Source of the DNA: Candidatus Parcubacteria bacterium
GTDB lineage: Bacteria > Patescibacteriota > Minisyncoccia > UBA6257 > HR35
DNA length: 64,000 nt
Direction: 5' to 3'
Assembly (NCBI GenBank): GCA_026004495.1
Contig: BPJG01000001.1
Location: 144,582 to 208,581 of the forward strand
Shown in pieces: positions 1 through 64,000 of this stretch; position 1 is the stretch's first letter, and the number at the start of each line of letters is the position of its first letter. The translations under genes were made by a program, and so were the position numbers. Under the pieces are notes generated by a model. That model was given only the letters and a program-made list of their open reading frames with translations. It had not been told where the DNA came from and did not search any database.

Positions 1-1017
1 GGATATAAGGCTAAAAAAAATAAAGAAGATATTATTCGTTTAATTAGCCAAGATAAAATTAAAATTTTAATTGGTACTCATTCATTATTAGAGGTAGATT
101 ATCAATATAAAAATATAGGCTTAATAATAATAGATGAGCAACAAAGATTTGGTATCGAACAAAGAAAAAAAATAATTAAAAAATCAGAACAAGAATTTAT
201 GCCTCATTTTTTATCTATGACCGCAACACCAATTCCTCGAACTTTATATTTATCCTTTTATAGTGATTTATCTTTATCAACCCTAAAAGAAAAACCATTC
301 AACCAAAAAGAAATTATTACCAAAATAATCAAAACAGAAGAAATTGATAGCGTTTGGAATTTCGTTGAAAAAGAAATTAATCATAATCATCAAGTTTTTA
401 TTATTTGCCCAAGAGTTGAATTTGATGAAAAATTAGAAATTAAAAGTGTAAAACAGGAATACGAAAAAATTAAAAAAATATTTCCCGAAGTAGAAATATC
501 TATGCTTCACGGAAAAATGAAATCAAATGAAAAAGAATTAATTCTTAAAAAACTTCAAAATAATGAAATAAAAATTTTAGTATCTTCTTCAGTTGTCGAA
601 GTTGGAATTGATTTGCCTCTATTGACAACAATAATTATTTTAGGAGCAGAAAGATTTGGATTATCTCAACTTCATCAGTTAAGAGGCAGAGTTGGTAGAT
701 CAATTCATCAAGGTTTTTGTTTTTTAATTCCTCAAAATTATTCACCCTTAGCTTACAAAAGATTAAAAATTTTAGAAGAATCACAGGATGCTTTTTATAT
801 TGCTGAAAAAGATTTAGAAATTAGAGGCCCAGGCGAGCTTTTAGGTAATAAACAGGCGGGATTTCCTGATTTAGCTATGAAATCTTTAGAAAAAATTGAA
901 TTAGTTTATTTAGCCAAAGAAATTGCTGAAGATTTAATTTCTCAAAATTATCTTTTAAAGGGCTATCCATTATTAAGAAACGAAATACAAAAACGAGGTA
1001 AGATTATTTTTGGTTAA
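1..1017 (+). CDS. recG: ATP-dependent DNA helicase RecG, C-terminal part (5' end lies outside the window)
   Basis: Frame 1 is open from nt 1. Helicase motifs are present (TATPIPRTL; the C-terminal motif VGIDLP...QLRGRVGR). The ORF track gives 199..1017, and the frame continues upstream to the window edge. Confidence 0.8.
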   Translation, partial: GYKAKKNKEDIIRLISQDKIKILIGTHSLLEVDYQYKNIGLIIIDEQQRFGIEQRKKIIKKSEQEFMPHFLSMTATPIPRTLYLSFYSDLSLSTLKEKPFNQKEIITKIIKTEEIDSVWNFVEKEINHNHQVFIICPRVEFDEKLEIKSVKQEYEKIKKIFPEVEISMLHGKMKSNEKELILKKLQNNEIKILVSSSVVEVGIDLPLLTTIIILGAERFGLSQLHQLRGRVGRSIHQGFCFLIPQNYSPLAYKRLKILEESQDAFYIAEKDLEIRGPGELLGNKQAGFPDLAMKSLEKIELVYLAKEIAEDLISQNYLLKGYPLLRNEIQKRGKIIFG

Positions 1018-1043
1018 TCAATTTTTAATTTATAATAAAAATA

Positions 1044-1676
1044 ATGTTTTTTAAAAAGAAAGAGGAATTAATAAATTATCTAATTAGAAATAATATTTTA
1101 AAAACAGAGAATATTATAAATGCTTTTTTAAAGATTGATCGTAAAGATTTTGTTAGGCCAGAAAATTTATTTGAAGCCTATGCAGATTATCCTTTACCTA
1201 TAGGAAATGGCCAAACTATTTCTCAACCTTGGACAGTTGCTTTTATGTTGGAATTACTTCAACCCCAAGAAGGAATTAAAATCTTAGATGTAGGCTTTGG
1301 TTCGGGTTGGACTACAGCTTTATTAGCTCAAATAGTTAGTGATAAAGGCAAGGTTTATGGCATCGAAATATTTCCCGAAATATTTGAATTTGGTAAAAAT
1401 AATATAGAAAAATATAACTTTTTTAAAAAAAACATAGTTAAATTAAAATTAGGTGATGGCTCAAAGGGTTGGAAAGAATATTCACCATTTGATAGAATTT
1501 TGGTTAATGCTTCAACTGATGAAATTCCGTCTAACCTAATTGAACAATTAAATACCAATGGGATTATGATAATTCCTGATAAAGAAGGTATTAATCAAAT
1601 TTTTAAAGATAATGATGGAAATATAGAAAAAAGATACTATTATGGCTTTAAATTTGTTCCTCTTCTGTCTCAGTAA
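1044..1676 (+). CDS. pcm: protein-L-isoaspartate O-methyltransferase
   Basis: SAM-methyltransferase motif ILDVGFGSGW and the PIMT-typical GQTISQP. Confidence 0.8.
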   Translation: MFFKKKEELINYLIRNNILKTENIINAFLKIDRKDFVRPENLFEAYADYPLPIGNGQTISQPWTVAFMLELLQPQEGIKILDVGFGSGWTTALLAQIVSDKGKVYGIEIFPEIFEFGKNNIEKYNFFKKNIVKLKLGDGSKGWKEYSPFDRILVNASTDEIPSNLIEQLNTNGIMIIPDKEGINQIFKDNDGNIEKRYYYGFKFVPLLSQ

Positions 1677-2151
1677 TATTTTTAATTTTTTTTCTTAATA
1701 ATTTAATTCGGCTCCTAATTTTTTTCTCTTTAATTCTCTTTTCTTCTGCCTCATATGGTTCTTGCATTAATTGAAATTTAGGTGGAGGGAAAAGTTCGTT
1801 TAAAAAATTGTAAATTTTTGCCAACAATCTTTCTGTGGCTAATTTTTTATTTTCAAATTGACTTCTTGAATCTTCAGCAATAGTAATTAAATATTTTTCT
1901 TTTTCTTTTAATAATAATTTTTGATTAGTATTCAGCTCAATGTCAAAATTTTTAAACAAAATATTTTCTAATTCTTTTAATTTAAATTTAGCTCTAATTT
2001 TATTATATTTTCTCTGCATATGTTGTCCTCCTGGTTTAGATGCAGTAGTAAAGTCGTATTGAATAAAATTTTTAACATATCTATCTAATAACCTTTTATT
2101 AATAATTTTTTTTACTTTTTTAAATAATTCTTGATAATCTATGTCTAACAT
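1648..2151 (-). CDS. hypothetical protein (K/E-rich, 167 aa)
   Basis: The ORF fills the gap between pcm and the next gene. No motif recognised. Confidence 0.4.
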   Translation of the reverse strand: MLDIDYQELFKKVKKIINKRLLDRYVKNFIQYDFTTASKPGGQHMQRKYNKIRAKFKLKELENILFKNFDIELNTNQKLLLKEKEKYLITIAEDSRSQFENKKLATERLLAKIYNFLNELFPPPKFQLMQEPYEAEEKRIKEKKIRSRIKLLRKKIKNITETEEEQI

Positions 2152-2181
2152 CTTTTATCTATTTAATTTTTCTAATTATAT

Positions 2182-4284
2182 TTATAAAAAAGGATAATAA
2201 AGTATTATACCATTTCGTGGAGGTATTAGCAAATCAATAGTTTCATTTAAAAAATCATATATATTTCCTAATTGATCTTTATAAATAATAAACGGCTCAG
2301 TAGTTGAAGATAAAATATAATTAAAATTTAAATTATCTGAAGTATTTAAAAGAACCAAACCTTTTTTATATCTTCTTCTATACAAAGCACCCTGATTGAA
2401 ATTAGAACTTGAGGCTACAATAATTTGATTAATATTATTTACTTCTTCTGGATTCCCTAAGTCAAGATATAAAGCTGGAATTTGACAAAATAATTCATTG
2501 CTACTTATATTTATACTACTTCCTGGTTGGATATCATTTAATGGCATTTCAAAAGAAATATAAACCCCATTATTATTTACTAAATAAAATGAAGAAATTA
2601 GATAATTTGTAATAGAGTTTGTTGTAGTACACCAACTTCTATTAGTATAAGACATTAATAATGAATACTTATTATTAAAATTTTCAATTACGGATTGAAT
2701 TTCATAATGAGTTTGGGTTGGTGATTTAAAAATTAAATTCCTATTTATTAAAAAGCCTTCATTCATAAATCCATCTAAGAATTTATCAATACCAATATGT
2801 ATTGATGAAGAAGTAAAATAAGCTCTATAACCGAAATTGGTAAATACCTTTTTTCCAGTAAACTTTAATTTTTCCACTATTTCTTTGTAAATATTTATTA
2901 TAGAAAAATATTTTGCCTCTTGAAATGAATTATTATAAGCATGTCTATAAGAATTACTCTCACTATAATTTATATTCGGAGAATCTAACCTAAATCCCCA
3001 AAAATAATTATTATTTTTTTCCTTTATGTAATGCTTAAAAATATATTTATTATAAAATTCGGCATATTTATAATTTTTCATACTAACAACCTTGTTATTT
3101 TCATAAAATCCATTTAAGACTCTATAATAACTAGTAACCACTTTAAGAGTATCTGAATTAAAATTACTTAATAGATAAATTTCTGGATAACCACTATTAG
3201 GGGTTAATTTAAACATTCTTTCTCCATTCCACCAACTTGTTGTTGAAATATCGTTTATTATTTGATTAGTATCATCTAAATTTATCAAGGAGCTAACTTC
3301 TATATCATTTCGTTTAAACCTAAAAGAACCTACTTCTGATTCTCTGAATTTAATTTGGGCTGGATATAAATAGTCTATAAGCTTAAAATTTTTATTATGA
3401 TAAAAAACCTTAAGCCCAACTTCTTTTAACCCAGAATCTATCATCTCAAAATTAGTATAATAATTTATCCAATCATGAGTATAAGGAAGAGCACTGTGGA
3501 AAACTTCTAGAAATTTCAATGAACTAAAATTATTTCGTTGAGGTAAAGTGAGACATTGCCAACTATTTGTTTGCGAATTAAATCTTTCAACTTCAACTTT
3601 AATATTATCTATCCAAAATATTGCTTGAGAAGAGGTATTACTATCAGGAAATTTGGCATAGATTTCAAAATAAAAAGGATAAATACCTTCGTACGCTATA
3701 TTATCTATGACAGTTGTTGAAAACACAAAATTAGTCCAATTCACAATAGATGTTGAGGTAGATAAAATATTAGAAGAAAACTCATTATTATCTCTATTAT
3801 CTTTCATTATTGATCTAATTCTAAAAAAAAGATTATTACTAAAATTATTAGTTTTTAAATCAAAACTAATTTTAAGCCTATCGCCACTTTTAGGATAATA
3901 ATTACGAAATTCAGAAATTATACCATTAGCTTCTAATGTTGGTAAAACAGATCTTCTATAAAATCTAAATGAAAAAATTCTCAAATCCCTATTAGTGGTA
4001 GTGTCTAAAATACCATTTCTCTCAATTGTTATTTTCAACGATCCTATACCATTTGTTTTATTAGTATAATCTACATCGTAATTTATTTTAAGATTATTCG
4101 AATTATATAATGAAGTTGATAAATTCAATATATTACCTAAATTATCTTTAAATTCTAAATCTCCAATTCCAGCTAGATAATTAATGCAATTATTAGCATA
4201 AATAGAAATATATGGTAATAATAAGAAAATAGGGGTTAAAATAGAGTAAATGAAATTTTTATAATATTTATAATAACTAGTCAT
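2182..4284 (-). CDS. large N-anchored secreted protein (N/Y-rich), paralog of the gene at 62190..>64000
   Basis: N-terminal hydrophobic anchor. Full-length similarity to the minus-strand ORF at the end of the window (KSGDRLKISFDLK vs KSGDQLKIKLNYRFD; LDLGNPEEVNNINQIIVA vs FINLGNPLNVNNINQMIIA; both end NGIILY/SGIILY). Function unknown; possibly a glycan-acting TIM-barrel-like enzyme, but this is not supported by any motif. Confidence 0.55.
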   Translation of the reverse strand: MTSYYKYYKNFIYSILTPIFLLLPYISIYANNCINYLAGIGDLEFKDNLGNILNLSTSLYNSNNLKINYDVDYTNKTNGIGSLKITIERNGILDTTTNRDLRIFSFRFYRRSVLPTLEANGIISEFRNYYPKSGDRLKISFDLKTNNFSNNLFFRIRSIMKDNRDNNEFSSNILSTSTSIVNWTNFVFSTTVIDNIAYEGIYPFYFEIYAKFPDSNTSSQAIFWIDNIKVEVERFNSQTNSWQCLTLPQRNNFSSLKFLEVFHSALPYTHDWINYYTNFEMIDSGLKEVGLKVFYHNKNFKLIDYLYPAQIKFRESEVGSFRFKRNDIEVSSLINLDDTNQIINDISTTSWWNGERMFKLTPNSGYPEIYLLSNFNSDTLKVVTSYYRVLNGFYENNKVVSMKNYKYAEFYNKYIFKHYIKEKNNNYFWGFRLDSPNINYSESNSYRHAYNNSFQEAKYFSIINIYKEIVEKLKFTGKKVFTNFGYRAYFTSSSIHIGIDKFLDGFMNEGFLINRNLIFKSPTQTHYEIQSVIENFNNKYSLLMSYTNRSWCTTTNSITNYLISSFYLVNNNGVYISFEMPLNDIQPGSSINISSNELFCQIPALYLDLGNPEEVNNINQIIVASSSNFNQGALYRRRYKKGLVLLNTSDNLNFNYILSSTTEPFIIYKDQLGNIYDFLNETIDLLIPPRNGIILYYPFL

Positions 4285-4330
4285 TATTTATTAATATTAA
4301 AAATTTATTATAATATTAGAATTATATAAT

Positions 4331-4642
4331 ATGAAAAAATTTAATATTATGTTAAACAAGCAACATTTAAAATATTTAATAGAGTTAGCAAAAATAAATA
4401 TAGACGACAAAGAATTAGACAAGCTTTTGATTGATTTAAATAATATTTTAAATTTTATTGATGAAATAAAAAAATTAAATCTAAATAATTTCCAACCGCT
4501 TGTTGGGGGAGTAATTCAAAAATTAGAATTAAGAGAAGATGAAATACATCAAATGGATGAAAGTACAAAAGAAAAAATAATTGAACAATTTCCCCAAAAA
4601 GAAAATAATTATTTAAAAGTACCTAAAATAATATTAAAATAA
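4331..4642 (+). CDS. gatC: Asp/Glu-tRNA amidotransferase subunit C-like
   Basis: Size of about 100 aa and a GatC-like pattern (LAKINIDDKELDKL...LREDEI...KVPKII). Confidence 0.55.
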   Translation: MKKFNIMLNKQHLKYLIELAKINIDDKELDKLLIDLNNILNFIDEIKKLNLNNFQPLVGGVIQKLELREDEIHQMDESTKEKIIEQFPQKENNYLKVPKIILK

Positions 4643-4646
4643 AAAA

Positions 4647-5549
4647 TTAAATCTTTAAATATTTTGACATAGCTACAATAGAAGCGAAAATATTCATAAA
4701 TATTATAAAAACAATTATTAAGCCATTAATTATAAAAAAATTGTTAAAGAAAAAAAACTCTGGATTTAAAACAATAAGAATTTGTTTCCAAAAATCTCTT
4801 GTCATTATCAAAAAGAAAATAAATATTCCGTTAGCAATTAAATATCCCAAAAATGAAGTAATTAAATTAAAAATAATAAAGGGAATTCTAATGAAGTAAT
4901 TAGGTGTCCCTATTAAACGAAATACTTCTATTTCTTCTCGTTGAGAATATACAGTTAAAAGAGTCAAGTTTAAAATTAAGAAAAAAACAAAAACTAAAAT
5001 TAAAATTAAGAAAATAAAAATAATAAAATTAATTTGTTTTGATACCTTAATAAATCTTTCAATAATATTTTTATTTTCCGAATAAGTTAAAAAATCTATA
5101 GTTGCACGATAAGGGGAATTTTCTAAATATTTTGATATCTCATCATAAACTTCAGGTTTTTTAGCTTTTACGACTAAGTAATCTACCAGCGGATTAACAT
5201 TTAATTCTATCAAAGATTTAATAATAATAGGATTAGAAATATATTTTTTTTGAAAATCTTCAAATGCTGACTCTTTACTAACAAAAATAACTTCACTAAC
5301 ACCATTAAAGTTTTCTAAAATATTTTTCAATTTATTTATATCCTCTCTGTCAGTTCCTTCTCGAAAATAAATAGAAAAATCTAATTTTGTTTTCAAGAAA
5401 TTTATTATTTCATTAGAAAAATAAAATAAAGTAATATTTATAAAAAAAAGAAGCGAAGTTAAAAAAGAAACAAAAATAAGGACAAAAGTTATTATTTTCT
5501 TTCTCTTAAACAATTCCCAGCCCTCTTTTATTAATCTCGCAAAAATCAT
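4647..5549 (-). CDS. ftsX: cell division permease FtsX
   Basis: Topology of TM, extracellular domain, then 3 TM. Lies immediately downstream of ftsE. Confidence 0.7.
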   Translation of the reverse strand: MIFARLIKEGWELFKRKKIITFVLIFVSFLTSLLFFINITLFYFSNEIINFLKTKLDFSIYFREGTDREDINKLKNILENFNGVSEVIFVSKESAFEDFQKKYISNPIIIKSLIELNVNPLVDYLVVKAKKPEVYDEISKYLENSPYRATIDFLTYSENKNIIERFIKVSKQINFIIFIFLILILVFVFFLILNLTLLTVYSQREEIEVFRLIGTPNYFIRIPFIIFNLITSFLGYLIANGIFIFFLIMTRDFWKQILIVLNPEFFFFNNFFIINGLIIVFIIFMNIFASIVAMSKYLKI

Positions 5550-6233
5550 TTAAATTAAAGTATATTTTCCTGGATTTTCATCTTTAACTATTCGACCTTG
5601 ATGAAGAGTTATTACTCTTTTATTTAAATAATTAACAATATCCCTATTATGAGTAGTTAAAATTACAGTTATTCCTTGATTATTAATAATTTTTAATATC
5701 TCAATAATTTCAAATGAAGAAATAGGATCAAGGTTACCAGTTGGTTCATCTGCTAATAAGATCTCGGGATTAGTAGATAATGCCCTAGCTATACATAATT
5801 TTTGCTTTTCTCCTCCAGATAAAAATTTAGCTAAAATTTCTCTGTGATTCCATAAATCCATATTTATTAATACTTCTTCTACTTTCTTTTTTATTTCCTT
5901 ACTGTTGAATTTCATTATTTCCAAAGGTAGTTTTATATTATCATAAACTGTTCTTTCAAGTAATAATTTAAAATCTTGAAAAACAATGGCAATTTTTCTT
6001 CTTAACCTTAATATTTCATTTCTTCTAACTTTAGAATAATCTAAATTTTTATAAAATATATGACCTTCGGAAACATTTTCTTCTTTTCTAATCAATTTCA
6101 AAATAGTAGTTTTACCAGCCCCAGATCTACCAACAAGAATAACAAATTCTCCTGTTTTAATTTCAAAACTTATCTTATCTAAAGCTTTAATTTTTTCATA
6201 ATAAATTTTGCTTACGCTTTTAAAAACTAACAT
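5550..6233 (-). CDS. ftsE: cell division ATP-binding protein FtsE
   Basis: Walker A GRSGAGKTT, ABC signature LSGGEKQ, Walker B LLADEPTGNLD. Confidence 0.85.
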   Translation of the reverse strand: MLVFKSVSKIYYEKIKALDKISFEIKTGEFVILVGRSGAGKTTILKLIRKEENVSEGHIFYKNLDYSKVRRNEILRLRRKIAIVFQDFKLLLERTVYDNIKLPLEIMKFNSKEIKKKVEEVLINMDLWNHREILAKFLSGGEKQKLCIARALSTNPEILLADEPTGNLDPISSFEIIEILKIINNQGITVILTTHNRDIVNYLNKRVITLHQGRIVKDENPGKYTLI

Positions 6234-6245
6234 TATAATTTTTTA

Positions 6246-7260
6246 TTAAAATATAGCACCTAAGGGATGAATTAATAATAAATTTCCATCTAAAATTTCA
6301 TCAACCTTATTTGATTCATAATTAAATTGATGATCTTTAACCAACTTATAAGGATCAAGAATATAACTTCTTTTTTGATTTCCCCAAGCAATTTCTATTT
6401 TTTTTCCCTTCAATTCTTCAATCTTTTTTAATTTTTTTTGATTCATAAAATTAATTATCTTAGATTTTAATATTTTTAAGGCAATTTCCTTATTCCTTTG
6501 TTGACTTCTTTCGCTTTGACAATTAACAATTAGATTTAATGGCTTGTATATAACCCTTACTCCTGTTTCTACTTTATTTACATTTTGACCACCCTTACCT
6601 CCAGATCTAAATGTTTCAATCTTTAAATCTTCATCTTTAATATCAAATTTAGGATCATCAATAACGGGCAAAATTTCTACATAACAAAAACTAGTATGCC
6701 TTAATTTTTTAGCTGAAAAAGGAGATATCCTGACTAAGCGATGAACTCCTTTTTCATATTTTAATAAATTGTAAACATTAGGTTTGTTTACTTTAATTTC
6801 AATATATTTTATACCCCCATATTCATTTATCTGTTCATCAATAATTGAAAAATTCCATTTAATTTTATTAAAAAACTTAGAATACATATTAAACAACATT
6901 TGGTTCCAATCTTCAGCATCTTTGCCGCCTACCCCAGAATAAATACTAATTATAACAAAATTATTATTAAATTCATCATTGACACAATAATTAAAATAAA
7001 TATCTCTTAATATATTTTTTGCTTCATTAAACTTTTCTTGATTTAACAATTCATACATTAAATTCAGCTTATTTTTTAATTCTTTTAATTTCTCCAATTT
7101 TTCTAATAATTCGAAATTCCTATCATTATCCCAAAAATTAGATTTTTTAATATTTTCTTCAATAATTTCAATATCTTTTATTTGGTCAAAAACAGCCCTC
7201 CAAAAATTGGAGGGTTCGTAACCAAATTTCGTCTTTAATTTTTAAATTATTGAAATGCAT
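6246..7260 (-). CDS. prfB: peptide chain release factor 2 with programmed +1 frameshift
   Basis: GGQ motif (SGGKGGQNVN) and RF2 core. The N-terminal 24 codons (MHFNNLKIKDEIWLRTLQFLEGCF) end at an in-frame TGA (7188..7186) within TTT TGA C, preceded by the SD-like GGAGGG. The +1 frame continues into the main ORF, which is the canonical prfB autoregulatory site. Confidence 0.8.
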
Positions 7261-7292
7261 TATAGAAAATTTTATCATAAAATTATAATTTA

Positions 7293-8504
7293 ATGATCAA
7301 TCGTTCATTTACATTAGTTGAATTTTTATTGAGTTTTGGAATTATCGTTTTGATAATTGGTATAATTTTAATTCAATTTAAACCAATTAATTATTTCCAG
7401 GATATTCGTGATACCAAGCGAATAAACGATTTAAGTAATTTAGAAATGATACTAAATTATTTATCGTTAGAAGATTCTAATTTAGAATCTGGAATTTCAA
7501 CAACGACTATTTATATATCTCTTCCTGATATCTCTTCAACTTGTTCATCTTGGATATCTCAATTACCATCTCTTCCATCATTATGGCAATATCATTGTTC
7601 CGCTAATCCTACTTTAGTTAATGGGCAAGGTTGGCTTCCTATAGATTTTACCACTTCAACTAGGTCTAAATTAGTAAAAATTGAAAATCTTCCCATTGAC
7701 CCAATCAATAAACCTCCATATTACTATTCATTTGTTGTTGGAGGAAGTTATGAGTTAACAGCAAAATTAGAAATAAGAAAAGCTAAAAATGATGGAGGAG
7801 TTTCTGATAATTATATAGAATTAGGAACAGATAAAAAATTATCTCTTCAGGTTCCTCAAATAATTGTCAGGCAAAAACCAAATGATTTATATGTATTTTT
7901 AACAGACGGTCTTATGGGTTACTGGCCCTTTGATGAAATAAGTGGAAATATTGCTAAAGATTATTCAGGAAATGTAAATAATGCGATAATTTTTAATGAT
8001 CCTCAATTGGTTGATGGTAAGGTAGGTAAAGCTTTAAGTTTTGATGGAGTTAATGATTATCTACAAATACCATCTAGCTCAAGCTTAAATCTCCCTGGCA
8101 ATAAAGAATCTATTTTTTTATGGATAAAACATAATAGTAATTATATTTTAGGACAATCATATAGATGGAATAGAAGATTATTTTCTACCAATTGGACTTT
8201 TTATGATTCAAATAACAGTATTTACTACGTTCGTAATGGTAACCCCAATGATAATCTTTATCATTTGGTCGGGTACACTGTTTTAGATACCATTGTTAAA
8301 ACATATAAAGATGGAAAATTTGTTACCTCAACTACTCGCAGTGTAAATGCCATAGGCCCTGCTTCTTCTTATTGGTGGTTAGGTCGAGTATGTTCAGGTA
8401 GTTCGTGTAATTTATATTATTCTGGCATAATAGATGAAGTCCGAATCTATAATCGTGCTTTATCAGATCAAGAAATTAAAGCATTATATGAAGCAACAAA
8501 ATAA
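7293..8504 (+). CDS. type IV pilin-like (pseudopilin) protein with LamG/concanavalin-A-like lectin domain
   Basis: N-terminal class III-like signal NRSFTLVEFLLSFGIIVLI, with E at +5 and Ser rather than Gly at -1. The C-terminal part has a Laminin_G_3-like pattern (WPFDE..G...D.SGN...LVDGKVGKALSFDG.NDYL...DEVRIYNRALSDQEI). Confidence 0.65.
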   Translation: MINRSFTLVEFLLSFGIIVLIIGIILIQFKPINYFQDIRDTKRINDLSNLEMILNYLSLEDSNLESGISTTTIYISLPDISSTCSSWISQLPSLPSLWQYHCSANPTLVNGQGWLPIDFTTSTRSKLVKIENLPIDPINKPPYYYSFVVGGSYELTAKLEIRKAKNDGGVSDNYIELGTDKKLSLQVPQIIVRQKPNDLYVFLTDGLMGYWPFDEISGNIAKDYSGNVNNAIIFNDPQLVDGKVGKALSFDGVNDYLQIPSSSSLNLPGNKESIFLWIKHNSNYILGQSYRWNRRLFSTNWTFYDSNNSIYYVRNGNPNDNLYHLVGYTVLDTIVKTYKDGKFVTSTTRSVNAIGPASSYWWLGRVCSGSSCNLYYSGIIDEVRIYNRALSDQEIKALYEATK

Positions 8505-8543
8505 TTATTACTGATAATAATATGTTATAATAGCTAATAATAA

Positions 8544-8618
8544 GGGGGAGTAGCTCCTAATTGGTAGAGCGGCGGTCTCCAAAACCGCAGGTTGTAGGTT
8601 CGAATCCTACCTCCCCCG
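8544..8618 (+). tRNA. tRNA-Trp (anticodon CCA)
   Basis: Cloverleaf by eye: acceptor GGGGGAG/CTCCCCC, anticodon loop CTCCAAA, T-loop TTCGAAT. No encoded CCA. Confidence 0.8.
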
Positions 8619-8679
8619 AAAATTGATATTTAAAAAAATATTTTTTTAATTTTTAATATTTAAAATTAGGTCAAATTAA

Positions 8680-8763
8680 GTCCGGGTGGCGAAATTGGAA
8701 GACGCGCTACCTTGAGGGGGTAGTGGGAGTAATCCCGTGTGGGTTCAAATCCCACCCCGGACA
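8680..8763 (+). tRNA. tRNA-Leu (anticodon GAG), long variable arm
   Basis: Acceptor GTCCGGG/CCCGGAC, anticodon stem CTACC/GGTAG with loop TTGAGGG, long variable arm, T-loop TTCAAAT. Confidence 0.75.
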
Positions 8764-8803
8764 AATAAATATTAATAGAAAAATTATATAAAAAATAAAT
8801 ATA

Positions 8804-8876
8804 AGCCCCCAACAGGACTCGAACCTGTAACCTTGTGGTCCGAAGCCACACGCTCTTCCAATTGAGCTATGGGGGC
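8804..8876 (-). tRNA. tRNA-Arg (anticodon TCG)
   Basis: The reverse complement folds as acceptor GCCCCCA/TGGGGGC, anticodon loop CTTCGGA, T-loop TTCGAGT. Confidence 0.7.
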
Positions 8877-8918
8877 TATTACTATTACTAGCTTTACTAA
8901 AATTTATTAAATCTAAAT

Positions 8919-8991
8919 TGGGCGGGAGAGGATTCGAACCTCTGGCCTTCTCGACGTCAACGAGACGCTCTACCAACTGAGCTACCCGCCC
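8919..8991 (-). tRNA. tRNA-Val (anticodon GAC)
   Basis: The reverse complement folds as acceptor GGGCGGG/CCCGCCC, anticodon loop TTGACGT, T-loop TTCGAAT. Confidence 0.75.
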
Positions 8992-9003
8992 TTATATAAT
9001 TAA

Positions 9004-9828
9004 TTATATCACTATTTTTTCTGCTTCTAATAATTTAAAAAAATTTTCAAATAGCTTAGCAACTAAAATTGGGCCAGTACCACCAGGAGTTGAAGTAATT
9101 AAACTTGCTTTATCTTTCAATTTTTCAAAATCAATATCACCATAAATTTTTCCATTTTCAAAACTATAACCAAAATCAATTAAAATTGCTCCCTTTTGAC
9201 AATCTTTAATTAATTTTGCCTTACCAGCGCCACTAATAATAATATCAGTATTTTTAAAATAATCTTCAATTTTTGTTTGGCTTTGAGCAATAATTACTGT
9301 TGAATTTAAATTAGCAAAATAATGAACTAATGGTTTACCGACAAGACGACCATAGCCAACAATTAAAACATTTTTACCTTTAAATTCCAAATTAAATTTT
9401 TCTCTTAAAAAATCAACAACTTCAACTGCTGTTGGACGAATAATATGGCTATCAGTATAAAATTTTCCTAACATCCTTGAAGATAAACAATCAATATCTT
9501 TTTTAGCTGGAATAGAATTTAATAAATATTGAGTTGGAAATCTTTCAGGAATTGGTAATTGAAAGATTGCACCTTTAATTGTTTTATGCTTTAAAATTTG
9601 AGAAATATATTTTCTTATTTTTCTTTTAGGCAAACCTTCATCAATTTCATAAATTCTAAATTCAATATTTAATTCTTGAGCAAATTTTTGTTTAATTTTT
9701 AAAAAACTTAGTTTTTCTTCTTCTTTGCCAATCAAAAAGGCAGCAATTTTTAATTTATCATAATTTTTTCTTCTTTCTTTTAAGTTTTCCAAAATTTCTT
9801 GTGATAATTTTTTACCATTAATAATCAT
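9004..9828 (-). CDS. folD: bifunctional methylenetetrahydrofolate dehydrogenase/cyclohydrolase
   Basis: FolD-typical N-terminus (IINGKKLSQEI) and Rossmann segment VLIVGYGRLVGKPL. Confidence 0.85.
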   Translation of the reverse strand: MIINGKKLSQEILENLKERRKNYDKLKIAAFLIGKEEEKLSFLKIKQKFAQELNIEFRIYEIDEGLPKRKIRKYISQILKHKTIKGAIFQLPIPERFPTQYLLNSIPAKKDIDCLSSRMLGKFYTDSHIIRPTAVEVVDFLREKFNLEFKGKNVLIVGYGRLVGKPLVHYFANLNSTVIIAQSQTKIEDYFKNTDIIISGAGKAKLIKDCQKGAILIDFGYSFENGKIYGDIDFEKLKDKASLITSTPGGTGPILVAKLFENFFKLLEAEKIVI

Positions 9829-9960
9829 TTATTTTATAAAAGCAGAACTATTTAAAAATTTTTTTTAAATTTTTTTCTATGGCTGTTTGCAGTAATAAAA
9901 TTTTATACTGCTATCCGAAATGTAATTTTATAATTATATTTTAATTTATAATTAAAATTA

Positions 9961-12513
9961 ATGGAAAAATTAATTGAGTTTTCTCAGAAAAGTGAAACTG
10001 AAATTTTAACCGAATTAAAAACTTCTCAAGAAGGATTAAATGAAAAAGAAGCTGAAAAAAGATTAAGAAAATTCGGTTTAAATAAAATTTCTTCTTTTAA
10101 GATTGATCTTTTAGAAATTATTAAAAGAAATTGTCTAAATTTTTTAAATATTTTTCTTTTTATTGCTGGTTTACTTTCCTTTTTAATTAAGGGTCCTGAA
10201 GTTGAAACCAATTTAATTTTTTTCTTTTTAATTCTTTCAATTTTAATTGCTATTTTTCAAGATTATCGAGTTAATAAATTAAGTGAAAAACTTTTGTCTT
10301 ATTTTAAGAATTATGCTTGGGTTAAAAGAGACGGTAAATGGCAGGAAATTGAAGCTGAATATTTAGTTCCTGGTGATTATGTTAAAGTTCAAGCTGGTTA
10401 TTTAATTCCAGCTGATATAAGAATTTTAAAAACAGAAGATGCTTTAGTTGATGAATCAATAATTACTGGTGAAAGTGAGCCAATATATAAAAACGCGGAA
10501 CTATCAGAACTTATACAGAACTTACAGAAAAATTCAGCTAGTTCAGCGTCAGTTCTGCGTAGTTCTGTTATTCCAGAAAATATTTCTCTTTTGGGTACAA
10601 CATTAATAAAAGGAGAAATTGAAGGAATTGTTTTGGTTACCGGTAAAGAAAGTTATTTTGGTTCAATTGCTAAAAAAACAATTGAAATAAGTAAAGAAAC
10701 TGCCTATGAAAAAATGATGGATCAATTCGCTAAAAATATTTCTTTCCTTGCTATTTTAATTGCTTTAATAATAATTTCTATTAATCTTTTAAAGCCAGGT
10801 TATCCAAATTTTCAAGAATTAATAATTTTTTCAATTGTTTTAGCTGTTGCCATTGTACCAGAATTTTTGCCAACAATGACTGTTTTAGCTTTAAGTTTGG
10901 CTGGAAATAGATTAGCTAAAAAAGGGTTAGTTATTAAAAGACTTTCATCAATCGAAGACTTAGGAGCAATTCAAATTTTATGTACTGATAAAACAGGGAC
11001 AATTACAACGAATGAATTAAGGTTAGAAAGAATTATAACACAAACTGGAAACGAACAACAAACAGACAAAGCTGAGATAATCAATATGAATACTATGACC
11101 GAACATTCCGCATTAAGTCCAGATAAGTCCATGTTTATAAAATATTTTTTAGCAGACTATTATTTCACTCAAGAAGCTACTCCTTATGACAAAGCAATTT
11201 TAGAAAAAATAAAAGAAATGTCTGATTACTCAAATTGGGAATTAATTGAAGATACCGATTTTGATCCAATCAAAAGAATAAGAAAAATTATTGTTAAAGT
11301 AAATGATGGAATTATCGAAATTGTTAAAGGTTCACCTGAAGAAATTGCTAAAATAACTCAAGATGATAATTGTTTAGAGATTTTTAAACGAGAAGATAAA
11401 AATGGTTTAAGAACATTAGCTTTAGCTGTAAATAATAAATTTTTAGGCATTGCTTCTTTTGTTGATCCTTTGAAAGAAAGCGCTTTTTCAGCTATTAATT
11501 TAGCTAAAAGATTAAATTTAGAAATAAAGATTTTAACAGGTGATTCATTAAATGTTGCCCGAGCTGTTGGTTTAAAACTTGGTTTAATTGAAGAAAATGA
11601 AAGGGTTGTCTTAGGAGAAGAAATAAGAAATTTAACTGGTGAAGAATTGAAAAAAATTGTCAAAGAAACAAAGATTTTTGCTCGCGTTTTACCTGAAGAT
11701 AAACTAAAAATTATCGAGGTTTTACAAAAAGAAAAATTTGTTGGTTTTTTAGGTGAAGGAATTAACGATGCTCCAGCTTTAAAAATAGTAAATGTTGCTT
11801 TAGCTGTTGATACTGCTACTGATATTGTTAAACAAGAAGCAGATATTATTTTAAAAGAAAAAGATTTGAAAACAATTATCGATGGTATTTATCAAGGCCG
11901 AAAAGTTTTAGAAAATATTGGTAAATATATTAAGCATACAATGAGTGATAATTTTGGCAATTTAACTTCAGTTGCTATTTTAACTTCAATTTTGCCTTTC
12001 GTACCAATGACACCACTTCAAGTTTTATTAACTAATTTTTTAACTGATATTCCTTTGATTGCTTTTGCTAATGATAATGTTGAAATTAAAGAAATTAAAA
12101 AGCCGGTAAAAATGTCAAGCTATCATTTAATTTTACTTCTTTTAGGTTTAGGTATTATTGCTGGAACTATTAATATTCTTGGTTATTTAATTGTCAAAAA
12201 TCAGTCAATTGAAATTATTCAAACTTATATCTTCTTTTTAACAACAATTACTGGTTTAATTGTTTCATTTCTTATCAGAACCAAAAATTGGTTCTTTTTA
12301 TCAAAACCAAGTAAATCTTTTATAATCGCTTCAATTATAGGGCTTATTTCAACTATAGTTTTTATATTTTTGCCGTCATTCAATAAAATTTTTGGATTTT
12401 CATCTTTAAATCAAAAATTAATTTTTACTTCATTAGTTTTAATCTTAGCCTTTATTTTAGGAACTGAAATTGTCAAAAAAGTCTTTTATAAAAAATTTCC
12501 AGATGTAATTTAA
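9961..12513 (+). CDS. cation-transporting P-type ATPase (P2/P3-like)
   Basis: TGES, DKTGTIT and GDGINDAP-like (GEGINDAPAL) motifs, PEFLP in TM4, about 10 TM segments. Confidence 0.85.
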   Translation: MEKLIEFSQKSETEILTELKTSQEGLNEKEAEKRLRKFGLNKISSFKIDLLEIIKRNCLNFLNIFLFIAGLLSFLIKGPEVETNLIFFFLILSILIAIFQDYRVNKLSEKLLSYFKNYAWVKRDGKWQEIEAEYLVPGDYVKVQAGYLIPADIRILKTEDALVDESIITGESEPIYKNAELSELIQNLQKNSASSASVLRSSVIPENISLLGTTLIKGEIEGIVLVTGKESYFGSIAKKTIEISKETAYEKMMDQFAKNISFLAILIALIIISINLLKPGYPNFQELIIFSIVLAVAIVPEFLPTMTVLALSLAGNRLAKKGLVIKRLSSIEDLGAIQILCTDKTGTITTNELRLERIITQTGNEQQTDKAEIINMNTMTEHSALSPDKSMFIKYFLADYYFTQEATPYDKAILEKIKEMSDYSNWELIEDTDFDPIKRIRKIIVKVNDGIIEIVKGSPEEIAKITQDDNCLEIFKREDKNGLRTLALAVNNKFLGIASFVDPLKESAFSAINLAKRLNLEIKILTGDSLNVARAVGLKLGLIEENERVVLGEEIRNLTGEELKKIVKETKIFARVLPEDKLKIIEVLQKEKFVGFLGEGINDAPALKIVNVALAVDTATDIVKQEADIILKEKDLKTIIDGIYQGRKVLENIGKYIKHTMSDNFGNLTSVAILTSILPFVPMTPLQVLLTNFLTDIPLIAFANDNVEIKEIKKPVKMSSYHLILLLLGLGIIAGTINILGYLIVKNQSIEIIQTYIFFLTTITGLIVSFLIRTKNWFFLSKPSKSFIIASIIGLISTIVFIFLPSFNKIFGFSSLNQKLIFTSLVLILAFILGTEIVKKVFYKKFPDVI

Positions 12514-12664
12514 AAACTAATGAATTTATTTGTTGCGAAGTAAAAAATATTTCTTTTTAAATCTTAAATATTAAATATAACTACTTAAAACACTACAGGA
12601 TCTTAAATGATAGTGTTATTAAAAAAAATTTATATATCAGATAAAAATTGATCAATTTATTAAT

Positions 12665-13849
12665 TTAATTATTTTCTTGATCAATATTGTTTTTTTCTTT
12701 TATATCTTTTGTTTTTAAAGTAAAAATAAAAAGTACAACTAAAACAACAACAGCAAAACCAATACCAAACCAAGGCAACCAAGAATATCGTTCGGTTATT
12801 CTATTTTCTTCTTTATCACAAATATCCCCAACACCATCATCATCTGTATCTATCTGATCTTGATTAGGATTATTAGGGCAATTATCTTGAGAATTTATTA
12901 CGCCATCTTTGTCCCAATCATCACAAGCATCTCCTAAGCCATTATTGTCAATATCTTTTTGATCTGAATTATAAACAGAAATACAATTATCATGAACATC
13001 TATTATGCCGTCGTTATCCATATCTGAAGGACGATAAGAAGAATTATTTAAGGATTTTATATTAGGAAGTATTATCAACCCTTCTGTTAATTCTAGATTG
13101 CTCGCTTCTCCAACCAAAACATTAACTGATCTATCAGGATTAAAATATATACGATAAGAGTGTTTTGGCTGGGCTAAAAATCTAATAGCATTACTTGTTA
13201 TTTTGGTAGCATTATCTTGATTTAAGCGTATTTCACTAATACGTAATGGCTGATTATAAAAAAATGTAATTTGCCATTTATCTGATTTAGTTTGTGGAAA
13301 ATAAATAGTAGTTTGAGCCATTGTTTGTTTTGCAACAATAATTTTATCTTGGCCATTAACAAAGGCACGAATTTCTATTGATGTTGGCAAGGCAACATTT
13401 TGATCAAGAACTAAATTTAACTCAGATGAAGTAATTGGAGTTTCGCTTTCTAAATTAATTTGAGCCTGACCCTGATAATTATCTGGAAGTAAAAATTCTG
13501 TATAAGTAGTTGTATCTTTATCTATCATTTTATTTGCTTCTTCATTAAATGGGATTGTGTTTATTGAAATAGGTATCTCATTAACAAATGTTTCTTGCTT
13601 AAAATAATAGGGTTCAAAAGAATTTGTCGTTTCATCAAAAACAGCAAAGTCAAATCGTTCGATAAATTCATTATCGAATGGAACTTCAACAACTGTTGGT
13701 ACCTTTAATTGAATATTTTTTATTTCTTTATAAGAACGAAAAGCGCTAATTATTGATAAAATCTTATCTTGTTGTAAATTTTGACCACTAACAGATTTAA
13801 AATAACAAAAAACAATCAGGATAAATAAAATAAAAAATTTTGATCTCAT
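12665..13849 (-). CDS. secreted protein with thrombospondin type-3-like Ca-binding repeats and C-terminal TM anchor
   Basis: Signal peptide. D-rich repeats (DNDGIIDVHDNC, DIDNNGLGDACDDWDKDGVINSQDNCPNNPNQDQIDTDDDGVGDICD). C-terminal hydrophobic helix. Confidence 0.55.
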   Translation of the reverse strand: MRSKFFILFILIVFCYFKSVSGQNLQQDKILSIISAFRSYKEIKNIQLKVPTVVEVPFDNEFIERFDFAVFDETTNSFEPYYFKQETFVNEIPISINTIPFNEEANKMIDKDTTTYTEFLLPDNYQGQAQINLESETPITSSELNLVLDQNVALPTSIEIRAFVNGQDKIIVAKQTMAQTTIYFPQTKSDKWQITFFYNQPLRISEIRLNQDNATKITSNAIRFLAQPKHSYRIYFNPDRSVNVLVGEASNLELTEGLIILPNIKSLNNSSYRPSDMDNDGIIDVHDNCISVYNSDQKDIDNNGLGDACDDWDKDGVINSQDNCPNNPNQDQIDTDDDGVGDICDKEENRITERYSWLPWFGIGFAVVVLVVLFIFTLKTKDIKEKNNIDQENN

Positions 13850-13869
13850 TTTAAATATTTTAATTTATC

Positions 13870-15640
13870 TTACCTTCGGCTTTTAATAAAAAATACAGTG
13901 CTCATAAGTAAAATGCCCACAGAAAAAAACACAACAATTCTCCATTCTAACTGCATTTTCCATACTTCAACAAGAAGCAATCTAAGAACAACAGCCCCAA
14001 TTAAAGATCCTCCATAAATATATAACCCTCTTGTTTGACTTGATGTTCCATATAAATAAGCCGTAAGGCCAATTATTGTATAAATGACCAGAGCAATACC
14101 CGTAGCAATATTATCATTGTTTATTCCGGCATGTAATGAAAGCCATAAAAGTATGTATAAATATATCGAACCGATAATCAATAGTAATACATTAATTTGT
14201 TTTGACAACTTATCTCCGCTTTCCTTAATATATCTCGAAAAAAATCTACCAAGGCCAACAGAGCTAATCCTAAAATAAGTAAAACGAAAAAATCTTTATG
14301 TATCACCCCTAATGACCATGAATAAGAATCAATACTTTTAAAAGATAAAAGAACTGGCGCAATTAAAAGTAAACTCAATCTTTGAGCAACATTGATATCC
14401 CTTAAAACTAAATAAGTTATAAGAGGAATAAGAGCACTTTCAATTGTATAGGCAATTATAAGTGTTGCCCCTTGGAGCTCTGTAGCAGTCGCTGCTGCTA
14501 ATAACATAACAGCAACTCCGGCATAAACATAAAATGGCTCTCTTTTTTTGGTAAGCCTAAATAATAAAAATGCACCAACTGCAAATATAATTGCCCAAAG
14601 AGATATTATTAAGCTTTGCCATTCTTTTAAAGCAGCAGTTATAATCCAAATAAGCAAAAATAAGCCATTACCTCCCGCCGTAAAAAGATCATAAATAATT
14701 TCATCTTCTTCTGAAACTTTGTCTTTTAATTTATAAATATTTGCTGTATTAGCCAAAAAAACAAACTAGAAAAAGCATAGGCAAATAAAAGTAGCGTTTT
14801 AATGTCGGTTAAATGTGGATTAAAAAAATGTGATAAACTATATGCAGAAACAATAATAAGGGCAATAAAGGTAAGCTCTCTATAGCCAGTTAAAATAACT
14901 ATCCATATAGCTCCAAGGGTAATAATAAATAAATAAGAAAAAAGTCTTATATAATTAGGGTTAATCTGTGGCGAATTAGTTAAGAGTGGAACAATACTGG
15001 CTAATAATAAGCTTAAAATGGCAAGCGGGCGAATTTTATACTTAACGCTTACAAAGGCAACAAATGAATTGGTTAAAAACATTACAATAAGCGAAGACAA
15101 AGGAGTAAAAAAATCATAGATGAATCTCGCAGCAAAAATTGTTAATAAAATTATTGTTGAGCCAAGAACCAGAAAAATACTGCCTTGGGTTAGGTAGTTT
15201 TGCATTCTAAACCAACCAAATAATAAAAACAATGTTCCAACGATAAGACCAAGGGTAATCCGTCCAATTGGACCAATCCAATTATGCAAAAATGCATAAG
15301 TAACAAACCACCCAAATCCAATCAACAAAAGAAGTGCTCCAAGTTTAAGTAACCAATTCTCTTTTAACCAATTAGTAAATCTATAAGATAAAGATGTTTC
15401 TGGTGGAGTAATAACGCCTATAGACGTTTGTTCAGCATCTATTTGTGTTTTAAAAGTTTCTTGACTTTCAATTTGTGATTGAAAAGAAGGCTGTTCTGTA
15501 GTTGTCTTTCTTTTTAGTAAAAAATTGTTAACAGTCTTCTCTAAATTTTGTATTCGATGATTTAATTTATTTAAGTTATTTAAAATAATTACTACTATTA
15601 TTATTAAAATAAAAATAATAATATCTATTAAATTAAACAT
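13870..15640 (-). pseudogene. DUF2339-like polytopic membrane protein split into three overlapping ORFs (14726..15640, 14178..14756, 13870..14208)
   Basis: Three same-strand ORFs, each overlapping the next by 31 nt. Together they have the N-terminal coiled-coil plus many-TM architecture and the C-terminal segment typical of DUF2339. A homopolymer (A7) sits at the 14754-14760 junction. Confidence 0.45.
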
Positions 15641-15750
15641 TTTTTTATAATAATCTATTATAAAAATAATAACACAAATTAGGATAAATTTTCAAATAGT
15701 TTTCCACAGGGTCAAACATAAAAATTAAATTAAAATTTGTATAAAAATTT

Positions 15751-16671
15751 TTATTCAATTTCTTCGACTACTATTTCATCTCCTAAAATATAGGCAATTA
15801 TAGCTTTGTTATCTTTATTGATGGTAAAATCAACTTCATCATAAGGCCCATATATTTTATCATTTATTTGAACATAGTATTTATCATCTTTTGTATAAGA
15901 CCATCCATATTTTGAGCTATCAGGAAAAAATATTTCACAATAAAAAATATCACAAGGATGGACATTATCATAAGGCCCATATATTTTATCATTTAGTTGA
16001 ACATACCATTTATCATCTTTTTTATACCTCAATCCATATTTTGAACTATCAGGAAAGAATATTTCACAATAAAAAATATCACAAGGATGGACATTATCAT
16101 AAGGCCCATATATTTTATCATTTAGTTGAAGATAGTATTTATTATCTTTTTCATAAGGTACATATACATATTTACCAGTTTCTTTTTCTAAGCCCACTCC
16201 TGTAATAGACTCTCTATCTAACAATAATTTATATTTTCTTACCCTTCCTTCTTCTTTCTTAGTTTCTTCTTTCTTAGTTTCCAATTTTATATCTTTACCT
16301 TTTATAGGAAATACTTTATTATCTTTTTTCCTTTTAAATGTTAATAATCTAAGTGTATCCTTATTTATTAATCTTCCTCTAAATTCTCCTGTATTATTAT
16401 TATTTTCATCATATTCTTTAAGGATAACAGTTTTAGTCTTAAGATTAATCTCTCCTTCTAATTTTAACCATTTTCCTACTTTATCATATTTATATCTTCA
16501 TTCTATTTTATTACTATTATCTTTTTGAGATAATTCAAGAGTAATAGGATAATTAGATATTTTTAGATTATAAGTATTAGTAATTTTATTAGTAGTTATT
16601 GTTTGAGCATTAGAAAATAAGGGAGAAAGAATAAGAGAGATAAGGATTAAAGAGATTATTAGTTTTTTCAT
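15751..16671 (-). pseudogene. lipoprotein/secreted repeat protein interrupted by in-frame TGA (signal-peptide part 16501..16671; repeat part 15751..16497)
   Basis: ATG at 16671 encodes MKKLIISLILISLILSPLFSNAQT... and stops at TGA 16500..16498. The same frame continues without any start codon into the listed ORF 15751..16284. That ORF contains three tandem ~39-aa repeats (DKxYVQLNDKIYGPYDNVHPCDIFYCEIFFPDSSKYG). Confidence 0.45.
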
Positions 16672-16783
16672 TATTATTTATTGTTTTTTTAAGTTTTTGA
16701 CTATTTATATTATTAATCTTTATTTTCAATTATTATAATCTTATTTTTAAAAAATATTAAAAGATTAAAATTGTGAAAAATTT

Positions 16784-18220
16784 TTAACCCTTAATAACTC
16801 CAATTGGTATTAATTTTACTACTTTTTTAGCAAGACCAATATTATGGACAACATCAACAACCTCAGAGACATCTTTATAAGCAATTGGCGCTTCTTCGGC
16901 TAAGCCTGACATACTGCCTGCAGCAATTGAAATTCCTCTTTCTTCTAATTCTTTTTTTAATTCACCTCCTCTTATTTTTCTTTTTGCTTCTGCTCTTGAC
17001 ATCATCCTACCTGCTCCATGAGGTGCCGAACCAAAAGAAATTTCTTTGGCTAACTTTTGTCCAATTAAGACATAACTTGATGTTCCCATTGATCCTGGAA
17101 TTAATGTTGGTTGACCAATTTGATGATATTTTTCAGGAAGCTCAGGATGACCTTGCCAAAAAGCCCTTGTTGCTCCTTTACGATGAACTAATAATTTTTT
17201 ATTATCGTATTCTTCAATTTTTACTATATTGTGAGCAACATCATAAACTTGTTTTAATTCAATTTCTTTAACAAAAACTTTTTTAAATGCTCTTCTCACT
17301 TCATAAGTAATAAGTTGTCTATTGGCAAAAGCAAAATTAGCAGATGCCTTCATTGCCGATAAGTAAGCTTGACCAAGTTCATGGCTATAAGGAAAATAAG
17401 CCAATTCTCTATCAACTAAATCAATTCCTTGTTTATCTAAATATCTTAAAGCTTCGCGAATATAGTCAGTTGCCACTTGATGACCTAAACCTCTTGAACC
17501 ACAATGAATTAAAATACAAACTTTATTTTTTTCTAAGCCTAATTTTTTAGCAATTTCTTCATCGAAAATTTCAGCTACTCTTTGAATTTCAACAAAATGA
17601 TTACCAGCACCAATTGTTCCTAATTGATCTCTGCCACGATCTTTAGCTGTTTTTGAAACTTTGTCTGCCTCAGCGCCTTCAATTTTTCCATAACTTTCAG
17701 TTGCCTCTAAATCTTCTTTATCAGCATAACCAATTTCATCAAGCCATTTTGCTCCTTCTTCTAAAACTTTTTTCATCTCATCATTATTCAACTTCCAAAA
17801 ACCACCTCTACCAACACCCGAAGGAACTTCTTTAAAAATTTGTTCTGTTAATTTTGGTATTTTCTCTTTAATCTCTTCATAATAAAAAGGAGAAACTAAA
17901 AGTCTGACCCCACAGTTAATATCATATCCACAAATTCCAGGAGAAATAATTCCTTCATTTATATCAAAAGCAGCAACCCCGCCCACCGGTGAACCGTAGC
18001 CCTCATGGATATCAGGCATTGCTAAAGAATATTTAAAAACACCAGGTAAAGTTGCCATATTAACCAATTGCCATAAGCTTTTATCTGTTAAAATATCATC
18101 TAACATTTTTTCCGAAGCAAAAATTCTGGCTGGCGCTTTCATATCTTGACGAAAACTCTGAGGAATTTCCCAAATATAATCTGAAACTTTAATTAAATCT
18201 TTTTTCTCCGGCTTTTTCAT
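16784..18220 (-). CDS. rtcB: RNA-splicing ligase RtcB
   Basis: Strong full-length RtcB pattern: the GMP-histidine loop SAPHGAGR, plus the metal-binding segments NMATLPGVF...DIHEGYGSPVGGVAAF and GYDINCGVR. Confidence 0.9.
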   Translation of the reverse strand: MKKPEKKDLIKVSDYIWEIPQSFRQDMKAPARIFASEKMLDDILTDKSLWQLVNMATLPGVFKYSLAMPDIHEGYGSPVGGVAAFDINEGIISPGICGYDINCGVRLLVSPFYYEEIKEKIPKLTEQIFKEVPSGVGRGGFWKLNNDEMKKVLEEGAKWLDEIGYADKEDLEATESYGKIEGAEADKVSKTAKDRGRDQLGTIGAGNHFVEIQRVAEIFDEEIAKKLGLEKNKVCILIHCGSRGLGHQVATDYIREALRYLDKQGIDLVDRELAYFPYSHELGQAYLSAMKASANFAFANRQLITYEVRRAFKKVFVKEIELKQVYDVAHNIVKIEEYDNKKLLVHRKGATRAFWQGHPELPEKYHQIGQPTLIPGSMGTSSYVLIGQKLAKEISFGSAPHGAGRMMSRAEAKRKIRGGELKKELEERGISIAAGSMSGLAEEAPIAYKDVSEVVDVVHNIGLAKKVVKLIPIGVIKG

Positions 18221-18423
18221 AATTTTAAAGACTTAATAAAGACTTAATTTGGATATTATATATTAAAATTAAAAATATATTAATTAATCTAATTTAATTA
18301 TTTTAAATAATTTAAATAAATTCATAAATTAAAAAATCTAAATATAAGTTTAAATATATTTTTAAGATAGACAATAATCTTATTTAAAATTAAAATTAAA
18401 ATAAAATACTTATTTATAAAACA

Positions 18424-18846
18424 ATGAAAAAAGAAACCTCAGCAGGCATAATTGTTTTTTACCAAAACAATAAAAAAAAGATAAGAGAGTATTTGCTTCT
18501 AAAATATTTAGGTGGACACTGGGATTTTCCCAAGGGACATATAGAAATTTATGAAACTCCAGAACAAACAGCAATAAGAGAATTAAAAGAAGAAACGGGT
18601 TTAGATGTTAAATTAATAAAAGGATTTAAAAAGGTAATTAATTATCATTTTAGAAATAAAGGTGAATTTATTATCAAAGATGTAATTTATTTTTTAGGAA
18701 GAAGTTATTCACAAAAAGTTATACTTTCAGAAGAACATAAGGGTTATACATGGGCTAATTATCAAGAAGCTTTAAATTTAATAACTTATAATAAAAAATT
18801 ATTAATTGAGGCTGAGAAGTTTCTAAGATTGAAAAATAGAAAATAA
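18424..18846 (+). CDS. NUDIX hydrolase
   Basis: Nudix box GHWDFPKGHIEIYETPEQTAIRELKEETGL. Confidence 0.75.
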   Translation: MKKETSAGIIVFYQNNKKKIREYLLLKYLGGHWDFPKGHIEIYETPEQTAIRELKEETGLDVKLIKGFKKVINYHFRNKGEFIIKDVIYFLGRSYSQKVILSEEHKGYTWANYQEALNLITYNKKLLIEAEKFLRLKNRK

Positions 18847-18847
18847 A

Positions 18848-20098
18848 ATGGACAAAAAATTATGGCAAATAATTAAAAAAGAAATTCAAAGACAAGAAGA
18901 AACTTTGGAGCTTATTCCTTCAGAAAATTTTGTTGATTTAGAAACTTTATTTATTGTTGGTTCACCTTTAATCAATAAATATGCTGAAGGTTATCCTGGT
19001 AAAAGATATTATCCTGGTAATAAATTTATTGATGAAATTGAAAATTTGGCTAAAGAAAGAGCTTTAAAGGCTTTTAGGTTAAATCAGGATGATTGGGCAG
19101 TCAATGTCCAGTCTTATTCAGGTTCACCAGCCAATTTAGCTGTTTATTTAGCTTTAGCTGAACCAGGAGAGACAATAATGGGATTAAATTTGTTTCATGG
19201 TGGTCATTTAACTCATGGCCATAAAGTAAGTTATACAGGCAAATTGTTTAAATCGGTTCAATATGGAATTAATCCACAAACTGAAACAATTGATTATGGC
19301 GAATTAGAAAAATTAGCTTTAGAATATAAACCAAAAATAGTTATTTCAGGAACAACTGCTTATCCAAGAATAATTGATTTTAAGGTAATTTATCAAATTG
19401 CTAAAAAAGTTAATGCCTATCATATTGCTGACATTTCTCATATTGCTGGGCTTGTTAATGCTGACCTTCATCCTTCACCTTTTTATTTTGCTGATGTTGT
19501 TACAATGACAACCCATAAAACCTTAAAAGGACCAAGAGGAGCAGTTATTTTTATGAGAAAAGAATTAGAAGAAAAAATTAATAAATCAATCTTTCCTGGA
19601 CTCCAAGGAGGACCACATATGCAAACAATCGCTGGAATTGCTTATGCTTTCGGCCGAGCTTTAAAAAAAGACTTTTACAATTATCAAAAACAAATAATCA
19701 AAAATACAAAAACTTTAGCTGAAGAACTTAAAAAAATAGGTTTTAAATTATATACTAATGGAACTGACAATCATTTAATGATTATTGATCTAAAACCATT
19801 AAATTTAGATGGAAAAACGGCTGAAAATTTACTTGAAAGAGCAAATATTATTGCTAATCGCAATTCTTTACCTTCAGATACTTCCCCATTCAATCCAACT
19901 GGTATTAGAGTAGGCACACCAGCAGTTACTAGCCGAGGAATGAAAGAAAAAGAAATGAAACTGATGGCTGAATTTTTTGAAAGAATCTTAATTAGAAAAG
20001 AAAAACCAGAAAAAATTAAAAAAGAAGTTATTAAATTAACAAAAAAATTTCCTCTAAATTACATTAAATGGATAAAAAATATTCAAAGAATATTATAA
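18848..20098 (+). CDS. glyA: serine hydroxymethyltransferase
   Basis: SHMT motifs (LIPSENF, YAEGYPGKRYY, PLP-lysine region TTHKTLKGPRG). Confidence 0.9.
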   Translation: MDKKLWQIIKKEIQRQEETLELIPSENFVDLETLFIVGSPLINKYAEGYPGKRYYPGNKFIDEIENLAKERALKAFRLNQDDWAVNVQSYSGSPANLAVYLALAEPGETIMGLNLFHGGHLTHGHKVSYTGKLFKSVQYGINPQTETIDYGELEKLALEYKPKIVISGTTAYPRIIDFKVIYQIAKKVNAYHIADISHIAGLVNADLHPSPFYFADVVTMTTHKTLKGPRGAVIFMRKELEEKINKSIFPGLQGGPHMQTIAGIAYAFGRALKKDFYNYQKQIIKNTKTLAEELKKIGFKLYTNGTDNHLMIIDLKPLNLDGKTAENLLERANIIANRNSLPSDTSPFNPTGIRVGTPAVTSRGMKEKEMKLMAEFFERILIRKEKPEKIKKEVIKLTKKFPLNYIKWIKNIQRIL

Positions 20099-20338
20099 AA
20101 AAATAATTTTAAATTTTTTATCTTAATTAATTTTAATTATTGTATCTTATATAAAGGTTGGGGAAGTTTTACTTCATCAAAAATTGAGCTCTTTGGTTTA
20201 ATAAAAAAAATATAAAAAGTTATAGTTATTATAATAATAAATATTATTTTTAATAAAAAGGCTTTCATTTTAAATAAATTTATAAAATTTAATTTAATTA
20301 ATATTTATTTATTAAAATTTTAATCTTATAATTTTAAA

Positions 20339-21529
20339 ATGCAATTAACTTATGATATTAGAGGTAAATACCCTTCTGAAGTAAATGAAAATTTAGCTAT
20401 TTTTTTGGCCAGAAAATTTATTCTTTTTTTAAATAAAAAGAAAATTAATCAAATAATAATATCTCAAGATATTAGAAAATCTTCAATCTATTTAATAAAT
20501 TCTTTTGCTGGCGAAATTTTAAAATCGAAAATTAAAATTGAATATTTAGGAATTTTACCTACACCCTTATTTTATTACTTTTGCCTTAAATTTAAAAAAG
20601 CAGGATTGATGGTTACCGCTTCCCATTTGTCATTGGCTTATAATGGCTTTAAGTTTTTTATTCCTCCTAACAAAATTTGGATACCCAAAAATATTCCACT
20701 ATTAAAAAATAAAAAAAATAATAATCCTAAAAATATATTTAAAGAAAATTTTATAAAAAATGCTTACTTAGATTATCTAAAAGAAATAAAGCAAATAATT
20801 AAATTAAAATATAATCACAATTATTATTATTCAAATAAATTAAAAAGCCCTAATATTTTATTATTTAAGTTACTGCCTAAGGTTTTTAAAAATTTAAAAA
20901 TTAAAAAAGACAGTTTTATTTCAATTTATTCCGATTACGATGGTGATAGAATTTTTATAAAATACAAACAAAAATTACTTTCTCCCGAAGAAATTCTTTT
21001 TATTGTCTTAAAAATAAATAATTATCAACGGGTTGGAATTCCAATTACTATTCACAAAAAAATTAAATTACTATTTCCGAAAACAAAATTTTTTTTAATA
21101 AAAACAGGTCATAAAAATTTTAAAAATGCTCATAAAAAATATAATTTAGATTTTGCCCTAGAGCCCTCATGTCACTATTATTTTTTTAAAGAACTTAAAA
21201 CTGAAGCTCCTATTTTGGCTGTTTTAAATGTTTTTAAATTTGAAGAAAAATATAACTTAAATGAAATAAAAAAAATAAATTTCCCTTATTTAAGATTAAA
21301 TACCCGGAATATAAAAATTATAAAAAAATTAGAAAATTATGCTAAAATAAATAATTTTAAAATTAAAAAATTCGATGAATTTTATTTCTATAAAAAAATT
21401 AATAATTATGATTATTTAGCCTATAATATTCGTCAATCTAAAACAGAAAAAAATCTTTATAAAATTTTTATTGAATCAAATAAGTTAGTTTTAATTAATA
21501 ATTTAGTTAATTTAATTAAAAATGACTGA
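20339..21529 (+). CDS. divergent phosphoglucomutase/phosphomannomutase-like protein (K/N-rich, possibly degenerate)
   Basis: N-terminal DIRGKYP (cf. PGM/PMM GTDGIRG) and VTASHLSLAYNGFKFF, resembling the phosphoserine loop TASHNP..NG.K with NP replaced by LS. The remainder is low complexity. Confidence 0.4.
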   Translation: MQLTYDIRGKYPSEVNENLAIFLARKFILFLNKKKINQIIISQDIRKSSIYLINSFAGEILKSKIKIEYLGILPTPLFYYFCLKFKKAGLMVTASHLSLAYNGFKFFIPPNKIWIPKNIPLLKNKKNNNPKNIFKENFIKNAYLDYLKEIKQIIKLKYNHNYYYSNKLKSPNILLFKLLPKVFKNLKIKKDSFISIYSDYDGDRIFIKYKQKLLSPEEILFIVLKINNYQRVGIPITIHKKIKLLFPKTKFFLIKTGHKNFKNAHKKYNLDFALEPSCHYYFFKELKTEAPILAVLNVFKFEEKYNLNEIKKINFPYLRLNTRNIKIIKKLENYAKINNFKIKKFDEFYFYKKINNYDYLAYNIRQSKTEKNLYKIFIESNKLVLINNLVNLIKND

Positions 21530-22526
21530 AGAATTAAGATTGAATAAAATAATTAAGAATTATCATCTAATTGTTTTATTTTTAATTATTATTTTTATTA
21601 TCGCTAATTCAGTATTTGAACTATTTTATCCTCTATATATACCCGAACCAGGAAAAGAAATTTATATTTCTCCAGGTACATCAATAAGAGAAATTAGCGA
21701 TAAATTAGAAAAAGAAAACGTTATTAGATCAGCATTTTTTTTAAGATTAACCTTATTGCTTTCAGGCAAGGCAAATAAAATAAAGGCTGGTTTTTATAAA
21801 TTTAGTGGCCAATTAAATACAAATGATGTTTCTAAAATACTAATTAAGGGAGGAAGAGGAATAATTATTACTTTTAACGAAGGCTTAACCTTAAAAGAGA
21901 TGAATGATATATTAAAAAAAAATAATTTAAAAGCTGATTTAAGTAAGTATAAATTAAAAGATTTCAGTAATTTAGAATTATTAAAGTATTTTCCTGAAAA
22001 TATTAACCTTGAAGGCTTTTTAATGCCTGATACTTATGAGTTTTTTTATGAAGAATCGGAAAAAATAATTATTGAAAAATTATTAAAAAATTTTATTCAA
22101 AAAGCATTACCAGAATTTTTAAAATACCCTGAAGTTAATTTTTACGAAAAATTAATTTTAGCTTCAATCTTAGAAAAGGAAGCTAAATCTTATGAAGATA
22201 TGAAAATAATTGCTGGCATTTTAGAGAAAAGATTAAAAATCAATAAAAAATTAGAAGTTGATGCAACCGTAGCTTATATAAAATGTAATAATTATCCTTG
22301 TGATTGGAAGGTAAATTCTAAAGAAATTAGAAATTATAAATCTCCATATAATACATATCTAAATAAGGGTTATCCTCCATCTCCTATTTCTAATCCAGGA
22401 TTAAATGCAATTAAAGCAGCTCTTAATCCTTTAACATCAGATTATCTATATTATCTTACTAATAAAGAAGGTGAAACTATTTTTTCAAAATCTTTCAAGG
22501 AACATCAATTAAATATTAACAAATAT

Positions 22527-22535
<9 letters not shown>
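21522..22535 (+). CDS. mltG: endolytic murein transglycosylase MltG/YceG-like
   Basis: N-terminal TM and the YceG pattern (KIKAGFYKF, LASILEKEA, YNTYLNKGYPPSPISNPG). Confidence 0.7.
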
Positions 22536-25037
<2,502 letters not shown>

Positions 25038-25053
25038 TGGAAATAATTTTCAA

Positions 25054-26565
25054 TTAATTAAACCTTTCAAAGAATTTAATTAATTCTTCCTTTAATTTAT
25101 TTTCTAATTTCTCATCTAAATCTTGTTTTTCTTTTATTTCTTCTAAAATTTGAGATGTATTGAGCTCAAAATAATCAAATAGTTCTTCTTTAATTTTTTT
25201 AATTTGATAAATTTCAAAATTATCAAAAAATCCATTATTAGCAGCATAAATTAAAATAGCTAATTTTTCAAAAGTTATTGGTTTAAGATTTTCTTGTTTT
25301 AAGATTTCTATTAAAATTCTTCCTCTAATTAATTTTTCTTTTAATTCTTTAGGCAAATCAGTACTAATTTGAGCAAATTCTTCTAATTCTCTATATTGCG
25401 CCAAATCTAATTTTAGCTTACCAGCAATTTTTTTAATTATTTTGGTCTGTGCCTTTGATCCAACCCTTGAAACCGAAAGACCAATATTTATTGCCGGTTT
25501 AAAATTGCTCCTAAATAAATCAGCTTCTAAATATATCTGTCCATCAGTGATGGAAATTAAATTAGTAGGAATATAACTTGAGATATCACCTAACTGAGTT
25601 TCACAAATAGGTAAGGCAGTTAAGCTACCTTTATTTTTTAAATTAGCAGCTCTTTCCAATAATTTAGAGTGGATATAAAAAATATCTCCGGGATAAGCCT
25701 CTCTTCCAACGGGTCTTTTTAATAATAAAGAAATTTCTCTCCAAGACCAGGCATGTTTAGTTAGATCATCATAAATAACAACAGCATCCCTACCTTGATC
25801 CATGAAATATTCTCCAATTGCACAACCAACATAGGGAGCTAAATATAATAAAATTGGATAATCATCAGGAGTTGTTGCTATTATTATTGAATAATCTAGG
25901 GCTTCTTTTTCTCTCAAAATTTCATAAATTCTTTTAATTTTAGACATTTTTTGACCAATAGCAACATAAATACAAACGGGCGTAGGATAAACATCATTCT
26001 TTTGATTAAGAATAACATCTAAAGCAATACTCGTCTTGCCAGTCTGCCTATCTCCTAAAATTAATTGTCTTTGTCCTCTACCAATAGGAATTAAGGCATC
26101 AATAATTTTTATTCCTGTATGGAGAGGAGTATTAACAGGTTGTCTCTCGATAACACCAGGAGCCTTTTTCTCAACCCTATAAAAAGTTTCTGAGGTTATT
26201 TCCGGTAAATTATCTAACGGCTTAATTAAAGGATTAAACACTCTACCTAACATTTCATTACTAACAGGAATACTCAAAATTCTTTTTGTTCTATAAACGA
26301 TATCCTTAGAATTAATTTTATCAAAATCATTCAAACAAACAGCTCCTAAAATTCCTTCTTCTAAATTCATTGCTAGTAATAAAATTTCTTTATCTTCTTT
26401 TTCTATCTTCAAAATTTCCATCATCTGGCAATCATTTAATCCTTCTATCCAAACTATACCATCGTTAATTGATATAACTCTACCGATTTCCTTAAACTCT
26501 AATTCTACTTCAATATTTTCTATAGTATTTTTTAATTTTTCTATTAAAAATTTAATATCCTCCAT
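25054..26565 (-). CDS. atpA: F-type ATP synthase subunit alpha
   Basis: P-loop GDRQTGKTSIA. Confidence 0.95.
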   Translation of the reverse strand: MEDIKFLIEKLKNTIENIEVELEFKEIGRVISINDGIVWIEGLNDCQMMEILKIEKEDKEILLLAMNLEEGILGAVCLNDFDKINSKDIVYRTKRILSIPVSNEMLGRVFNPLIKPLDNLPEITSETFYRVEKKAPGVIERQPVNTPLHTGIKIIDALIPIGRGQRQLILGDRQTGKTSIALDVILNQKNDVYPTPVCIYVAIGQKMSKIKRIYEILREKEALDYSIIIATTPDDYPILLYLAPYVGCAIGEYFMDQGRDAVVIYDDLTKHAWSWREISLLLKRPVGREAYPGDIFYIHSKLLERAANLKNKGSLTALPICETQLGDISSYIPTNLISITDGQIYLEADLFRSNFKPAINIGLSVSRVGSKAQTKIIKKIAGKLKLDLAQYRELEEFAQISTDLPKELKEKLIRGRILIEILKQENLKPITFEKLAILIYAANNGFFDNFEIYQIKKIKEELFDYFELNTSQILEEIKEKQDLDEKLENKLKEELIKFFERFN

Positions 26566-26577
26566 GTATTGTTGAAA

Positions 26578-26934
26578 TTATTTTTTAATAATATTTTCCA
26601 AATTAAAGTTGATTTCTCTATCATTCAATCTTAGAATAAAACCTAAAATAATATTTTTATTAATTCTAACTTTTTCTATTATTAAATTTCTAACAATTTG
26701 ATTAAGTTTATTTCTTATTAAATTTTCATTTTCTAAAAAGACTAATTCTAATTCACCTAATTGAAAACCATTTTCTAAATACAAATCTCTTTTTAGTGAA
26801 AGAAAATTTTTCTTTAATTTTGCTAATTTGCCTTCTTTTCTTAATCTCAAAATGAATTCATTAAGTAAATTAAAATCTTTTTTCTTAAGATAGTTTAAAA
26901 TAATTTTTTTAATAACTATTTCCTCTCTATCCAT
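26578..26934 (-). CDS. atpH: F-type ATP synthase subunit delta (short form)
   Basis: Position between atpF and atpA. Only about 118 aa, corresponding to the OSCP C-terminal part. Confidence 0.55.
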   Translation of the reverse strand: MDREEIVIKKIILNYLKKKDFNLLNEFILRLRKEGKLAKLKKNFLSLKRDLYLENGFQLGELELVFLENENLIRNKLNQIVRNLIIEKVRINKNIILGFILRLNDREINFNLENIIKK

Positions 26935-27406
26935 TTAATTTTTTAATAAATTCTTGATCAAAATCTGATTTATTAAAAATTTTTCGCGCTAAATCAATAA
27001 ACAATTCTCGACTATATTTTTGCATTTCAGATATTAATTTCTCTTTCATAAGATTTTCTTCAATTTTTAACTGTTTATATATTTCATTTTTCTTTAGGTT
27101 AATCTCCTCTCTAGTTTTCAATAAAAGATTTTCTTTTTCTTCTTGGGCTTGTTTTAATATATTAATTCTTTCATTCTCTGCTTCCTCAATTATTTTTTCC
27201 CTTAATAATCTAACTTCTTGAATAAGCTTTTCAACTTCTTCTCTTTTTTTCAATCCTTCTTCAATTTTTTGTTTGCGTTCTTCAATAATCTTACTAATTG
27301 GCTTAGAAAAAAAATAATAAATAACAAAAAACAATAAAGCGAAGTTGATTATTTGTAAAATTAAAATCTTATAGTCTATTCCTAAAGAAAGCTGCAAGCT
27401 ATTCAT
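26927..27406 (-). CDS. atpF: F-type ATP synthase subunit b
   Basis: Single N-terminal TM plus a long charged helix. Position in the operon. Confidence 0.65.
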   Translation of the reverse strand: MNSLQLSLGIDYKILILQIINFALLFFVIYYFFSKPISKIIEERKQKIEEGLKKREEVEKLIQEVRLLREKIIEEAENERINILKQAQEEKENLLLKTREEINLKKNEIYKQLKIEENLMKEKLISEMQKYSRELFIDLARKIFNKSDFDQEFIKKLNG

Positions 27407-27437
27407 AATAATTTTTTTAATTTAGATTTTAAATCAA

Positions 27438-27701
27438 CTACTTTACAAATCTTATAATTAATGCAATAGCTAAGACATAAATAGCTAATGCTTCAGCAAA
27501 AGCAATTGATAAAATGGCCATAGTTTGAATTTTAGAGCTTGCTTCTGGATTTCTGCCTATTGATTTTACTGCTTCACCTCCAATTTTAGCAATTGCCAAA
27601 GCAGGCCCAAGAACACCAATAGTTATAGAAATACCTGTAATAATTAATCTTATTGTTTCGATATCCATATATAAATTAAAAAATTTTAATTTAATGTTCA
27701 A
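27438..27701 (-). CDS. atpE: F-type ATP synthase subunit c
   Basis: Hairpin proteolipid with conserved carboxylate (AFAEALAIY). Confidence 0.85.
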   Translation of the reverse strand: MNIKLKFFNLYMDIETIRLIITGISITIGVLGPALAIAKIGGEAVKSIGRNPEASSKIQTMAILSIAFAEALAIYVLAIALIIRFVK

Positions 27702-28371
27702 AAGCGACCTTAATAAAAACGCTTGTTAAAACAAAAAAAATAAATGCTTGAATTATTCCTACAAAAATTTCTAAGCCAATAAAAATAGAGGGTACTATTA
27801 AGGAAATCAAAAAACTTATAATCATTAACAGAACCTTGCCACTAAAAATATTCCCAAATAATCTAAAACTAAAGGAAATAATTTTAGCAAATTCAGAAAT
27901 TAATTCAAGTATTCCTAAGGGAGATATAAATCTTTTAATAAACCCTACACCTAACTTTAAGAAACCTAAAATATTAGTTATTATCACCGAAATTAAAGAT
28001 AGAGCTAGGGTCATATTGATATCAGAAAAAACTGATCTAAATAAATGAATATGATGGCCATCCTTACTTAAATAAAATGCTTCAAAGGGAGGAAATAAAA
28101 TTATTAAATTAGCAACACTAATATAAATAAGGAAAGTTAAGCAAAATGTAAAAATTTTTAGATTAGTTAAATGTGTTATTCCATGCCAAAAATTATAAAC
28201 AGATTCATAGAATACTTCTAATATAATTTGAATTTTAGTAGGATTTAACTTATACCTTAAACTAAATAGAAAAACAAATATAATTAATATAACTAAATAA
28301 GAGGTTAAAAGAGTATTAGTTATATTTAGATCATATATGGAAATTAATTTTTCTGCTTTTAAATCTATCAT
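27691..28371 (-). CDS. atpB: F-type ATP synthase subunit a
   Basis: Polytopic membrane protein, first gene of the operon, with conserved Arg in the penultimate helix region. Confidence 0.75.
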   Translation of the reverse strand: MIDLKAEKLISIYDLNITNTLLTSYLVILIIFVFLFSLRYKLNPTKIQIILEVFYESVYNFWHGITHLTNLKIFTFCLTFLIYISVANLIILFPPFEAFYLSKDGHHIHLFRSVFSDINMTLALSLISVIITNILGFLKLGVGFIKRFISPLGILELISEFAKIISFSFRLFGNIFSGKVLLMIISFLISLIVPSIFIGLEIFVGIIQAFIFFVLTSVFIKVAFEH

Positions 28372-28372
28372 C

Positions 28373-29596
28373 TTAAAATTCAGAATAAATTAATCCTAAA
28401 TTGCGATTAATACCCTGAAACAAAATAACTATTTTGTCAGCTAAGTTATCGAAATAATTATCAAGATAATTAAAATTAGTAAAATATTTATTTACTAAAA
28501 TTTCATTATGAAAAATATTTATTTTAAAAAAAATGCTTCTATAGCGATTATCTAAAATAAGATTAATATTCCCACCAAAAACCTCGGGTTCTGAAACTTT
28601 AATTTCTCTTATATCGAAATAATTATTCAATCTTAAGTTAAATAATAAATTATTAGGAAAATAATTCAAAAATTTAATTTGCAAATTATTATTATAATAA
28701 TATATAAGCAAAAGATCATTAATGTCTCCCTCGATATATTTACAACTTATTCTATCGTCTATTTTAATATTTCTTTCAAGTTCATAACCTAAACTCAAAT
28801 TATAAGAATTAAACGTTATTAAATAGAAATTATTATCAGAATTTAAGCCACATAAATAATAAATTCCACCAATATTGCTGACTTCAGAAAATCTAAAATT
28901 ACTATCTAAACTAGTTGAATAAATTAGATTTAATAGAGAGTCCAAAAGATACAATTTGTAAAAATAATTACTTTCATCTTTAGTTATCAATAAGATATCA
29001 AAATTATTATTTATTAATTTAATAAATTTTTCTTTAGGATGGATGTTAAATGTAGTTTCGCTAGAAAGATTATTATTAAGATCAAATTTAAATATTTTTA
29101 ATAAATCTAAGTTTTTAAAAATTAAAATTATGCTTCCTTGGCTATCTAAATATTCCCAATTTATAAATTGGTATTCTACTAATCGACTTAAATTAATTTC
29201 CTGATTAATATCTAAGCTATTATTCAAAAATATAATTTTAAAGTCATTTAAATTTTTATTTAAAACAACAATAAGCAAAGCATCGCCAATTTCTATAAAT
29301 TTAACATCTATAATTTCACCGTCGAAATTTTTAGAAAAGTTATTCACTAAAATATTATTTTCATAAATTCTTAATCTAAGATAATTATTGTATTTACTAA
29401 GAATATAAACTAAATTTTCCCAATAATAAACTTTCAATAGTCTTTCATTTTTATTAATTGGTACTGTAATATATTCTGCGTAGCCTAAATTTGATAAAAA
29501 TATTAAGAAAATAAAGTTTAAATAAAATATCAAAATATATTTTCTCATGTTTAAAAATTTTATCCTTAAAAAATTATTAAAACCCTTATAGAGCAA
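28373..29596 (-). CDS. hypothetical secreted protein (N/Y/L-rich, 407 aa), apparently co-transcribed with atp operon
   Basis: Signal peptide. Overlaps the GGDEF gene by 11 nt and ends 2 nt before atpB. Confidence 0.5.
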   Translation of the reverse strand: MLYKGFNNFLRIKFLNMRKYILIFYLNFIFLIFLSNLGYAEYITVPINKNERLLKVYYWENLVYILSKYNNYLRLRIYENNILVNNFSKNFDGEIIDVKFIEIGDALLIVVLNKNLNDFKIIFLNNSLDINQEINLSRLVEYQFINWEYLDSQGSIILIFKNLDLLKIFKFDLNNNLSSETTFNIHPKEKFIKLINNNFDILLITKDESNYFYKLYLLDSLLNLIYSTSLDSNFRFSEVSNIGGIYYLCGLNSDNNFYLITFNSYNLSLGYELERNIKIDDRISCKYIEGDINDLLLIYYYNNNLQIKFLNYFPNNLLFNLRLNNYFDIREIKVSEPEVFGGNINLILDNRYRSIFFKINIFHNEILVNKYFTNFNYLDNYFDNLADKIVILFQGINRNLGLIYSEF

Positions 29597-30161
29597 CTAC
29601 TCTGTTCTTACCACTTTTTTTAGCTTTATACATTGCTTTATCTGCTTTATCAATTAATTCCTTAAAATTTCTTTCTTTATTGTATTCTACAACTCCCAAG
29701 CTAGCGGTAATATTAAGATAACCTTTTTTAGTTTTAATTTTTATTCTTTCAATTATTTGTCTTAAATCTTCAGCAATTTTTTGAGCCGAATTCAAATCAC
29801 AACCAATTAAAGTAACAACAAACTCTTCACCACCTAAACGTCCAATAATATCGTAATCTCTTAATCTTCCCTTAATAACCTGAGCAACTTTCTCTAAAAC
29901 CCGATCTCCAATTTTATGACCATAGATATCATTTATTTTCTTAAAATTATCTATATCTAAAAATATCACCGCTAATGGTATCCTATATTTTATTCTTCTT
30001 TCCAATTCCCTTCTTTTATAGGCAACAGCCTGAAATATTTTTTGAGAATTTTCTAAAAAACCTCGTCGATTTAAAACTTTAGTCAATTCATCATAATAGG
30101 CCAAAAAATTTAATTTTTTAATTTCAGCTAAAAGTTTTTTTATATTATATTTTTTTTTCAT
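29586..30161 (-). CDS. GGDEF-domain diguanylate cyclase (stand-alone)
   Basis: RxGGEEF active-site motif (IGRLGGEEFVV), upstream FLDIDNFKKIND. Confidence 0.8.
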   Translation of the reverse strand: MKKKYNIKKLLAEIKKLNFLAYYDELTKVLNRRGFLENSQKIFQAVAYKRRELERRIKYRIPLAVIFLDIDNFKKINDIYGHKIGDRVLEKVAQVIKGRLRDYDIIGRLGGEEFVVTLIGCDLNSAQKIAEDLRQIIERIKIKTKKGYLNITASLGVVEYNKERNFKELIDKADKAMYKAKKSGKNRVVAL

Positions 30162-30237
30162 CCTTAAAGAAACAGAAATAAATTATAAACTAAACTTTTT
30201 AGAAACTAATATAATTTTTAATATCTTGATTTAAAAA

Positions 30238-31677
30238 TTATTTAAATAAATCTTCAATATTCTTAATATTCTTTTCTAATATTTTTTCTATGTAATTTAA
30301 ATGTTTTTTAAGGTGTTCAATTTGTTCTTCTTCTTCCTTAACTAATTCTCTTTTCTTTTTAATTGATTCTAATATTTTTAATTGTTTTTCTAAATCGAAC
30401 CTTAACTGGTTAAAAGAATGATGCGAAAATTTTTCTATTTCAGAAATTTTATCCTCAATTTTTTTCTTTATTTTTTTATTTCTCAAGTATAAAATTATTA
30501 AAATTAAAATTAATACTAAAATCAAAATAGTTAAAATTGAAATGATTATGAGTAAATATATTAGATTAATTTTTATATTTTCTAATCTTTTTTCTGTAAG
30601 AATATCGCGAGAGCCAATTTCAAAATTTAAACTACTATAACCAATATTTGAAGCAAAATCGATAGCTTTTACGGTTAAATTATGCTTACCAGGTTTAATA
30701 TTAAAATCTTCTAGTGAAATAATTTTTTCTTTGGTTAGAGTTGCTAAGGTATTATCTAAATAAACTTCAAAATAATTAATACCTGATAAATTATCTTCAG
30801 CTAAAATTTCAAATTTAGGTAATTCATGAGCAAATTTTCTTAAAATTTCTTTTATTTCAACTGAAGGTGGGGTAGTATCAATCATAACTTTATAACTACT
30901 AATTTCACTTGAAGACTCGTTGTCTTCAAATTGTAACCTAAAGTAATAAATACCATCAGCAAGATTTTCTATCTTTCTATAATTTATAGGTGGCTCATAA
31001 ATAATAGTAGGTGGTTGATTAATACTTGTTGTTAAAATTAACTTCACCCTTTTAACATTATTAATTAATTCCCATTCTACTTCTAAATCTTTGATATTAT
31101 ACCATTTATCTTGATCTGGATGAGTTCTAGAAATAATTATAGGTTTAGGTAGATTAATCTTTTTAGAAATAGATAATTGAGTTTGATCATTTTCTAGTTT
31201 TCTTTTATATATTTTAATTTTTGCTTCTGTCGCATTTTTAAAAATATCTGTTCCTTCTCCATCAGCCGCTAAAATTTGAACATTATTAAAATTTATTTTA
31301 GTTACATCAGTCTCCTTTAATCCCCTAAATTCAATGTCGATAATTTTACCTTTTTTACCCTTAAATGCTTTATTTAAAACTACCCCCTCAAAAGTTATTT
31401 CACCATTATTATTATCAAAAACCGGTTTTACTGCCCAAAAATTAATTATTGAATCACTATCAGAAATCTTGATCACTCTTAAATATTTGTTATCAAATTT
31501 TATTCTAACACCAACAGCATTAATCTCTTGATCAGAATCAACATAAGCTGATAATTTAAAATTTTTATTAATTTCAAATTCACCCTCTAATGGTGAAAAA
31601 TATATAGTAGCTGAAAAAATTAAATTAGGCACTAAAAGAATAAAAAAAAAGATAAATAACTTAAAATAAATTTTCAT
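30238..31677 (-). CDS. membrane-anchored cohesin-like domain protein with C-terminal TM and cytoplasmic coiled coil
   Basis: Signal peptide. N-terminal ~140 aa has a cohesin-like pattern (IKFDNKYLRVIKISD...GEITFEGVVL...GKIIDIEFRGLK...INFNNVQILAADGEGTDI). Then a beta-rich region, a TM helix, and a K/E-rich tail. Confidence 0.5.
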   Translation of the reverse strand: MKIYFKLFIFFFILLVPNLIFSATIYFSPLEGEFEINKNFKLSAYVDSDQEINAVGVRIKFDNKYLRVIKISDSDSIINFWAVKPVFDNNNGEITFEGVVLNKAFKGKKGKIIDIEFRGLKETDVTKINFNNVQILAADGEGTDIFKNATEAKIKIYKRKLENDQTQLSISKKINLPKPIIISRTHPDQDKWYNIKDLEVEWELINNVKRVKLILTTSINQPPTIIYEPPINYRKIENLADGIYYFRLQFEDNESSSEISSYKVMIDTTPPSVEIKEILRKFAHELPKFEILAEDNLSGINYFEVYLDNTLATLTKEKIISLEDFNIKPGKHNLTVKAIDFASNIGYSSLNFEIGSRDILTEKRLENIKINLIYLLIIISILTILILVLILILIILYLRNKKIKKKIEDKISEIEKFSHHSFNQLRFDLEKQLKILESIKKKRELVKEEEEQIEHLKKHLNYIEKILEKNIKNIEDLFK

Positions 31678-33020
31678 TTATTTTTAAAAACTAAAATAAT
31701 ATCAGAAATATTAATTGGCAACCTTCCTGTAATTATACCTTCTTTAATCTTGCTAAAAAATTTAAAACTATTATTATTTTCTAGAAATTTATTAATACTT
31801 AAATTATTATTTTTAGCTTTTTCTAAACTTAAATAATCGCCAATAGCTCCAGCAAAGGGAGTATTGTCCCAACCATCAGAATTAATGGCTATAATTCCAA
31901 GATTATTGTTTTTAGAATTAGAAAGATATTTTAAAAACCATAAAACTAATTCTTGATTTCTTCCTCCTTTACCTTTAATATTTTTTACCTTAACATTTGT
32001 TTCTCCTCCAATCAATAAAACATCATACTTAGACTTTATTATTTTATTAAATAAAAACTTAGCTACATTTTTAACTTCATCCTTAAGTTTAGAGGTTAAT
32101 ATCTTTGATTTTAAACCTAAATATTTTGCTTTTTTATTCATAATTTTTAAAGTTAAACTATTATTAACAATTAACATATTAAAAACATTTCTAAAATACT
32201 TTTTTTTCTTAGCTGTATCTATTAGATCATATCTAGAAAGATTATTAATTTTAAATTTCTTAACCAATCTCCAGGCATCGCTAATTGTAGATTTATCTTT
32301 AACTGTTGGCCCAGAGGCAATAATTGAAATATCATTACCTGGAACATCAGAAATTATCAAACTAATTATTGTCGCTGGATATAGTAATTTTGCTAATCCT
32401 CCACCCTTTAAACTATCTATATGTTTTCTAATTATATTCATTTCATAAATATTAGCACCAGATTTTAATAGTTGTTGATTAATATTTATATACTTAGATA
32501 AATAATTTTTATAATTTTTTTTTGATATTTTTTGATTTAAGGTTTCAAAAGATATAAATGGTAAATTTAACATAGCCGAACCACCACCACAAATTATAAT
32601 AATAAACAAATCTCTGTCTTTAGTTTTTCCATAAAACCTTTTAACTATAAACTTAGAAAAATTTAAATTTTTTATCGACGGTAAAGGATGGGTTCCTTTA
32701 AAAAATTTAACTTTAGATTTATCTTTATTTTTTTTAATATTTACATCTATGACATATCCCTCGTTAATTTTTTTAATTTTTCTAAATAATTCTAGGGACA
32801 GAAAATAACTTCCCTTCCCGATACCTAATAAATAAATATTTTCAAACTTTGATAAATCAAACTTTTTATTTTTTACTATTAGCAAATTATTTTTTAAACT
32901 TACACAATTATTAATAATACTTTTAGGATTTAATGCATCTAAGCCGGTTTCGATAATTGAAAGATATTTTTCCCTTTCAATATTATCTTTTATTAAATCA
33001 TTAAAATTTTTGATAGCCAT
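31674..33020 (-). CDS. glycerate kinase, MOFRL family (GckA/TtuD-like)
   Basis: LLGIGKGSYFLSLEL (GKAA-like), GGETNVKVKNIKGKGGRNQELVL, C-terminal SDGWDNTPFAGAIGD. Confidence 0.7.
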   Translation of the reverse strand: MAIKNFNDLIKDNIEREKYLSIIETGLDALNPKSIINNCVSLKNNLLIVKNKKFDLSKFENIYLLGIGKGSYFLSLELFRKIKKINEGYVIDVNIKKNKDKSKVKFFKGTHPLPSIKNLNFSKFIVKRFYGKTKDRDLFIIIICGGGSAMLNLPFISFETLNQKISKKNYKNYLSKYININQQLLKSGANIYEMNIIRKHIDSLKGGGLAKLLYPATIISLIISDVPGNDISIIASGPTVKDKSTISDAWRLVKKFKINNLSRYDLIDTAKKKKYFRNVFNMLIVNNSLTLKIMNKKAKYLGLKSKILTSKLKDEVKNVAKFLFNKIIKSKYDVLLIGGETNVKVKNIKGKGGRNQELVLWFLKYLSNSKNNNLGIIAINSDGWDNTPFAGAIGDYLSLEKAKNNNLSINKFLENNNSFKFFSKIKEGIITGRLPINISDIILVFKNK

Positions 33021-33109
33021 CTAAAAAATTTTAACAATAAAATTGATATAATTATAATTAGTGTAATTATATTCATATTCAAATTATTAATCGTAAATAA
33101 ATAAACAAT

Positions 33110-34924
33110 ATGAAAATAAAAGAAATAACAAAAAAAGTAATAATTATAATTTTGTTTTTAGCTATTATTTCATCAAATTTTATATTTAAAAAAAACTTAC
33201 TGGCAAATTTAATTTATTTTTATCCCCAAAATTGTTTAGGTAGTTTTATTAATCCTGAAAAAGCCCAAGGAAAACCTGAAGTTGATAGTCCAGATTTAAT
33301 AAATGAATCAAATTCTGCTGTTTATTTAGGTGGTTTTAAAGAAATTTATTGTGGAAATTTTCAAGGACCAGAGGCTAAAGGAGACATTAAAAAAATAACA
33401 TTACATTTTAATTGGATTATCACTAAAGAAAAAAATGGGGATTCGATAATTAAACCAACCTCAACAGAATCAAATATTTTAGAAAAAATAATTCCTTCAA
33501 AAACAATAGAGTTTGAATTTAATACTTCTCCAACTCCAACACCAGAAACAACCTCAACAATTGAATCAACATCAAGCCCAGAAATAAATTTTTTATTCAA
33601 CAAAGATCAACTTCTGCGTAGTTCTGCATTATCTTCTGTTAGTTCTGCGTCAGTTCTGCGTAGTTCTGCGTTTGATCTGCGTGAGTCTGCTTTAATAAAA
33701 TTTGTCTTTGCTCAAGAAACAACAACATCGCTTGAAACAACACCAGCTACAGAATCAAACTCAGAATCAACCACTATTAATACCCAAACCGAAACAGCAA
33801 CCCAAACTATAAATGAAACTCAACAATCTTTACCAGAAAATCAATCAGCAGAGCTATCAACAACTTCTACTTCAACAAATAATCAAATAGAAAATATCAC
33901 TTCTTCTACGACTACTCAAACATTAACCACCGCTTCACCAGCTGAAAATCAAAATGAAACTAATACAACGACAACAATTTTAGAAACAACCACAACACCA
34001 ATTTTAATACCTCCTAAAACTTTATTTGAAATTCACTATACCTTAGATGGTCAAAATTGGAATTATTTAGGTAATATAAATGAAAATAATTGGCAAAATA
34101 TTTCTTTTGAAATTCCAGTAAATAATTGGCTTGATATATCAAAAATTCAAATTAAGATAAATTCTTTACCAGAAACTGATTATTATCTTTATTTAGAATC
34201 AATGTGGTTTGAGATTGAATATGAAGAAAAAAACGAAGAAGATGAAGTTTTTGATATTTTAGGGAATTATAAGACAAATATCATTGTTTCTAAAGAGAGT
34301 TTCGAGCTTGATGAAATTCCTTACTTTGAATTTAAGATTTCTAAAAACAATAATGAAAATGAAATTGACATTTCTGAAATTAAATCAATTAATATAAAAG
34401 TTTTTAATTCCAATAAGGAGCTAATTTTCCAAACCAATAAGCTGGATTTTGATTATGATTCCAAAAATTTTTCTTTTAAATTAGATAATTTTCTAAAATT
34501 ATATCCAAATAGTTATAGATTAAAAATTTATTTAAATAAATATTTAGCCGGAGAATATGATTTCAATTGGGGAGGAAATATTGTTAAAGAAGAAAAAATT
34601 GACTCAGATAAAGAATTAATATTTATTGATTTTAATAATAAAAATCAAATATGGAATTTAACAAAAAGTGATATAAATAGTTTTGAAAAGATTTGGGAAG
34701 GCAAAGAATTTCCAAATTATAAAATTATTGATAGCTATCTAATTTTAAATTTTTCAGAAACAATTTTAGGCTATGACTTATTAAGTAAAACATCTTTTAC
34801 TTATACCTTTGAAAAATCAACTTCAACAATAATTAATATCAACAATAAAAAATATTCAATTTCACCAAATTTTGATTTTTTAGAAATTAATGAATCTCCA
34901 GAAAATGAAAATCAAGTTTTCTAA
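33110..34924 (+). CDS. secreted S/T-rich surface protein (604 aa)
   Basis: Signal peptide, a long T/S/N-rich linker that is probably glycosylated, and a C-terminal globular region. Overlaps the start of the giant gene by 35 nt. Confidence 0.55.
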   Translation: MKIKEITKKVIIIILFLAIISSNFIFKKNLLANLIYFYPQNCLGSFINPEKAQGKPEVDSPDLINESNSAVYLGGFKEIYCGNFQGPEAKGDIKKITLHFNWIITKEKNGDSIIKPTSTESNILEKIIPSKTIEFEFNTSPTPTPETTSTIESTSSPEINFLFNKDQLLRSSALSSVSSASVLRSSAFDLRESALIKFVFAQETTTSLETTPATESNSESTTINTQTETATQTINETQQSLPENQSAELSTTSTSTNNQIENITSSTTTQTLTTASPAENQNETNTTTTILETTTTPILIPPKTLFEIHYTLDGQNWNYLGNINENNWQNISFEIPVNNWLDISKIQIKINSLPETDYYLYLESMWFEIEYEEKNEEDEVFDILGNYKTNIIVSKESFELDEIPYFEFKISKNNNENEIDISEIKSINIKVFNSNKELIFQTNKLDFDYDSKNFSFKLDNFLKLYPNSYRLKIYLNKYLAGEYDFNWGGNIVKEEKIDSDKELIFIDFNNKNQIWNLTKSDINSFEKIWEGKEFPNYKIIDSYLILNFSETILGYDLLSKTSFTYTFEKSTSTIININNKKYSISPNFDFLEINESPENENQVF

Positions 34925-37900
34925 AAAAGCCTTTGTAAAGGTAAGCAACTTAATTTTAACTCTAATTCTATTAATTTCGCTAAATTTTTCTTATTTTATT
35001 TTAAGTAGTTTTAAATTATCAAAACAAAAATTTAAAGATAAACTTGTTAAAGAAGCGCAGGCAGTTTCTTTTTTCCATCCCACTAATGGCATCTTAGTTA
35101 CTGGTTCAGAAACAGCTTTAAGTAATTCTAATGTTGGCTCATGGCGAGGTTTATTAGGTAATGACTCAAATTATTGGCAAGTAGCCAGAGTTAATCCTGG
35201 AGGTTTAAATCTTTTAATTTATTTTGATGGAGTTGAACTTTATGGAGCTAATAAAATGATTATTACAATTGAAGATTCAAATATTATTACTGGTGATGCT
35301 TATATTCATCAAATTTGTGATTGGGTTGATTCAACTGGAGTTGATAATCCTGCTGATACTGATTGTACTGGTGGTGGTTGGCGAACATTAAATCCAAGAA
35401 AAACAACCTATACTAATATTGCTGATACTATTAGATCTTATGAAATATATAATGGTTATTTTTCAACCAGAGCAGCCTCTCCAGGAACGGTAATTAATAC
35501 TCCTTTATCTAATTTTATTGAACCAACAAATAAAAGAGTCTTAATAAGAGTGTATTCAACTGTCAATTCAACAACTAATTTAAGAATTGATTGGGCGCAA
35601 ATTGAAGTCGCTATTGATCCCTTTTATCAAAATGCTGGTATAACCTTAACTTCAGCTGGAGCAACAACTAACTTTATCTCTGACCTAATTGGTGCTCCTT
35701 ATCCTGGACCCAATAGTTCTGATAATGTTAAATTAACAATTCCTATGCCAGCAGCTAATCAACCAATTGATTTCTATTTCTCTTTTAAAAATGTCAAAAC
35801 TTATACTGGAATGAATACTATTTTAGTTGTTCCTGAAATTTGTGTTTCTAATACAGCTCTAACTTTTGATGTTTATTTGTGGAATTTTACTACTAATTCT
35901 TGGACTAAAAGACCAGGAACAGCTATTACTGGAACTGCTTGTACTACTGATACTGAATATGGTTTTGCTTTTAATCAATATACTATATCTGGTTTTAATT
36001 TAGATGATTATATTTCTAATGGTGAAATTAGAGTTAGGTTTTTAACCAATAATCCAGCTACTGTTTATAATATCCAACTTGATAGAATTTATATCTTTTT
36101 AGGTTCAGTTAATACTAATTCCTCAGCCTGTGAAATATCTTGGGGAACAGGAACAGCTTCAGATTGTGTTAATACCAGAGATATGAACGAAGGTTTAACT
36201 GCTAATCCAACAACTCTTACTTGGCAAACAGGAGCAGTAATTGAATATCCTGCTGGCTATCATCCCTTAGATAACGATGATGATATTACTAATGGTGAAT
36301 ATGCTTTTTCTTCTAATTTAGATTTTCCAGTAACTTTATCTTCTAATATGTCAGTAACTGCTATTCATTATGCTGGCAAATATAGATCAAATGCAACTTC
36401 AATTACCGTTAAACCATCAATTAGAGTTTATGGAGGTTTACCTGGTATTTATAGGAAAGCAGCAGGTTCTGGTTGGCGTGATACTCCCGGATCTGGTACT
36501 AATGCAGCTACTACTTATTCTTATTTTGATACCTTTAGAGTTCCTGAACTTCAAGTTGATGCACCAGATCATATTGATACAGTTAATAATCGAATGAATA
36601 TGAGATTAAGAACTTCAGCTTCAACTAATACTGCTGGTGGTGTAACTAGAGATTGGGATTTTGCAATGATGAGTATTAGATGGGTGGAAGAACCAAATAG
36701 AGTAACAATTACTAAAAATTTCCACCCCACTAACGGTATTTTAGTTACTGGTTCAGAAACAGCTTTAAGTAATTCTAATGTTGGCTCATGGCGAGGTTTA
36801 TTAGGTAATGACTCAAATTATTGGCAAGTAGCCAGAGTTAATCCTGGAGGTTTAAATCTTTTAATTTATTTTGATGGAGTTGAACTTTATGGAGCTAATA
36901 AAATGATTATTACAATTGAAGATTCAAATATTATTACTGGTGATGCTTATATTCATCAAATTTGTGATTGGGTTGATTCAACTGGAGTTGATAATCCTGC
37001 TGATACTGATTGTACTGGTGGTGGTTGGCGAACATTAAATCCAAGAAAAACAACCTATACTAATATTGCTGATACTATTAGATCTTATGAAATATATAAT
37101 GGTTATTTTTCAACCAGAGCAGCCTCTCCAGGAACGGTAATTAATACTCCTTTATCTAATTTTATTGAACCAACAAATAAAAGAGTCTTAATAAGAGTGT
37201 ATTCAACTGTCAATTCAACAACTAATTTAAGAATTGATTGGGCGCAAATTGAAGTCGCTATTGATCCCTTTTATCAAAATGCTGGTATAACCTTAACTTC
37301 AGCTGGAGCAACAACTAACTTTATCTCTGACCTAATTGGTGCTCCTTATCCTGGACCCAATAGTTCTGATAATGTTAAATTAACAATTCCTATGCCAGCA
37401 GCTAATCAACCAATTGATTTCTATTTCTCTTTTAAAAATGTCAAAACTTATACTGGAATGAATACTATTTTAGTTGTTCCTGAAATTTGTGTTTCTAATA
37501 CAGCTCTAACTTTTGATGTTTATTTGTGGAATTTTACTACTAATTCTTGGACTAAAAGACCAGGAACAGCTATTACTGGAACTGCTTGTACTACTGATAC
37601 TGAATATGGTTTTGCTTTTAATCAATATACTATATCTGGTTTTAATTTAGATGATTATATTTCTAATGGTGAAATTAGAGTTAGGTTTTTAACCAATAAT
37701 CCAGCTACTGTTTATAATATCCAACTTGATAGAATTTATATCTTTTTAGGTTCAGTTAATACTAATTCCTCAGCCTGTGAAATATCTTGGGGAACAGGAA
37801 CAGCTTCAGATTGTGTTAATACCAGAGATATGAACGAAGGTTTAACTGCTAATCCAACAACTCTTACTTGGCAAACAGGAGCAGTAATTGAATATCCTGC

Positions 37901-38828
37901 TGGCTATCATCCCTTAGATAACGATGATGATATTACTAATGGTGAATATGCTTTTTCTTCTAATTTAGATTTTCCAGTAACTTTATCTTCTAATATGTCA
38001 GTAACTGCTATTCATTATGCTGGCAAATATAGATCAAATGCAACTTCAATTACCGTTAAACCATCAATTAGAGTTTATGGAGGTTTACCTGGTATTTATA
38101 GGAAAGCAGCAGGTTCTGGTTGGCGTGATACTCCCGGATCTGATACTAATGCAGCTACTACTTATTCTTATTTTGATACCTTTAGAGTTCCTGAACTTCA
38201 AGTTGATGCACCAGATCATATTGATACAGTTAATAATCGAATGAATATGAGATTAAGAACTTCAGCTTCAACTAATACTGCTGGTGGTGTAACTAGAGAT
38301 TGGGATTTTGCAATGATGAGTATTAGATGGGTGGAAAGACCATTTGCACCACCAACAATTACTTGCTCTTTTTCAGCAACTTCAACTTCTTTTTCAAGTT
38401 TATCTCCTTCAGCTGTTTCTACTTCTTCACCTGATATAACAATTACCGTTACCTCTTCTGCTGGTTTTATAATTTCTGTTAATAATGCTGGAGATGGAAC
38501 TAACCCAGGTCTTTATAAATCAACTGCGCCAACATATTTAATTCCTTCACCCGATTCTTCATTTTCTGCAACTGCAACTTTATTTGCTGGCACAGATGGG
38601 TATGGTATTCAAGCAACAACGACTAATTCAAATATAAATATTAATGTAAGGTATAATGTTAGTGGATATACTGTTGGAGGTTTGACAACAACAACCATTA
38701 CTTTGGCAAGCTCTTCAGCTTCTGTTTCTTCGGCTCAAATTACTATTAAACACAAAGCATCTATTTCAGCCTTAGCACCAATAGGAAATTATCAGGATAC
38801 AATAACATATAGTTGCACAAGCCCGTAG
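34890..38828 (+). CDS. giant surface protein (1312 aa) with internal 549-aa tandem duplication and C-terminal SCPU/CsuA-B-like beta-sandwich domain
   Basis: N-terminal TM/signal. Two near-identical 549-aa units. The C-terminal ~160 aa resemble the stand-alone protein at 39426..40085 and pilin-like SCPU domains (see findings). Confidence 0.7.
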   Translation: MNLQKMKIKFSKKAFVKVSNLILTLILLISLNFSYFILSSFKLSKQKFKDKLVKEAQAVSFFHPTNGILVTGSETALSNSNVGSWRGLLGNDSNYWQVARVNPGGLNLLIYFDGVELYGANKMIITIEDSNIITGDAYIHQICDWVDSTGVDNPADTDCTGGGWRTLNPRKTTYTNIADTIRSYEIYNGYFSTRAASPGTVINTPLSNFIEPTNKRVLIRVYSTVNSTTNLRIDWAQIEVAIDPFYQNAGITLTSAGATTNFISDLIGAPYPGPNSSDNVKLTIPMPAANQPIDFYFSFKNVKTYTGMNTILVVPEICVSNTALTFDVYLWNFTTNSWTKRPGTAITGTACTTDTEYGFAFNQYTISGFNLDDYISNGEIRVRFLTNNPATVYNIQLDRIYIFLGSVNTNSSACEISWGTGTASDCVNTRDMNEGLTANPTTLTWQTGAVIEYPAGYHPLDNDDDITNGEYAFSSNLDFPVTLSSNMSVTAIHYAGKYRSNATSITVKPSIRVYGGLPGIYRKAAGSGWRDTPGSGTNAATTYSYFDTFRVPELQVDAPDHIDTVNNRMNMRLRTSASTNTAGGVTRDWDFAMMSIRWVEEPNRVTITKNFHPTNGILVTGSETALSNSNVGSWRGLLGNDSNYWQVARVNPGGLNLLIYFDGVELYGANKMIITIEDSNIITGDAYIHQICDWVDSTGVDNPADTDCTGGGWRTLNPRKTTYTNIADTIRSYEIYNGYFSTRAASPGTVINTPLSNFIEPTNKRVLIRVYSTVNSTTNLRIDWAQIEVAIDPFYQNAGITLTSAGATTNFISDLIGAPYPGPNSSDNVKLTIPMPAANQPIDFYFSFKNVKTYTGMNTILVVPEICVSNTALTFDVYLWNFTTNSWTKRPGTAITGTACTTDTEYGFAFNQYTISGFNLDDYISNGEIRVRFLTNNPATVYNIQLDRIYIFLGSVNTNSSACEISWGTGTASDCVNTRDMNEGLTANPTTLTWQTGAVIEYPAGYHPLDNDDDITNGEYAFSSNLDFPVTLSSNMSVTAIHYAGKYRSNATSITVKPSIRVYGGLPGIYRKAAGSGWRDTPGSDTNAATTYSYFDTFRVPELQVDAPDHIDTVNNRMNMRLRTSASTNTAGGVTRDWDFAMMSIRWVERPFAPPTITCSFSATSTSFSSLSPSAVSTSSPDITITVTSSAGFIISVNNAGDGTNPGLYKSTAPTYLIPSPDSSFSATATLFAGTDGYGIQATTTNSNININVRYNVSGYTVGGLTTTTITLASSSASVSSAQITIKHKASISALAPIGNYQDTITYSCTSP
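35075..38368. repeat. direct tandem duplication, 2 x 1647 bp, near-identical, inside the giant gene
   Basis: The landmark GTTACTGGTTCAGAAACAGC occurs at 35097 and 36744, an offset of 1647. The translated copies differ at only a few residues, e.g. SGTNAAT vs SDTNAAT. Confidence 0.9.
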
Positions 38829-38880
38829 TTAGTAGCTAGTATCTAGTAGCTAGTAAGTAGTAGCTAAAATCTAGTAGTTA
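38826..38880. repeat. TAG/CTAG-rich repeat R1 (TAGTAGCTAGTATCTAGTAGCTAGTAAGTAGTAGCT)
   Basis: Lies directly after the stop of the giant gene. Related copies are at 39255..39333 (inverted) and 40083..40130 (direct). Confidence 0.7.
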
Positions 38881-38886
38881 AATAAA

Positions 38887-39135
38887 ATGAAAACAAAATC
38901 TTTTAAGGAATTAATAGTTTGGCAAAGAGCAAAAGAATTAACAATAGAAGCTTATAAATTAACATCAAAATTTCCAAAATCAGAACTTTTTGGCTTAACA
39001 AGTCAAATGAGAAGATCGGCAATTTCTATTTCTTCAAATATTGCTGAAAGTTATAATCGATTTCATTCAAAAGAGAAAAAACAATTTTTAGCTGTTGCTT
39101 TTAGCTCCGGAGCAGAATTAGAAAGTCAGATTTAA
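38887..39135 (+). pseudogene. four-helix-bundle protein of the 23S rRNA intervening-sequence / Avd-like family, truncated by in-frame TAA
   Basis: Family pattern WQRAKEL...FPK.E.FGLTSQMRRSAISI.SNIAE...R....E...FL..A.SS..ELE.Q stops at ELESQI-TAA. The same frame continues IAKSL..., which is where family members continue (LIIAK.LGY...). Confidence 0.6.
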
Positions 39136-39254
39136 ATTGCTAAATCATTAATTTCCAGATTTAGATTATTCAAAAGTAGAAACTCTTATTATGGATATTA
39201 TGAAAATGTTAAATAAAAATTATTAATAAAAAATAAAAAAAATCAAAAAACAAC

Positions 39255-39333
39255 CTACTATTAGATTCTATTTACTAATTTCTAAATTCTATCCTGTATC
39301 TACTAGATCCTACTTACTAGCTTCTAGATTCTG
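39255..39333. repeat. TAG-rich repeat R2, inverted relative to R1/R3 (..CTACTAGATCCTACTTACTAGCTTCTAGATTCTG)
   Basis: Its reverse complement contains GCTAGTAAGTAG and CTAGTAG, as in R1. Confidence 0.65.
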
Positions 39334-39425
39334 TTCAATATTGTGGGAAAAATTTTTTGATGAAATATGATATAATTAAAAAATGAGTTTTCCTGTAGTG
39401 AAACTATAGTTTTTGCTACGGGGGA

Positions 39426-40085
39426 TTGGTCGAAATTAATAAAAAAAATAAAATGAAAAAAGTAAATACATTTCAAAGCTTGATCATTTTGATAAGCATA
39501 TTTTTAGCTATTTATTTTATTTCTGAGTTGTTTATTATACCATCGTCTATTTTAAAGGCTCAAACTAATGTTACTGTTTCAGCAACTGTGACAACAAGTG
39601 TTACTTGTAATTTTTCAACAACAACTACTAATTTTGGTACTATCGATACAAGTGCCGTCTATACTTCTTTGCCTAATGTAACAGCAACTGTTTCTTGTAA
39701 TCCAGCTGCAGGATGTAAGGTAGAAATTAACGATCAAGGATCTGGATCTCAGCCAGGTTTATGGAATTCAACAGCTTCTCATTTAATTCCTTCACCAGAT
39801 TCTGCATTCTCAGCAACTGCAAATTTAGTGGCTGGAACAGAAGGTTATGGAATTCAAGCAGCAACAACTTCAGCTGGATCTGGCGCAACTCTTTCTTTAA
39901 ATTCGAGATATATCCAAACTGGAAATACCGTTGGAGGATTAACAACAACAACTATTCAATTAGCCTCTTCGACATCACCAATATCAAACAGAGAAATTGT
40001 TGTTACTCATAAAGCAGCTGTTTCAAGTTTAACTCCAGCAGGTAATTATCAAGATACAATAACTTATAGTTGTTCATCGAATTAG
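39426..40085 (+). CDS. secreted SCPU/CsuA-B-like beta-sandwich protein (pilin-like), paralog of the giant protein C-terminus
   Basis: Signal peptide. NVTVSATVTTSVTCNF...NFGTID (cf. SCPU TFQVSATVxASCxV...FGTYD) and C-terminal AGNYQDTITYSCSS (cf. AGSYSDTVTVTVTY). Aligns with giant-protein residues ~1150-1312 (GL..STA..LIPSPDS.FSATA.L.AGT.GYGIQA.TT...GGLTTTTI.LASS...KA..S.L.P.GNYQDTITYSC). Confidence 0.55.
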   Translation: MVEINKKNKMKKVNTFQSLIILISIFLAIYFISELFIIPSSILKAQTNVTVSATVTTSVTCNFSTTTTNFGTIDTSAVYTSLPNVTATVSCNPAAGCKVEINDQGSGSQPGLWNSTASHLIPSPDSAFSATANLVAGTEGYGIQAATTSAGSGATLSLNSRYIQTGNTVGGLTTTTIQLASSTSPISNREIVVTHKAAVSSLTPAGNYQDTITYSCSSN

Positions 40086-40130
40086 TAGCTAATAGTTAGA
40101 AGCTAGTATCTAGAAGCTAGTATCTAGTAA
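40083..40130. repeat. TAG-rich repeat R3 (TAGTAGCTAATAGTTAGAAGCTAGTATCTAGAAGCTAGTATCTAGTAA)
   Basis: Same orientation and motif family as R1. Lies immediately after the stop of the SCPU-like gene. Confidence 0.65.
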
Positions 40131-40160
40131 TTAAAAACAATTTTTATAAAATTTAAAACA

Positions 40161-41075
40161 ATGAAAAATTATAAAAATAATTCAATAATTTACTTTCTTT
40201 TAGTTTCTATTTTCTATTTACTAGCTACTAATTTATTGGCTACTAATTTTGTTTTTGCCTTAACTGTTGGGCCAGCGAAATTAGAATTTATAACCGATCC
40301 AGGCCAAACTTTAGAATTTAGTTTATTTGTGAGAAACGATAGCGATTACGATAATAAATATCAAATTATTGTTGAAGGATTTACTGAAGAAGGAGGCGAA
40401 AGAAAATATATTGAAAATCCACCAGAAGTAACTTGGGTTGAAACACCAAAAGATATTTTTCTCAAAGCCAAAGAAGATAAAAATGTTCCAATAAAAATTA
40501 ATGTTCCTAAAGATGCTCCACCAGGAGGTCATTTTTTAGTTTTATGGGTAAGCACAAAGCCTGAAGGAGGTCAAGTAGCAATTGTCTCAAGAGTTGGCTC
40601 TTTAGTTTTTATTAATGTTTCAGGAAATGCAATTTATAAAGCTTATATCAGTGAATTAAAAGCTCCAAAATTTGCTTGGAATTTTCCAGTAAAATTTTCT
40701 TATGTAATTAAAAATGAAGGTAACACTTATATCACACCAAAAGGAGATATTGAAATTAAAAATATTTTTGGCAGATTAATTGCTGATTTACCAATAAATC
40801 CAAGAGAGCTTCAAGTTTTACCTAATACTTCAAAAAATTTTGAGCAAGAATGGAAAGCAAATTTTGCTCTTGGTATTTATAAAGCTATTTTTAATTTAGA
40901 ATATGCTAATTCAAGAGATTCTTTAACTCATTGGCTTATTTTTATTGATCTCAAAGCCCTGATAATAATTTTACTTATTCTTATTTTTGCAATCTTCTTC
41001 TTACCAAGATTGATTAAAAAATATAATGAATGGATAATTAAAAAGTATACGCAAAATAAAAATATAAATGAATGA
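40161..41075 (+). CDS. secreted beta-sandwich (Ig/CARDB/DUF916-like) protein with C-terminal TM anchor
   Basis: Signal peptide, about 250 aa predicted all-beta (TVGPAKLEFITDPGQTLEFSLFVRNDS...), C-terminal hydrophobic helix plus a basic tail. The family assignment is tentative. Confidence 0.45.
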   Translation: MKNYKNNSIIYFLLVSIFYLLATNLLATNFVFALTVGPAKLEFITDPGQTLEFSLFVRNDSDYDNKYQIIVEGFTEEGGERKYIENPPEVTWVETPKDIFLKAKEDKNVPIKINVPKDAPPGGHFLVLWVSTKPEGGQVAIVSRVGSLVFINVSGNAIYKAYISELKAPKFAWNFPVKFSYVIKNEGNTYITPKGDIEIKNIFGRLIADLPINPRELQVLPNTSKNFEQEWKANFALGIYKAIFNLEYANSRDSLTHWLIFIDLKALIIILLILIFAIFFLPRLIKKYNEWIIKKYTQNKNINE

Positions 41076-42124
41076 ATTTAAGAATAATTTCAATAATTTT
41101 TTTAATATTTGTTTCTATATTTATATTATTTTATTCTTTTACTTATCTTAAATCTGCTTCGATAAATATTAAAGCTTTTGTGCCTGGTATTTGTGGAAAT
41201 AATTTTAAAGAACCAGGAGAAGAATGTGATGGCCCTGATTTAGGAGGTCAAAGTTGTGTTTCTTTAGGTTATTCAGGCGGAACCTTATCTTGTAATTCTA
41301 ATTGTACTTTTAATACTTCTCAATGTACCATTTCTCCGCCAAGTAGTGGAGGAGGTGGGGGAGGCAGTGGATCGTACATTCCCTCTTATGGAACAGTTAT
41401 TCTTTCAGGAAGGGCTCAACCGAATAGTGATGTTACTTTAATGTCTGATGGTCAAATTAAAGCTGTTATCAAGGTTGATGCTGATGGAAAATTTAGATTT
41501 ACTATTTCAAATTTAACTCCAGGAAATTACATATTTACCTTATATGCTGAAGATATTGAAGGAAGAAGAACAAGTTTGCATTCAATTCCAACAGTAGTTA
41601 CTGCAGGACTGACAATTGAAATAGGCAGTATTTTTCTTTCACCAACAATTGACATTGATAAAACTCAAGTTAGGCGAGGAGAGATCTTAAGAATTTTTGG
41701 CCAAACAGCTCCTGAATCTAATGTTTTAATTGTTGTTTCTTCCGAAAAAGAGTTATATTTTCAAACTCAAGCAGAAAAAGATGGAAGTTATTTATATGCT
41801 TTCAATACTATTGACTTAGATTATGGCCAACATTTAACAAAATCAAGATCAATTTTAGCTAATCAATTAGTTAGTCCTTTTTCAAGATCTTTAAACTTTC
41901 AAGTCTCGACAAGTTCAATAGCTAAAAAACCAACAAAATGTCCATTAAAAGGAGATTTAAATAATGATTGTCGAGTAAATTTAATTGATTTTTCAATTGC
42001 CGCTTATTGGTATAAAAGAAAATTAAGTCCAAGTTTTACTAAAATTGAAAAAGAAAATTTAAATGGAGATGGAAAGGTCGATTTAGTCGATTTTAGTATT
42101 ATGGCTTATTGGTGGACGGGGTAA
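41072..42124 (+). CDS. dockerin-domain protein with N-terminal anchor, Cys-rich module, Gly linker and Ig-like domains
   Basis: The C-terminus has two canonical dockerin Ca-binding repeats: GDLNNDCRVNLIDFSIAAYWYKRK and NLNGDGKVDLVDFSIMAYWW. The N-terminal region carries 8 Cys (CGNNFKEPGEECDG...SCVS...SCNSNCTF..SQC) followed by GGGGGGSG. Confidence 0.7.
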   Translation: MNLRIISIIFLIFVSIFILFYSFTYLKSASINIKAFVPGICGNNFKEPGEECDGPDLGGQSCVSLGYSGGTLSCNSNCTFNTSQCTISPPSSGGGGGGSGSYIPSYGTVILSGRAQPNSDVTLMSDGQIKAVIKVDADGKFRFTISNLTPGNYIFTLYAEDIEGRRTSLHSIPTVVTAGLTIEIGSIFLSPTIDIDKTQVRRGEILRIFGQTAPESNVLIVVSSEKELYFQTQAEKDGSYLYAFNTIDLDYGQHLTKSRSILANQLVSPFSRSLNFQVSTSSIAKKPTKCPLKGDLNNDCRVNLIDFSIAAYWYKRKLSPSFTKIEKENLNGDGKVDLVDFSIMAYWWTG

Positions 42125-42127
42125 TAG

Positions 42128-42224
42128 CCACACGAATGCCAACGAATCAAATAAGCACACGAATGGCAACGAATTATATAATATTTGTGTGCAATTCGTG
42201 TTAATACACGAATGGCGATGAATT
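42128..42224. repeat. repeat family 2, left copy: tandem CACACGAATGGCAACGAAT units plus an internal inverted copy
   Basis: CACACGAATGCCAACGAAT, CACACGAATGGCAACGAAT, and GTGTGCAATTCGTGTTAATACACGAATGGCGATGAAT. Confidence 0.7.
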
Positions 42225-42275
42225 AAAATATAGAATTAGTAACAATTTGTGTAATTATGTACGAATAATAAAAAA

Positions 42276-42641
42276 ATGAACGTAAATATTAATAAAAACC
42301 AGAGTAGAAATATTTTGTATAAAGAGCTTTCTTGCAAGCTACAAGATATCTTTTTTAAAATAAGAAATGAGTTGGGTAGTGGTCATAAAGAATCAATTTA
42401 TCAAAATGCCCTGGCTAAAGAATTAGAAAAGAATAAAATAAACTTTCAAAGAGAATATCCGGTGAAAATATATTCAAAAGAAGGTTATTTCTTAGGATTA
42501 TATAAACCTGATTTTGTAATAGATAATAAGATAATAATAGAAGTTAAAGCGAAAAGTTTTTTGTCAAAGCAAGAAAGGATAATTATTTATGATTATTTAA
42601 AAAATAGCGAGTTTGAAGTCGCTTATATTGTAAATTTTTAA
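42276..42641 (+). CDS. GxxExxY protein (PD-(D/E)XK nuclease-like small protein)
   Basis: The motif GHKESIY (G-x-x-E-x-x-Y) is followed by L(G/Y)KPDFVIDNKIIIEVKA, a D...E.K core. Size 121 aa. Confidence 0.65.
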   Translation: MNVNINKNQSRNILYKELSCKLQDIFFKIRNELGSGHKESIYQNALAKELEKNKINFQREYPVKIYSKEGYFLGLYKPDFVIDNKIIIEVKAKSFLSKQERIIIYDYLKNSEFEVAYIVNF

Positions 42642-42713
42642 TCTAAAAAATTATTTTTCAAAAGATATATTTTTACAAACAATAGAAAGCCATGGTTAAA
42701 AAATATAAAATAA

Positions 42714-42766
42714 AATTCGTGTGCCATTCGTGTAATATTATTATATATTCGTACCATTCGTGTAGT
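42714..42766. repeat. repeat family 2, right copy, inverted (ATTCGTGTGCCATTCGTGTA ... ATTCGTACCATTCGTGTAG)
   Basis: Reverse complement of the CACGAATGG(C/T)ACACGAAT units found upstream of the gene. Confidence 0.7.
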
Positions 42767-42773
42767 TATAAAA

Positions 42774-43646
42774 ATGTCTAGGATTTATATACAAAGTGAT
42801 AAAAAAATGAATACTGATAAAATTATTATACCTATCTATCTTGACACTGAGGGAGAATCAATTAATGCTTTTGAAGTTAAAATTAAAATCTCTGACAATT
42901 TAATTTTTAGAGATTATTTAGAGAAAGATTCAATTATTAGTTATTGGATTGAAAGACCCCATGTAGTAGAGCGGAGCTCACTACCTGGCAAACCCAATGT
43001 AGTAGAAAAAAGTTCACCACAAGGTTCTACTACTGAGAACTTGTCTCGTAGTGAACCACAAGGTTCTACTACCGAGATAAATTTTTCTGGAATTACTCCG
43101 GGAGGTTATATTGGTAAAAAAGCTTTATTAGTAAATTTAATTTTTGAAGCTAAACAAAGTGGTTCAGCTTTCATTGAAATCTTGCCTTCGTCCAATGTTT
43201 TGTTAAATGATAGCTTAGGAACAAAAGCAAAATTAATAACTGAGAAATATAGTTTTATTTTAAACCGAACTCAGGAGAAGAAAATAATAATTCAAGATAA
43301 TTACCCACCCGAGCCATTTAAGGTTTATCTTCAAAAAGATAAAGAAATTTTTAATAATAAATATTATCTTGTTTTTTATGCCCAAGACAAACAATCAGGA
43401 ATATCTTATTATGAAGTTAAAGAAGGTGATTATGATTTTGAAAAAGCTTCATCACCATATCTTTTAAAAGATCAATCTTTAAGAAGTTATGTCTATATTA
43501 AAGCAGTTGATCGAGCAGGAAATGAACGAATTGAGATTTTTAAACCTCGAAAATTATTTTTGTTAGAGGAAATTTTATCCTTGATTTTTTTTATTGTTAT
43601 AATATTCTTAATATTTCTAATTTTCAATAAAAAATTTAAGAAATAA
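42774..43646 (+). CDS. membrane-anchored cohesin-like domain protein (second copy) with in-frame repeat insertion
   Basis: The N-terminal beta domain resembles the 30238..31677 protein (IIIPIYLDTEGESINAFEVKIKISDNLIF...EINFSGITPGGYIGKKALLVNLIFEAK...AFIEIL). There is a C-terminal Ig-like region plus a TM anchor. An inserted segment RPHVVERSSLPGKPNVVEKSSPQGSTTENLSRSEPQGSTTE is encoded by short direct and inverted repeats. Confidence 0.5.
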   Translation: MSRIYIQSDKKMNTDKIIIPIYLDTEGESINAFEVKIKISDNLIFRDYLEKDSIISYWIERPHVVERSSLPGKPNVVEKSSPQGSTTENLSRSEPQGSTTEINFSGITPGGYIGKKALLVNLIFEAKQSGSAFIEILPSSNVLLNDSLGTKAKLITEKYSFILNRTQEKKIIIQDNYPPEPFKVYLQKDKEIFNNKYYLVFYAQDKQSGISYYEVKEGDYDFEKASSPYLLKDQSLRSYVYIKAVDRAGNERIEIFKPRKLFLLEEILSLIFFIVIIFLIFLIFNKKFKK

Positions 43647-43712
43647 TTAAATCTCAAAATTAATTAAAGATAATTAATCAATTGATAAGATTGTCTAAAT
43701 AAATATAAAAAA

Positions 43713-44360
43713 ATGAAAACAGAAATTGTTCCTGCAATTAATGCTCAAAATTTTGAAGAAATAAAAGAAAAAATAAACTTATTAAAAAGTTTAACCCATC
43801 ATTTTCATTTAGATGTAGCAAGTAAAGAAGCAACAAATTTTGAAACCTGGAATAACTCATCAGAATTAAAAAAAATTCCAATTGATATTGAAATAGATAT
43901 TCACTTAATGATTTATCTTAAACCAAATGATGTTTATAAGTGGAATAACGAAAACATAAAAAGATTCATTATTCATCCAGAATTTTGTTTTAACCTTGAT
44001 GCAATTTTAAAACAAATAAAAAGAATTAAAAAAGAAATTTATCTTTCTTGGTCACCTAATTTTGAATTTGAATTTATAGAAAAATATTTAAGTCATATTA
44101 ATGGTGTTTTAATTTTAGGCGTTAAGCCAGGAAAATCAGGACAAAAATTTTTAGAATCTACTTATGAAAGGATTGAAAAATTTAATCGTCTAAAGCAATC
44201 TAAAGCTTTAAAATTAATGATTGATGGAGGAATTAATAGAGAAAATTTTTTAAAAATTTATCATTATAAACCTAACTTTATAATAATAGCAAGTTCTATT
44301 TACTCTTCAGCTAATCCAATTGAGGCTTATAATGGATTTAAAAATTTATTAAGACAATAA
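43713..44360 (+). CDS. rpe: ribulose-phosphate 3-epimerase-like protein
   Basis: FHLDV, IDIHLMI, VLILGVKPGKSGQKF, MIDGGI correspond to the Rpe metal/substrate motifs, although they are divergent. Confidence 0.55.
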   Translation: MKTEIVPAINAQNFEEIKEKINLLKSLTHHFHLDVASKEATNFETWNNSSELKKIPIDIEIDIHLMIYLKPNDVYKWNNENIKRFIIHPEFCFNLDAILKQIKRIKKEIYLSWSPNFEFEFIEKYLSHINGVLILGVKPGKSGQKFLESTYERIEKFNRLKQSKALKLMIDGGINRENFLKIYHYKPNFIIIASSIYSSANPIEAYNGFKNLLRQ

Positions 44361-44804
44361 TTGATTTATTTTTTCAATAATTTTATTTAGGTCATCAGTT
44401 TTTCTAAAAAAAGCGGAAGCTCCTATTTGCTTAGCATAATATTCATCAATTTCTTTGCCAATCAAAGGATTATCTTCTCCGTAATTAGTGAAAAAGATAA
44501 ATTTAGCATTACTATTAATTTTCATTATTTCTAAAGCTGTTTCAATTCCATCCATTTCCGGCATCATTACATCTAAAATAATCAAATCATAATTATTAAA
44601 TTTAATCTTTTCTATTGCTTCTTTGCCATTATTAGCAGTATCAACCATAAAACCATTTTGTTCTAATTTAATTTTTACTATTTCTAAAATTTCTGGGGTA
44701 TCGTCAACTAATAAAATTTTTTTATTATTCATTTTAAATAAAATTATTTTAACAAAAAATTTATTGTTTTTCTGCCTCTTTAATAATTTTAATATCTTCT
44801 TCAA
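44349..44804 (-). CDS. stand-alone response-regulator receiver (CheY-like) protein
   Basis: LLVDDTPE...DLIILDVMMPEMDG...K with conserved Asp/Lys positions. Confidence 0.75.
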   Translation of the reverse strand: MKKILKLLKRQKNNKFFVKIILFKMNNKKILLVDDTPEILEIVKIKLEQNGFMVDTANNGKEAIEKIKFNNYDLIILDVMMPEMDGIETALEIMKINSNAKFIFFTNYGEDNPLIGKEIDEYYAKQIGASAFFRKTDDLNKIIEKINQLLS

Positions 44805-46242
44805 TTTTTTGCGCTAAAGACATTACAGAATTACCATAAAAACTATAAGATGGATTATTCCAATTGCTTCCAGCAAAATAAATCATAGCCGCTTTCCATT
44901 CTGCTTGATATGTTTTCTGGCTAGCCCCAGCTTCGGATAATTTTACTGCAGCAGCTATAAAAGAATGATAAATATTCCAAGGATTAGGGTTCTCTCCTAA
45001 AATTTTTGCTATTTTATCTTTATAAGCCTTCCAAGTAGAAGGAATAAACTGAGCTGGACCCATTGCCCCACCCCAACCAAAGCTTAGGGGACAAGATACT
45101 GGAACCTTAGTATAATCTAGTCCTAATTCTTTTGTGATCTCTATAAAAATTGGAACATCTCTTTTTGGATTCATAACTCTATCTCTAAATCTTCCTGAGG
45201 TATCAACGCCATCACCAGTATTAATATTAGTTACATAACATTGTCCAACATTAAGACCTAAATTACTTTCTTGTTTTAAAATAGCTAATAAAAATGCTGG
45301 TCTTATGCCAGTTAATTGATTTGCTAATTCGGCATATTCTAAAGCTTTTTCAAAAGATATTGGACCTGAACCACCTGCTAGTTTAAATAACTCTTGTCTA
45401 ATTTGAGCTGCTCGTTTTTGTAAATCACTAACATAACCTCGGTATTCTACTTCTTTTCCTCGGGTTATTTGAAGAAGATCATTTTTTTGATTTTGTAATT
45501 CATTTAATTCTTGTTTTTTTAGTTGTGAAATTTGTAAAAGATTTTGTTGTTCTTGCAAATCTTCTTCTAATTTATTTTTTTGATAATTTAATTCTCTATT
45601 TAATTTATTTAAGTATTCAATTTGTTCATTAATAGATTCTTGCAATTTATTAAGAAAAACAATATTGCTAAAATAATCAGATATATTAGCTTCAGCTAAA
45701 ACAACCTCAACGAAAGATTTTTGCGATGCCTGATAATACATTCTGGCTGTATTTTTAAAATTATCTTTAGAAACTTTAATTTTATCTTGCATCAAAGCAA
45801 TAGATTTTTTAGTATCTACTATTCTTTTATTTAAATAACCAATTTGAGAAGTAATATATTTAATTTCTAATTCTACCTTTTTTATTTGTGTATCTAAATA
45901 TTTTATTTCACCTTGCAAACTTCTTTTTTGTTTAGAAAGATTATAAATTTCTTTATTATATTCTTTAATTTGTTCTAATATAGACTTTAATTCATTTTCC
46001 AATTCTTTTTTTCTTTGAATTAAATCTTGATTATTATTCTGAGCTAAAAGATTTTTATTTATAGAAACAATAGGCCAATTATAACCAGGTGCAGCTACCA
46101 TTGAATTAGATAAATAAAATGTTGATAGCAAAAACAATAAAAATAAAACGTAAATGATTAAATCATGTTTTAGGTAAAAACTATTTTCTTTTTTAGGATA
46201 TTTATATTCAAATTTTTTAATATCTTTAATAATTTTAGACAT
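44761..46242 (-). CDS. membrane-anchored coiled-coil protein with C-terminal lytic transglycosylase-like domain
   Basis: N-terminal TM, about 250 aa of coiled coil. The C-terminus has ILKQESNLG...GPAQFIPSTW, an MltB/Slt-like catalytic region with Glu plus the GPMQF-type motif. Confidence 0.6.
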   Translation of the reverse strand: MSKIIKDIKKFEYKYPKKENSFYLKHDLIIYVLFLLFLLSTFYLSNSMVAAPGYNWPIVSINKNLLAQNNNQDLIQRKKELENELKSILEQIKEYNKEIYNLSKQKRSLQGEIKYLDTQIKKVELEIKYITSQIGYLNKRIVDTKKSIALMQDKIKVSKDNFKNTARMYYQASQKSFVEVVLAEANISDYFSNIVFLNKLQESINEQIEYLNKLNRELNYQKNKLEEDLQEQQNLLQISQLKKQELNELQNQKNDLLQITRGKEVEYRGYVSDLQKRAAQIRQELFKLAGGSGPISFEKALEYAELANQLTGIRPAFLLAILKQESNLGLNVGQCYVTNINTGDGVDTSGRFRDRVMNPKRDVPIFIEITKELGLDYTKVPVSCPLSFGWGGAMGPAQFIPSTWKAYKDKIAKILGENPNPWNIYHSFIAAAVKLSEAGASQKTYQAEWKAAMIYFAGSNWNNPSYSFYGNSVMSLAQKIEEDIKIIKEAEKQ

Positions 46243-46307
46243 TTAATTTTATCTTTAATGATAGTTTCAAATATATAATTTATATAATTTTAGTTATTAT
46301 CATTAGC

Positions 46308-46895
46308 TTATTCTTGGTTTTTTATTGCTTCTTTTTCACTTTCTAATTCTGTGCTACCTAATTCTTCTTCTAATTTTTGCTCAATAACCGAAGCAATAGG
46401 AATTTCGGGATCTAATAAAATTTTTACATTTGGAATTTTTATATCCTTAACATATATAGAATCACCTAATTTTAAATTTAAAACATCTAATTCTATCTTG
46501 TCTATTAAATCTTTTAATAACCCTTCAATTTCTAATTCAGTTAAAGATTTGTTTAAATACCATCCATTTTTTAAAATTTCTTCTTCTCCCCTAAAGACAA
46601 TAGGAATAGTGGTAGTTATAGCTTCAGTTAAATTTGGTATATATATATCGAAATGAGATATCTCTAAAGTAATTGGATCTTTTTGAATTTCCTGTAAGAT
46701 ACCTATATATTTTTGACCATTAAACATAATAGAAAATCTTTGGTGAGTAAATCTAAAACTATTATTAGCAATTTTTGCTTCGATAAAAATAGGTGTTGAA
46801 TCCATATTAGGTCCATATAGAATGCCTGGAATTAATCCTTCTTTTCTGTAAGCTTTAGCTGATTTTTTTATATCTCTTAATTTAAATTCTATCAT
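46308..46895 (-). CDS. rplY: 50S ribosomal protein L25 (Ctc-type)
   Basis: N-terminal R..GK..AK.LRKEG.IPGILYG plus a C-terminal Ctc extension. Confidence 0.75.
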   Translation of the reverse strand: MIEFKLRDIKKSAKAYRKEGLIPGILYGPNMDSTPIFIEAKIANNSFRFTHQRFSIMFNGQKYIGILQEIQKDPITLEISHFDIYIPNLTEAITTTIPIVFRGEEEILKNGWYLNKSLTELEIEGLLKDLIDKIELDVLNLKLGDSIYVKDIKIPNVKILLDPEIPIASVIEQKLEEELGSTELESEKEAIKNQE

Positions 46896-46904
46896 TTTTA
46901 AATA

Positions 46905-47867
46905 TTATAAACTAAAAATTTTTATTTTTAATTTCTCATTTTTGTATTTTTCCAATTTATTTAAGGGAATAATTCCTGTTTGAGCACCTATTTTTGATAA
47001 ATTAAAGGCTGTATTTATAGTTGCATATTTTAAGTATAATTTTAGCTTATTTTCTGAATTATCAAAATTATTTTTAACCAAAAGACCCAAAAAGGTACTT
47101 CCAAAGCAATCACCGGCACCAGTTGTATCGACAATTTTTAATTTTTTATAAGTCTCACAATGGTAAATTTTATCTTGAGTTAATAACCAAGAGCCATTTT
47201 TATCTTCAGTTATTAGGATATATTTTATCCAATTTAATTTTCTTCTAAAAGTTCTTAAAAAATTCAATTTATTTTCATTTGTAACTCTATATTTAATCAT
47301 TAAATTTGCTTCATAAAAATTTATATTTAAAAAATCTATAAAATCAAAATATTTTAAGCCTCTCAAATTAAATAAAAAATTCTTTGACGGATTAACGCCA
47401 ATAAAATTTTTGTTTTGCTTTAAAAGATGAAAAACTTTAAGCCATTTTTGAGGTGAAGTTTGGCCAGTTGAAACATAATAAACATTATTTTGGGTAATAG
47501 GTATTTCTTTTAATTTAAATATTTCATCTCCCCGATGGGTAAAAATGTATTTATTGCCTAATTTATCTAAAAAAATAAAAGATAGCGATGAATTACCTCT
47601 AGTATAAATAATATGAGATTTTATTTTTTTTTCTTCAATTACTTTTTTAATAAATTTTGAAATAAAATCATTACCTAATTTTATAATAGCTGTTGAATCT
47701 AAATTCAATTTCAAAAAATTATAAGCAAAATTTAAACCTCCACCGCCAATATCAGCAAAATATTCCTTAACATCATTCTTTTCTGAAATATTTTTAAAAT
47801 AAAACCTTAAATCATCAAAAATAAAATATATATCAAGAGTAGCTGTACCAATTGAATAAATTTTCAT
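46905..47867 (-). CDS. PfkB-family carbohydrate kinase
   Basis: C-terminal DTTGAGDCFGSTFL (PfkB signature 2) and an N-terminal GG motif. Confidence 0.75.
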   Translation of the reverse strand: MKIYSIGTATLDIYFIFDDLRFYFKNISEKNDVKEYFADIGGGGLNFAYNFLKLNLDSTAIIKLGNDFISKFIKKVIEEKKIKSHIIYTRGNSSLSFIFLDKLGNKYIFTHRGDEIFKLKEIPITQNNVYYVSTGQTSPQKWLKVFHLLKQNKNFIGVNPSKNFLFNLRGLKYFDFIDFLNINFYEANLMIKYRVTNENKLNFLRTFRRKLNWIKYILITEDKNGSWLLTQDKIYHCETYKKLKIVDTTGAGDCFGSTFLGLLVKNNFDNSENKLKLYLKYATINTAFNLSKIGAQTGIIPLNKLEKYKNEKLKIKIFSL

Positions 47868-48021
47868 TATTAGCTAAAATCTTATTCTTATTAAAATTAA
47901 AATCAAACTAAAAAATTTTCTTTTCAATAAATATTATAACTTACTCTATTTATTTTTTTAAAAATTATGTTAAAATTTGTTATGAATTCTAAATTTGTCG
48001 AAAATTAATTAGATTTCTAAA

Positions 48022-48288
48022 ATGAGTGGAAAAGTTGAAGAAATCAAATCAAGAATAAAAAAGTTATTCTCTTTATGGGTCGATGAAAATAAAATTAACC
48101 AATTAGAAATTGATGCTAAATTAGATGAAAGGGGTGTTTTAGTAGAGGTTAATGGTCCTCAAGAAATTCTATCATTGATAATTGGTAAAAGAGGGCAAAC
48201 AGTTAACGCTGTAAGACAGATACTTAAAAGCATAGGTGGTGCCTTAGGAGCAGCAATTTCCTTAAAAGTTCAAACAAAAAATAAATAA
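48022..48288 (+). CDS. KH-domain RNA-binding protein (KhpA-like)
   Basis: About 88 aa with the KH GXXG loop LIIGKRGQTVNAVR. Confidence 0.5.
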   Translation: MSGKVEEIKSRIKKLFSLWVDENKINQLEIDAKLDERGVLVEVNGPQEILSLIIGKRGQTVNAVRQILKSIGGALGAAISLKVQTKNK

Positions 48289-48298
48289 AAAATTAAAT

Positions 48299-48676
48299 CT
48301 AAATTAATTTTTTAAGATCTTTAATTTTTGTTAAATATCTCTCTTTTTTAGAAGAAGGGAATATTTTAATTTGATTATTAAAATTTTCTATTAGAAGGAT
48401 TATTATTGATTTGTTTTTAAAGTTATTAGCTCTTAACCAAAAATTTCTAAACTCTTTTGAAGAAATTTTTTTACTTTTTATTTGCCAAAAAATATATTTT
48501 CTCTTTGATTTAATAAAGGTTAAACCATCAAATAAACTCCAAAAATCTTTTTTAAGATTAATAATTCTTGGCTTAATTTCAGTTTCAGCTGAAAGGAAAA
48601 CTGATTTTATCTTGAGAGCAAATTCTTTTTCAATTTTTTTACCCTTTTTAGATTTATTTTTTAATTTTCTCATCAA
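48299..48676 (-). CDS. hypothetical basic protein (125 aa)
   Basis: ORF only. K-rich. Confidence 0.3.
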   Translation of the reverse strand: MMRKLKNKSKKGKKIEKEFALKIKSVFLSAETEIKPRIINLKKDFWSLFDGLTFIKSKRKYIFWQIKSKKISSKEFRNFWLRANNFKNKSIIILLIENFNNQIKIFPSSKKERYLTKIKDLKKLI

Positions 48677-49030
48677 TTAAAAATTATACAACAAGTAAAA
48701 TATAGACGTAAAAAAATTATTTAAGTTTTATTTTTAAAATTTTAATAAATTCTAATTTAATAAAAAATGTCCGAAAACAAAGATTATTTATGATTATTTT
48801 CACAATTAAATAAAAGGTAGCTAAATAAAGAAATTAGAGTTGTTAATATGTTATTACCCAAAAATTATATATAGAACTTAGGTAATTATTATAAATAAAT
48901 ATTTAAAGATTTAAAAATTAATTTTTATGGCTTTATAGCAACAATAAATATTTAAGATTTAATTAAGAAATTTTATAAATAAAAAAAATAAAATAAAAAA
49001 AATCTTAAATTAAAAAATATAAAATAAAAA

Positions 49031-49114
49031 GTCCCCTGAGGGTGAAAGGAGTCAAGCCCCCCCCAGGGGCATACGGGCATAACCCGGCGCAGTCGCACAT
49101 CAAGGAGGTGTCTG
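49031..49114. ncRNA. isolated GC-rich structured element (candidate small RNA / cis-regulatory leader) ending in AAGGAGGTG
   Basis: About 85 nt at >60% GC inside a ~770-nt intergenic region that is under 20% GC. Nested helices are possible (CCCCTG/CAGGGG; CGGGCATAACCCG). No family recognised. Confidence 0.3.
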
Positions 49115-49446
49115 TTTAAAATTATAATATGTTTAAAATATATTTACAATATTTAAATTCTTATTTTCTTTATCTAAGAATAATAAAAAAATATCTTAAA
49201 ATAATGATTTTTTATAAGAATTAAATAATTTATCCACATATTTCAATTAATTTTAATAGTTGTGAGTTGAAATTATGATATTTGTGGTTAAAGCCTAAAT
49301 TTCATCTAAGCCTTTGTAATATTAAGAATTAAAAAATAATAATTGCAAAAAAATAATTGACTAAATAAGATTAAAAAGTTAATTTAAAAATTTATTTTTT
49401 AACTTAAGTATTTGAAATTATCAATTTAAATCTTTAAAATATTTTA

Positions 49447-50331
49447 ATGTTAGAAATTTTTCTCTTATTAGAATTTTTAAAAAATATTTTTAATAATAAT
49501 TATGCAAATTTGAATCTTAATTTAAATAATTCGATTAAAGCTATATCTTATGAAGAATTTAATGAAGAAAAAGAAAAAAAAGAAATAAATATTGATTTAA
49601 CTAATATTTCGGCAAAAAATATTTTAGTTAAAGAAATCAAAGGACAAACTTTAATTGAAAAAAACTCACAAGAAATAAAGCCAATTGCTTCGTTAACAAA
49701 ATTAATTACTGCTGTTATTGCTCTAAAAAATTATAGTTTTGATGATGAATTTATTATTAAAAAAGAATTCTTAACTAATAATGATGCTGAAAAGAATACT
49801 AAACTCAGAGAAGGTGAAAAATTTAACCTTAAAGAAATTTTAAATATTATGTTAATTTCATCTTCAAATATTTCTGCTTGGACCTTAGCTGATAAAATGG
49901 GAAATGACAAATTTTTAAATCTAATGATTAATTTTGTCAAAGATGCTGGAGCCTTAGAAACTCAAGTAAAAGAAGCAAGTGGAATTTCTGATGATAATCG
50001 TTCTTCGTTGAATGATTTATTTTTAATTATACAGAAAATACTTAAAGAATATCCTGAAATATTTGAGATCTCCATTAAACCTGATTATTTTATTATTAAA
50101 AATGGTAATAATAGACTAATTTATAATACTAACTATTTACTAGCAGAAAAAAAATACCGGAATATAATTTTAGGCTCTAAAACAGGTTTTACTTCTAAGG
50201 CTGGGGAGTGTTTAATTCTCCTAGTTAAATATCCTACATCACCATTAATTTTTATTGGTTTATTAGATTCGAGAGATAGACTTAAGGATGCTGAATATAT
50301 CTTGGAAAAATTATCAAGATTTTATGAATAA
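49447..50331 (+). CDS. dacA: D-alanyl-D-alanine carboxypeptidase (S11, PBP5/6-like)
   Basis: SxxK (IASLTK), SxN (SSSNIS), and KTG (GSKTGFT) motifs in order. Confidence 0.7.
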   Translation: MLEIFLLLEFLKNIFNNNYANLNLNLNNSIKAISYEEFNEEKEKKEINIDLTNISAKNILVKEIKGQTLIEKNSQEIKPIASLTKLITAVIALKNYSFDDEFIIKKEFLTNNDAEKNTKLREGEKFNLKEILNIMLISSSNISAWTLADKMGNDKFLNLMINFVKDAGALETQVKEASGISDDNRSSLNDLFLIIQKILKEYPEIFEISIKPDYFIIKNGNNRLIYNTNYLLAEKKYRNIILGSKTGFTSKAGECLILLVKYPTSPLIFIGLLDSRDRLKDAEYILEKLSRFYE

Positions 50332-50333
50332 AA

Positions 50334-51374
50334 ATGGATAACTTATTAATTATTCTAAAAATTTGTTTCTGGGGAATTATTAGTTTTTGTTTATCAATTT
50401 TAATTTTTCCCTTAATAATTAAATTTATCGAACTAATAAATGCTCGTAAAAAAAATTTAAAATTAAATGCTCCTATTTTCCAAGCATTGCATAGTAAAAA
50501 AAGCGGTACTCCAACAATGGGAGGTATTCTATTTTGGTTTGTGCCCATTATTTCAATTTTAATTATTAATTTATTGAATTATATTAATTCTGACTTTGCT
50601 AATTGGTTAAATTTTTTATCACGAAGAGAAACTTATTTGCCTCTAGGTTTTTTGGTTTTCGGTGGCTTAATTGGACTTATTGATGATATAATTGGACTTT
50701 TTTTTCTAAAAAAAAATGGGCTATCTATTAAAGAAAAATTAATTGTTTATTTTGCTTTTTCGATAATAATTACTTGGTGGATTGTGGTTAAGCTGGGTAT
50801 AAGATATTTATATATTCCCTTCATTGGTAGAATTTATGTTAATATTTTTATTTTTTCTCTTTTTCTTATTTTTTATTTTATTGCTGTTAGCTTTTCAGCT
50901 AACGAAACAGATGGCTTAGATGGACTCTTAGGAGGTATTGCTATAATAATCATAGGTACCCTAACGGTAATTTCTTTTATAAATGGTAATTATAATTTGG
51001 TTATTACTTCAATTATTATTATTAGCAGCTTGTTATTATTTTTATGGTTTAATGTCTATCCAGCAAAAATTTTTATGGGGGATACAGGCTCAATGGCTAT
51101 TGGAAGTTATATTGCTGTTGTCTCCTTATTAGAAGGAGTTTATTTTCTTCTACCACTTTTAGCTTTTATTTTTGTTTTAGAATCTTATTCTGTTATCATC
51201 CAAACTATATCAAAAAAAATTTTTAAAAAGAAAGTTTTTATTTCTACCCCCATTCATCATCATTTTGAAGCCCTCAATATTCCTGAACCTAATATTGTTT
51301 TTAAGTTTTGGCTAATTAATCTGATAGGAGCTTTAATAGCTTTTATAATTTTTATTTTAGATAAATTAGTTTAA
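50334..51374 (+). CDS. mraY: phospho-N-acetylmuramoyl-pentapeptide transferase
   Basis: GTPTMGGILF and MGDTGSMAIG motifs, polytopic. Confidence 0.85.
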   Translation: MDNLLIILKICFWGIISFCLSILIFPLIIKFIELINARKKNLKLNAPIFQALHSKKSGTPTMGGILFWFVPIISILIINLLNYINSDFANWLNFLSRRETYLPLGFLVFGGLIGLIDDIIGLFFLKKNGLSIKEKLIVYFAFSIIITWWIVVKLGIRYLYIPFIGRIYVNIFIFSLFLIFYFIAVSFSANETDGLDGLLGGIAIIIIGTLTVISFINGNYNLVITSIIIISSLLLFLWFNVYPAKIFMGDTGSMAIGSYIAVVSLLEGVYFLLPLLAFIFVLESYSVIIQTISKKIFKKKVFISTPIHHHFEALNIPEPNIVFKFWLINLIGALIAFIIFILDKLV

Positions 51375-51390
51375 GGTTAAATAAATTAGT

Positions 51391-52647
51391 ATGGAAAAAA
51401 TAATTATTCAAGGGGGTAAAAAACTAGAAGGAAAGATAAAAATATCTGGATCAAAAAATGCCTCTTTACCCATCATAGCTGCAAGTATTTTAATAGAAGG
51501 TAGAATTATCTTAAAAAATATTCCTAAAATTAAGGATGTTGAAGTAATGTTGAAAATTTTAGAATATTTAGGGGCTGAAGTAGAGCATAACGACAATGAA
51601 TTAATAATTAATTCAAAAAATATTTCTTACAAAGACTTACTTATTGATGAGGTAAAAAAATTAAGAGCTTCAATATTGTTTCTAGGACCAATGTTGGCTA
51701 AATTTAAAAAAATTAAAATATTTTTTCCTGGTGGAGATTTGATTGGAGCAAGATCTATTGATCCCCATTTAAAAGCATTAGAAAGTTTAGGTTGTAAATT
51801 TAATATTTATAATCAAACTATTGAAGGTTATTTTGATAAATTAATTAATCAAGTTGTTATGCTCAAAGAAATTAGCGTAACTGCATCAGAAAATTTAATT
51901 ATGGCTTCTGTTTTATTTAAAAAACCTATAAATTTAAGATTGATTGCCTTAGAACCTCATGTTCAAACATTATGTTCTTTTTTAAGGCTGGCTGGTTATA
52001 ATATTAAAGGTACGGGAAGCCATTTCTTAACTGTTAAAAAAGGTGAAAGATTAAAAAAAGAGATTAGCTTTAAAATACCTCCGGATGAAATTGAAACAGC
52101 TACTTTTTTAAGCTTAGGCTTAGCTACAAAAAGTAATATAACAATCACCAATAATAAAATTAGTAATTTAGATGCCCTTATAATTACACTTAAAGAAATG
52201 GGAGCTAATTTTGAAATCAAAAGAAATGATATCATAACTAAACCCTCTAAACTCAAGGGCACTAAAATTCAAACTGGACTTTACCCCAAATTACTTTCAG
52301 ATTTTCATCCTCCTTTGGGGGTTTTAGCTACCCAAGCAGAAGGCTTCACCTTAATTCATGAATGGCTTTATGAAAATAGATTTGGTTATTTACGAGAATT
52401 AGAAATAATGGGAGCTAATGTTGATATTTTAGATCCCCATCGAGCAATTATTAGTGGTCCTACACCCTTATTAGGTAAAGAAATAAAAGCTTTAGATATT
52501 AGAAGTGGCGCTGCTTTAATTATTGCTGGTGCAATTGCCAATGGTACTTCAGTTATCTATGAAGCTCAAGTTATTGATCGAGGCTATGAAAATATTGTAG
52601 AAAGATTAAAAAAAATAGGTTTAGATATTAAAAAAATATCTAATTAA
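51391..52647 (+). CDS. murA: UDP-N-acetylglucosamine 1-carboxyvinyltransferase
   Basis: N-terminal I.GG.KL.G...ISGSKNA.LPI.AA.IL and full-length EPSP-fold pattern. Confidence 0.9.
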   Translation: MEKIIIQGGKKLEGKIKISGSKNASLPIIAASILIEGRIILKNIPKIKDVEVMLKILEYLGAEVEHNDNELIINSKNISYKDLLIDEVKKLRASILFLGPMLAKFKKIKIFFPGGDLIGARSIDPHLKALESLGCKFNIYNQTIEGYFDKLINQVVMLKEISVTASENLIMASVLFKKPINLRLIALEPHVQTLCSFLRLAGYNIKGTGSHFLTVKKGERLKKEISFKIPPDEIETATFLSLGLATKSNITITNNKISNLDALIITLKEMGANFEIKRNDIITKPSKLKGTKIQTGLYPKLLSDFHPPLGVLATQAEGFTLIHEWLYENRFGYLRELEIMGANVDILDPHRAIISGPTPLLGKEIKALDIRSGAALIIAGAIANGTSVIYEAQVIDRGYENIVERLKKIGLDIKKISN

Positions 52648-52734
52648 CACCCTTGATTTTAGGGTGATAAATGATTATAATTATAATATAATTATTTTTA
52701 GGCGGTCGTAATTAATTAATATTAAACAAAAAAA

Positions 52735-53157
52735 ATGAACAGATTAATTAAATGGGACCCATTTGAAGAAATAAAAAAATTTTTTTCTGAGGAAGATTTT
52801 CTTCCTACACTCTTACCAGCTGTAAGAATGCCGACTATACCGATAGATATTTATGAAAAAAATAACAAACTTTATGTTGAAGTAGGGCTACCAGGTTTAT
52901 CAAAAGATGATATTAAAGTTAGAGTAGATAAAGATTTATTAACTATTGAAGTAAATAAGGAAGAAAAAAAGGAAGAAAAGGAAGAAAATTATTATCGCAA
53001 AGAAATCAGAAGAGGATCTTTTAAAAGAGTAATTAGATTGCCCTATGAAGTAGATTATAAAGAAGCAAAGGCTGAATTTCATAATGGCATACTCCTAATA
53101 TCTTTTTCCCTTCCTAAGCCTGAAACTAAAGAAGATAATGAAATAAAAATAGAATAA
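52735..53157 (+). CDS. small heat shock protein (Hsp20/alpha-crystallin)
   Basis: Alpha-crystallin domain (DIYEK...LYVEV.LPG..KDDIKV.V....L.I...). Confidence 0.85.
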   Translation: MNRLIKWDPFEEIKKFFSEEDFLPTLLPAVRMPTIPIDIYEKNNKLYVEVGLPGLSKDDIKVRVDKDLLTIEVNKEEKKEEKEENYYRKEIRRGSFKRVIRLPYEVDYKEAKAEFHNGILLISFSLPKPETKEDNEIKIE

Positions 53158-53187
53158 TTAATAAATTGAGAGTTAATAAGAAAATAT

Positions 53188-53853
53188 ATGATTAATTTGA
53201 AAGAAAGGGTTTTTAATATCTTGATAAAAGATTATTTGAAAAGAGGGAGACCTGTTGGTTCAAAATATCTTCATAAATTTTATCTCAAAAATATTTCTCA
53301 TTCTACTATAAGATGGTATCTTAGAAAATTAACAAAAGAAGAATTATTAATTAATTCTAAAAAAAATGATGGGAGAATTCCCACAGATAAAGGTTGGAGA
53401 TTTTATTTTGAAAGAAATTTAAATAATAAATTTAGATCAACACAATTTAAATTGCTTAAAAAAAATAATGAAAATGAGATATTTGATAGTCTTTTGAAAA
53501 GATTTAATCTTTATGGTATAATTTTTTATAATAGTACATATTTTATAGAAAGTGGTTTAGATTATATAATCAGAAATATAGAATTTAACAACAAGATATA
53601 TTTTGTTGGTTTAGCATATTTAATAAAGAATATAAAAATTAATAATAAAATAAATATTAAAAACAATGATGATATTTCCATTTTAATAGGCAAAGAAATT
53701 GGTCTATTGAGATGTGAAAATTTTTCAGTTTTCACTTGGCAAAATTTTAACAAAAGATATTTTTTATTATCGGTCAAAAGAATTAATTATCCTCAAGTTT
53801 ATAATTTAATAAAAATTAATTTTAAAAATGGAAGAAGAAAAATTACCATCTGA
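53188..53853 (+). CDS. hrcA: heat-inducible transcription repressor HrcA (short form)
   Basis: N-terminal winged-helix pattern: RGRPVGSKYL, SHSTIRWYLRKL, DGRIPTDKGWRFY. Only 221 aa. Confidence 0.65.
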   Translation: MINLKERVFNILIKDYLKRGRPVGSKYLHKFYLKNISHSTIRWYLRKLTKEELLINSKKNDGRIPTDKGWRFYFERNLNNKFRSTQFKLLKKNNENEIFDSLLKRFNLYGIIFYNSTYFIESGLDYIIRNIEFNNKIYFVGLAYLIKNIKINNKINIKNNDDISILIGKEIGLLRCENFSVFTWQNFNKRYFLLSVKRINYPQVYNLIKINFKNGRRKITI

Positions 53854-54343
53854 ATTAGAAACAATAAAAGAATTACAAGAAACTATTGCCAGGCTAGAAA
53901 AAGAAAAGGAAGAATATTTGAGTGGTTGGAAGAGGGCAAAATCTGATTTTATAAATTATCAAAAAGAAATGGAAGAAAAAATAAAAAATATTATAAATTT
54001 TGCTAATTCTAATTTAATTTTAGACTTAACAACAGTTTTAGATAGTCTTGACTTGGCAATTAATTCCTTAACTGAAGAAGATAAAAAAAGAAATTTAGGT
54101 AAAGGCTATATTTTAATTCAGAATCAAATATTAGATATACTTAAAAAATATGGCTTAGAAATTATTGAACCTAAAAATGAAACCTTTAATCCTGAATTTC
54201 ATGAGGCTATTTCAACTAAAAAATGTGAAAAAGAAAACTGCGACAAATCTGATGATAATTTAATAATTGAAGTTTATTCTAAGGGTTATTTTCTTAATGG
54301 AAAATTAATAAGACCAGCAAAAGTAAAAGTCATTATTCATTAA
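53828..54343 (+). CDS. grpE: nucleotide exchange factor GrpE
   Basis: Coiled-coil N-terminus, LDSLDLAI, C-terminal beta domain. Position between hrcA and dnaK. Confidence 0.8.
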
Positions 54344-54365
54344 AATTAAGAATTTCTTAATAAAA

Positions 54366-56186
54366 ATGGGAAAGATTTTAGGAATAGACCTAGGAACAAC
54401 TAATTCTGTAGCTGCCATTGTTGAAGCTGGTAATCCTCGTGTAATTGAAAATCAAGAAGGAGCAAGAATTACTCCTTCCGTTGTTGCTATTTCTAAAAAT
54501 GGTGAGAGGTTGGTTGGAATTTTAGCTAAAAGACAAGCTATTACTAATCCTCAAAATACCATTTTTTCTATAAAAAGATTAATAGGTAGAAGATTCACCG
54601 ATTCTGAAGTAGAAAAAGCAAAAAAAATTTTACCTTATGAAATAAGAGAGTCTCAAAATGGTGGTGTTGAAGTAAAAATGGGAGATAGATGGTATCGCCC
54701 CGAAGAAATTTCTGCTATGATTCTTCAAAAAATTAAGATGGATGTCGAAAATAAATTAGGTGAAAAAATAACCGAAGTAGTTATCACAGTTCCTGCCTAC
54801 TTTGATGATTCTCAAAGATCAGCAACTAAAGCAGCTGGAGAAATTGCTGGCCTAAATGTTAAAAGAATTCTTCCTGAACCAACCGCAGCAGCCTTAGCTT
54901 ATGGTTTAGATAAAAATGTAAATCAAAAAATTTTAGTTTATGACTTTGGAGGAGGAACTTTTGATGTTTCAATTTTAGAAATTGGCGATAATGTAATTGA
55001 AACTAAGGGTATAGGCGGAGATACTCTTTTGGGAGGAGATGATTTTGATCAAAGAATAATTCATTATATTATTGAAGAATATAATAAACAAGAGGGTATT
55101 GACTTATCTAAAGATCCCCTAGCTCTTCAAAGATTAAAAGAGGCTGCTGAAAAAGCAAAACAAGAGCTTTCAACTTTATTAGAAACAGAAATAAATTTAC
55201 CCTTCATCTCTGCTGAAGGTGGCAATCCTAAGCATCTTTATTTAAAATTAACCAGAAGTCAATTGGAAAATTTAACTCGCGATTTAGTTGATAAATCAAT
55301 AGAAATTGTAGATAAAACATTAAAAGAAGTTAATCTTTCACCTAATGATATTGACGAAATTATCCTTGTAGGAGGACAAACTCGTATGCCTCTTATACAG
55401 CAAAAAATTAGAGAATATTTCAACAAAGAGCCAAGAAAAGATATTAATCCTGATGAAGTCGTGGCTATTGGAGCAGCAATTCAAGCAGGTATTTTACAAG
55501 GAGATGTAAGAGAAATTCTTCTTTTAGATGTAACCCCCCTAACATTAGCTATTGAAACCTTAGGTGGAATCGCTCACCCAATGATTCCTAAAAATACTCC
55601 AATTCCTTATTCTAAAACAGAAGTATTTACTACTGCTGAAGATAATCAAACTGCTGTTGAAATTCATGTAGTTCAGGGAGAAAGACCTATGGCTAGAGAT
55701 AACAAAACTTTAGCAAGATTTATTTTAGATGGTATCCCTCCAGCCCCAAGAGGTATTCCTCAAATAGAAGTTGTTTTTGATATTGACGTTAATGGCATCT
55801 TAACAGTGACTGCTAAAGATAAGGCAACTAATAAAACCCAATCAGTTAAAATAGAATCTTCAACTAATCTTTCGAAAGAAGATATTGAAAAACTAAAAAG
55901 GGAAGCTGAAATATATGCTGAAGAAGATACCAAAAGAAGAAAATTAGCTGAAACTAAAAATCAGGCAGAAAATTTAATTTATCAAGCAAGAAAAATTTTA
56001 ACTGATTATAGGGATAAAATTAATGAAGAAATAAAAGTTGATATTGAAAATAAAATTAGAGAATTAGAGGAAGCTAAAAATTCTGACAATATTGAATTAA
56101 TAGAAACTAAAATTAAAGAATTGACTAATTCATTATCAAAAATAGGTCAACAATTTTATAATCAAAACCCTGACCAAAATATTTGA
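54366..56186 (+). CDS. dnaK: molecular chaperone DnaK (Hsp70)
   Basis: [17 protein letters not shown], and other Hsp70 signatures. Confidence 0.95.
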
Positions 56187-56229
56187 TAGATGTCTCTAAT
56201 AAAATATGTAATAATTCATATTATATTTA

Positions 56230-57165
56230 ATGAATATTTATGAAAAAATATTAAATAATAAAGAGCGAAATAATAGTTTATTTTATTATTTAATCTTGTT
56301 AATAATCAATTTAGGTTCATTATATTTTTTTCTTAATTTAAATATTAAATATATTTTTCAATTAGAACCATTAATTTATCTTTATATTTTGTTAGCCTTA
56401 GCGATATTTAATTTTTCATTGGTTATAATTGCTATAATTTATGATTTAGATAGGTTTATAATCAGCAATGTTTTTTTAATTATTTTAATATTTATATTTA
56501 CCAATAAATTATTTCAGGAAAATTATATTCAACTATTTATTTTATCAGGAGTTTTTCTTATTTTTAATTTATTAAATTATTCGATTATAAATAGAAATTA
56601 CAAATCAAATCTAATTATTAATTGGCCATATTTATTTAGAATTTCGTGGAATTTCTTAATAATATCATTTTTTATTTTTATTTTTAACTTTTTAACTTTT
56701 TTACCTTCATTTGAAAAATTAACTTTTGAAAATATTTATCTAACCTTAAATAAATTTGACAATTTAAATTGGATTTCTTTGGATACTAAAATAGTCGACA
56801 TTTTAAATAAAAATATCGATAAAAATTTACCTAACGACATTAGAAAGCAAGCTATTATTAATAGCATCAAGGACTTAAATAATAAATTTAATTTAAATCT
56901 TGAAACAAAATCAACCCTTAAGGATGCCATTTCTCAATATTTAACTAAACAAATAGAAACGATAAAAGATAGCCAAGAAAAAATCTATATAATAAAATCA
57001 ATAATAGCTGCTATCCTTATTGCCACAATTCAACCAATTTTTTATATTATTGGATTTATAGTTGGTTATCTTTCTTATTTTATGATGAAAATTTTAATAG
57101 CCTTAAAAATTTTTAAAATATCTTATAATCAAGCTTTAAAAGAAAATATTGAAATATCAAAATAA
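56230..57165 (+). CDS. hypothetical polytopic membrane protein between dnaK and dnaJ
   Basis: At least 6 predicted TM helices. No motif recognised. Confidence 0.45.
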   Translation: MNIYEKILNNKERNNSLFYYLILLIINLGSLYFFLNLNIKYIFQLEPLIYLYILLALAIFNFSLVIIAIIYDLDRFIISNVFLIILIFIFTNKLFQENYIQLFILSGVFLIFNLLNYSIINRNYKSNLIINWPYLFRISWNFLIISFFIFIFNFLTFLPSFEKLTFENIYLTLNKFDNLNWISLDTKIVDILNKNIDKNLPNDIRKQAIINSIKDLNNKFNLNLETKSTLKDAISQYLTKQIETIKDSQEKIYIIKSIIAAILIATIQPIFYIIGFIVGYLSYFMMKILIALKIFKISYNQALKENIEISK

Positions 57166-57167
57166 AA

Positions 57168-58196
57168 ATGGAAGACTATTACAAAATTTTAGGAATACCA
57201 GAAAACGCTTCAGAGGAAGAAATAAAAAAGAAATTTAGAGAATTAGCTAAAAAACATCATCCAGATTTTGGTGGCGATCCAGAAAAATTTAAGAAAATTT
57301 TAGAGGCTTACAGAGTTCTATCGAATAAAAAATTAAGGCAAGAATATGATCAACGAAGGAAAATGAAAGATTTTAATTTTGATTTTGGTGGTTTTAATTT
57401 TAATGATATTTTTCAGGGTTCATCAATTAATGATTTAATCGGAGATCTCTTTGAAGATTTCTTTTCTTCAGATATTCGTCACCACTTTGAGGCACGAGAT
57501 ATAATTTTAGATCTAGAAATCACCTTAGAAGAATTAATTAAGGGGACAACTAAAAATATTTCTTATAAAAGAAAAGTAATATGCAGTAAATGTGATGGCA
57601 CTGGAAGTGAAAATAAAAATTTTATTAGATGCAATATTTGTAATGGAACGGGTAAGGTAAAATCAAGGAGTAGTTTCTTTACTGGTTTTATTTTCGAAAC
57701 AAGTAAAATTTGTCAAAACTGTAAGGGAAAGGGCAAAATCCCCGAAAAAATATGTCAAAATTGTCAGGGTAGGGGTTATGTTGCGAAAAATGAATTAATT
57801 ACAATAAATCTTCCACCAAATACTAATCTTAAGGAAATTATAAGAATTGCTAATTTTGGGGATCAAGATCCTTATTTAAAAAAGAGTGGCGACTTGTTAT
57901 TAAGAATAATTATTAAACCGCATCCTAAATTTAACATCAAAGGTAACGACCTAATAGCAGAAATTGAATTAACGCCAATTGATTTAGTCTTGGGGAAAAA
58001 ATTAATTGTTGATTATTTCGGAGAAAAAATAGAAATTAATATACCTCAAGGATTTAATGATAATTTTATTAAAATAAATAATAAAGGAATTAATGGAGGT
58101 AGTTTAATTTTGAAAATTAAATTAAAGCCCATAAAAAAATTATCAAAAAGAGCAAAAGATTTATTAGAAGAACTTAAGAAAGAAATTTATGAATAA
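57168..58196 (+). CDS. dnaJ: molecular chaperone DnaJ
   Basis: J-domain with HPD (KKHHPDFGGD). Four CxxCxGxG zinc-finger repeats. Confidence 0.85.
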   Translation: MEDYYKILGIPENASEEEIKKKFRELAKKHHPDFGGDPEKFKKILEAYRVLSNKKLRQEYDQRRKMKDFNFDFGGFNFNDIFQGSSINDLIGDLFEDFFSSDIRHHFEARDIILDLEITLEELIKGTTKNISYKRKVICSKCDGTGSENKNFIRCNICNGTGKVKSRSSFFTGFIFETSKICQNCKGKGKIPEKICQNCQGRGYVAKNELITINLPPNTNLKEIIRIANFGDQDPYLKKSGDLLLRIIIKPHPKFNIKGNDLIAEIELTPIDLVLGKKLIVDYFGEKIEINIPQGFNDNFIKINNKGINGGSLILKIKLKPIKKLSKRAKDLLEELKKEIYE

Positions 58197-58211
58197 TACC
58201 TTCCTTTCTCT

Positions 58212-58742
58212 TTAATATGTTGGGTTATCTTCTTTTAATTTCTTTTGGCAGACCTCTTTGAGAGCTAAAGCATAAAAATAACTTGATAATCTATTAAGAT
58301 AAATCAAAATTTCAGGCATTAGATTTCTTTTTTTTGAAACTCTAACGGCCTTTCTTTCAGCTCTACGGACTACTGTCCTTAAATAATGAAGCCAGGAAGA
58401 ATTAATTTCTTTACCTGGAATGACAAAACTAGTTGGTAATTTGATTTTATTTTCTATTTTAGAAATTTCTATTTCCAAAAATTCAATTTTGTTTTTAGTT
58501 AGTTTTGGAGGTGCAAACTTAGAATATATTAAATTAGCCACATTGGCCTGAATAATGAAAATATCATTTTGAATATTAGTAAATTTTTTATAATATTTTT
58601 TTATGTAATTTTTAACAATTCCAATTAAACTGTTTAATTCATCTAGTTCGCCTAATAAATCAATAACTAAATTATCTTTAGATATTTTTTTATTCCCTAT
58701 TACACTTTTACCTCTATCTCCCTTTCGACTAAATAAATACAT
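58212..58742 (-). CDS. ATP:cob(I)alamin adenosyltransferase, PduO-type
   Basis: N-terminal FSRKGDRGKS...GELDELNSLIG pattern (cf. YTRTGDKGET..G.LDEL) and size. Confidence 0.7.
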   Translation of the reverse strand: MYLFSRKGDRGKSVIGNKKISKDNLVIDLLGELDELNSLIGIVKNYIKKYYKKFTNIQNDIFIIQANVANLIYSKFAPPKLTKNKIEFLEIEISKIENKIKLPTSFVIPGKEINSSWLHYLRTVVRRAERKAVRVSKKRNLMPEILIYLNRLSSYFYALALKEVCQKKLKEDNPTY

Positions 58743-58767
58743 TAAAATTTAAATTTTCTAAATTTAA

Positions 58768-61440
58768 CTAACTACAACCCCCAGAGGTTTCTCCACATTC
58801 CATACAAGTATAACATGATCCTGTTTTAGTTGTCATACCACCACAATATTTACATGGAGGACCACTAAGATCATATTTCTTGTTAAAATTTGAATTATAT
58901 TTTTTATTAAATAATTGGGGGTGTTCTTTTAAATAATTTTCATCCTTAGAAGCTAAACCTAATTTAAAAAGATCTTCTTTAGATAAAAATCTATAAGCTA
59001 AATATTTAAATATATAATCAGTTATGGAAGTTGCAAATTTAATATCTGGATTATTAGTAATTCCCATTGGCTCAAATCTCATTTGAACAAATTTTTTAGC
59101 TAAATCCTTAAGTGGGACATTGTATTGAAGTGCTATGGAAACGGCTATAGCAAAAGCATCTAATAATCCAGCTAAAGTACTTCCCTGTTTCGACATTTTA
59201 ATAAATATTTCTCCTAAAGTTCCGTCATCAAACATTCCATAAATTAAATAACCTTCATGCCCAGCAATTGAAAATTTATGTGTCTCTGATTTTCTAATGG
59301 TTGGTAATTTTTTTCTTTCAATCTTTTCGTTAGTTTTTTTATTTTTCTTTTCAGTATATAAAGCTTGAGTTGCTTTTGAACCATCACGATAAACAGCAAA
59401 ACATTTTATTCCTAATTTCCAAGCAGTAAAATAGGCATCATAAATTTCCTGAATTGTTGTTTCATTAGGCATATTAAATGTCTTACTTATACCCCCCGAA
59501 ATAAAAGGTTGAATTGCGGCAACCATTTTTACGTGTCCCAACCAATGAATATATCTTTTTCCTCCAGGTGGCTTAATGGCACAATCAAAAACAGGTAAAT
59601 GCTCCAATTTAATGTGTGGCGCTGTTTCAATGTTTTGAGTTTCTTCTAAATGTTTAACAATATCTTCAATTTCTTTTTCAGAATAACCAAGTCTTCTTAA
59701 AGATAAAGGAACTATTCTATTTACAATCTTCATATAGCCACCACCAACAAGCTGCTTTATTTTAACTAAAGCAAAATCAGGTTCAACCCCAGTAGTGTCA
59801 GCATCCATCATAAAGCTTATTGTTCCAGTAGGTGCGATAACTGTTGATTGAGCATTACGAAAGCCATATTTCTTACCATTTTCAATTACTTCATCCCAAA
59901 CTTCTTTTGCTTTTTTAAAAATTTCTTTATTAAATTCATTTTCATTAATATTTCTTAATGATTTGTGATGCATCTCCATTACTTCTAATATCGATTCTTT
60001 ATTTTTTTCATATTCAGGAAATGAACCAAGTTTGGCTGAAATTTCCGTTGAAAGTCTATAAGCTTCACCAGTCATTAAGGCAGTAATACTACTAGCTAAA
60101 TTTCTGGCTTCATCAGAATCATATGATAGACCTAATGCCATAATTAAAGAACCCAAGTTTGTATAGCCTAAGCCGATAGTTCTATATTTTTTAGTTTCTT
60201 CAGCAATTTTTGGATGAGGATAATCGGCCTTAGAAATCATAATATCTTGGGCTAAAAACATTATTTTGACAGTATGAAGAAAGGCAGGAATATCAAATTT
60301 ACCATCTTCTTTAAGAAACTTCAAGAGATTAATTGATGACAAATTACAGCTTGTCCAATTAAGAAATATATATTCAGCACAAGGATTAGTTGCTTCAATT
60401 ATTCCTGAATTTTTGCAAGTATGCCATTTTTGAATCGTATCATCAAATTGAACTCCTGGGTCACCGCATTCCCAAGCAGCCTTAGCGATTTCCCATAAAA
60501 TATCTTTAGCTTTATAAACTTGAGCTACCTTGCCTGAAGTTCGATAATAAGTCTGCCATTTTTCATCTTTCATTGCTGCCTCCATTAAAGCATCAGAAAT
60601 TCTAACTGAATTATTTGCATTTTGAAAGAAAATATTTTGCCATAAGGGATTGTTTAAATCAGTCATATCATAACCTGCTTCCATTAAGGCTCTAACTTTA
60701 TTTTCTTCTTCAGCCTTAACTCGAACATAATCTATAATTTCAGGATGGTCAGCATTTAAAATTATCATTTTTGCTGCCCTACGCGTCGTACCTCCAGATT
60801 TTATACTTCCAGCAACAGCATCAGCTGCTTTCATGAAGGAAATAACTCCTGAAGAAACACCACCGCTGGAAAGTGATTCTCCTTTCGCTCTTAATTTTGA
60901 TAAATTAATTCCTGAGCCTGAACCTCCTTTAAAAATCATTCCTTCGGTTTTAATCCAATCTAAAATTGATTCCATGTTATCTTCAACATCTAAAATAAAA
61001 CAGGCGGCACCTTGTTGAGTCCTGCCTTCAACGCCAAAATTGAACCAAACTGGAGAATTAAAGGCAGCGTATTGATGAAGTAAGATATAAATTAACTCGG
61101 CCTCAAAAATTTCTGATTCCTTTTCATCAAAATAACCTTGTTCTAATCCCCATTTTTTAAATGTTTTAGTAACTCGATCAATTAGCTCCTTTAAACTTTT
61201 TTCTTGCTTGCCTTTATTTACTTTAAAATACTTAGAGGCAATAATATTAATTGCATTTTGGCTATAGAAATCGGGAAATTCTACATCCTCCATTCTGAAA
61301 TTAGAACCAGGAATTTCGGCTATTGTTTTTATCCAATTTACAGTTTCATAAGGATGGATATTCTTATCAGTAAAAAATCTTTTAATCCTTAAGGGAGTTG
61401 AATATTCCAAAATACTATTAGATATATTTCTTTTTTTCAT
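58768..61440 (-). CDS. nrdJ: adenosylcobalamin-dependent ribonucleotide reductase (class II, NrdJ-like) with C-terminal Zn-ribbon
   Basis: Active-site region NPCAEYIFLNWTSCNLSSINL. C-terminal CKYCGG...CYTCMECGETSGGC. Confidence 0.9.
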   Translation of the reverse strand: MKKRNISNSILEYSTPLRIKRFFTDKNIHPYETVNWIKTIAEIPGSNFRMEDVEFPDFYSQNAINIIASKYFKVNKGKQEKSLKELIDRVTKTFKKWGLEQGYFDEKESEIFEAELIYILLHQYAAFNSPVWFNFGVEGRTQQGAACFILDVEDNMESILDWIKTEGMIFKGGSGSGINLSKLRAKGESLSSGGVSSGVISFMKAADAVAGSIKSGGTTRRAAKMIILNADHPEIIDYVRVKAEEENKVRALMEAGYDMTDLNNPLWQNIFFQNANNSVRISDALMEAAMKDEKWQTYYRTSGKVAQVYKAKDILWEIAKAAWECGDPGVQFDDTIQKWHTCKNSGIIEATNPCAEYIFLNWTSCNLSSINLLKFLKEDGKFDIPAFLHTVKIMFLAQDIMISKADYPHPKIAEETKKYRTIGLGYTNLGSLIMALGLSYDSDEARNLASSITALMTGEAYRLSTEISAKLGSFPEYEKNKESILEVMEMHHKSLRNINENEFNKEIFKKAKEVWDEVIENGKKYGFRNAQSTVIAPTGTISFMMDADTTGVEPDFALVKIKQLVGGGYMKIVNRIVPLSLRRLGYSEKEIEDIVKHLEETQNIETAPHIKLEHLPVFDCAIKPPGGKRYIHWLGHVKMVAAIQPFISGGISKTFNMPNETTIQEIYDAYFTAWKLGIKCFAVYRDGSKATQALYTEKKNKKTNEKIERKKLPTIRKSETHKFSIAGHEGYLIYGMFDDGTLGEIFIKMSKQGSTLAGLLDAFAIAVSIALQYNVPLKDLAKKFVQMRFEPMGITNNPDIKFATSITDYIFKYLAYRFLSKEDLFKLGLASKDENYLKEHPQLFNKKYNSNFNKKYDLSGPPCKYCGGMTTKTGSCYTCMECGETSGGCS

Positions 61441-61586
61441 AAAAAATTTTTTAAATTTTTTTAATATTAATTAAATAAAGTTCGACCTTATAGAATTTAA
61501 ATTTTATAGTTTAAGAAATTGATTATGTCAAGTTTTTAAATTGTGGATAAGAATATTTTGCTAATTAGCTTAAAATTTTCTACAAA

Positions 61587-62189
61587 ATGATTAGTTGCTT
61601 AATACCAGCTTATAATGAAGAAAAATATATAAAAAATACCATTGAATCGCTGAAAAATACTAATTTAATAGATGAAATTATCGTTATTGATGATGCTTCT
61701 ACCGATAAAACCTTTGAAATTATAAAAAAAATAAAGGGTATAAAAATAATTAAAAATTACAAGAATTTAGGCAAAACTAAATGTATATTAAGAGGATTAA
61801 AATCAAGCAGTGGAAATACTATTTTATTAGTTGATGCAGATTTGCAAGGGCTAAATTATTTTGATTTATCGAATTTAATAAAACCAGTAGAAAATAATGA
61901 ATTAGATATTACCATTGCTTATGGTATTCCTTTTGTTTTAAAGAAATTTTCAGGTTTAAGATGTTTAAAAAGAGAAATTTTTAATTTATTAAATGAAAGA
62001 AAATTAAAAACTGCTAATTATGGTCTAGAAAAAATAATTAATAAGGCTATTAAAAAACATAATTTGAAGTTTAAATATATAAAAATGCAAAAAATCAGAA
62101 ATATTCATAAAATTAAAAAGTATGGTCTTATTAAGGGTTTAAAATTAACAATTAAAATGTATTTAGAAATAATAATAAATCTATTTTAA
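61587..62189 (+). CDS. family 2 glycosyltransferase (short, DPM/GtrB-like)
   Basis: LIPAYNEE...IIVIDDASTD...LVDADLQ (DxD). Confidence 0.7.
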   Translation: MISCLIPAYNEEKYIKNTIESLKNTNLIDEIIVIDDASTDKTFEIIKKIKGIKIIKNYKNLGKTKCILRGLKSSSGNTILLVDADLQGLNYFDLSNLIKPVENNELDITIAYGIPFVLKKFSGLRCLKREIFNLLNERKLKTANYGLEKIINKAIKKHNLKFKYIKMQKIRNIHKIKKYGLIKGLKLTIKMYLEIIINLF

Positions 62190-64000
62190 TCAGGGAGTTA
62201 AAATTAGAGGATTATAATCATTATATAAAATTATGCCTGATTTAGCCGGAATAGTAATCGTGGCATTGGTTGATGATGCTGTATAAGTATTACCACTAAA
62301 GTATTCTCTATAAAAATTAAAGGGTTCCTCTTCCCAATTTATTATATAACTAAATGGAGTATTAGGAGAAGAATTAAAAATAATCTTACCTCTTTCATAT
62401 TTTCTTTCATATACATACCAACCATCGGAATTTGTAGCAATAATCATTTGATTGATATTATTTACATTTAATGGATTGCCAAGATTAATAAACATCGAAT
62501 CTGGATAGCATTGAGGTACGCCATATTTATTTGCATCATAGCCATCGATTGTTCCTGCTGGTACTAAAGATACATAAACATTAGGATTATTCACTAAATA
62601 GAATGATGAAACAATAGATCTAATAATTGGTTGAGTATCAGTACAATTTCTTGCTGGACCGCTCGAAGTACCACCAATATTATAATGAGGATAACCTGCT
62701 ACTAAAAATATTAAACCCAATTTTTGATTTTCAACAACGTTTCTAAAGAGAGAATGCAAACTACTTGAATTACCTGGATAATTGAAATATTCAGGATTAT
62801 ATAACCAACCTTCATTCATATAACCTCCCAGATTAAATTTTAAATATGGACTACTAGGACTTAGTGAACCATAGCCAACATTTACAAAATAATTTTTAAG
62901 AGGATATAAATTTGTTGCTATATTTTTAAAATAATTATAGAGATTAATTGATTTTAAATCAGAACGTGCGCTTCCTTGAGAGCCAAAATTATCTATAAAT
63001 AAAAAATCTGGATATAAATAAGAAGTAACGCCAAAAGATATACTAAATCTATAAAAGAATTTTTTAATAAGATCTTGAAAGTTATCTTTATAATGAGTAA
63101 CGGAAACCACATAATTAGTACCACCATAAGGATAATCATAATAATTAACTAAACTATCTCTTAACGATAAATAGTCAGGATTTTTCGAATTTGGATGTAT
63201 TCTATAAGTTATATGATCCAGATGTACATTAGTATTAGTAGCAATCTGAATATCATCAAATAAATTAATTATCTCAGCAATGCCTTGAGGTGCTCTATAT
63301 TTATCAAAAGTACTTGAATTATATTTACGATATCTATGAAATGTTGAGGGTGAAATATAAAAAGAGTATTTAAAATTAACAGGATTAATTTCTTTAATTG
63401 TTAGATAAGTATGCCTGTAGCTATTAGTAAGCTTAATATTATCTTTATAAAATTTTATAAAATCATAATCCCCTACTAACCCCCAATCTGGAACATAGGT
63501 AAAAACTTCAGCAAAATTTAATGACGAAGATCTTTGAAGTGGTAGTTCTACACAATCATTATTTCTTAAGGCATAAATTTCTAAATCATCTAACCATAAT
63601 TTTAATTTTTTAAGCGAACTATTGTTGCTAATGATGAATTGAAATTCTATAACTAATCTTTCTAAATATCTAACATCATTGTGGATTTCATATCCGTAAG
63701 GAATGCTACCTGTTATTATTTCAATATTAGTGAAAGATCCTCTAGTCGTAGTTGGTATATAGTAATTAATAATATCTCTACTTATTGTTGTTTGACCACT
63801 ACTAGTATTAATAGCCCATCTTCCGTAAACTCTTAATTTTACATCAATATTTTGAATTTCATCAAATCTATAATTTAGTTTAATTTTTAATTGATCACCA
63901 CTCTTAATATAATAATCTCTGGTTTCAGTAGTTATCCTATCAGGAGAAAGCCAAATTGAATTATATAAAACATAATTAGTAAAGGTTGAAGTTGTTTCAG
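62190..64000 (-). CDS. large secreted protein, paralog of 2182..4284; N-terminus lies beyond the window end
   Basis: My own translation of the minus strand shows the frame is open from 63110 all the way to nt 64000 (…KSGDQLKIKLNYRFDE…GGTNY-VSVTHYKDNF…). The ORF track starts at an internal GTG. Collinear similarity to the 700-aa protein at the start of the window. Confidence 0.6.
   Translation of the reverse strand, partial: ETTSTFTNYVLYNSIWLSPDRITTETRDYYIKSGDQLKIKLNYRFDEIQNIDVKLRVYGRWAINTSSGQTTISRDIINYYIPTTTRGSFTNIEIITGSIPYGYEIHNDVRYLERLVIEFQFIISNNSSLKKLKLWLDDLEIYALRNNDCVELPLQRSSSLNFAEVFTYVPDWGLVGDYDFIKFYKDNIKLTNSYRHTYLTIKEINPVNFKYSFYISPSTFHRYRKYNSSTFDKYRAPQGIAEIINLFDDIQIATNTNVHLDHITYRIHPNSKNPDYLSLRDSLVNYYDYPYGGTNYVVSVTHYKDNFQDLIKKFFYRFSISFGVTSYLYPDFLFIDNFGSQGSARSDLKSINLYNYFKNIATNLYPLKNYFVNVGYGSLSPSSPYLKFNLGGYMNEGWLYNPEYFNYPGNSSSLHSLFRNVVENQKLGLIFLVAGYPHYNIGGTSSGPARNCTDTQPIIRSIVSSFYLVNNPNVYVSLVPAGTIDGYDANKYGVPQCYPDSMFINLGNPLNVNNINQMIIATNSDGWYVYERKYERGKIIFNSSPNTPFSYIINWEEEPFNFYREYFSGNTYTASSTNATITIPAKSGIILYNDYNPLILTP

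Follow-up and report, generated by a model that had tools for sequence, protein, structure and literature searches.

The ATPase of KatS3mg094 and its palindrome

A P-type ATPase gene in a genome of the Parcubacteria contains a short palindromic sequence that is read in frame with the rest of the protein, and part of the same sequence recurs in an unrelated gene. The question raised by this locus is what kind of DNA can lie within a conserved enzyme in this way and how it came to be there. An earlier note on this DNA likened the sequence to the Rickettsia palindromic elements (RPEs), which colonise genes in frame, and the analysis described here followed up that suggestion both in the window, i.e. 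the whole stretch of 64 kb that was analysed, and in related genomes. At NCBI a Candidatus Parcubacteria MAG protein matches the ATPase with 100% identity, and the genome is KatS3mg094. Features of the window are collected in Table 1.

Table 1. Coordinates of the array-bearing genes and of the arrays in the window
Feature	Positions	Strand	Details
Host gene, Mg2+-type P-type ATPase (magnesium pump), 850 aa	9961..12513	+	Pfam PF00690, PF00122, PF00702, PF00689
Left arm: ACGCGGAACT, atCAGAACT, tataCAGAACT, taCAGAA	10493..10529	+	Encodes NAELSELIQNLQK
Palindrome centre, AAA	10530..10532	+	3 nt separating the arms
Right arm: TTCAGct, AGTTCAGCGT c, AGTTCTGCGT, AGTTCTG (inverted units)	10533..10567	+	Encodes NSASSASVLRSS
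Second, degenerate in-frame ATPase insert, aa 360-391, after DKTGTITTNELRLERII	11038..11133	+	From ortholog comparison
Second host gene, 604-aa secreted or hypothetical protein KatS3mg094_174	33110..34924	+	No Pfam domain
Single-orientation array, ~8 AGTTCTGCGT-type units	33610..33694	+	In-frame peptide LLRSSALSSVSSASVLRSSAFDLRESA; period 10/11, 21-nt double unit
Left inverted-repeat array: CACACGAATGC-CAACGAAT ... CACACGAATGG-CAACGAAT ... ACACGAATGG-CGATGAAT	42128..42223	+	One internal inverted copy
GxxExxY protein gene, 121 aa, PF13366 PDDEXK_3, TIGR04256	42276..42641	+	Catalytic E39, D79, E89, K91 present
Right inverted-repeat array: ATTCGTGTG-CCATTCGTGTA ... ATTCGTA-CCATTCGTGTAG	42715..42765	+	Reverse complements of left units

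The earlier note placed the palindrome in frame between the TGES motif and the next conserved block and identified CAGAACT and AGTTCTG as inverted repeats. Both observations were confirmed: the insert lies just downstream of TGES, with CAGAACT at 10505 and 10516 and AGTTCTG at 10551 and 10561. Its coordinates stood, with the extent of the element now refined to 10493-10567 (75 nt, 25 codons) and the repeat unit to ~10-11 nt (ACGCAGAACT or, inverted, AGTTCTGCGT). Three to four ACGCAGAACT-type units, partly degenerate (10493..10529), are followed by the AAA centre and by three inverted AGTTCTGCGT units, and the double-unit period of 21 nt equals seven codons. The arms at 10505-10529 and 10533-10557 are each 25 nt long and 72% complementary across a 3-nt gap; the linkers are unpaired and the left arm is degenerate. 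The strand folds better than shuffled sequence, with an RNA hairpin of -26.4 kcal/mol (z = -5.2) and a DNA hairpin of -12.3 kcal/mol, the latter a modest gain over chance (z = -3.0). A search of Rfam 15 at the gathering score found four tRNAs as the sole matches in the window, none of them at the ATPase element.

The 21-mer CGTCAGTTCTGCGTAGTTCTG, which lies within the right arm, was found exactly at 10547-10567 and 33648-33668 as claimed, with no third site in the window even when up to three mismatches were allowed and with 0 matches in 100 dinucleotide shuffles. The peptide LSELIQNLQKNSASSASVLRSSV had been correctly derived, and SVLRSS comes from the same reading frame at each of the two loci. 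Identity between the two arrays stretches to 27/28 bases (10540-10567 and 33641-33668). In the 64 kb, clusters of at least three GTTCNG/CNGAAC cores are confined to these two places, where shuffled sequence has 0.02 such clusters on average; the two are also the only CAGAACT-type loci in the window. Arrays in the window were found by scans of CpG density and by GC-filtered TRF; BLAST self-comparison of the whole window for palindromes yielded almost solely AT-rich low-complexity palindromes. Three other classes of repeat were rejected on the anatomy alone: DNA-uptake sequences because two clusters in 64 kb are too rare, partition-site or iteron arrays as implausible within many housekeeping ORFs, and DGR targets because A-biased variation is absent.

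AlphaFold pLDDT falls below 50 at residues 181-202 and again at residues 363-386, the latter within a second insert (Table 1), and both stretches are flanked by confidently predicted domains. The first insert is best read from the model as a predicted disordered loop of 25 residues right after the TGES motif of the actuator domain. At the site of the second insert clear unit arrays are present in relatives and nothing is found in the 806-aa orthologues.

Insertion and variation among relatives

Alignment with orthologues agreed with the view of the earlier note that the peptide is an addition. Repeat-free ATPases do not have it: the sequence of the 806-aa forms here is TGESEPVIKTTQSS-ENIALMG, and in outgroups there is a short loop only. 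The array at 33610..33694 is missing from the closest orthologues of ORF 33110-34924. Since both genes have array-free orthologues, both arrays are, on the evidence of the alignments, lineage-specific insertions. The expectation that the motif would recur was borne out by ORF 33110-34924 in the window and by six gene types in three related genomes. Both KatS3mg095 and GCA_017880035 have CAGAACT-type arrays, with differing unit counts, at this ATPase site, and such arrays are also found in SHMT and RtcB of KatS3mg095 (the RtcB copy within an intein region) and in ribonucleotide reductase, phosphoglucomutase and CTP synthase of KatS3mg096. A three-unit pattern scan of genome contigs returned, among the matches listed, at least four relevant KatS3mg096 blocks and at least two relevant Patescibacteria blocks, the other matches listed being mostly unrelated tandem repeats from other phyla; KatS3mg094 itself was not among the matches listed.

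The ATPase varies widely: its orthologues are 806-1104 aa long and have variable blocks at no fewer than six sites, and forms without inserts exist. Its closest relative (81% identical) has a different repeat family at the identical site. The insert at site 1 is common to three genomes and is therefore old, not a recent hop. Two relatives, L006 and L007, are 95.7% identical over ~20 kb. L006 has extra ATPase blocks of 231, 42 and 90 nt, every one a multiple of 3, and an additional intergenic block of 286 nt directly upstream of the ATPase gene, which is not. All four are built of array units, the 42-nt block in a single orientation, and 4/4 repeat indels between this pair lie within or adjoin the ATPase gene. 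Such clustering could be explained as well by local expansion as by transposition. No target-site duplication was seen at the filled/empty junctions (three junctions, 95.7% identity) and a few original codons were apparently replaced, a combination that is atypical for classical MITEs.

Taken over the related Parcubacteria, the arrays form a family of CG-containing 10-11-nt units that are often nested, vary in copy number and occur both in genes and between them. Site 1 of L006, for instance, has the structure A4-B9-B'6-A'2. ORF-less arrays range from 42 to about 330 nt, and long intergenic palindromes exist, a 334-nt example folding with z = -8. Most of the copies seen are intragenic and in frame. 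The host frame is free of stops across the inserts whereas other frames contain them, and the double-unit period is 21 nt in coding sequence compared with 24-25 nt between genes. Cores are conserved and the linkers between them variable; the peptides are hydrophilic, and the two arms encode unrelated ones.

A predicted nuclease gene between inverted arrays

Another element of the window, at 42128-42765, carries a gene. Its ORF scored 87.7 bits against PF13366 (cut-off 22) and 85.7 bits against TIGR04256 (cut-off 35), and E39, D79, E89 and K91 show no variation across 52 homologues. By sequence, the protein belongs to the GxxExxY family of the PD-(D/E)XK superfamily and is a predicted nuclease; its C-terminus is ~19 aa shorter than that of the KatS3mg095 orthologue. 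For the structure model (pLDDT 92.5) the closest folds, all of them weak matches, are PD-(D/E)XK nuclease domains, and Foldseek found no match in the PDB at E <= 0.001. A marginal match to Cas1 in a PDB sequence search (E = 0.007) was disregarded. PADLOC found nothing and PHROGs gave a weak 'endonuclease' match only. The function of the family has been given as 'Unknown' (PMC3424549).

CACGAAT arrays in inverted orientation lie on the two sides of the gene, and its syntenic orthologues have the same bracket. With a bracket defined as at least two left-type cores upstream and at least two right-type cores downstream, one was present at 44/79 metagenomic GxxExxY loci and at 0/57 shifted controls, and the reverse order was found at 0. 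Most GxxExxY contigs are shorter than 5 kb. In 27 of 80 relatives the gene is embedded in frame within another (RecG, GatB, LepA and others), and the embedded elements adjoin conserved motifs of RecG, GatB, LepA, RtcB and transketolase. These hosts gave no Intein_splicing or Hint match although true inteins in the same genomes were detected (the RNR of L011; RtcB), and from the lack of a splicing domain the GxxExxY insert presumably stays in the protein.

A connection between the gene-bearing and the ORF-less forms is suggested by locus L005, where [ACGCAGACT]n-GxxExxY-[AGTCTGCGT]n lies in frame within RtcB. Its left array agrees at 32/37 positions with the ORF-less insert in the ATPase of that genome, with an alignment score of 49 against a shuffle maximum of 27. 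The RtcB array of L001 lies elsewhere, inside an intein and away from the L005 nuclease insertion site. The type of unit tracks the relatedness of the nucleases, the nearest neighbour having the same type in 14/17. Local tblastn of the fetched loci found GxxExxY copies only in the window and embedded in the L005 RtcB. No CAGAACT-flanked GxxExxY gene was seen, the only copy in the window having CACGAAT units. The nuclease domain is present in 0/120 listed ATPase orthologues, which argues against the ORF-less arrays having arisen simply by local deletion.

Explanations and known systems

The reading preferred here, with a probability of roughly 0.6, is that the ATPase insert is an ORF-less, non-autonomous, MITE-like derivative of a nuclease-associated palindromic family, translated as a disordered loop. 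Members of the family are built of tandem 10-11-nt units with a CG core, of the general form ACGC-N-GA-(A)-C/T-T, that face inward as [unit]n, a short centre and [reverse-complement unit]n, and full-length members hold a small GxxExxY PD-(D/E)XK nuclease gene between both arrays. This anatomy, the insertion in particular lineages, the spread over genes and genomes and the association with the nuclease gene are shown by the comparisons above. We infer that the arrays serve the predicted nuclease as terminal repeats or recognition sites, and that this enzyme may start the copying of the element into new sites through cleavage and repair. ORF-less arrays would then act like MITEs, or like REPINs relative to RAYT, nesting into each other's centres and gaining or losing units by slippage. 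Genic copies would survive only if the frame were kept and stop-free, for which two units provide 21 nt or seven codons, and the survivors would form hydrophilic, disordered loops at tolerant surface sites.

A wider claim, to which slightly less than an even chance is given, is that GxxExxY (PF13366) proteins are the nucleases of a class of bacterial selfish element that has so far gone unrecognised. Such an element would end in inward-facing arrays of 10-11-nt units; it would neither splice as inteins do nor disrupt genes as an IS does, but would invade conserved genes in frame (RecG, GatB, LepA, RtcB, transketolase), stay in the protein and spawn the ORF-less arrays that pepper CPR housekeeping genes with disordered loops, the ATPase insert being one such array. 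No description of this repeat family or system was found in the literature searched (GxxExxY, PF13366, in-frame palindromes in CPR/Parcubacteria) and the family is apparently previously undescribed.

Local, microsatellite-like evolution would give each site a single origin followed by slippage and fold-back template switching, with the likeness between loci resulting from gene conversion or convergence and neither a mobile element nor a nuclease being involved. Unit copy number does vary at the same site between close relatives, some arrays are in a single orientation (33610-33694 and the 42-nt insert of L006), target-site duplications are lacking and inserts are concentrated in one gene. Nevertheless this is an unlikely account, since unrelated genes carry the same unit and even an identical 21-mer including the linker, conserved cores with variable linkers are unlike a simple slippage product, and two genomes with 95.7% identity differ by arrays at formerly empty sites. 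The fixed polarity of arrays around nuclease genes (44/79 versus 0/57 in controls) also tells against it. Less probable again is that the arrays are footprints of break repair, the same short templated unit being added to both 3' ends at double-strand breaks; the nuclease would make these breaks and would not be carried by a transposon. Nested palindromes that age outward, and the order [unit]n[reverse-complement unit]n, would follow automatically from such a process, in keeping with the invariable order of [ACGC..]n then [..GCGT]n, the nested structure, the loss of junction codons and the lack of target-site duplication. However, no polymerase, reverse transcriptase or template was identified, fill-in leaves an ORF bracketed by arrays unexplained, and variable linkers between cores are unlike copies of a fixed template.

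Two further accounts concern what is translated. If the arrays paired in the mRNA and RNase III excised the hairpin before religation (e.g. by RtcB), the insert would be absent from the protein. The strong RNA hairpin (-26.4 kcal/mol, z = -5.2), the presence of RtcB in these genomes and a layout of terminal inverted repeats plus a small ORF like that of the rRNA intervening sequences (PMC4990558) fit such excision, which is still very improbable: intragenic blocks are stop-free and keep the frame, their indels being multiples of 3 where the intergenic block is not, a 21-nt coding period is needless in an excised insert, and single-arm arrays cannot form a stem. It is likewise hard to credit that a flexible Ser/Asn/Gln-rich linker was recruited repeatedly for the benefit of host proteins. 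The inserts are indeed always in frame and hydrophilic and lie at surface loops, but the same DNA units are also intergenic, the symmetry is at the level of DNA with unrelated peptides from the two arms, presence differs among near-identical genomes and the same site holds different unit families.

The nuclease-associated family, if real, would account for conserved Parcubacteria proteins that vary by hundreds of residues, such as one ATPase of 806-1104 aa, and would give a testable function to the large, uncharacterised GxxExxY family. It would add a third route, besides inteins and RPE-like repeats, by which selfish DNA resides inside intact essential genes. Its arrays would inflate or fragment gene calls, break assemblies and distort alignments for CPR phylogeny, and, evolving fast, they could be of use as markers in tracking strains.

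In Rickettsia, an alphaproteobacterium, the RPEs have a fixed form of ~150 bp and a consensus for the family (Ogata et al. 2000 via PMC10969869). They have been interpreted as selfish DNA that is tolerated where it lies at the surface, and the review reports no gene associated with them (PMC10969869). The arrays resemble them as palindromic repeats lying in frame in unrelated housekeeping genes, adding a peptide and occurring as several families per genome. The comparison made in the earlier note thus holds for behaviour, given the repeat-free orthologues without the peptide and the repetition of the motif elsewhere. Membership of an RPE family does not hold: the arrays here are modular, nested and variable in copy number, the ATPase element being 75 nt long and those of relatives 42 to about 330 nt; their hosts are Parcubacteria, and a PD-(D/E)XK nuclease gene is present in the related full-length forms. 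The 23S rRNA intervening sequences of Leptospira and Coxiella (PMC4990558) have a stem of terminal inverted repeats and an optional ORF of ~120 aa, and are similar as small selfish elements hosted by an essential gene. They differ in their rRNA host, removal by RNase III, an S23p four-helix-bundle ORF and ends that are not tandem-unit arrays.

PARCELs are also coding tandem repeats with dyad symmetry in the DNA and are apparently mobile. Theirs, however, are amphipathic repeats of 25 residues that make up the bulk of membrane-targeted ORFs of unknown function, whereas the arrays described here have a 7-residue (21-nt) period, are hydrophilic and form short inserts in conserved enzymes. With inteins and other homing-endonuclease elements the full-length forms share a nuclease ORF in frame beside conserved motifs, and RtcB and ribonucleotide reductase carry both ORF-less arrays and real inteins; the GxxExxY inserts differ in having no Hint or splicing domain, in their flanking repeat-encoded linkers and in the existence of ORF-less versions. 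The ORF-less arrays are like MITEs as small multi-copy elements with terminal inverted repeats and no coding capacity, and unlike them in that no target-site duplication was seen at their junctions. In the REPIN-RAYT system a RAYT gene with REPs on either side of it mobilises REP doublets; RAYT is an IS200/IS605-like Y1 transposase and REPINs are extragenic. Both MITEs and this system are approached in the dispersal of short hairpin repeats, the bracketing of a small enzyme gene by inverted copies and the co-variation of repeat type with enzyme lineage. The enzyme here is a GxxExxY PD-(D/E)XK protein and not of the DDE or HUH/Y1 type, the flanked ORF matching only PF13366 and TIGR04256, and the repeats, in contrast to REPINs, are arrays of tandem units of which many copies are intragenic and translated.

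The palindromic insert and its repeat family

The palindromic stretch that follows the TGES motif of a P-type ATPase gene was described in an earlier note, made by a model from sequence alone, as an in-frame repeat resembling Rickettsia palindromic elements, and its sequence description matches the window DNA. The array is made up of three to four ACGCAGAACT-type units, a 3-nt centre and then three reverse-complement AGTTCTGCGT units; a repeat finder placed palindrome arms of 25 nt each, 72% complementary, at 10505-10529 and 10533-10557. The 21-mer CGTCAGTTCTGCGTAGTTCTG, said to be shared with a second gene, is indeed exact at 10547-10567 and 33648-33668, and no third copy was found in the window with up to three mismatches allowed (chance expectation, none). 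Clusters of at least three GTTCNG/CNGAAC cores are confined to the 10493-10567 and 33610-33694 regions of the window, against 0.02 expected from shuffled sequence; the window has a G+C content of 26%. The insert is predicted to form a hairpin as RNA (-26.4 kcal/mol, z = -5.2 against shuffles) and to fold as DNA (-12.3 kcal/mol, z = -3.0), and there was no Rfam family match at this position.

Features of the window and of related loci
Feature	Position	Description
Host gene, Mg2+-type P-type ATPase	9961-12513	Product identical to a Candidatus Parcubacteria MAG protein
Palindromic array (ATPase site 1)	10493-10567	ACGCGGAACT, at-CAGAACT, tata-CAGAACT, ta-CAGAA, AAA, TTCAG-ct, AGTTCAGCGT-c, AGTTCTGCGT, AGTTCTG
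Second, degenerate ATPase insert	11038-11133 (aa 360-391)	Same site as clear arrays in relatives
Array in ORF 33110-34924	33610-33694	About eight AGTTCTGCGT-type units, single orientation, tandem; periods 10 and 21 nt
Arrays bracketing the nuclease gene	42128-42223 (left), 42715-42765 (inverted counterpart)	Enclose ORF 42276-42641
Unit type ACGCAGAACT / AGTTCTGCGT		Window, KatS3mg095, GCA_017880035; same ATPase site, unit counts differ
Unit type ACGCGGACT or ACGCAGACT / AGTCTGCGT		ATPase-locus arrays
Unit type AATACGGATT / AAATCCGT		ATPase-locus arrays
Unit type ACACGAAT / ATTCGTG		ATPase-locus arrays
Unit type GCGAAT / ATTCGC		ATPase-locus arrays
Intein loci	L001 13274-16189; L006 16274-19195; L011 1-3858	RtcB / class II ribonucleotide reductase

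Alignment of ATPase orthologues (~60-80% identical, 806-1104 aa) revealed that low-complexity blocks account for all of the length variation; they occupy at least six sites, and the 806-aa forms have none of them. Where the window protein carries 25 additional repeat-encoded residues, insert-free ATPases have the sequence TGESEPVIKTTQSS-ENIALMG and the loop of outgroups is short, which bears out the proposal of a lineage-specific, in-frame insertion. AlphaFold applied to this alignment gave pLDDT values below 50 at aa 181-202 and 363-386, flanked by confident domains, as would be expected if both inserts form unstructured surface loops. The host frame is free of stops across the site-1 array and across that in ORF 33110-34924, with stops in the other frames. 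In the closest ATPase relative (81% identical) the insert site is occupied by another unit type, and the window insert is old, being common to three genomes. The palindrome in the ATPase belongs to a dispersed family of repeats; it keeps the reading frame and is specific to its lineage.

The DNA of the orthologous ATPase loci provided the basis for describing this family. All variable blocks share one construction, a run of units, a short centre and a run of reverse-complement units, with units of 10-11 nt and a CG core, and blocks may be nested (A4-B9-B'6-A'2 at site 1 of locus L006, from a relative). The expectation that the motif recurs beyond the ATPase was confirmed by CAGAACT-type units in the RtcB and SHMT genes of the related genome KatS3mg095; in KatS3mg096 they occur in the ribonucleotide reductase, phosphoglucomutase and CTP synthase genes, and related units build long palindromes between genes (for example 334 nt, fold z = -8). 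Cores in coding arrays are 10 or 11 nt apart, with a two-unit spacing peak at 21 nt, or 7 codons, whereas two-unit spacing in intergenic arrays is 24-25 nt. L006 and L007 are 95.7% identical across ~20 kb, and the L006 ATPase has three additional blocks of 231, 42 and 90 nt, each a multiple of three, and a further 286-nt block lies immediately upstream, between genes; L007 has none of the four. No target-site duplication was found at the L006/L007 junctions, where a few original codons appear to have been replaced. In ORF 33110-34924 the array lies directly before a conserved FVFAQE motif and is missing from the closest and KatS3mg095 orthologues; more distant orthologues have arrays of other unit types at this position, and its insertion behaviour is that of the ATPase array.

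Other structures were encountered around these loci. A short way upstream of the ATPase, four tRNA genes (two per strand, 8544-8991) separate folD from a pilin-like/LamG gene; among relatives the folD-ATPase spacer is between 24 nt (in L007) and 318 nt (in L006) long, and unit arrays make up the difference. L006 also has a 69-nt G+C-rich insertion in a tRNA-like gene (8731-8799; L007 9094), flanked by the 15-nt direct repeat CTGAGCTACCCGCCC and missing in L007, which could be a duplication-flanked insertion or a tRNA-gene intron, and a 942-nt insertion with a PIN/DUF433 toxin-antitoxin-like pair (7724-8665; L007 9029), also missing there. KatS3mg096 also has an intergenic palindrome (L077 632-810; GACGTGCGATGTC... 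/ ...GACGTCGCACATCC) that differs in kind, not being built of 10-11-nt units. In the window, 15838-16156 holds 2.5 copies of a 129-nt tandem repeat (91% matches, TRF score 547), and 34890-38828 a 1312-aa ORF with two near-identical copies of ~550 aa (FHPTNGILVTGSETALSNSNVGSWRG... repeated), a recent large internal duplication in what is probably a surface protein. At and past its end, at 38825-38877 and 40082-40249, are AT-rich tandem repeats of period 7/14 (GTAGCTA, TAGAAGCTAGTATC) and a 169-nt imperfect palindrome, distinct in type from the CG-core arrays.

Predicted nuclease genes enclosed by arrays

A CpG-density scan of the window detected a third repeat locus, with CACACGAATGC-CAACGAAT repeated in its left array and ATTCGTGTG-CCATTCGTGTA in its right. 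The enclosed ORF encodes a GxxExxY protein, a predicted PD-(D/E)XK nuclease (PF13366, 87.7 bits, cut-off 22; TIGR04256, 85.7 bits, cut-off 35), in which E39, D79, E89 and K91 are invariant across 52 homologues. Its model has a pLDDT of 92.5, and its PDB fold matches, though weak, are all restriction-endonuclease-like (R2 endonuclease, Bax1, AF1548, I-Bth0305I). The window copy is ~19 residues shorter at its end than the KatS3mg095 orthologue (L128), stopping at TTT TAA where the latter continues for 19 codons (...IVNFGYKNYF...) in otherwise matching DNA, and may be decaying and inactive. In KatS3mg095 and GCA_049970635 the orthologue at the syntenic position is bracketed by the same arrays. 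Upstream lies gene 41072-42124, with a dockerin-like end (Pfam Dockerin_1, Big_6), and downstream gene 42774-43646, its N-terminus cohesin-like by eye; the three-gene arrangement is kept in both those genomes, and insertion of the element may have divided what was once a single gene. In several metagenome loci (L130, L131, L199), relatives likewise follow a dockerin-like end.

In L005 a GxxExxY ORF sits in frame within RtcB, flanked by (ACGCAGACT)n and (AGTCTGCGT)n, at a site that is empty in other genomes (AHNIVKIE-EYEGKK-LIVHRKGAT). Between its left array and the ORF-less insert in its own genome's ATPase, 32 of 37 positions agree (alignment score 49, shuffle maximum 27). A metagenome scan yielded 80 loci encoding GxxExxY relatives, 79 with sufficient flank. 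An exact 7-mer was present at least twice upstream, and its reverse complement at least twice downstream, in 29 of the 79 (shifted controls, 0), always of the CGCAGAT, CGCGGAT or GCGGACT kind; under a relaxed core definition the bracket was found in 44/79, with none in reverse order and controls at 0/57. Unit type tracks nuclease relatedness: it is shared with the nearest neighbour in 14 of 17 cases. For 27 of the 80 ORFs the reading frame continues without a stop for 90 codons or more on both sides, and the ten of these examined lie inside RecG, GatB or LepA, splitting conserved domains, with no intein domain in these hosts. A GxxExxY insert is also present in the transketolase gene of both L128 and L129, and many free-standing GxxExxY proteins terminate in translated right-arm arrays (e.g. 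NQRKSA, NPRKSV). Contigs bearing these genes are mostly very short, which fits with repeats breaking assemblies. Arrays of the type inserted in the ATPase form the inverted termini of units that contain a predicted PD-(D/E)XK nuclease gene, and both ORF-less and ORF-bearing forms occur in frame in housekeeping genes.

Origin of the arrays and comparison with known systems

The ATPase insert is best read as an ORF-less, MITE-like derivative of the nuclease-associated element. The nuclease would recognise the arrays or their target sites and drive copying, ORF-less arrays being either mobilised in trans or descended from full elements; slippage would change unit number, and palindrome centres would be preferred for re-insertion. 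A simple MITE model is opposed by the lack of target-site duplication, the age of the site-1 insert and the clustering of inserts in the ATPase gene, and a nuclease-bearing copy was found in none of the 120 listed ATPase orthologues. Alternatively, the arrays could result from local slippage with gene conversion, be footprints of repair, be excised at the RNA level or be kept as a selected linker. Taken together, the nuclease bracket and the appearance of new arrays at empty sites are accounted for less well by each of these than by derivation from a nuclease-associated element.

On the basis of 64 kb of source-genome DNA and of fragments from relatives, the earlier note's reading is upheld and the finding is real. 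The insert itself belongs with in-frame palindromic selfish repeats, a kind already known; the probability that it brings to light a new class of element, associated with a predicted nuclease, is put a little short of even, at roughly 0.45. The function of PF13366 was listed as unknown in a superfamily survey (PMC3424549), and a full-text literature search found no paper connecting GxxExxY proteins with repeats or mobility.

Rickettsia palindromic elements (PMC10969869) behave alike, but differ from the ATPase insert in size, organism and construction, and the insert is not one of them. In-frame GxxExxY inserts are similar to inteins, but without a splicing domain. The same genomes have true inteins (Intein_splicing), which occupy RtcB and the class II ribonucleotide reductase, with LAGLIDADG in the reductase; both genes also carry repeat arrays, and in L001 an array lies within the RtcB intein. 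The only trait that PARCELs (PMC2996958) have in common with the arrays is coding dyad symmetry, and the architecture is reminiscent of 23S rRNA intervening sequences (PMC4990558). The relation of array to enzyme gene finds its parallel in REPIN-RAYT and MITE-transposon pairs, although their enzymes are of a different class from the GxxExxY nuclease.

Follow-up and report, generated by a model that had tools for sequence, protein, structure and literature searches.

A locus predicted to encode an usher-free, Pam-type pilus with a putative dockerin-cohesin anchor in Candidatus Parcubacteria bacterium KatS3mg094

Comparison with described systems

Pam pili are usher-free pili with membrane-anchored chaperones that were described in a CPR bacterium, Candidatus Mycosynbacter amalyticus (Troman et al., bioRxiv 10.64898/2026.03.03.709456), and the NCBIfam models NF058581 and NF058579 represent them. 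Cryo-EM showed that the donated strand of these pili is the linker between the NTD and the CTD of the pilin, the NTD is argued to stabilize the linear filament, and ATP synthase genes are reported in pam neighborhoods (10.64898/2026.03.03.709456). The window, i.e., the whole 64,000-nt stretch of Candidatus Parcubacteria bacterium KatS3mg094 analyzed here (contig BPJG01000001.1), carries a locus that we read, with a probability of roughly 65%, as encoding a Pam-type pilus built by donor-strand exchange without an usher, in a Parcubacteria/Paceibacteria variant with a dockerin-cohesin anchor; this reading draws on sequence comparisons and structure models. Both systems have a monoderm CPR host and no usher, the system of the window being predicted from genes and models. 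In both, the C-terminal domain of the pilin is an incomplete Ig-like acceptor, the donated strand is conserved and of one sequence type (VxVTATV), with its donation being predicted in the window, and a PapD-like chaperone whose C terminus is a TM helix is encoded next to the pilins, PamC and PamD having been compared by description. ATP synthase genes also lie nearby in both cases, here ~4 to 10 kb from the locus. PamT, a tip element without a donor strand, resembles the pilin domain of the window adhesin, and PamR, a base protein with an N-terminal strand and two Ig/FnIII-like domains, resembles the 350-aa dockerin protein. However, the shaft pilin of the window lacks the N-terminal beta-sandwich of PamA and PamB and, like classical chaperone-usher pilins, carries its donor strand as a genuine extension of the N terminus. 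A large, exchangeable adhesin is joined to the tip element, one chaperone is present instead of two, and the base protein ends in a dockerin rather than in a TM helix, with two predicted cohesin-TM proteins added. The Parcubacteria/Paceibacteria lineage is not discussed in the Pam preprint (10.64898/2026.03.03.709456).

The WxL clusters of Lactobacillales and Bacillales consist of a small and a large WxL protein plus a WxLIP, which combines DUF916, DUF3324, and a TM helix (PMC10599100; PDB 9i1y and 9i25). They share with the window a small protein made of the domain only, a large protein carrying the same domain at its C terminus behind variable host-binding domains, and a partner with two Ig-like domains and a C-terminal TM helix, and strand insertion between the partner and the subunit is predicted in WxL as well. 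In contrast, the window subunit has four conserved Cys residues, a free donor strand, and no Pfam WxL match, and WxL proteins are described as peptidoglycan-bound platforms, not polymers (PMC10599100), and their clusters are not reported to contain dockerin or cohesin genes. Archaic and alternate chaperone-usher pili, such as Csu (CsuA/B-CsuC-CsuE), CupE, and CFA/I (CfaA-CfaB-CfaE), have an N-terminal donor strand like that of the window pilin, and chaperone-usher pili also share the PapD-like chaperone. Their tip adhesins CsuE, CfaE, FimH, and PapG have at least two domains and a pilin domain without a donor strand, as the window adhesin does. The window system differs from them in having neither an usher nor an outer membrane, in its membrane-anchored chaperone, and in an anchoring that does not proceed through an usher. 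The TLP-1a/b fibrils recovered from pond water by CryoSeek (PDB 9IKJ/9IKK; PMC11494351) have only 12% identity to the window pilin; TLP-1 is an 8-nm tubule with subunit n+4 acting as the donor, and its closest sequence is from a Flavobacteriales bacterium (PMC11494351). Unlike for the window locus, the producer and associated genes of TLP-1 are not known (PMC11494351). Cellulosomal pairs, such as the Ruminococcus flavefaciens scaffoldins (PDB 5aoz and 5m2o), share with the window a type-I-like dockerin with two Ca-loop/helix repeats and cohesin-like N-terminal domains on cell-anchored proteins. Here, however, carbohydrate-active enzymes are absent, the dockerin is carried by a pilus-type subunit, the predicted cohesins sit on TM-anchored proteins, the genome is very small, and the pairing is predicted.

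The sequence-only reading of this DNA had taken the locus for an undescribed way of building a surface fiber, but the usher-free principle is already described in the Pam preprint of 2026 (10.64898/2026.03.03.709456) and in WxL clusters (PMC10599100). Its core idea is supported, while the novelty of the principle and the mode of display that it proposed are not. The features that look new are the single-domain pilin, the modular tip adhesin, and the inferred dockerin-cohesin anchor.

Gene content and conservation of the locus

The features discussed below are as follows.

30238..31677, minus strand: second predicted cohesin protein, 479 aa (from synteny and family Pfam matches)
33110..34924, plus strand: 604-aa protein, hydrophobic at its N terminus and S/T-rich in its center (KatS3mg094_174)
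34890..38828, plus strand: 1312-aa predicted tip adhesin with signal/anchor, two near-identical modules of 549 aa, a linker rich in Pro, and a pilin domain at the extreme C terminus
35072..36689, plus strand: adhesin module, copy 1 of a tandem duplication
36719..38336, plus strand: adhesin module, copy 2 of the tandem duplication
38355..38825, plus strand: C-terminal pilin (acceptor) domain of the adhesin, residues 1156-1311
38812..38897, no strand assigned: heptad/14-nt repeat tract, copy 1, directly 3' of the adhesin gene
38887..39135, plus strand: 82-aa ORF within a 23S-rRNA-IVP pseudogene (38887..39217)
39426..40085, plus strand: 219-aa single-domain pilin, the predicted shaft subunit, with signal sequence, donor strand, and acceptor domain
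39570..39590, plus strand: predicted donor strand V49-T-V-S-A-T-V55 of the pilin (from conservation)
40079..40150, no strand assigned: heptad/14-nt repeat tract, copy 2, directly 3' of the pilin gene
40161..41075, plus strand: 304-aa membrane-anchored chaperone-like protein (from fold model, fold search, and Pfam)
41072..42124, plus strand: 350-aa dockerin protein, the predicted base or terminator subunit (from Big_6, Dockerin_1, and synteny)
41162..41182, plus strand: donor-strand-like motif I31-N-I-K-A-F-V37 of the dockerin protein, at its predicted mature N terminus
41948..42121, plus strand: dockerin module, residues 293-350 (from Pfam Dockerin_1)
42276..42641, plus strand: 121-aa GxxExxY / PD-(D/E)XK protein (from PDDEXK_3 and TIGR04256)
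42774..43646, plus strand: 290-aa cohesin-like protein, the predicted membrane anchor (from family profile and synteny)

The ORF list contains all eight co-oriented genes that had been noted on the plus strand at 33110-43646, including the one for the S/T-rich protein. The gene for the 479-aa cohesin protein is a further conserved member of the locus beyond these coordinates and is displaced to the opposite strand in the window genome. The locus is widely conserved and its core genes are intact. A synteny search, as had been proposed, revealed that the order chaperone, dockerin protein, 290-aa cohesin, and 479-aa cohesin is kept in ~60 of 81 Patescibacteria loci. The absence of an usher remarked on earlier also holds: no match to PF00577 was found among ten scanned ORFs, including every ORF of at least 450 aa outside the locus, and no usher was seen within the conserved cassette of the 81 loci.

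The small pilin and its predicted donor strand

The 219-aa protein shares 55% identity over 162 aa (E value of 2e-33) with residues 1156-1311 of the 1312-aa protein, a similarity that is far beyond chance and that agrees with the match between the two noticed earlier. It has 351 homologs of ~205 aa, with a mean column identity of 60%. The mature protein is a single domain of ~170 aa, in which the acceptor is an incomplete Ig domain with four conserved Cys residues. In its AlphaFold2 (AF2) model (pLDDT of 89.9), the protein has a CsuA/B-like pilin fold; nearly all of the best 50 Foldseek matches are chaperone-usher pilins, and CsuA/B, TLP-1b, and CfaB are among the fold matches. No WxL chains are among the structural matches listed for the pilin, and none of 52 pilin family members matches the Pfam WxL domain (PF13731). 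The family profile detects PapF among PDB sequences at an E value of 0.011. The SCPU resemblance seen by the sequence-only reading is in line with the CsuA/B-like fold, but Pfam SCPU (PF05229) matches the window pilin at 18.2 bits, short of its gathering score of 22.4 (E value of 0.0034, first 65 of 138 positions only), and reaches an E value of ≤0.01 in 11 of 52 family members. The Pam model NF058581 (CPR_Pam_pilin_C) covers nearly its whole length on the window pilin (positions 3-146 of 148), with 22.1 bits and an E value of 1.3e-4, and scores 11.5 bits on the pilin domain of the adhesin, both below its cut-off of 55 bits; such subthreshold matches occur in 40 of the 52 members.

A strand, VTVSATV, follows the signal peptide of the pilin; V49, V51, and A53 do not vary at all, and V55 hardly does. 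In the monomer model, this segment has no defined structure and a reduced confidence, and in alignments it corresponds to the linker DDQVSVTATV between the NTD and the CTD of pilins above the Pam HMM cut-off, which together suggest that V49-V55 is the donor strand. By a pattern taken from the pilins themselves, on which all donor-motif statistics given here rest, the motif was detected in 24 of 25 small pilins and in not one of the 20 large proteins of the loci.

The giant predicted tip adhesin

The gene for the 1312-aa protein contains a tandem duplication of 1647 nt, with 5 mismatches in 1618 nt, 4 of which fall within the first 22 nt. The duplication is absent from the earlier note. Full-length homologs of the adhesin module are nearly all 733 to 929 aa long, corresponding to one copy. 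The C-terminal pilin domain has 80% identity to that of an otherwise unrelated 785-aa adhesin in locus L001. Adhesins in relatives range from 440 to over 3500 aa, and the N-terminal regions of 17 of them fall into at least seven unrelated groups, whereas the pilin domain is conserved.

The sequence-only reading had placed the VSATV strand in both proteins and had treated their pilin domains as equivalent. Of the two, only the small protein has the strand; in the giant one, the pilin domain starts at TITC, and RPFAPP precedes it in place of VTVSATV. In a library of 1.84 billion representatives, the pilin domain is C-terminal in 150 of 150 representatives, and the donor motif is found in none of 69 proteins longer than 460 aa. 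Since they lack the donor strand, the large proteins should be tip adhesins, and the presence or absence of this strand appears, from sequence conservation, to be the key functional difference between the small and the giant protein.

The membrane-anchored chaperone-like protein

In the 304-aa protein, a signal peptide and two beta-sandwich domains are followed by a C-terminal TM helix and a cytoplasmic tail with the conserved sequence KKYNxWI, in line with the membrane-anchored all-beta protein described earlier. Its AF2 model (pLDDT of 92.8) shows the two beta-sandwiches and the TM helix. The best Foldseek match is WxLIP 9i1y (5e-11, with a TM score of about 0.5), and further matches include 9i25 (WxLIP bound to long WxL), CfaA, CsuC, FimC, and PapD. 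In the HMM comparison proposed earlier, DUF916 (PF06030, WxLIP_PGBD) is the top Pfam family of the protein but stops at 21.6 bits, below the cut-off of 27.3; among the members of the chaperone family, 25 of 59 match WxLIP_PGBD at an E value of ≤0.01, the best at 1.2e-6. The chaperone gene adjoins pilin genes in every locus with a detectable pilin. In loci L052, L068, and L069, the pilins pass the NF058581 cut-off (81, 81, and 58 bits, respectively) and are encoded directly upstream of chaperones of the window family (profile E values of 5e-95, 2e-90, and 9e-87, respectively). On the evidence of the model, the 304-aa protein is a two-domain WxLIP/PapD-like chaperone, and since the partner is of this kind, the earlier guess of donor-strand complementation was well founded.

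The matches of the window proteins to SCPU, Pam pilin C, and WxLIP_PGBD are all below the curated cut-offs, which counts against the pilus reading. Such scores, and the fact that Ig-like folds are common, would also fit neighboring but unrelated secreted Ig-like proteins with a generic beta-sandwich and no strand exchange. This explanation is highly improbable, as the fold matches are specific to donor-strand-exchange subunits and chaperones rather than to Ig folds generally, the gene order is kept across dozens of genomes, and each class of protein consistently either has or lacks the donor strand.

The closest relative of the 304-aa protein with a solved structure is WxLIP, which is said to partner WxL proteins stably; this counts against a transient chaperone. 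The WxLIP-like protein might instead hold the adhesin and/or the small subunit permanently, as in WxL clusters, forming a short membrane platform that does not polymerize. One of the WxLIP entries matched is bound to long WxL, WxLIP_PGBD is the top Pfam family, the gene triad has the published architecture of WxL clusters, for which a stable complex is proposed (PMC10599100), and the conserved cytoplasmic tail would suit a permanent membrane component. We nevertheless consider such a complex unlikely. A free, conserved donor strand and an acceptor domain, together the requirement for self-polymerization, are both found in the small subunit, its closest folds are the polymer subunits TLP-1b, CsuA/B, and CfaB, with no Pfam WxL match, cryo-EM of Pam pilins shows filaments formed by the homologous linker strand and CTD (10.64898/2026.03.03.709456), and a dockerin protein with a donor strand only fits a polymer terminator. 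The platform is the alternative closest to the display through a membrane-anchored partner that was envisaged in the sequence-only reading; the evidence favors polymerization, with that partner as the chaperone and the dockerin protein as the base subunit.

The dockerin protein and the cohesin-like proteins

The 350-aa protein consists of a signal peptide, a donor-like strand, a Cys-rich module, a Gly linker, two Ig-like domains, and a C-terminal dockerin. The dockerin recognized earlier is confirmed by Pfam Dockerin_1 (PF00404; 23.1 bits, with a cut-off of 22.9), and its two Ca-loop/helix repeats, as well as the duplicated module DLNxDxxVNLxDFSIxAYWY...YWTG-COOH, are conserved in the full-length homologs shown. 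The 290-aa protein has a cohesin-like domain, an OmpL47/Ig-like domain, and a C-terminal TM helix. Its cohesin-like nature, also proposed before, is upheld by the family profile, which among PDB sequences finds only R. flavefaciens cohesins at E values of 2e-5 to 7e-4 (best 5aoz, 2.2e-5; also 5m2o and 5m2s). In the 479-aa protein, a signal peptide is followed by a predicted cohesin, Ig-like domains of the Big_13 type, a TM helix, and a coiled coil in the cytoplasm. Pfam Cohesin (PF00963) matches 15 of 31 members of the 479-aa type, the best at 2e-10, and Big_13 matches 17; for the 290-aa type, Cohesin is the top family and matches 5 of 39 members. The window's own 290-aa and 479-aa proteins have no Pfam Cohesin match. 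The 290-aa cohesin is syntenic in 58 of 81 loci, and in 60 of the 81, the gene in third position after that of the chaperone encodes a homolog of the 479-aa protein. We infer the pairing of this dockerin with these cohesins from synteny only.

This co-occurrence leaves room for a real pilus that is anchored otherwise, e.g., by the chaperone or by a PamR-like protein encoded elsewhere, with the dockerin and cohesin genes forming a separate display module. The dockerin protein and the 290-aa-type cohesin gene are both missing from loci with two tandem chaperones, so the cassette is dispensable for a pilus of this superfamily; in four tandem-chaperone loci, a short ORF resembling the 479-aa cohesin lies ~9 kb upstream. 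The anchor proposed in the Pam preprint is the TM-anchored, RbmA-like PamR, with no dockerin mentioned (10.64898/2026.03.03.709456). In the alignment of the window clade, a signal peptide is missing from the 290-aa protein, which is a difficulty for a cohesin placed outside the cell and also fits a separate module. This alternative is possible but doubtful, because the dockerin protein itself bears marks of the pilus. The pilin-type donor motif ([VI]x[VI]xAx[VI] within the first 90 aa, at the mature N terminus) occurs in 53 of 66 dockerin-protein homologs (80%), compared with 8 of 976 other ORFs, and is followed by Pro-Gly in the window and by a Gly/Pro linker or poly-Gly in relatives. The dockerin protein gene comes directly after the chaperone gene in 68 of 81 loci, the two are fused into one ORF in locus L044, and the layout of the protein mirrors that of PamR, with the dockerin replacing the TM helix.

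Proposed assembly of the pilus

For the preferred reading, a Pam-type pilus with a dockerin-cohesin anchor, the following assembly is predicted from the sequences and models. All subunits would be exported via Sec, and the membrane-anchored chaperone would cap the groove that stands open in every pilin domain. Able to receive a strand but not to donate one, the 1312-aa protein would start the fiber and come to lie at its distal tip, where it would display its variable host-binding module in two copies. The 219-aa pilins would then be added, each placing its N-terminal strand in the groove of the subunit before it. With a donor strand but no acceptor groove, the 350-aa dockerin protein would terminate growth and form the base, and its dockerin would bind the cohesins of the 290-aa and 479-aa TM proteins, fastening the fiber to the cell. 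Such a clasp could serve a bacterium that has no outer membrane and in which no sortase signal was detected. Since the window pilin is single-domain and the NTD is said to stabilize the Pam filament, the stability of a polymer is here a prediction. The likely function of the pilus is attachment to a host cell.

Additional genes and repeats

The 604-aa protein has no match in Pfam or NCBIfam. Its gene is the first of the cluster and overlaps the start of the adhesin gene by 35 nt, and in 11 other loci a homolog is encoded immediately upstream of the adhesin. The best promoter-like sequence in this region spans 33031-33058, although such sites are not enriched compared with shuffled sequences. 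The 82-aa gene matches Pfam 23S_rRNA_IVP (E value of 4e-27, positions 1-76 of 106), and the element at 38887..39217 contains an in-frame stop and a frameshift in a tblastn comparison with the orthologue of locus L002; it is a decayed 23S-rRNA-IVP/four-helix-bundle pseudogene and probably not part of the machinery. The 121-aa GxxExxY protein matches PDDEXK_3 (E value of 9e-25) and TIGR04256, and its gene, found at the same position in few loci only, is probably an unrelated small gene lodged within the locus. The heptad/14-nt repeat (TAGTAGC TAGTATC ...) that follows the adhesin and pilin genes is found at the same positions in loci L001 and L002.

Composition of the surface locus

The eight plus-strand ORFs that the sequence-only reading placed at 33110 to 43646 are all present, exactly as it described them, in a window that is AT-rich (G+C content of about 19 to 33%). 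They are listed here with the cohesin-like gene found on the other strand.

30238-31677 (-), 479-aa cohesin-like protein (cohesin-479)
33110-34924 (+), 604-aa protein, KatS3mg094_174
34890-38828 (+), 1312-aa putative adhesin with a C-terminal pilin domain
38887-39217 (+), 23S-rRNA-IVP/four-helix-bundle pseudogene (82-aa ORF; in-frame stop at codon 83, then a frameshift)
39426-40085 (+), 219-aa small pilin
40161-41075 (+), 304-aa membrane-anchored chaperone-like protein, KatS3mg094_178 (100% identity)
41072-42124 (+), 350-aa dockerin protein
42276-42641 (+), 121-aa GxxExxY PD-(D/E)XK protein (Pfam/NCBIfam)
42774-43646 (+), cohesin-like protein of about 290 aa (cohesin-290)

The 604-aa protein and the 549-aa module of the adhesin gave nothing usable in Pfam or NCBIfam; the sole match, a 22-residue Kelch_4 fragment, was not regarded as a propeller. 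The 82-aa and 121-aa ORFs appear unrelated to the machinery.

Pilin domain and chaperone

The 219-aa protein shares a domain with residues 1156 to 1311 of the 1312-aa protein (55% identity; E value of 2e-33), as had been noticed from the sequence, and belongs to a family of proteins of about 205 aa (351 matches) whose alignment columns average 60% identity and in which four cysteines are conserved. Its AlphaFold model, built from the family alignment, has a pLDDT of 89.9, and the best 50 Foldseek matches in the PDB are nearly all chaperone-usher pilins (CfaB, CsuA/B, CsuE, Caf1, FimG/F/A, and PapE). The Pfam SCPU model scores 18.2 bits against the small pilin (cutoff, 22.4) and matches 11 of 52 family members, PapF was matched among PDB sequences at a subthreshold E value of 0.011, and the NCBIfam model NF058581 ("Pam pilus system pilin subunit") aligns over nearly its whole length with 22 bits (cutoff, 55) and matches 40 of the 52 members. 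The proposed SCPU/CsuA-B-like domain is thus right at the level of the fold, as the structure matches indicate, but Pfam membership is not supported because the sequence scores stay below the threshold. The shared domain is of the donor-strand-exchange pilin type. V49, V51, and A53 are invariant in the small-pilin family and V55 is nearly so, an alternation typical of donated strands, and the V49-V55 segment is unstructured in the monomer model. The idea that TLP-1 is a CPR product was set aside, since a Flavobacteriales bacterium carries the sequence closest to it.

The 304-aa membrane-anchored partner is chaperone-like. Its model (pLDDT of 92.8) has a pair of beta-sandwich domains between a signal peptide and a C-terminal helix, and its best structural matches are to WxLIP of Enterococcus faecium (E value of 5e-11), including an entry with WxLIP bound to a long WxL protein, followed by the chaperones of chaperone-usher systems, CfaA, CsuC, FimC, and PapD. 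Among 59 chaperone members, 25 have Pfam WxLIP_PGBD (DUF916) as their best family, mostly below the threshold, and the chaperone profile returned only noise from PDB sequences. The main rival explanation, a non-polymerizing WxL-like platform held by a WxLIP-like protein, fits these WxLIP matches; the CfaA, CsuC, FimC, and PapD matches of the same protein and the pilin matches of its neighbor fit a strand-exchange fiber, and the platform is considered rather unlikely. The cytoplasmic tail that follows the chaperone transmembrane helix (residues ~283 to 300) carries a strongly conserved KKYNxWI motif, with Y288 and N289 invariant (n = 59), a hint of a cytoplasmic interaction that periplasmic PapD-type chaperones lack. 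In one related locus (L044, 10001-11914), the chaperone and the dockerin protein are encoded together in one 637-aa ORF, which reflects either a fused gene or a sequencing error; a genuine fusion would support a physical link between the two.

Relation to Pam pili

The Pam pili of Candidatus Mycosynbacter amalyticus (CPR), a cultured Saccharimonadia relative, were solved as filaments and named in a 2026 preprint that left host recognition open (bioRxiv 10.64898/2026.03.03.709456). The system has no usher; PamC and PamD are PapD/FimC-like chaperones with a C-terminal transmembrane helix, PamT, a tip pilin of one domain, has no donor strand, and PamR, which is RbmA-like with an extra N-terminal strand and a transmembrane helix, is the proposed pilus terminator and anchor (bioRxiv 10.64898/2026.03.03.709456). 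Because this published gene logic is also that of the window locus, the assembly mode is not new, and its earlier description as undescribed is outdated. The sequence-only interpretation was largely right in spirit and its observation is confirmed, but the system is a variant of a recently described kind rather than a new kind, and its distinctive parts are a single-domain pilin, a predicted modular tip adhesin, and a dockerin protein with a donor-type strand accompanied by cohesins.

Scanning GTDB species genomes with the chaperone alignment identified 80 loci, nearly all labeled Patescibacteria with a few bins otherwise named, including Wolfe-, Jorgensen-, Lipton-, Nomura-, Kaiser-, Taylor-, Portnoy-, and Magasanikbacteria and bins labeled Saccharibacteria. 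In the more distant loci, a gene for a two-domain pilin of 350 to 400 aa lies directly upstream of the chaperone gene, and three such pilins pass the NF058581 cutoff (L052 and L068, 81 bits each; L069, 58 bits). The window chaperone is thus a member of the family working with bona fide Pam pilins. The inter-domain linker of the three pilins, DDQVSVTATV, aligns with NVTVSATV, which follows the signal sequence in the small pilin; the latter effectively corresponds to a Pam pilin that lacks the N-terminal domain. Its donor strand has turned into a genuine N-terminal extension of the kind known from classical chaperone-usher pilins. In NCBIfam, no Pam model was matched by the chaperone, dockerin, or cohesin proteins of the Pam-positive loci, and neither PamA nor PamB came up when PDB sequences were searched with an NF058581-positive Pam pilin.

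A second type of locus has two tandem chaperone homologs of about 340 and 430 to 580 aa (L056, L065, L071, L074, L075, L077 to L079, and L081). These loci lack a dockerin protein and a 290-aa-type cohesin gene, and in four of them, a short ORF resembling cohesin-479 lies about 9 kb upstream. They possibly represent the PamC/PamD arrangement of the cultured Mycosynbacter.

Polarity and probable tip adhesins

The donor motif, defined as [VI]x[VI]xAx[VI], is present in 24 of the 25 small pilins of the loci and in none of their 20 large proteins with a C-terminal pilin domain, in which a Pro-rich or unrelated linker precedes the conserved cysteine. Among the best 150 matches in a library of 1.84 billion representatives, the pilin domain lies at the extreme C terminus in all 150, in proteins of up to 3,576 aa, and the 69 proteins longer than 460 aa all lack the motif. 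A subunit that accepts a strand and donates none can occupy only the distal position, which makes the large proteins, as judged from their motifs, probable tip adhesins comparable to FimH, PapG, and CsuE. The N-terminal parts are freely exchanged: the 785-aa protein at the orthologous position in the sister genome (KatS3mg095) has nothing but the pilin domain in common (80% identity), and 17 adhesins fall into at least seven unrelated groups. In a Magasanikbacteria genome (L026, 6557-8779), the adhesin module of the window (E value of 3e-102) sits on a different, Pam-type C-terminal pilin domain, so that shuffling of adhesin heads and pilin adaptors takes place between subfamilies.

The giant gene contains a 1,647-nt tandem duplication that is absent from the sequence-only reading, with copies at 35072-36689 and 36719-38336 that differ by 5 mismatches in 1,618 nt, 4 of them in the first 22 nt and 1 in the 1,596-nt core. 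Full-length homologs of the module are almost all 733 to 929 aa, fitting one copy, and the two-headed adhesin appears to be special to the window genome. The junction is diverged, in frame, and still similar to the start of a pilin domain (..TIT-K versus ..TIT-C). The near identity of the copies could stem from misassembly, but an artifact is unlikely because the junction is in frame and diverged and the 5 mismatches distinguish the copies; recent duplication or gene conversion is suggested. A diversity-generating retroelement was also considered and rejected: the four-helix-bundle gene has a weak Avd-like match but is a pseudogene, and the adhesin C terminus is the conserved part.

Dockerin and cohesin-like proteins

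The dockerin protein (68 of 81 loci), a cohesin-like protein of about 290 aa (58 loci), and a cohesin-like protein of about 480 to 600 aa (60 loci) are encoded in this order downstream of the chaperone; the third gene of the window has been displaced to the opposite strand, at 30238-31677. The dockerin passes the Pfam cutoff, and both of its repeats are conserved in the full-length homologs compared. Fifteen of 31 members of the 479-aa family match Pfam Cohesin (best E value of 2e-10), and the only PDB matches of the 290-aa family profile are R. flavefaciens cohesins. The cohesin-dockerin genes could be a separate module merely traveling with the pilus genes, and the Pam preprint mentions neither dockerin nor cohesin (bioRxiv 10.64898/2026.03.03.709456); the recurrent gene order and the motif described below point to their being part of the pilus cassette.

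The mature N terminus of the dockerin protein bears a donor-type motif (INIKAFV in the window; VNITATV, VSVSATV, and others elsewhere), which occurs in 53 of 66 homologs versus 8 of 976 other ORFs, at least 3 of those 8 being further pilins. Because Pro-Gly, a Gly-rich linker, or poly-Gly comes next, this strand is an isolated extension rather than part of a domain. The protein consists of the donor strand, two Ig-like domains, and the dockerin, with no acceptor domain, a layout that is that of PamR with the dockerin replacing the transmembrane helix. The top matches of a literature search included no paper on dockerin or cohesin in CPR pili. In the window and L001 to L007, cohesin-290 has no signal peptide and starts at the mature N terminus of its orthologs in other lineages, which have one; in L005 to L007, it begins 1 to 3 nt after the dockerin-gene stop codon.

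Proposed assembly and implications

From the genes, domains, motifs, and synteny observed, we infer the following steps. All parts would be exported by Sec, and the membrane-anchored chaperone would cap the groove of each pilin domain. The adhesin would begin the fiber, small pilins would join by strand exchange, and the dockerin protein would give the last strand and end growth, its dockerin binding the cohesins of two membrane-anchored proteins. A strand-exchange fiber with a tip adhesin and a membrane-anchored chaperone is the favored reading (probability of about 0.75), and anchoring of the pilus by dockerin-cohesin contacts falls a little short of an even chance. More tentative is the complete proposal for Parcubacteria/Paceibacteria, in which the pilus base is closed by a dedicated strand-donating subunit clasped through dockerin and cohesin to two membrane-anchored proteins and an exchangeable host-binding adhesin at the distal end sets which host can be attached.

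CPR/Patescibacteria are thought to live attached to other microbes, and to our knowledge, the mechanism by which most of them recognize and hold a host is not known. The locus indicates the usher-free strand-exchange principle, in a simpler form, in the large Parcubacteria/Paceibacteria radiation, and the variable N-terminal part of the modular tip adhesin is a direct candidate for the determinant of host specificity. If the distal position holds, an adhesin drawn from a large, freely exchanged repertoire would determine the host open to the episymbiont. Anchoring via dockerin and cohesin is a second testable addition; if true, it would be a hitherto undescribed structural use of this pair in pilus anchoring and a substitute for the usher of diderms and the sortase of Gram-positive bacteria. 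Through this locus, chaperone-usher pili in diderms, WxL clusters in Firmicutes, and Pam pili in CPR bacteria are linked in one structural theme, which bears on the evolution of strand-exchange fibers, and the conserved cassette offers a simple genomic marker for metagenome surveys of adhesin repertoires.

Some pilin and chaperone homologs also occur in bins named Aenigmatarchaeota or Thermoplasmata archaeon (matches P0083, P0091, P0129, and P0134; locus L004). Because the archaeal bin of L004 and the Patescibacteria bin of L005 do not differ in their pilin and chaperone scores and share an adhesin linker, these homologs look like CPR contigs misbinned with archaea, possibly as a result of physical association of the organisms.

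Mobile genes, repeats, and neighboring genes

Intact 23S-rRNA-IVP/four-helix-bundle genes occupy varying spots within the loci of L001, L002, L020, and L024, and GxxExxY genes are likewise placed in the window (42276-42641), L001, L010, L015, and L028. Since intact copies occupy varying sites inside the same locus, both are suggested to be small mobile or selfish genes that favor the pilus locus.

Heptad/14-nt repeats (TAGTAGC TAGTATC ...) lie directly 3' of the adhesin and pilin genes at 38812-38897 and 40079-40150, and their position is kept in the two closest genomes (L001, 9933-9955; L002, 5262-5290, 9120-9141, and 9912-9919), with plentiful stop codons in every frame. A promoter and terminator scan of the region did no better than with shuffled sequence. 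The repeats might act in regulation, stand in for a terminator, or form a tract prone to slippage.

F-type ATP synthase alpha and beta genes are located at 22768-26565, about 4 to 10 kb from the locus, a neighborhood that echoes the report that pam operons lie near ATP synthase genes across CPR genomes (bioRxiv 10.64898/2026.03.03.709456). In addition, a protein with a GGDEF diguanylate cyclase domain (E value of 9e-44; 29586-30161) adjoins the displaced cohesin-479 gene and may have a regulatory connection with the surface locus.

Follow-up and report, generated by a model that had tools for sequence, protein, structure and literature searches.

Evidence for concerted evolution of an old pair of large repeat units in a putative pilus adhesin of a probable ultra-small bacterium

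The window, by which we mean the whole 64-kb stretch of DNA that was analysed, harbors a gene for a 1312-aa protein with two large, nearly identical units, followed by genes for pilin-like and Ig-like proteins (Table 1; relatives are referred to by L and P numbers). Translation may in fact begin at the ATG at 34905; the resulting N-terminus, MKIKFSKKAF, agrees with those of relatives. A preliminary description of this DNA had spoken of a giant gene. With 1312 aa its product is large without being giant. The ORF upstream is a gene of its own, and its orthologues are also separate in L001 (516 aa), L004 (522 aa) and L012 (654 aa). The N-terminal region of the 1312-aa protein consists of a basic stretch and a hydrophobic stretch, with KEAQAVSF standing directly before unit 1. 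This arrangement of a basic and hydrophobic N-terminus followed by AQA may reflect export and exposure at the surface, in line with the earlier view of a secreted or surface gene.

Table 1. Features of the putative adhesin gene and its neighbourhood (positions in the window)
Feature	Position	Strand	Basis
Separate 604-aa gene upstream of the putative adhesin gene, secreted Ser/Thr-rich protein	33110..34924	+	ORF list; 35-nt overlap with the start of the putative adhesin gene
Putative adhesin gene, 1312 aa	34890..38828	+	ORF list; orthologues in L001, L002, L012, L004 and others
Predicted N-terminal signal or anchor region, aa 1-61	34890..35072	+	Translation
Unit 1, aa 62-600, 539 aa; modelled as three jelly-roll beta-sandwich domains	35073..36689	+	Fixed-offset comparison, AF2
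Diverged 5' edge of unit, first 9 codons; probable limit of the homogenised tract	35073..35099	+	4 synonymous differences, Fisher tests
Interior difference G (A at 38143), Gly to Asp	36496..36496	+	Fixed-offset comparison
Inter-unit linker EPNRVTITKN, aa 601-610, unique sequence	36690..36719	+	Linker comparison across two-unit relatives
Unit 2, aa 611-1149	36720..38336	+	Fixed-offset comparison
C-terminal Ig-like, putative pilin-type domain, aa 1150-1312	38337..38825	+	55% identity to neighbouring 219-aa pilin; NF058581 11 bits; AF2 all-beta
219-aa pilin-like gene: signal-like N-terminus, then one pilin domain	39426..40085	+	NF058581 22 bits (below cut-off), weak SCPU match
304-aa candidate membrane-anchored chaperone	40161..41075	+	Weak WxLIP_PGBD and fn3_5 matches; syntenic in L001, L004; putative role
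350-aa protein with Big_6 Ig-like and dockerin-like domains, conserved in the operon	41072..42124	+	Domain matches, synteny
290-aa protein, OmpL47-type barrel domain and hydrophobic C-terminal stretch	42774..43646	+	Syntenic with L004 288-aa gene

No significant full-domain match in Pfam or NCBIfam was obtained for the units anywhere in the family. The Pfam Kelch_4 match, with 22 residues per unit, is short and partial and was treated as uninformative. For the C-terminal domain and the 219-aa neighbour we used the NCBIfam model NF058581 (CPR_Pam_pilin_C), which has a cut-off of 55 bits. Both window sequences score below it (11.4 and 22.1 bits, respectively); the C-terminal domains of L004 (60.9 bits) and L015 (80.7 bits) and the product of the next gene in L004 (80.4 bits) score above it. 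This last gene is the syntenic counterpart of the 219-aa pilin gene of the window, and the operons are syntenic too. These matches point to the C-terminal domain of the window protein as a diverged Pam-type pilin domain. A search of PDB sequences with the 219-aa pilin gave no real match. The 304-aa protein has an Ig-like N-terminal part and its translation ends in a hydrophobic helix; no match to a chaperone family was significant for it. The 290-aa OmpL47-type protein may act as an anchor of the pilus.

An Avd-like gene next door led us to consider the repeat as the target of a diversity-generating retroelement (DGR). Such elements combine a reverse transcriptase with a template repeat and a variable repeat, about 100-150 nt in length, whose differences fall at adenines. 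The repeat in the window spans 1.6 kb and its differences are not adenine-specific. The scanned ORFs, which cover part of the window, contain no reverse transcriptase domain, and within 32-45 kb no repeat pair of template/variable size was found except one between paralogous pilin domains. For the adjacent gene, which encodes a four-helix bundle, the match to 23S_rRNA_IVP (4e-27) is far stronger than that to bAvd (6e-4). We rejected this candidate.

A repeat search and a fixed-offset comparison both revealed a direct repeat with a start-to-start spacing of 1647 nt (549 codons). The near-identical core comprises 1618 nt (35072-36689 versus 36719-38336) with five differences, corresponding to 99.7% identity, and both copies are in frame within the ORF 34890-38828. 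The near-perfect in-frame tandem repeat with few differences reported before was thus recovered. In the extent given for it, 35075-38368, the last 29 nt or so of each copy are unlike, and the end overshoots 38336, where the similarity of the second copy stops. The repeat is real, since its length and degree of identity rule out chance. There is no third copy of the unit in the 64-kb window. TRF did not report the 1647-nt repeat only because it covers periods up to 500.

Four of the five differences are synonymous third-position changes at 35078, 35087, 35090 and 35093 (T/C, T/C, C/T and C/T; counterparts within 36720-36746). The fifth, G at 36496 versus A at 38143, is the only non-synonymous and the only interior difference and changes Gly to Asp at residue 475 of the unit. 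All five are close to an end of the core, at most 22 nt away on the left or 194 nt away on the right. Third positions differ in 4 of 9 codons at the 5' edge and in none of 530 interior codons of the window gene, and this contrast is significant in Fisher tests (p=3e-7 for all positions, p=4e-8 for third positions).

The two units are joined by a linker with the letters GAACCAAATAGAGTAACAATTACTAAAAAT; the junction that leads from the end of one unit to the start of the next includes GAACCAAATAGAGTAACAATTACTAAAAATTTCCAC. The linker (36690-36718) differs from the sequence that follows unit 2 (38337-38365) at 19 of 29 positions. Its translation is conserved among two-unit relatives, although these share only 40-60% identity with the window protein: EPNRVTIT in the window corresponds to EPNRLTLQ in L012, EPNRRTLQ in P0035, EPSRRTLN in P0034, ETNRRTLI in L003, ETNRTTIQ in L019 and EPRRVTET in L004. 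The first 12 nt of the linker are identical between the window and L012, and 12 identical nt are also shared with L013. Linkers of different proteins have on average 4.2 of 11 residues in common, versus 0-2 of 11 for a linker and the connector after unit 2 in its own protein. L003, L018 and L019 have the same linker type despite unrelated C-terminal domains. These comparisons indicate that the window linker did not arise from the sequences that now flank the repeat and that its orthologues are the linkers of remote relatives with two units, which argues against a fresh expansion.

The family was surveyed by an exhaustive HMMER search of 1.84 billion representative proteins. It yielded 135 matches, among them about 45 proteins with two full units and one, P0039, with four. 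The identity between the units of multi-unit relatives ranges from 28% to 100%, with no pair between 83% and 99% in the sample. One-unit forms (L001; L002, which equals L010; L011; P0003; P0005; P0010; P0019; and P0022) are nested among two-unit forms in the tree. L002 and the two-unit L012 have 97% nucleotide identity, i.e., are 3% apart. Copy-number variation had been predicted, and relatives with one, two and four units bear this out, with the limit that some one-unit relatives are possibly collapsed assemblies. The scattered one-unit relatives fit repeated contraction. An exact look-up of the 1312-aa protein in the protein collection gave no match, and the best match to the window among GTDB representative contigs is 70% identical. 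Judged by linkers and census together, the two-unit layout is ancestral for the whole family, which is found mostly in ultra-small (CPR/Patescibacteria-type) bacteria.

In a simple neighbour-joining tree of the units, built without support values, the two units of a protein branch as sisters in most lineages. L018 and P0036 depart from this, with first units clustering with first units and second units with second units. Identical cores between units are also present in L012 (1622 nt), L004 (1622 nt), L021 (1553 nt) and L022 (1601 nt), and their boundaries lie at matching unit positions. The pair in L003 is a mosaic with 81% nucleotide identity overall, 62-96% identity per 90 nt and exact runs of up to 64 nt. 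To judge from these sequences, homogenisation is independent in at least five lineages. The duplication thus appears to predate the species splits, yet the paralogues in one protein are mostly each other's closest kin; together with the independently homogenised lineages and the mosaic tracts in L003, this is the pattern of concerted evolution. It suggests that only the homogenisation of the units is recent and that the two-unit layout, which had been taken for a very recent expansion, is old.

We concluded, with a probability of about 0.72 for the explanation as a whole, that the gene carries an old pair under concerted evolution that was recently homogenised by recombination, and that its product is a pilus adhesin. 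In the window lineage the two units would have been homogenised by homologous recombination. The likely route would be gene conversion, e.g., a break in one unit that was repaired by copying the other; cycles of unequal crossover from two to three and back to two units would have an equal outcome. The conversion tract would have ended about 22 nt inside the 5' edge of homology, so that the old synonymous differences were left at this edge, and the Gly to Asp mutation would have arisen after homogenisation. Deletion of a unit by the same recombination would produce the one-unit relatives. Such a loss would be irreversible, because the linker is lost together with the unit.

One alternative would adjust this explanation without displacing it: an old and genuine pair is present, but its copies are about 1-3% divergent or number three or more, and the exact figures stem from collapse of the short-read assembly graph. 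We consider this unlikely, though with a chance large enough to affect how the numbers are read. A short-read assembler cannot phase differences deep in a repeat, which leaves some doubt about the interior identity and the copy number. The perfect interior identity in the window, L012, L004, L021 and L022 could in part be a product of graph collapse or bubble popping, and more than two units could be present in reality. All five differences in the window lie within read-length reach of unique flanks, four other assemblies have exactly zero interior differences, and the range of 83%-99% identity is empty in the sample, as if such pairs assembled badly. However, graph collapse itself needs high identity, and pairs of 81% nucleotide identity or less assemble as distinct copies (L003), so that the qualitative conclusion stands. 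The warning of assembly trouble was well placed, as the contigs of L009, L013, L020, P0012, P0013, P0017, P0025 and P0038 break at or inside the unit. Since identical repeats of 1.6 kb break or collapse short-read assemblies, gene models of this family are often truncated.

A very recent de novo tandem duplication of the 1647-nt segment in a formerly one-unit gene is very improbable. The 99.7% identity of the core would suit it, as would the nearest of the available relatives (L001/P0001, 90% aa identity, one unit) and the word-index protein search, in which 13 of the 13 best matches had one complete unit. This one-unit picture was overturned by tblastn on the loci of the relatives and by the HMMER search, and two units are the norm of the family. 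A 7-nt microhomology, TCTTTTT, is present at 35067 and 38367, 3300 nt apart. Duplication mediated by it predicts a period of 1650 nt versus the observed 1647 nt, the linker is one codon shorter than predicted, and the predicted junction, TITCSF joined to FHP, is absent. Instead of a fusion of the present flanks there is a linker with orthologues in L012, L013 and distant proteins, and instead of uniform identity there is near-saturated synonymous divergence at the 5' edge and none in the interior; nor are the relatives single-copy as a rule.

There is also very little chance that independent duplications recurred without gene conversion and each yielded a similar linker by accident. Sister units in most proteins would be expected in this case too, and in the window clade the linker and the connector between unit and C-terminal domain are both loosely of the type E-x-P...T-I-T. 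However, in the proteins with identical units (window, L012 and L004) no more than 1-2 of 11 linker residues recur in the protein's own downstream connector, yet the linker resembles the linkers of other species. The common linker type of L003, L018 and L019 next to unrelated C-terminal domains, the orthologous first and second units of L018 and P0036, and the patchwork of L003, as conversion tracts would leave it, speak against this alternative as well. It is extremely unlikely that the assembler turned a single-unit genome into a two-unit one: near-identical 1.6-kb repeats are known to cause misassembly, contigs of relatives break at unit edges and the protein collection lacks the window protein, but a unique 29-nt linker and edge variants join unit end to unit start, so that reads must span the junction, the same junction type has orthologues in more than 45 independent assemblies, including the close relatives L012, L013 and L009, and the repeat is located mid-way in the 64-kb window and not at a contig end.

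AF2 was applied to two units (pLDDT 87.4, pTM 0.83, with a confident linker) and to one unit with the C-terminal domain (pLDDT 86.6, pTM 0.75). Each 539-residue unit models as three jelly-roll (CBM-like) beta-sandwiches, and the pair as a compact six-domain body. The repeats had been described as an exposed stalk; the model of two units resembles a compact body and no variable-length spacer. Foldseek matched the models to reelin repeats, CBM22/CBM51 tandems, the EngBF CBM, MAM domains, SGBP-B and phage tail proteins, with low TM-scores (0.1-0.3) that indicate likeness at the domain level only.

The 1312-aa protein is probably a pilus adhesin, with the predicted order signal or anchor, unit 1, 10-residue linker, unit 2 and C-terminal pilin-type Ig domain. 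The paired modules would form the ligand-binding head of a Pam-type donor-strand-exchange pilus, and the C-terminal pilin domain would hold this head on the fibre, by analogy with FimH or PapG on chaperone-usher pili. The likeness to these adhesins and to the Pam pilus lies in a putative N-terminal binding part followed by a putative incomplete-Ig pilin domain at the C-terminus. The operon also encodes a small pilin and a candidate chaperone; Pam operons have PapD/FimC-like chaperones that carry a membrane helix at the C-terminus, and a hydrophobic stretch ends the candidate as well. Unlike FimH and PapG with their single lectin domain, the putative binding part of the window protein has about 1090 aa and six modelled beta-sandwich domains, and unlike Pam pilins, the pilin domains of the window are too diverged to pass NF058581. 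The Pam pilus of CPR bacteria was described only in 2026 (bioRxiv 10.64898/2026.03.03.709456); that paper reports PamT, a domain-only tip pilin, and no adhesin like that of the window. The family, which is widespread in ultra-small bacteria and linked to the Pam pilus, thus offers a concrete candidate adhesin.

A further proposal, which we regard as doubtful, is that the six-domain pair is the missing host-recognition head of Pam-type pili, and elsewhere of type IV pili, in ultra-small episymbionts, with its halves kept in lock-step by repeated conversion. If so, a change of binding specificity in one half would spread at once to the other, pairs would be either locked at about 100% identity or escaped and diverging freely, and the family would be a natural system for host-range evolution in CPR bacteria.

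Recombination between tandem repeats of surface proteins is textbook knowledge, and the value of the present case lies in correction and context: an apparently new duplication seems to be a conserved pair of great age in which homogenisation is the recent event. Streptococcal alpha C/Rib (Alp), enterococcal Esp and staphylococcal Aap/SasG are surface proteins with nucleotide-identical tandem repeats. The window gene resembles them in its in-frame, near-identical DNA repeats within a predicted secreted protein, where recombination would homogenise repeats and alter copy number. In those proteins many short repeats of about 80-130 aa form a stalk or spacer of variable length, whereas the window protein has two very large units (549 aa) that appear to be a binding head. 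Unlike theirs, its units model as three-domain blocks with a dedicated conserved linker, and the two-unit state is kept across a deep family (about 45 representative clusters).

Bacterial tuf genes and rRNA operons are duplicated genes in concerted evolution by gene conversion. As in these, an old duplication would underlie the pair of the window, paralogues are closer within a genome than between genomes, homogenisation has a sharp boundary at the end of homology and some diverged pairs escape. Unlike tuf genes and rRNA operons, the partners are adjacent domain blocks in one reading frame, and the same recombination can therefore delete a unit in frame. The same paired module was also found elsewhere, in a type IV pilus cluster and fused to a C25 peptidase.

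A repeat search of the window detected a direct repeat with a spacing of 1647 nt, which TRF missed only because of its period limit of 500. Comparison at this fixed offset gave an identity of about 100% within the repeat and about 25-35% outside. The two copies of the near-identical core differ at five positions, of which four are synonymous third positions, all within the first 22 nt, and one leads to a change from Gly to Asp. The copies are separated by a unique linker of 29-30 nt encoding EPNRVTITKN; when it is compared with the stretch that lies at the equivalent offset behind copy 2, 19 of 29 positions differ. No third copy of the unit was found within the window. Both copies are in frame within one ORF, and the near-perfect in-frame repeat of the preliminary description was confirmed. 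The gene did not turn out to be "giant", as it encodes 1312 aa and the 604-aa ORF upstream is a gene of its own, also in relatives.

Positions, linkers, and identical unit cores in the window and in related loci (L) and proteins (P)
Source	Feature	Position	Detail
Window	tRNA gene cluster	8544-8991	four genes, two per strand
Window	Ser/Thr-rich stretch	33545-34015	
Window	10/21-nt tandem repeat	33612-33694	TTCTGCGTAG, about six times
Window	predicted adhesin ORF	34890-38828 (+)	1312 aa
Window	core, copy 1	35072-36689	1618 nt
Window	synonymous differences	35078, 35087, 35090, 35093	
Window	non-synonymous difference	36496	Gly to Asp
Window	linker	36690-36719	EPNRVTIT
Window	core, copy 2	36719-38336	1618 nt
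Window	adhesin/pilin gene patch	38536-38624, 39781-39869	89 nt
Window	insertion	38829-39334	about 500 nt
Window	flanking arrays	38826-38885, about 39255-39334	14-nt repeats
Window	truncated IVP gene	38887-39135	Pfam E=4e-27
Window	third array	40079-40150	TAGAAGCTAGTATC
Window	gene and repeat between operon genes	42129-42641	
Window	27-nt x2 tandem repeat	42129-42181	
Window	GxxExxY/PD-(D/E)XK gene	42276-42641	Pfam E=9e-25
L012	linker		EPNRLTLQ, first 12 nt as in window
P0035	linker		EPNRRTLQ
P0034	linker		EPSRRTLN
P0033	linker		SKRRTLS
L003	linker		ETNRRTLI
L019	linker		ETNRTTIQ
L004	linker		EPRRVTET
L012, L004	identical core		1622 nt each, ends at corresponding unit positions (boundary checked)
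L021	identical core		1553 nt
L022	identical core		1601 nt
L021	paired module	6001-9750	
L007	paired module	9914-15469	
L006	adhesin relative	9818-13156	22 in-frame TGA
L016	adhesin relative	9890-11806	14 in-frame TGA

A word-index search with one unit as query returned 31 proteins (best identity 89%), none of them with two full units, which initially seemed to point to a lineage-specific duplication; this was overturned by tblastn and an exhaustive HMMER search. tblastn of the whole window protein against loci from genome and metagenome collections revealed two-unit genes in L003, L004, L006, L007, L012, L018, and L019. The contigs of L009, L013, and L020 start or stop at or inside a unit, as expected from the earlier warning about assembly risk. 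Among the 135 HMMER matches in 1.84 billion representatives, about 45 had two full units and P0039 had four. Several seemingly one-unit proteins have the last part of another unit at their start and are therefore truncated at contig ends. We concluded that two units are the norm of this family.

The linker is kept even in proteins that share no more than 40-60% unit identity with the window. On average 4.2 of 11 linker residues are shared between proteins, versus only 0-2 of 11 between a linker and the connector following unit 2 of the same protein. L003, L018, and L019 have the same linker type despite unrelated C-terminal domains. Within proteins, identity between units varies continuously, with 28% as the lowest and 100% as the highest value. 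The conservation of the linker and its mismatch to the protein's own connector argue that the junction is an old inherited feature and does not stem from a recent event in this genome. With this linker in distant relatives and two units as the norm, the proposed "very recent expansion" was not supported.

In a neighbour-joining tree both units of one protein were sisters in most lineages, and for L018 and P0036 first units clustered together and second units clustered together. Such a pattern is a classic mark of concerted evolution. Perfectly identical unit cores were present in four further lineages (L012, L004, L021, L022), and the L003 units form a mosaic (81% identity overall, 62-96% per 90 nt, exact runs of at most 64 nt). 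In the window unit, third positions differ in 4 of the first 9 codons, whereas none differs in the 530 codons that follow (p=4e-8); an old edge thus adjoins an interior that was converted recently. Had there been a simple recent duplication, the edges would be identical as well, and this reading was rejected. The interior was probably converted by RecA-type gene conversion between the two units, or by cycles of unequal crossover, with the tract limited by where homology ends. The best reading, at a probability of about 0.72, is that an ancient and conserved pair of binding modules in a pilus-associated adhesin has recently been homogenised.

An outright assembly artefact is unlikely, since the linker is unique and orthologous linkers occur in independent assemblies. 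Reads anchored in unique flanking sequence could reach all five differences, which lie no more than 22 nt from the left edge or 194 nt from the right edge. In short-read assemblies, graph collapse may therefore account for part of the interior identity, and the true copy number could exceed two. No pairs of units had an identity between 83% and 99%; this gap may represent assembly failure in that range or, alternatively, real lock-or-escape dynamics.

One-unit forms (L001, L002=L010, L011, P0003, P0005, P0010, P0019, P0022) are interspersed with two-unit forms, and two-unit L012 and one-unit L002 share 97% nucleotide identity. This agreed with the earlier view that the repeats recombine and vary in copy number, although the assembly may have collapsed in some of the one-unit contigs. 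The scattered one-unit forms would arise because recombination between units deletes one, and deletion would be irreversible because the linker is lost along with the unit.

AF2 modelled unit 2 with the C-terminal domain as three beta-sandwich domains plus an Ig-like domain (pLDDT 86.6, pTM 0.75). The model of two units (pLDDT 87.4, pTM 0.83) had a confident linker, which suggests a defined six-domain body and not beads on a string. Foldseek matches, confined to single domains (TM 0.1-0.3), were reelin repeats, CBM22/CBM51 tandems, EngBF CBM, MAM domains, SGBP-B, and phage tail/host-specificity proteins. The C-terminal domain shares 55% identity with the pilin-like protein of 219 aa encoded next to the adhesin. 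The C-terminal domains of L004 and L015 pass NCBIfam NF058581 (CPR_Pam_pilin_C), as does the downstream gene of L004 in a syntenic operon; the window's own C-terminal domain and pilin score under the cut-off. The Pam pilus is a CPR donor-strand-exchange filament with membrane-anchored chaperones (bioRxiv 10.64898/2026.03.03.709456). The window protein is probably an adhesin borne on a Pam-type pilus via its C-terminal domain. An 89-nt patch is 85% identical between the adhesin C-terminal domain and the pilin gene, outstripping the 55% protein identity; either the motif LIPSPDS.FSATA..AGT.GYGIQA is under strong conservation or a short tract was converted between the paralogues.

The paired module also occurs in other settings (L021, L007, P0034): within a type IV pilus cluster (T2SSE, T2SSF, N_methyl pilins, PilM, PilO), as a fusion with a Peptidase_C25 domain, and in another fusion with DUF2341 and Laminin_G_3 domains. 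It is thus a portable cassette. Both L003 and L007 hold clear members of the family, yet the L003 contig (309 kb, locus GC 37%) is labelled 'uncultured Gammaproteobacteria' and the L007 contig (646 kb, locus GC 43%) 'Candidatus Omnitrophota'; either these bins carry wrong labels or the module is not confined to CPR bacteria. The L006 and L016 genes contain in-frame TGA codons and no TAA/TAG. The TGAs are located at family-invariant tryptophan positions (GSW, QICDW, GGGWR, YFWDR), implying that UGA is probably read as Trp in both lineages. The window uses TGG there, and table 11 reads normally.

In syntenic L001 the adhesin stop codon leads straight to a promoter-like sequence that belongs to the pilin gene. 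The window has an insertion here that holds a truncated 23S-rRNA-IVP/four-helix-bundle gene, with oppositely oriented arrays of a TAG-rich 14-nt repeat on its two sides, and that resembles a small mobile, IVS-like element. A third such array, without an adjoining IVP gene, directly follows the pilin stop codon and could be either a target site or a remnant left on its own. Between two operon genes lies a GxxExxY/PD-(D/E)XK gene preceded by a tandem repeat; L001 has a gap of about 280 nt there with no gene called. The upstream 604-aa gene contains a Ser/Thr-rich stretch without alignment to L001, and within it a relatively G+C-rich tandem repeat. The tRNA genes are clustered at a separate position of the window.

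Follow-up and report, generated by a model that had tools for sequence, protein, structure and literature searches.

Heptamer arrays in a Parcubacteria pilus operon are the paired arms of long hairpins and resemble those of rRNA intervening sequences

Four arrays of 7-nt repeats, R1 to R4, found in a pilus operon of a Candidatus Parcubacteria bacterium, form, as two pairs of complementary arms, two long hairpins made of tandem 7-nt units. The first hairpin, R1/R2, is a stem of the intervening sequence (IVS) type around a decayed S23p gene in the spacer between an adhesin and a pilin gene, while the second, R3/R4, is empty. The first cassette is co-oriented with its host operon and begins at the upstream stop codon, and its presence and position differ among close relatives. 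Since the same layout recurs in dozens of unrelated bacteria, it represents a general cassette type and not a local inversion switch. This type is apparently undescribed so far: open-access papers and bioRxiv yielded no account of periodic inverted arrays beside PF05635 or GxxExxY genes outside rRNA. On balance, we consider that these elements are probably hairpin cassettes of the IVS type that reside in the spacers of operons.

Results

The stretch of DNA analysed here (the window) covers 64 kb of a 634-kb source genome. The locus of the four arrays comprises the following features:

34890-38828, + strand: adhesin-like gene, 1312 aa, with a C-terminal part paralogous to the pilin
38826-38880, + strand: R1, 5' stem arm, about 7.6 heptamers TAGTAGC/TAGTATC, with stops in all three frames
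38887-39226, + strand: cargo, a four-helix-bundle PF05635 / TIGR02436 pseudogene (Pfam/NCBIfam profiles)
39255-39333, annotated on the + strand, inverted relative to R1: R2, 3' stem arm, CTA-type heptamers complementary to R1
39453-40085, + strand: pilin-like gene with weak CPR_Pam_pilin_C and SCPU matches, its TAG stop lying within the start of R3
40080-40130, + strand: R3, 5' arm of the empty hairpin, in the same orientation as R1
40161-41075, + strand: ORF downstream of the pilin gene, its ATG (40161) lying in the 68-nt R3/R4 loop
40191-40233, annotated on the + strand, inverted relative to R3: R4, 3' arm of the empty hairpin, 68 nt from R3

A previous sequence-only reading had described R1, R2 and R3 as three repeats in direct-inverted-direct arrangement that occur nowhere else in the window. 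The three copies and their arrangement were recovered and the arrays are indeed confined to this locus, but a fourth copy, R4, had been overlooked. Tandem Repeats Finder (TRF) resolved R1-R4 into arrays of 7-nt units (period 7/14), which are the sole period-7 arrays in the 64-kb window once AT-only arrays are set aside. The motif CTAGTAGCTAGTA, searched with up to 2 mismatches, gave 12 matches in the window, all of them within R1-R4, against 0.8 expected; none of 100 shuffled controls reached 12. As had been noticed, repeats start at a stop codon: this is true of R1 and R3, which begin at the TAG of the upstream gene, the first unit of R1 being the stop of the adhesin-like gene. From this codon onward the 5' arms present a TAG every 7 nt and stop all three frames, so that their description as multi-frame stop walls is accurate. 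None of the Rfam families matched the R1-R4 repeats. Promoter and terminator scans gave nothing beyond chance level, and the single terminator-like site between 38600 and 40400 lies on the minus strand, within the pilin gene.

Folding each repeat had been proposed as a check. Folded singly, R1 or R2 gives a weak structure, whereas strong duplexes are predicted for R1:R2 (-39.9 kcal/mol, z -7.6) and for R3:R4 (-43.6 kcal/mol, z -10.1), with arms that are 72-86% complementary. Folding entire cassettes (R1/R2, R3/R4 and the second cassette described below) also pairs the arms with each other across the gene, and the R1/R2 fold beats shuffled sequences modestly (z -2.1).

The inverted pair R1/R2 brackets the gene initially described as Avd-like as a unit spanning about 510 nt, in agreement with the sequence-only reading. 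R1 (7.6 copies, period 7) ends 6 nt ahead of the cargo ATG, and R2 is non-coding. The cargo matched PF05635 with E = 4e-27 and TIGR02436 with E = 8e-25 in profile searches, and among solved structures PDB 2GSC (Xanthomonas XCC0516) is a match for the four-helix-bundle protein. The profile match stops at position 76/106, owing to a nonsense codon (GAA to TAA at 39133-39135) and a frameshift (a +1 insertion near 39151).

Over its full length, the window cassette can be aligned with cassettes of bacterium HR35 and of GCA_026004515, which lie upstream of the adhesin gene, in another spacer of the same pilus operon. R2 is homologous to the 3' arm of these two cassettes, which is read there as the N-terminus of the adhesin. 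The adhesin-to-pilin spacer occurs in three states: armless, with R1 alone, or with R1, the pseudogene and R2. Arm-to-cargo orientation is the same in the three related genomes, and no target-site duplication is visible apart from the TAG.

The empty R3/R4 hairpin spans the pilin stop, the start codon of the next gene and the region encoding its signal peptide, R4 being translated within the N-terminal part of ORF 40161-41075. It is found in all three genomes, with arms that are longer in the window than in the relatives (+14 and +22 nt). The HR35 and GCA_026004515 orthologues also enclose the start codon, with the 3' arm read as signal peptide, and the empty hairpins of another locus (L027) show the same start-codon/leader arrangement at type-IV-pilin-like genes. 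An exact-protein look-up of the window's 304-aa protein gave no match. Because R4 is part of a coding region, cleaving the R3/R4 stem would destroy the downstream mRNA; the real role of this hairpin may be regulation or translational coupling.

A second cassette with the same layout and another cargo lies 2 kb downstream of the first:

42125-42232, + strand: 5' arm, ACACGAATGNC-type repeats with a period of about 9-11 nt
42276-42641, + strand: cargo, GxxExxY / PD-(D/E)XK_3, 121 aa, PD...EVK intact
42714-42765, + strand: 3' arm, ATTCGTGTGCCATTCGTGT-type, ending 9 nt before the ATG of the next ORF

Its 5' arm begins directly after the TAA stop of ORF 41072-42124. The cargo matched TIGR04256 and PF13366 (E = 3e-24 and 9e-25) and its translation shows the motifs GHKESIY and PD...EVK; neither an exact-protein look-up (no match) nor a comparison with solved structures (no meaningful match) identified a counterpart. 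Among GxxExxY loci, 26/42 have arms at z >= 5, with a period of about 9-10 nt and a core ACAC(G/A)(G/A)AT; the conserved core of the arms recurs at a period of about 10 nt (ACACGAAT/ACACAGAT). The operon spacer occupied by GxxExxY in the window also contains it at loci L072, L074 and L076, and in no fewer than 13 further operons of the CPR, the candidate phyla radiation, which includes Parcubacteria, PF05635 is found in this spacer.

The repeats had been suggested to be specific to this locus, a view that did not survive a survey of PF05635 genes on genome contigs, as the same architecture flanks them across phyla. Inverted arms of about 7-nt units (z >= 4.5) flank the gene in 56/65 testable loci from many phyla, compared with 11/215 control ORFs from the same loci, and period-7 arrays are enriched about 30-fold within 150 nt of a PF05635 gene. 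Loop length is steady across paired loci (343-451 nt), and empty hairpins also occur, with loops of 16-81 nt. Cargo orientation relative to the arms is identical in every paired locus among the matches listed; the upstream neighbour is co-oriented in 58/63 loci and the downstream neighbour in 56/60. The cargo begins a median of 48 nt after the upstream stop codon. At CPR loci the upstream stop is TAG in 30/38 cases, against 70/271 in the background, and the array starts with that TAG.

Heptamer sequences vary widely among lineages, while the PF05635 protein remains 65-75% identical. We sought an RNA-specific signature in the arms through G·U versus A·C asymmetry and found none (68 G·U-type against 59 A·C-type mismatches, p = 0.48, with transversions common); 5' and 3' arm lengths are uncorrelated across loci (rho 0.12). 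These results fit equally well or better with arms generated at the DNA level or with neutral slippage. According to Rfam, 20 PF05635 loci on short contigs fall outside rRNA. Many PF05635 homologues are located on contigs under 2 kb, from which we conclude that the arrays probably break short-read assemblies. Relatives of either cargo were not found among viral contigs and GenBank phages, leaving a phage link without support.

Discussion

IVSs of the S23p type are known from helices 25, 45 or 9 of 23S rRNA genes. One surveyed locus, L122 on the Azospirillum lipoferum plasmid AZO_p2, sits within an LSU rRNA (Rfam, 846 bits), and on either side of its PF05635 ORF lie inverted GGACAGA/GGACGGA heptamers (z 19), which pair to close the minimum-free-energy (MFE) structure. 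In the Coxiella IVS, heptamer repeats lie in the RNase III-cut stem, just upstream of the ORF, and their copy number differs between strains (PMC4990558). The anatomy of the window cassette, which is general for PF05635 genes and has a parallel GxxExxY version, matches that of a true rRNA IVS. The 23S rRNA IVSs of Leptospira, Coxiella, Brucella and Azospirillum carry the same PF05635 / S23p cargo family as the window cassette, likewise have terminal inverted arms as a closing stem and heptamers directly upstream of the ORF, in copy numbers that vary among relatives, and contain an ORF that tends to decay, as in the window; sizes are comparable (428-444 nt in Coxiella, about 510 nt from R1 to R2). 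Unlike them, the window cassette occupies a pilus-operon spacer and its 5' arm begins at a stop codon, and in its relatives the 3' arm forms the N-terminus of the next protein. As rRNA is absent from the 64-kb window and the cassette sits between protein-coding genes, it is IVS-like and not an IVS.

Bacterial genomes are enriched in heptamer repeats, and Xanthomonas has inverted pairs whose function is unexplained (PMC4692102). Intergenic arrays include the convergent GGGAATC pairs of Xanthomonas, GGGGATT in Nostoc, those of Calothrix PCC 7601 and TAACTGA in Beggiatoaceae (PMC4692102, PMC4679880); neither paper connects them with PF05635 or GxxExxY genes, whereas the window arrays are tied to a cargo and to IVS anatomy. 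Both sets of arrays consist of tandem 7-nt units between co-oriented genes, vary in length among relatives and often form inverted pairs able to fold into stem-loops.

The Correia/NEMIS elements of Neisseria are small inverted-ended elements in transcribed spacers, and their RNA hairpins are reportedly cut by RNase III, altering mRNA levels; by analogy they may be functional counterparts of the empty R3/R4 hairpin. To our knowledge they have no sequence relation to R1-R4 and no cargo gene, and their ends are unique sequences, unlike the short-period arrays described here. Rickettsia palindromic elements are palindromes tolerated in frame within coding regions. R4 and the adhesin 3' arms of HR35 and GCA_026004515 behave like them, lying in frame in coding regions, as does a hairpin inside a P-type ATPase gene of the window (10495-10568). 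We know of no sequence relation between these elements, which belong to another host lineage, and R1-R4, nor of periodic arms described for them.

We propose that an IVS-type cassette would be transcribed within its host operon and that its arms would pair in the RNA over roughly 30 bp or more. RNase III would then cut R1/R2-type stems, as it does for rRNA IVSs, segmenting the polycistronic transcript, which could make insertion in a transcribed spacer tolerable. Candidate routes to new sites are recombination between similar arrays and an activity encoded by the cargo. The arm period tracks the cargo (7 nt with PF05635; about 10 nt, plus a conserved core, with GxxExxY), and since a plain RNase III substrate needs no cargo-specific period, recognition by the cargo protein is possible.

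A cassette mobile at the DNA level, with the RNA hairpin as a by-product, would be compatible with the IVS-type explanation, although we judge it somewhat doubtful. Its arms would be terminal inverted arrays of putative binding sites for the cargo protein, and the PF05635 pentamer or the GxxExxY PD-(D/E)XK nuclease would drive homing or transposition just after stop codons. This reading accounts for arm type following cargo type, for the variation in presence and position among close relatives, for an operon spacer that hosts either cargo in different genomes and for arms devoid of G·U bias; the GxxExxY protein also retains the PD...EVK catalytic motif. It fits poorly with heptamers that diverge far more widely than the protein, with the want of a visible target-site duplication beyond TAG and of relatives in phage or viral collections, and with arms persisting in the window beside a pseudogene. 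Co-orientation above 90% is likewise unexpected for orientation-blind insertion, unless selection filters insertions. It is rather unlikely that the hairpins are instead RNA regulators that couple or gate translation across the cistron junction and are not RNase III sites. With a 5' arm that begins at the stop codon of the preceding gene, a terminating ribosome would melt the stem; the downstream start codon would lie in the loop and the 3' arm would be read as a cleavable leader peptide. R3/R4 and its two orthologues, the similar empty hairpins of L027 and the arms beginning at stop codons all speak for such a role, which leaves the PF05635 or GxxExxY gene in the loop and the rRNA IVS homologues unexplained and is at odds with the position of R2 outside coding sequence and with arms lacking a covariation signature. 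A functionless by-product of polymerase slippage and quasi-palindrome correction is less probable still. The over-representation of heptamers in bacteria and their inverted pairs in Xanthomonas (PMC4692102) would be expected of it, as would the uncorrelated arm lengths and the copy numbers varying among relatives and Coxiella strains, but not the roughly 30-fold concentration of arrays beside one gene family, their fixed orientation and position relative to stop codons, an arrangement conserved across phyla or the retention of R3/R4 in three genomes.

The sequence-only reading had favoured systems of surface variation, namely a shufflon or invertible cassette, or gene conversion, acting on the adhesin C-terminal domain. 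Like shufflons and invertible switches, the locus has inverted repeats near surface-protein genes, here flanking a gene between two paralogous pilin-like domains; it is also rearranged among relatives, and the adhesin gene contains a 1647-bp tandem duplication. We nevertheless regard this explanation as highly improbable, since the arms are imperfect and not near-identical, cargo-to-arm orientation is constant in the paired loci listed, the cassette runs in the same direction as its neighbours in over 90% of loci, and PF05635 genes in general, rRNA ones included, share this architecture. The enclosed gene, taken for an alternative adhesin domain, is the four-helix-bundle pseudogene. No recombinase was found among the genes of the R1-R4 locus, and neither a recombinase nor a reverse transcriptase among the matches listed for the window (25/59 Pfam families, 46 ORFs). 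Gene conversion fares no better: the C-terminus of the adhesin is an ordinary diverged paralogue of the pilin, with 55% identity, and the 158 mismatches between them (A 59, G 35, T 37, C 27) show no adenine bias. We give equally little credence to intrinsic or bidirectional terminators, which had also been suggested, and to a remnant of a diversity-generating retroelement (DGR, with Avd, a template repeat TR and a variable repeat VR). The repeats do sit directly after stop codons, but the GC-rich stem followed by a T-run is missing at every one of them and R1 and R2 fold weakly on their own. DGRs with Avd likewise encode a four-helix-bundle protein, to which that of the window is distantly related, and the adhesin C-terminus resembles the pilin; yet the Avd/bAvd models scored 20 bits on the cargo, against cut-offs of 40 and 80, and the adenine-specific TR/VR pattern is absent. 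A DGR was therefore rejected, given mismatches spread over all four bases, sub-threshold Avd scores and no reverse transcriptase among the listed matches.

Around the IVS-type explanation, a wider reading can be put forward tentatively. PF05635 and GxxExxY genes might define a widespread unrecognised class of cassettes carried on hairpins, or "operonic IVSs", in which each gene family would be accompanied by its own kind of short-period inverted arrays and its protein would recognise them. Such cassettes would insert directly behind stop codons of transcribed spacers, but also into rRNA helices and, in frame, into coding regions. It is conceivable, with similar reserve, that such cassettes recurrently fill the same hot-spot spacers, in CPR pilus operons and cyanobacterial cas operons, and they may explain the reported 'CRISPR association' of 23S_rRNA_IVP. 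The arrays provide stop codons and leader-peptide codons to adjoining genes. As far as we know, about 30 years after rRNA IVSs and the S23p ORF they carry came to light, there is still no agreement on where they come from, how they move or what they do. Heptamer arms with PF05635 in operon spacers across phyla, together with a sister cassette around a PD-(D/E)XK nuclease, connect this puzzle with that of intergenic heptamer arrays and offer testable units in the form of filled and empty sites and cargo-specific arms. If the wider reading is true, the operonic class would include the classical rRNA IVS as a special case, and the long-unexplained heptamer arrays of bacteria would be empty sites or footprints of such cassettes.

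Heptamer arrays around a pseudogene in the pilus operon

All three TAG-rich repeats described in the sequence-only reading (R1, R2 and R3) were recovered at their places in the window, and TRF resolved them as tandem 7-nt units, TAGTAGC/TAGTATC (period 7/14). The core motif, searched with up to 2 mismatches, matched 12 times in this window of ~25% G+C compared to 0.8 expected, and 12 matches were reached in 0/100 shuffles. The view that the motif is confined to these repeats needed one amendment: all 12 matches fell within R1-R3 or within a fourth copy, R4, which had been overlooked. A scan of the entire window for period-7 arrays that are not AT-only returned exactly these four. The claim that each repeat begins at a stop codon held for R1 and R3, whose first codon is the TAG of the upstream gene. 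All three frames are stopped within the '+' arms, and the inverted arm R4 is free of stops in its translated frame.

Repeat arrays and second cassette in the window
38826-38880, + strand: R1, repeat confirmed
39255-39333, inverted: R2, repeat confirmed
40080-40130, + strand: R3, repeat confirmed
40191-40233, inverted to R3: R4, 68 nt downstream of R3, inside ORF 40161-41075 in the part coding for the N-terminus
42125-42232: 5' arm of the second cassette, ACACGAATGNC-type repeats, ~10-nt period
42714-42765: 3' arm of the second cassette, inverted copies of the ACACGAATGNC-type repeats
42125-42765: GxxExxY hairpin cassette as a whole, arms made of ACACGAAT arrays

R1 and R2 enclose ORF 38887-39135, which encodes a '23S rRNA intervening-sequence protein' of the four-helix-bundle type (PF05635, E = 4e-27; TIGR02436) and whose Avd/bAvd scores were far under the cut-offs. 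This ORF is a pseudogene. Aligned with its intact relatives, it has TAA in place of GAA at 39133-39135 and one extra nucleotide near 39151, past which the C-terminus runs on in another frame to 39226. Upstream, the adhesin gene carries a near-perfect tandem duplication (35094-36689 and 36741-38336; period 1647 nt, one mismatch, ~549 aa doubled); this either arose recently or is an artefact of assembly. TRF also detected a 129-nt tandem repeat at 15838-16156 (2.5 copies, 91% matches).

Predicted pairing and empty hairpins

The predicted R1:R2 duplex reached -39.9 kcal/mol (z -7.6) and the R3:R4 duplex -43.6 kcal/mol (z -10.1). Cross-pairs among R1-R4 were strong too, because the unit is common to all four arms; R1 and R2, taken singly, folded weakly (z -2.2 and -0.6). 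The entire R3/R4 hairpin (-48 kcal/mol, z -6.6) encloses in its loop the ATG of the 304-aa gene, and R4 codes for part of the signal peptide of that protein (...FLLVSIFYLLATNLLATN...). This hairpin is kept in 3/3 genomes (window, HR35 and GCA_026004515), with arms longer in the window than in the relatives by 14 nt and 22 nt. An enclosed start codon followed by a 3' arm read as leader peptide was seen for R3/R4, the N-termini of the relatives' adhesins and the pilin-like genes of locus L027. In L027, empty TAG-heptamer hairpins surround the start codons of type-IV-pilin-like genes at 4777-4877 and 5865-5959, their 3' arm encoding the leader peptide (..LDSRF..(K/R)GFT..).

Two further arrays were observed in coding regions of the window. 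One is an in-frame hairpin of ~75 nt at 10495-10568 (RNA fold z -4.6) in ORF 9961-12510, which is P-type ATPase-like; its arms consist of ACAGAACT / AGTTCTGCGT-type ~10-11-nt repeats. The hairpin translates to ...ELSELIQNLQKNSASSASVLRSS... and has the look of an empty hairpin element that the coding region tolerates. At 33612-33694, within ORF 33110-34924, a tandem TTCTGCGTAG array of ~6 copies is read as LLRSSALSSVSSASVLRSS; no 5' partner of it was seen. The array is built from the unit seen 3' in the ATPase hairpin and is similar to the GTCTGCGTCAGTCTGCGT that ends a non-coding insert in HR35 (locus L001, ~16790).

Inverted arrays at other PF05635 and GxxExxY genes

The intact HR35 homologue was used as a query against one genome per species and returned 68 PF05635 loci, mostly from Patescibacteria. 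The others were labelled Desulfobaccales, Chthoniobacterales, Terriglobia, Rickettsiales, Fervidobacterium, Brocadiaceae, Chryseobacterium and Phycisphaerae, and one Methanomethylophilaceae archaeon. The 200-nt upstream flank of each gene was aligned with the reverse complement of its downstream flank and scored against shuffles. Inverted flanks (z >= 4.5) were found in 56/65 testable loci, compared to 11/215 other ORFs of the same loci, several of these 11 adjoining a cassette. Each arm repeats a unit of ~7 nt, sometimes 8, and the sequence of the unit varies by lineage: TAGAAAA/TAGAAAG/TAGAATC in the candidate phyla radiation (CPR), and GTTTTCT, TCGGGAT, GTTCGAG, CAGTAAG, AGACTTT, TGACATT and others outside it. 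Period-7 arrays numbered 60 within 150 nt of a PF05635 gene (~20 kb) versus 33 in the other ~347 kb. Where paired arrays hold an ORF of four-helix-bundle size (113-128 aa), loops measure 343-451 nt and the ORF strand relative to the 5' arm is identical in every pair listed; also found were 'empty' pairs, whose loops span 16-81 nt.

The window contains a second cassette of common layout and distinct repeat, built around a 121-aa GxxExxY / PD-(D/E)XK_3 gene (42276-42641) between ORF 41072-42124 and ORF 42774-43646. Pairing of its arms around the gene is predicted, with z -4.7 for the whole fold and -53 kcal/mol (z -9.9) for the duplex. Flanking inverted arms (z >= 5) were present in 26/42 testable metagenome GxxExxY loci, with a co-oriented upstream neighbour in 31/33. 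The period of these arms is ~9-10 nt and the core ACAC(G/A)(G/A)AT or ACGAAT recurs in them, so that the type of arm follows the type of cargo, the gene held between the arms.

Embedding in operons and movement of the unit

The ORF closest to a PF05635 gene lay on the cargo strand in 58/63 cases upstream and 56/60 downstream. A median of 48 nt separates the upstream stop codon from the cargo start, so that the arm occupies the spacer. CPR arrays start with the TAG stop of the upstream gene, and the upstream stop was TAG in 30/38 CPR loci versus 70/271 other ORFs.

A syntenic pilus operon was found in bacterium HR35 (L001) and GCA_026004515 (L003), with host proteins 79-89% identical to those of the window for the pilin and the 304-aa and 350-aa proteins, and 62% for the 290-aa protein. 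Their PF05635 genes are intact (87% and 75% identical), and their cassette sits one spacer upstream, ahead of the adhesin gene, with TAG-type arms from the upstream stop codon and a 3' arm translated as the adhesin N-terminus. The window cassette aligns with theirs end to end, arms included. The adhesin-to-pilin spacer is armless in L003; in HR35 it holds an R1-like array alone, and in the window R1, the pseudogene and R2; the promoter-like and 5'-UTR sequences downstream in it are conserved. These spacer states, together with the shifted cassette position, indicate that the unit moved or rearranged within the operon, plausibly by recombination between similar arrays. Upstream of the pilin gene, 39368-39424 carries an extended -10-like motif (TGATATAAT) and a small CCTGTAG...CTACGGGG hairpin; in alignments HR35 keeps both, and GCA_026004515 keeps the motif and, of the hairpin, its 3' half. 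A promoter and 5' UTR belonging to the pilin gene itself may lie here; a generic promoter scan left the region unflagged.

The spacer between the 350-aa and 290-aa genes is the site of the GxxExxY cassette in the window and in L072, L074 and L076 too, and at least 13 other CPR loci have a PF05635 gene between homologues of these two proteins. HR35 instead has a GC-rich structured non-coding insert of ~220 nt (L001 16590-16815; fold z -5.6), for which no Rfam match was obtained. PF05635 proteins are 66-75% identical across hot-spot lineages, versus 22-52% for flanking proteins.

Relation to rRNA intervening sequences

A tblastn search of plasmids gave 24 records, mostly cyanobacterial. In Azospirillum lipoferum, AZO_p2 13798-15276 (L122) lies within LSU rRNA (Rfam RF02541, 846 bits), and its PF05635 ORF has inverted GGACAGA/GGACGGA heptamer arrays on both sides (z 19), which pair as the stem that closes the minimum-free-energy fold (z -8.6). 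The R1-gene-R2 unit of the window, though outside rRNA, is therefore built like an S23p-type intervening sequence (IVS). Stems of rRNA IVSs are RNase III substrates, as cited in PMC4990558 (Burgin 1990; Ralph & McClelland 1993), as is the Coxiella IVS stem (PMC4990558).

On cyanobacterial plasmids a PF05635 gene with adjoining short-period arrays lies between cas10 and cmr3 (L123, Picosynechococcus PCC 7003) and between cas6 and cas4 (L124, Pseudanabaena galeata, heptamer unit in ~15 copies); this arrangement may be behind the '23S rRNA IVP' among CRISPR-associated domains in PMC10910872. In a Latescibacterota MAG (L068 2566-3191) a PF05635 gene lies between two tRNA genes, another co-transcribed, processed context.

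Possible function of the cassettes

Inverted arms around a gene had suggested an invertible switch or shufflon. Imperfect arms, a fixed orientation and an enclosed pseudogene all argue against this reading, and no recombinase was found among the Pfam matches listed for the window. The proposal of bidirectional terminators fell as well, the repeats carrying no terminator signature. A diversity-generating retroelement was rejected: mismatches are not adenine-specific and the Pfam matches listed for the window include no reverse transcriptase. Published work describes heptamer repeats in the Coxiella IVS (PMC4990558) and, elsewhere, intergenic heptamer arrays with no assigned function (PMC4692102, PMC4679880). 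In full-text searches of open-access papers and bioRxiv we found no account of non-rRNA PF05635 or GxxExxY genes between cargo-specific periodic inverted arrays, nor of hot-spots of these genes in CPR pilus operons.

Because of the IVS-homologous anatomy, the co-orientation and the lack of space for a separate promoter, we propose that the cassettes would be transcribed together with the host operon, that their RNA would fold into duplexes of ~30 bp or more, and that RNase III would cut these duplexes. Generation of the arms at the DNA level, or their recognition by the cargo protein, are live alternatives, favoured by three observations: G·U-type mismatches are not in excess of A·C-type ones (68 vs 59), the lengths of paired arms are uncorrelated, and arm periodicity is specific to the cargo. 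Translational coupling or gating by the start-codon-enclosing hairpins is also plausible. Under the proposed processing, cutting by RNase III would part the cistrons and so make the insertion of a cassette into the operon tolerable.
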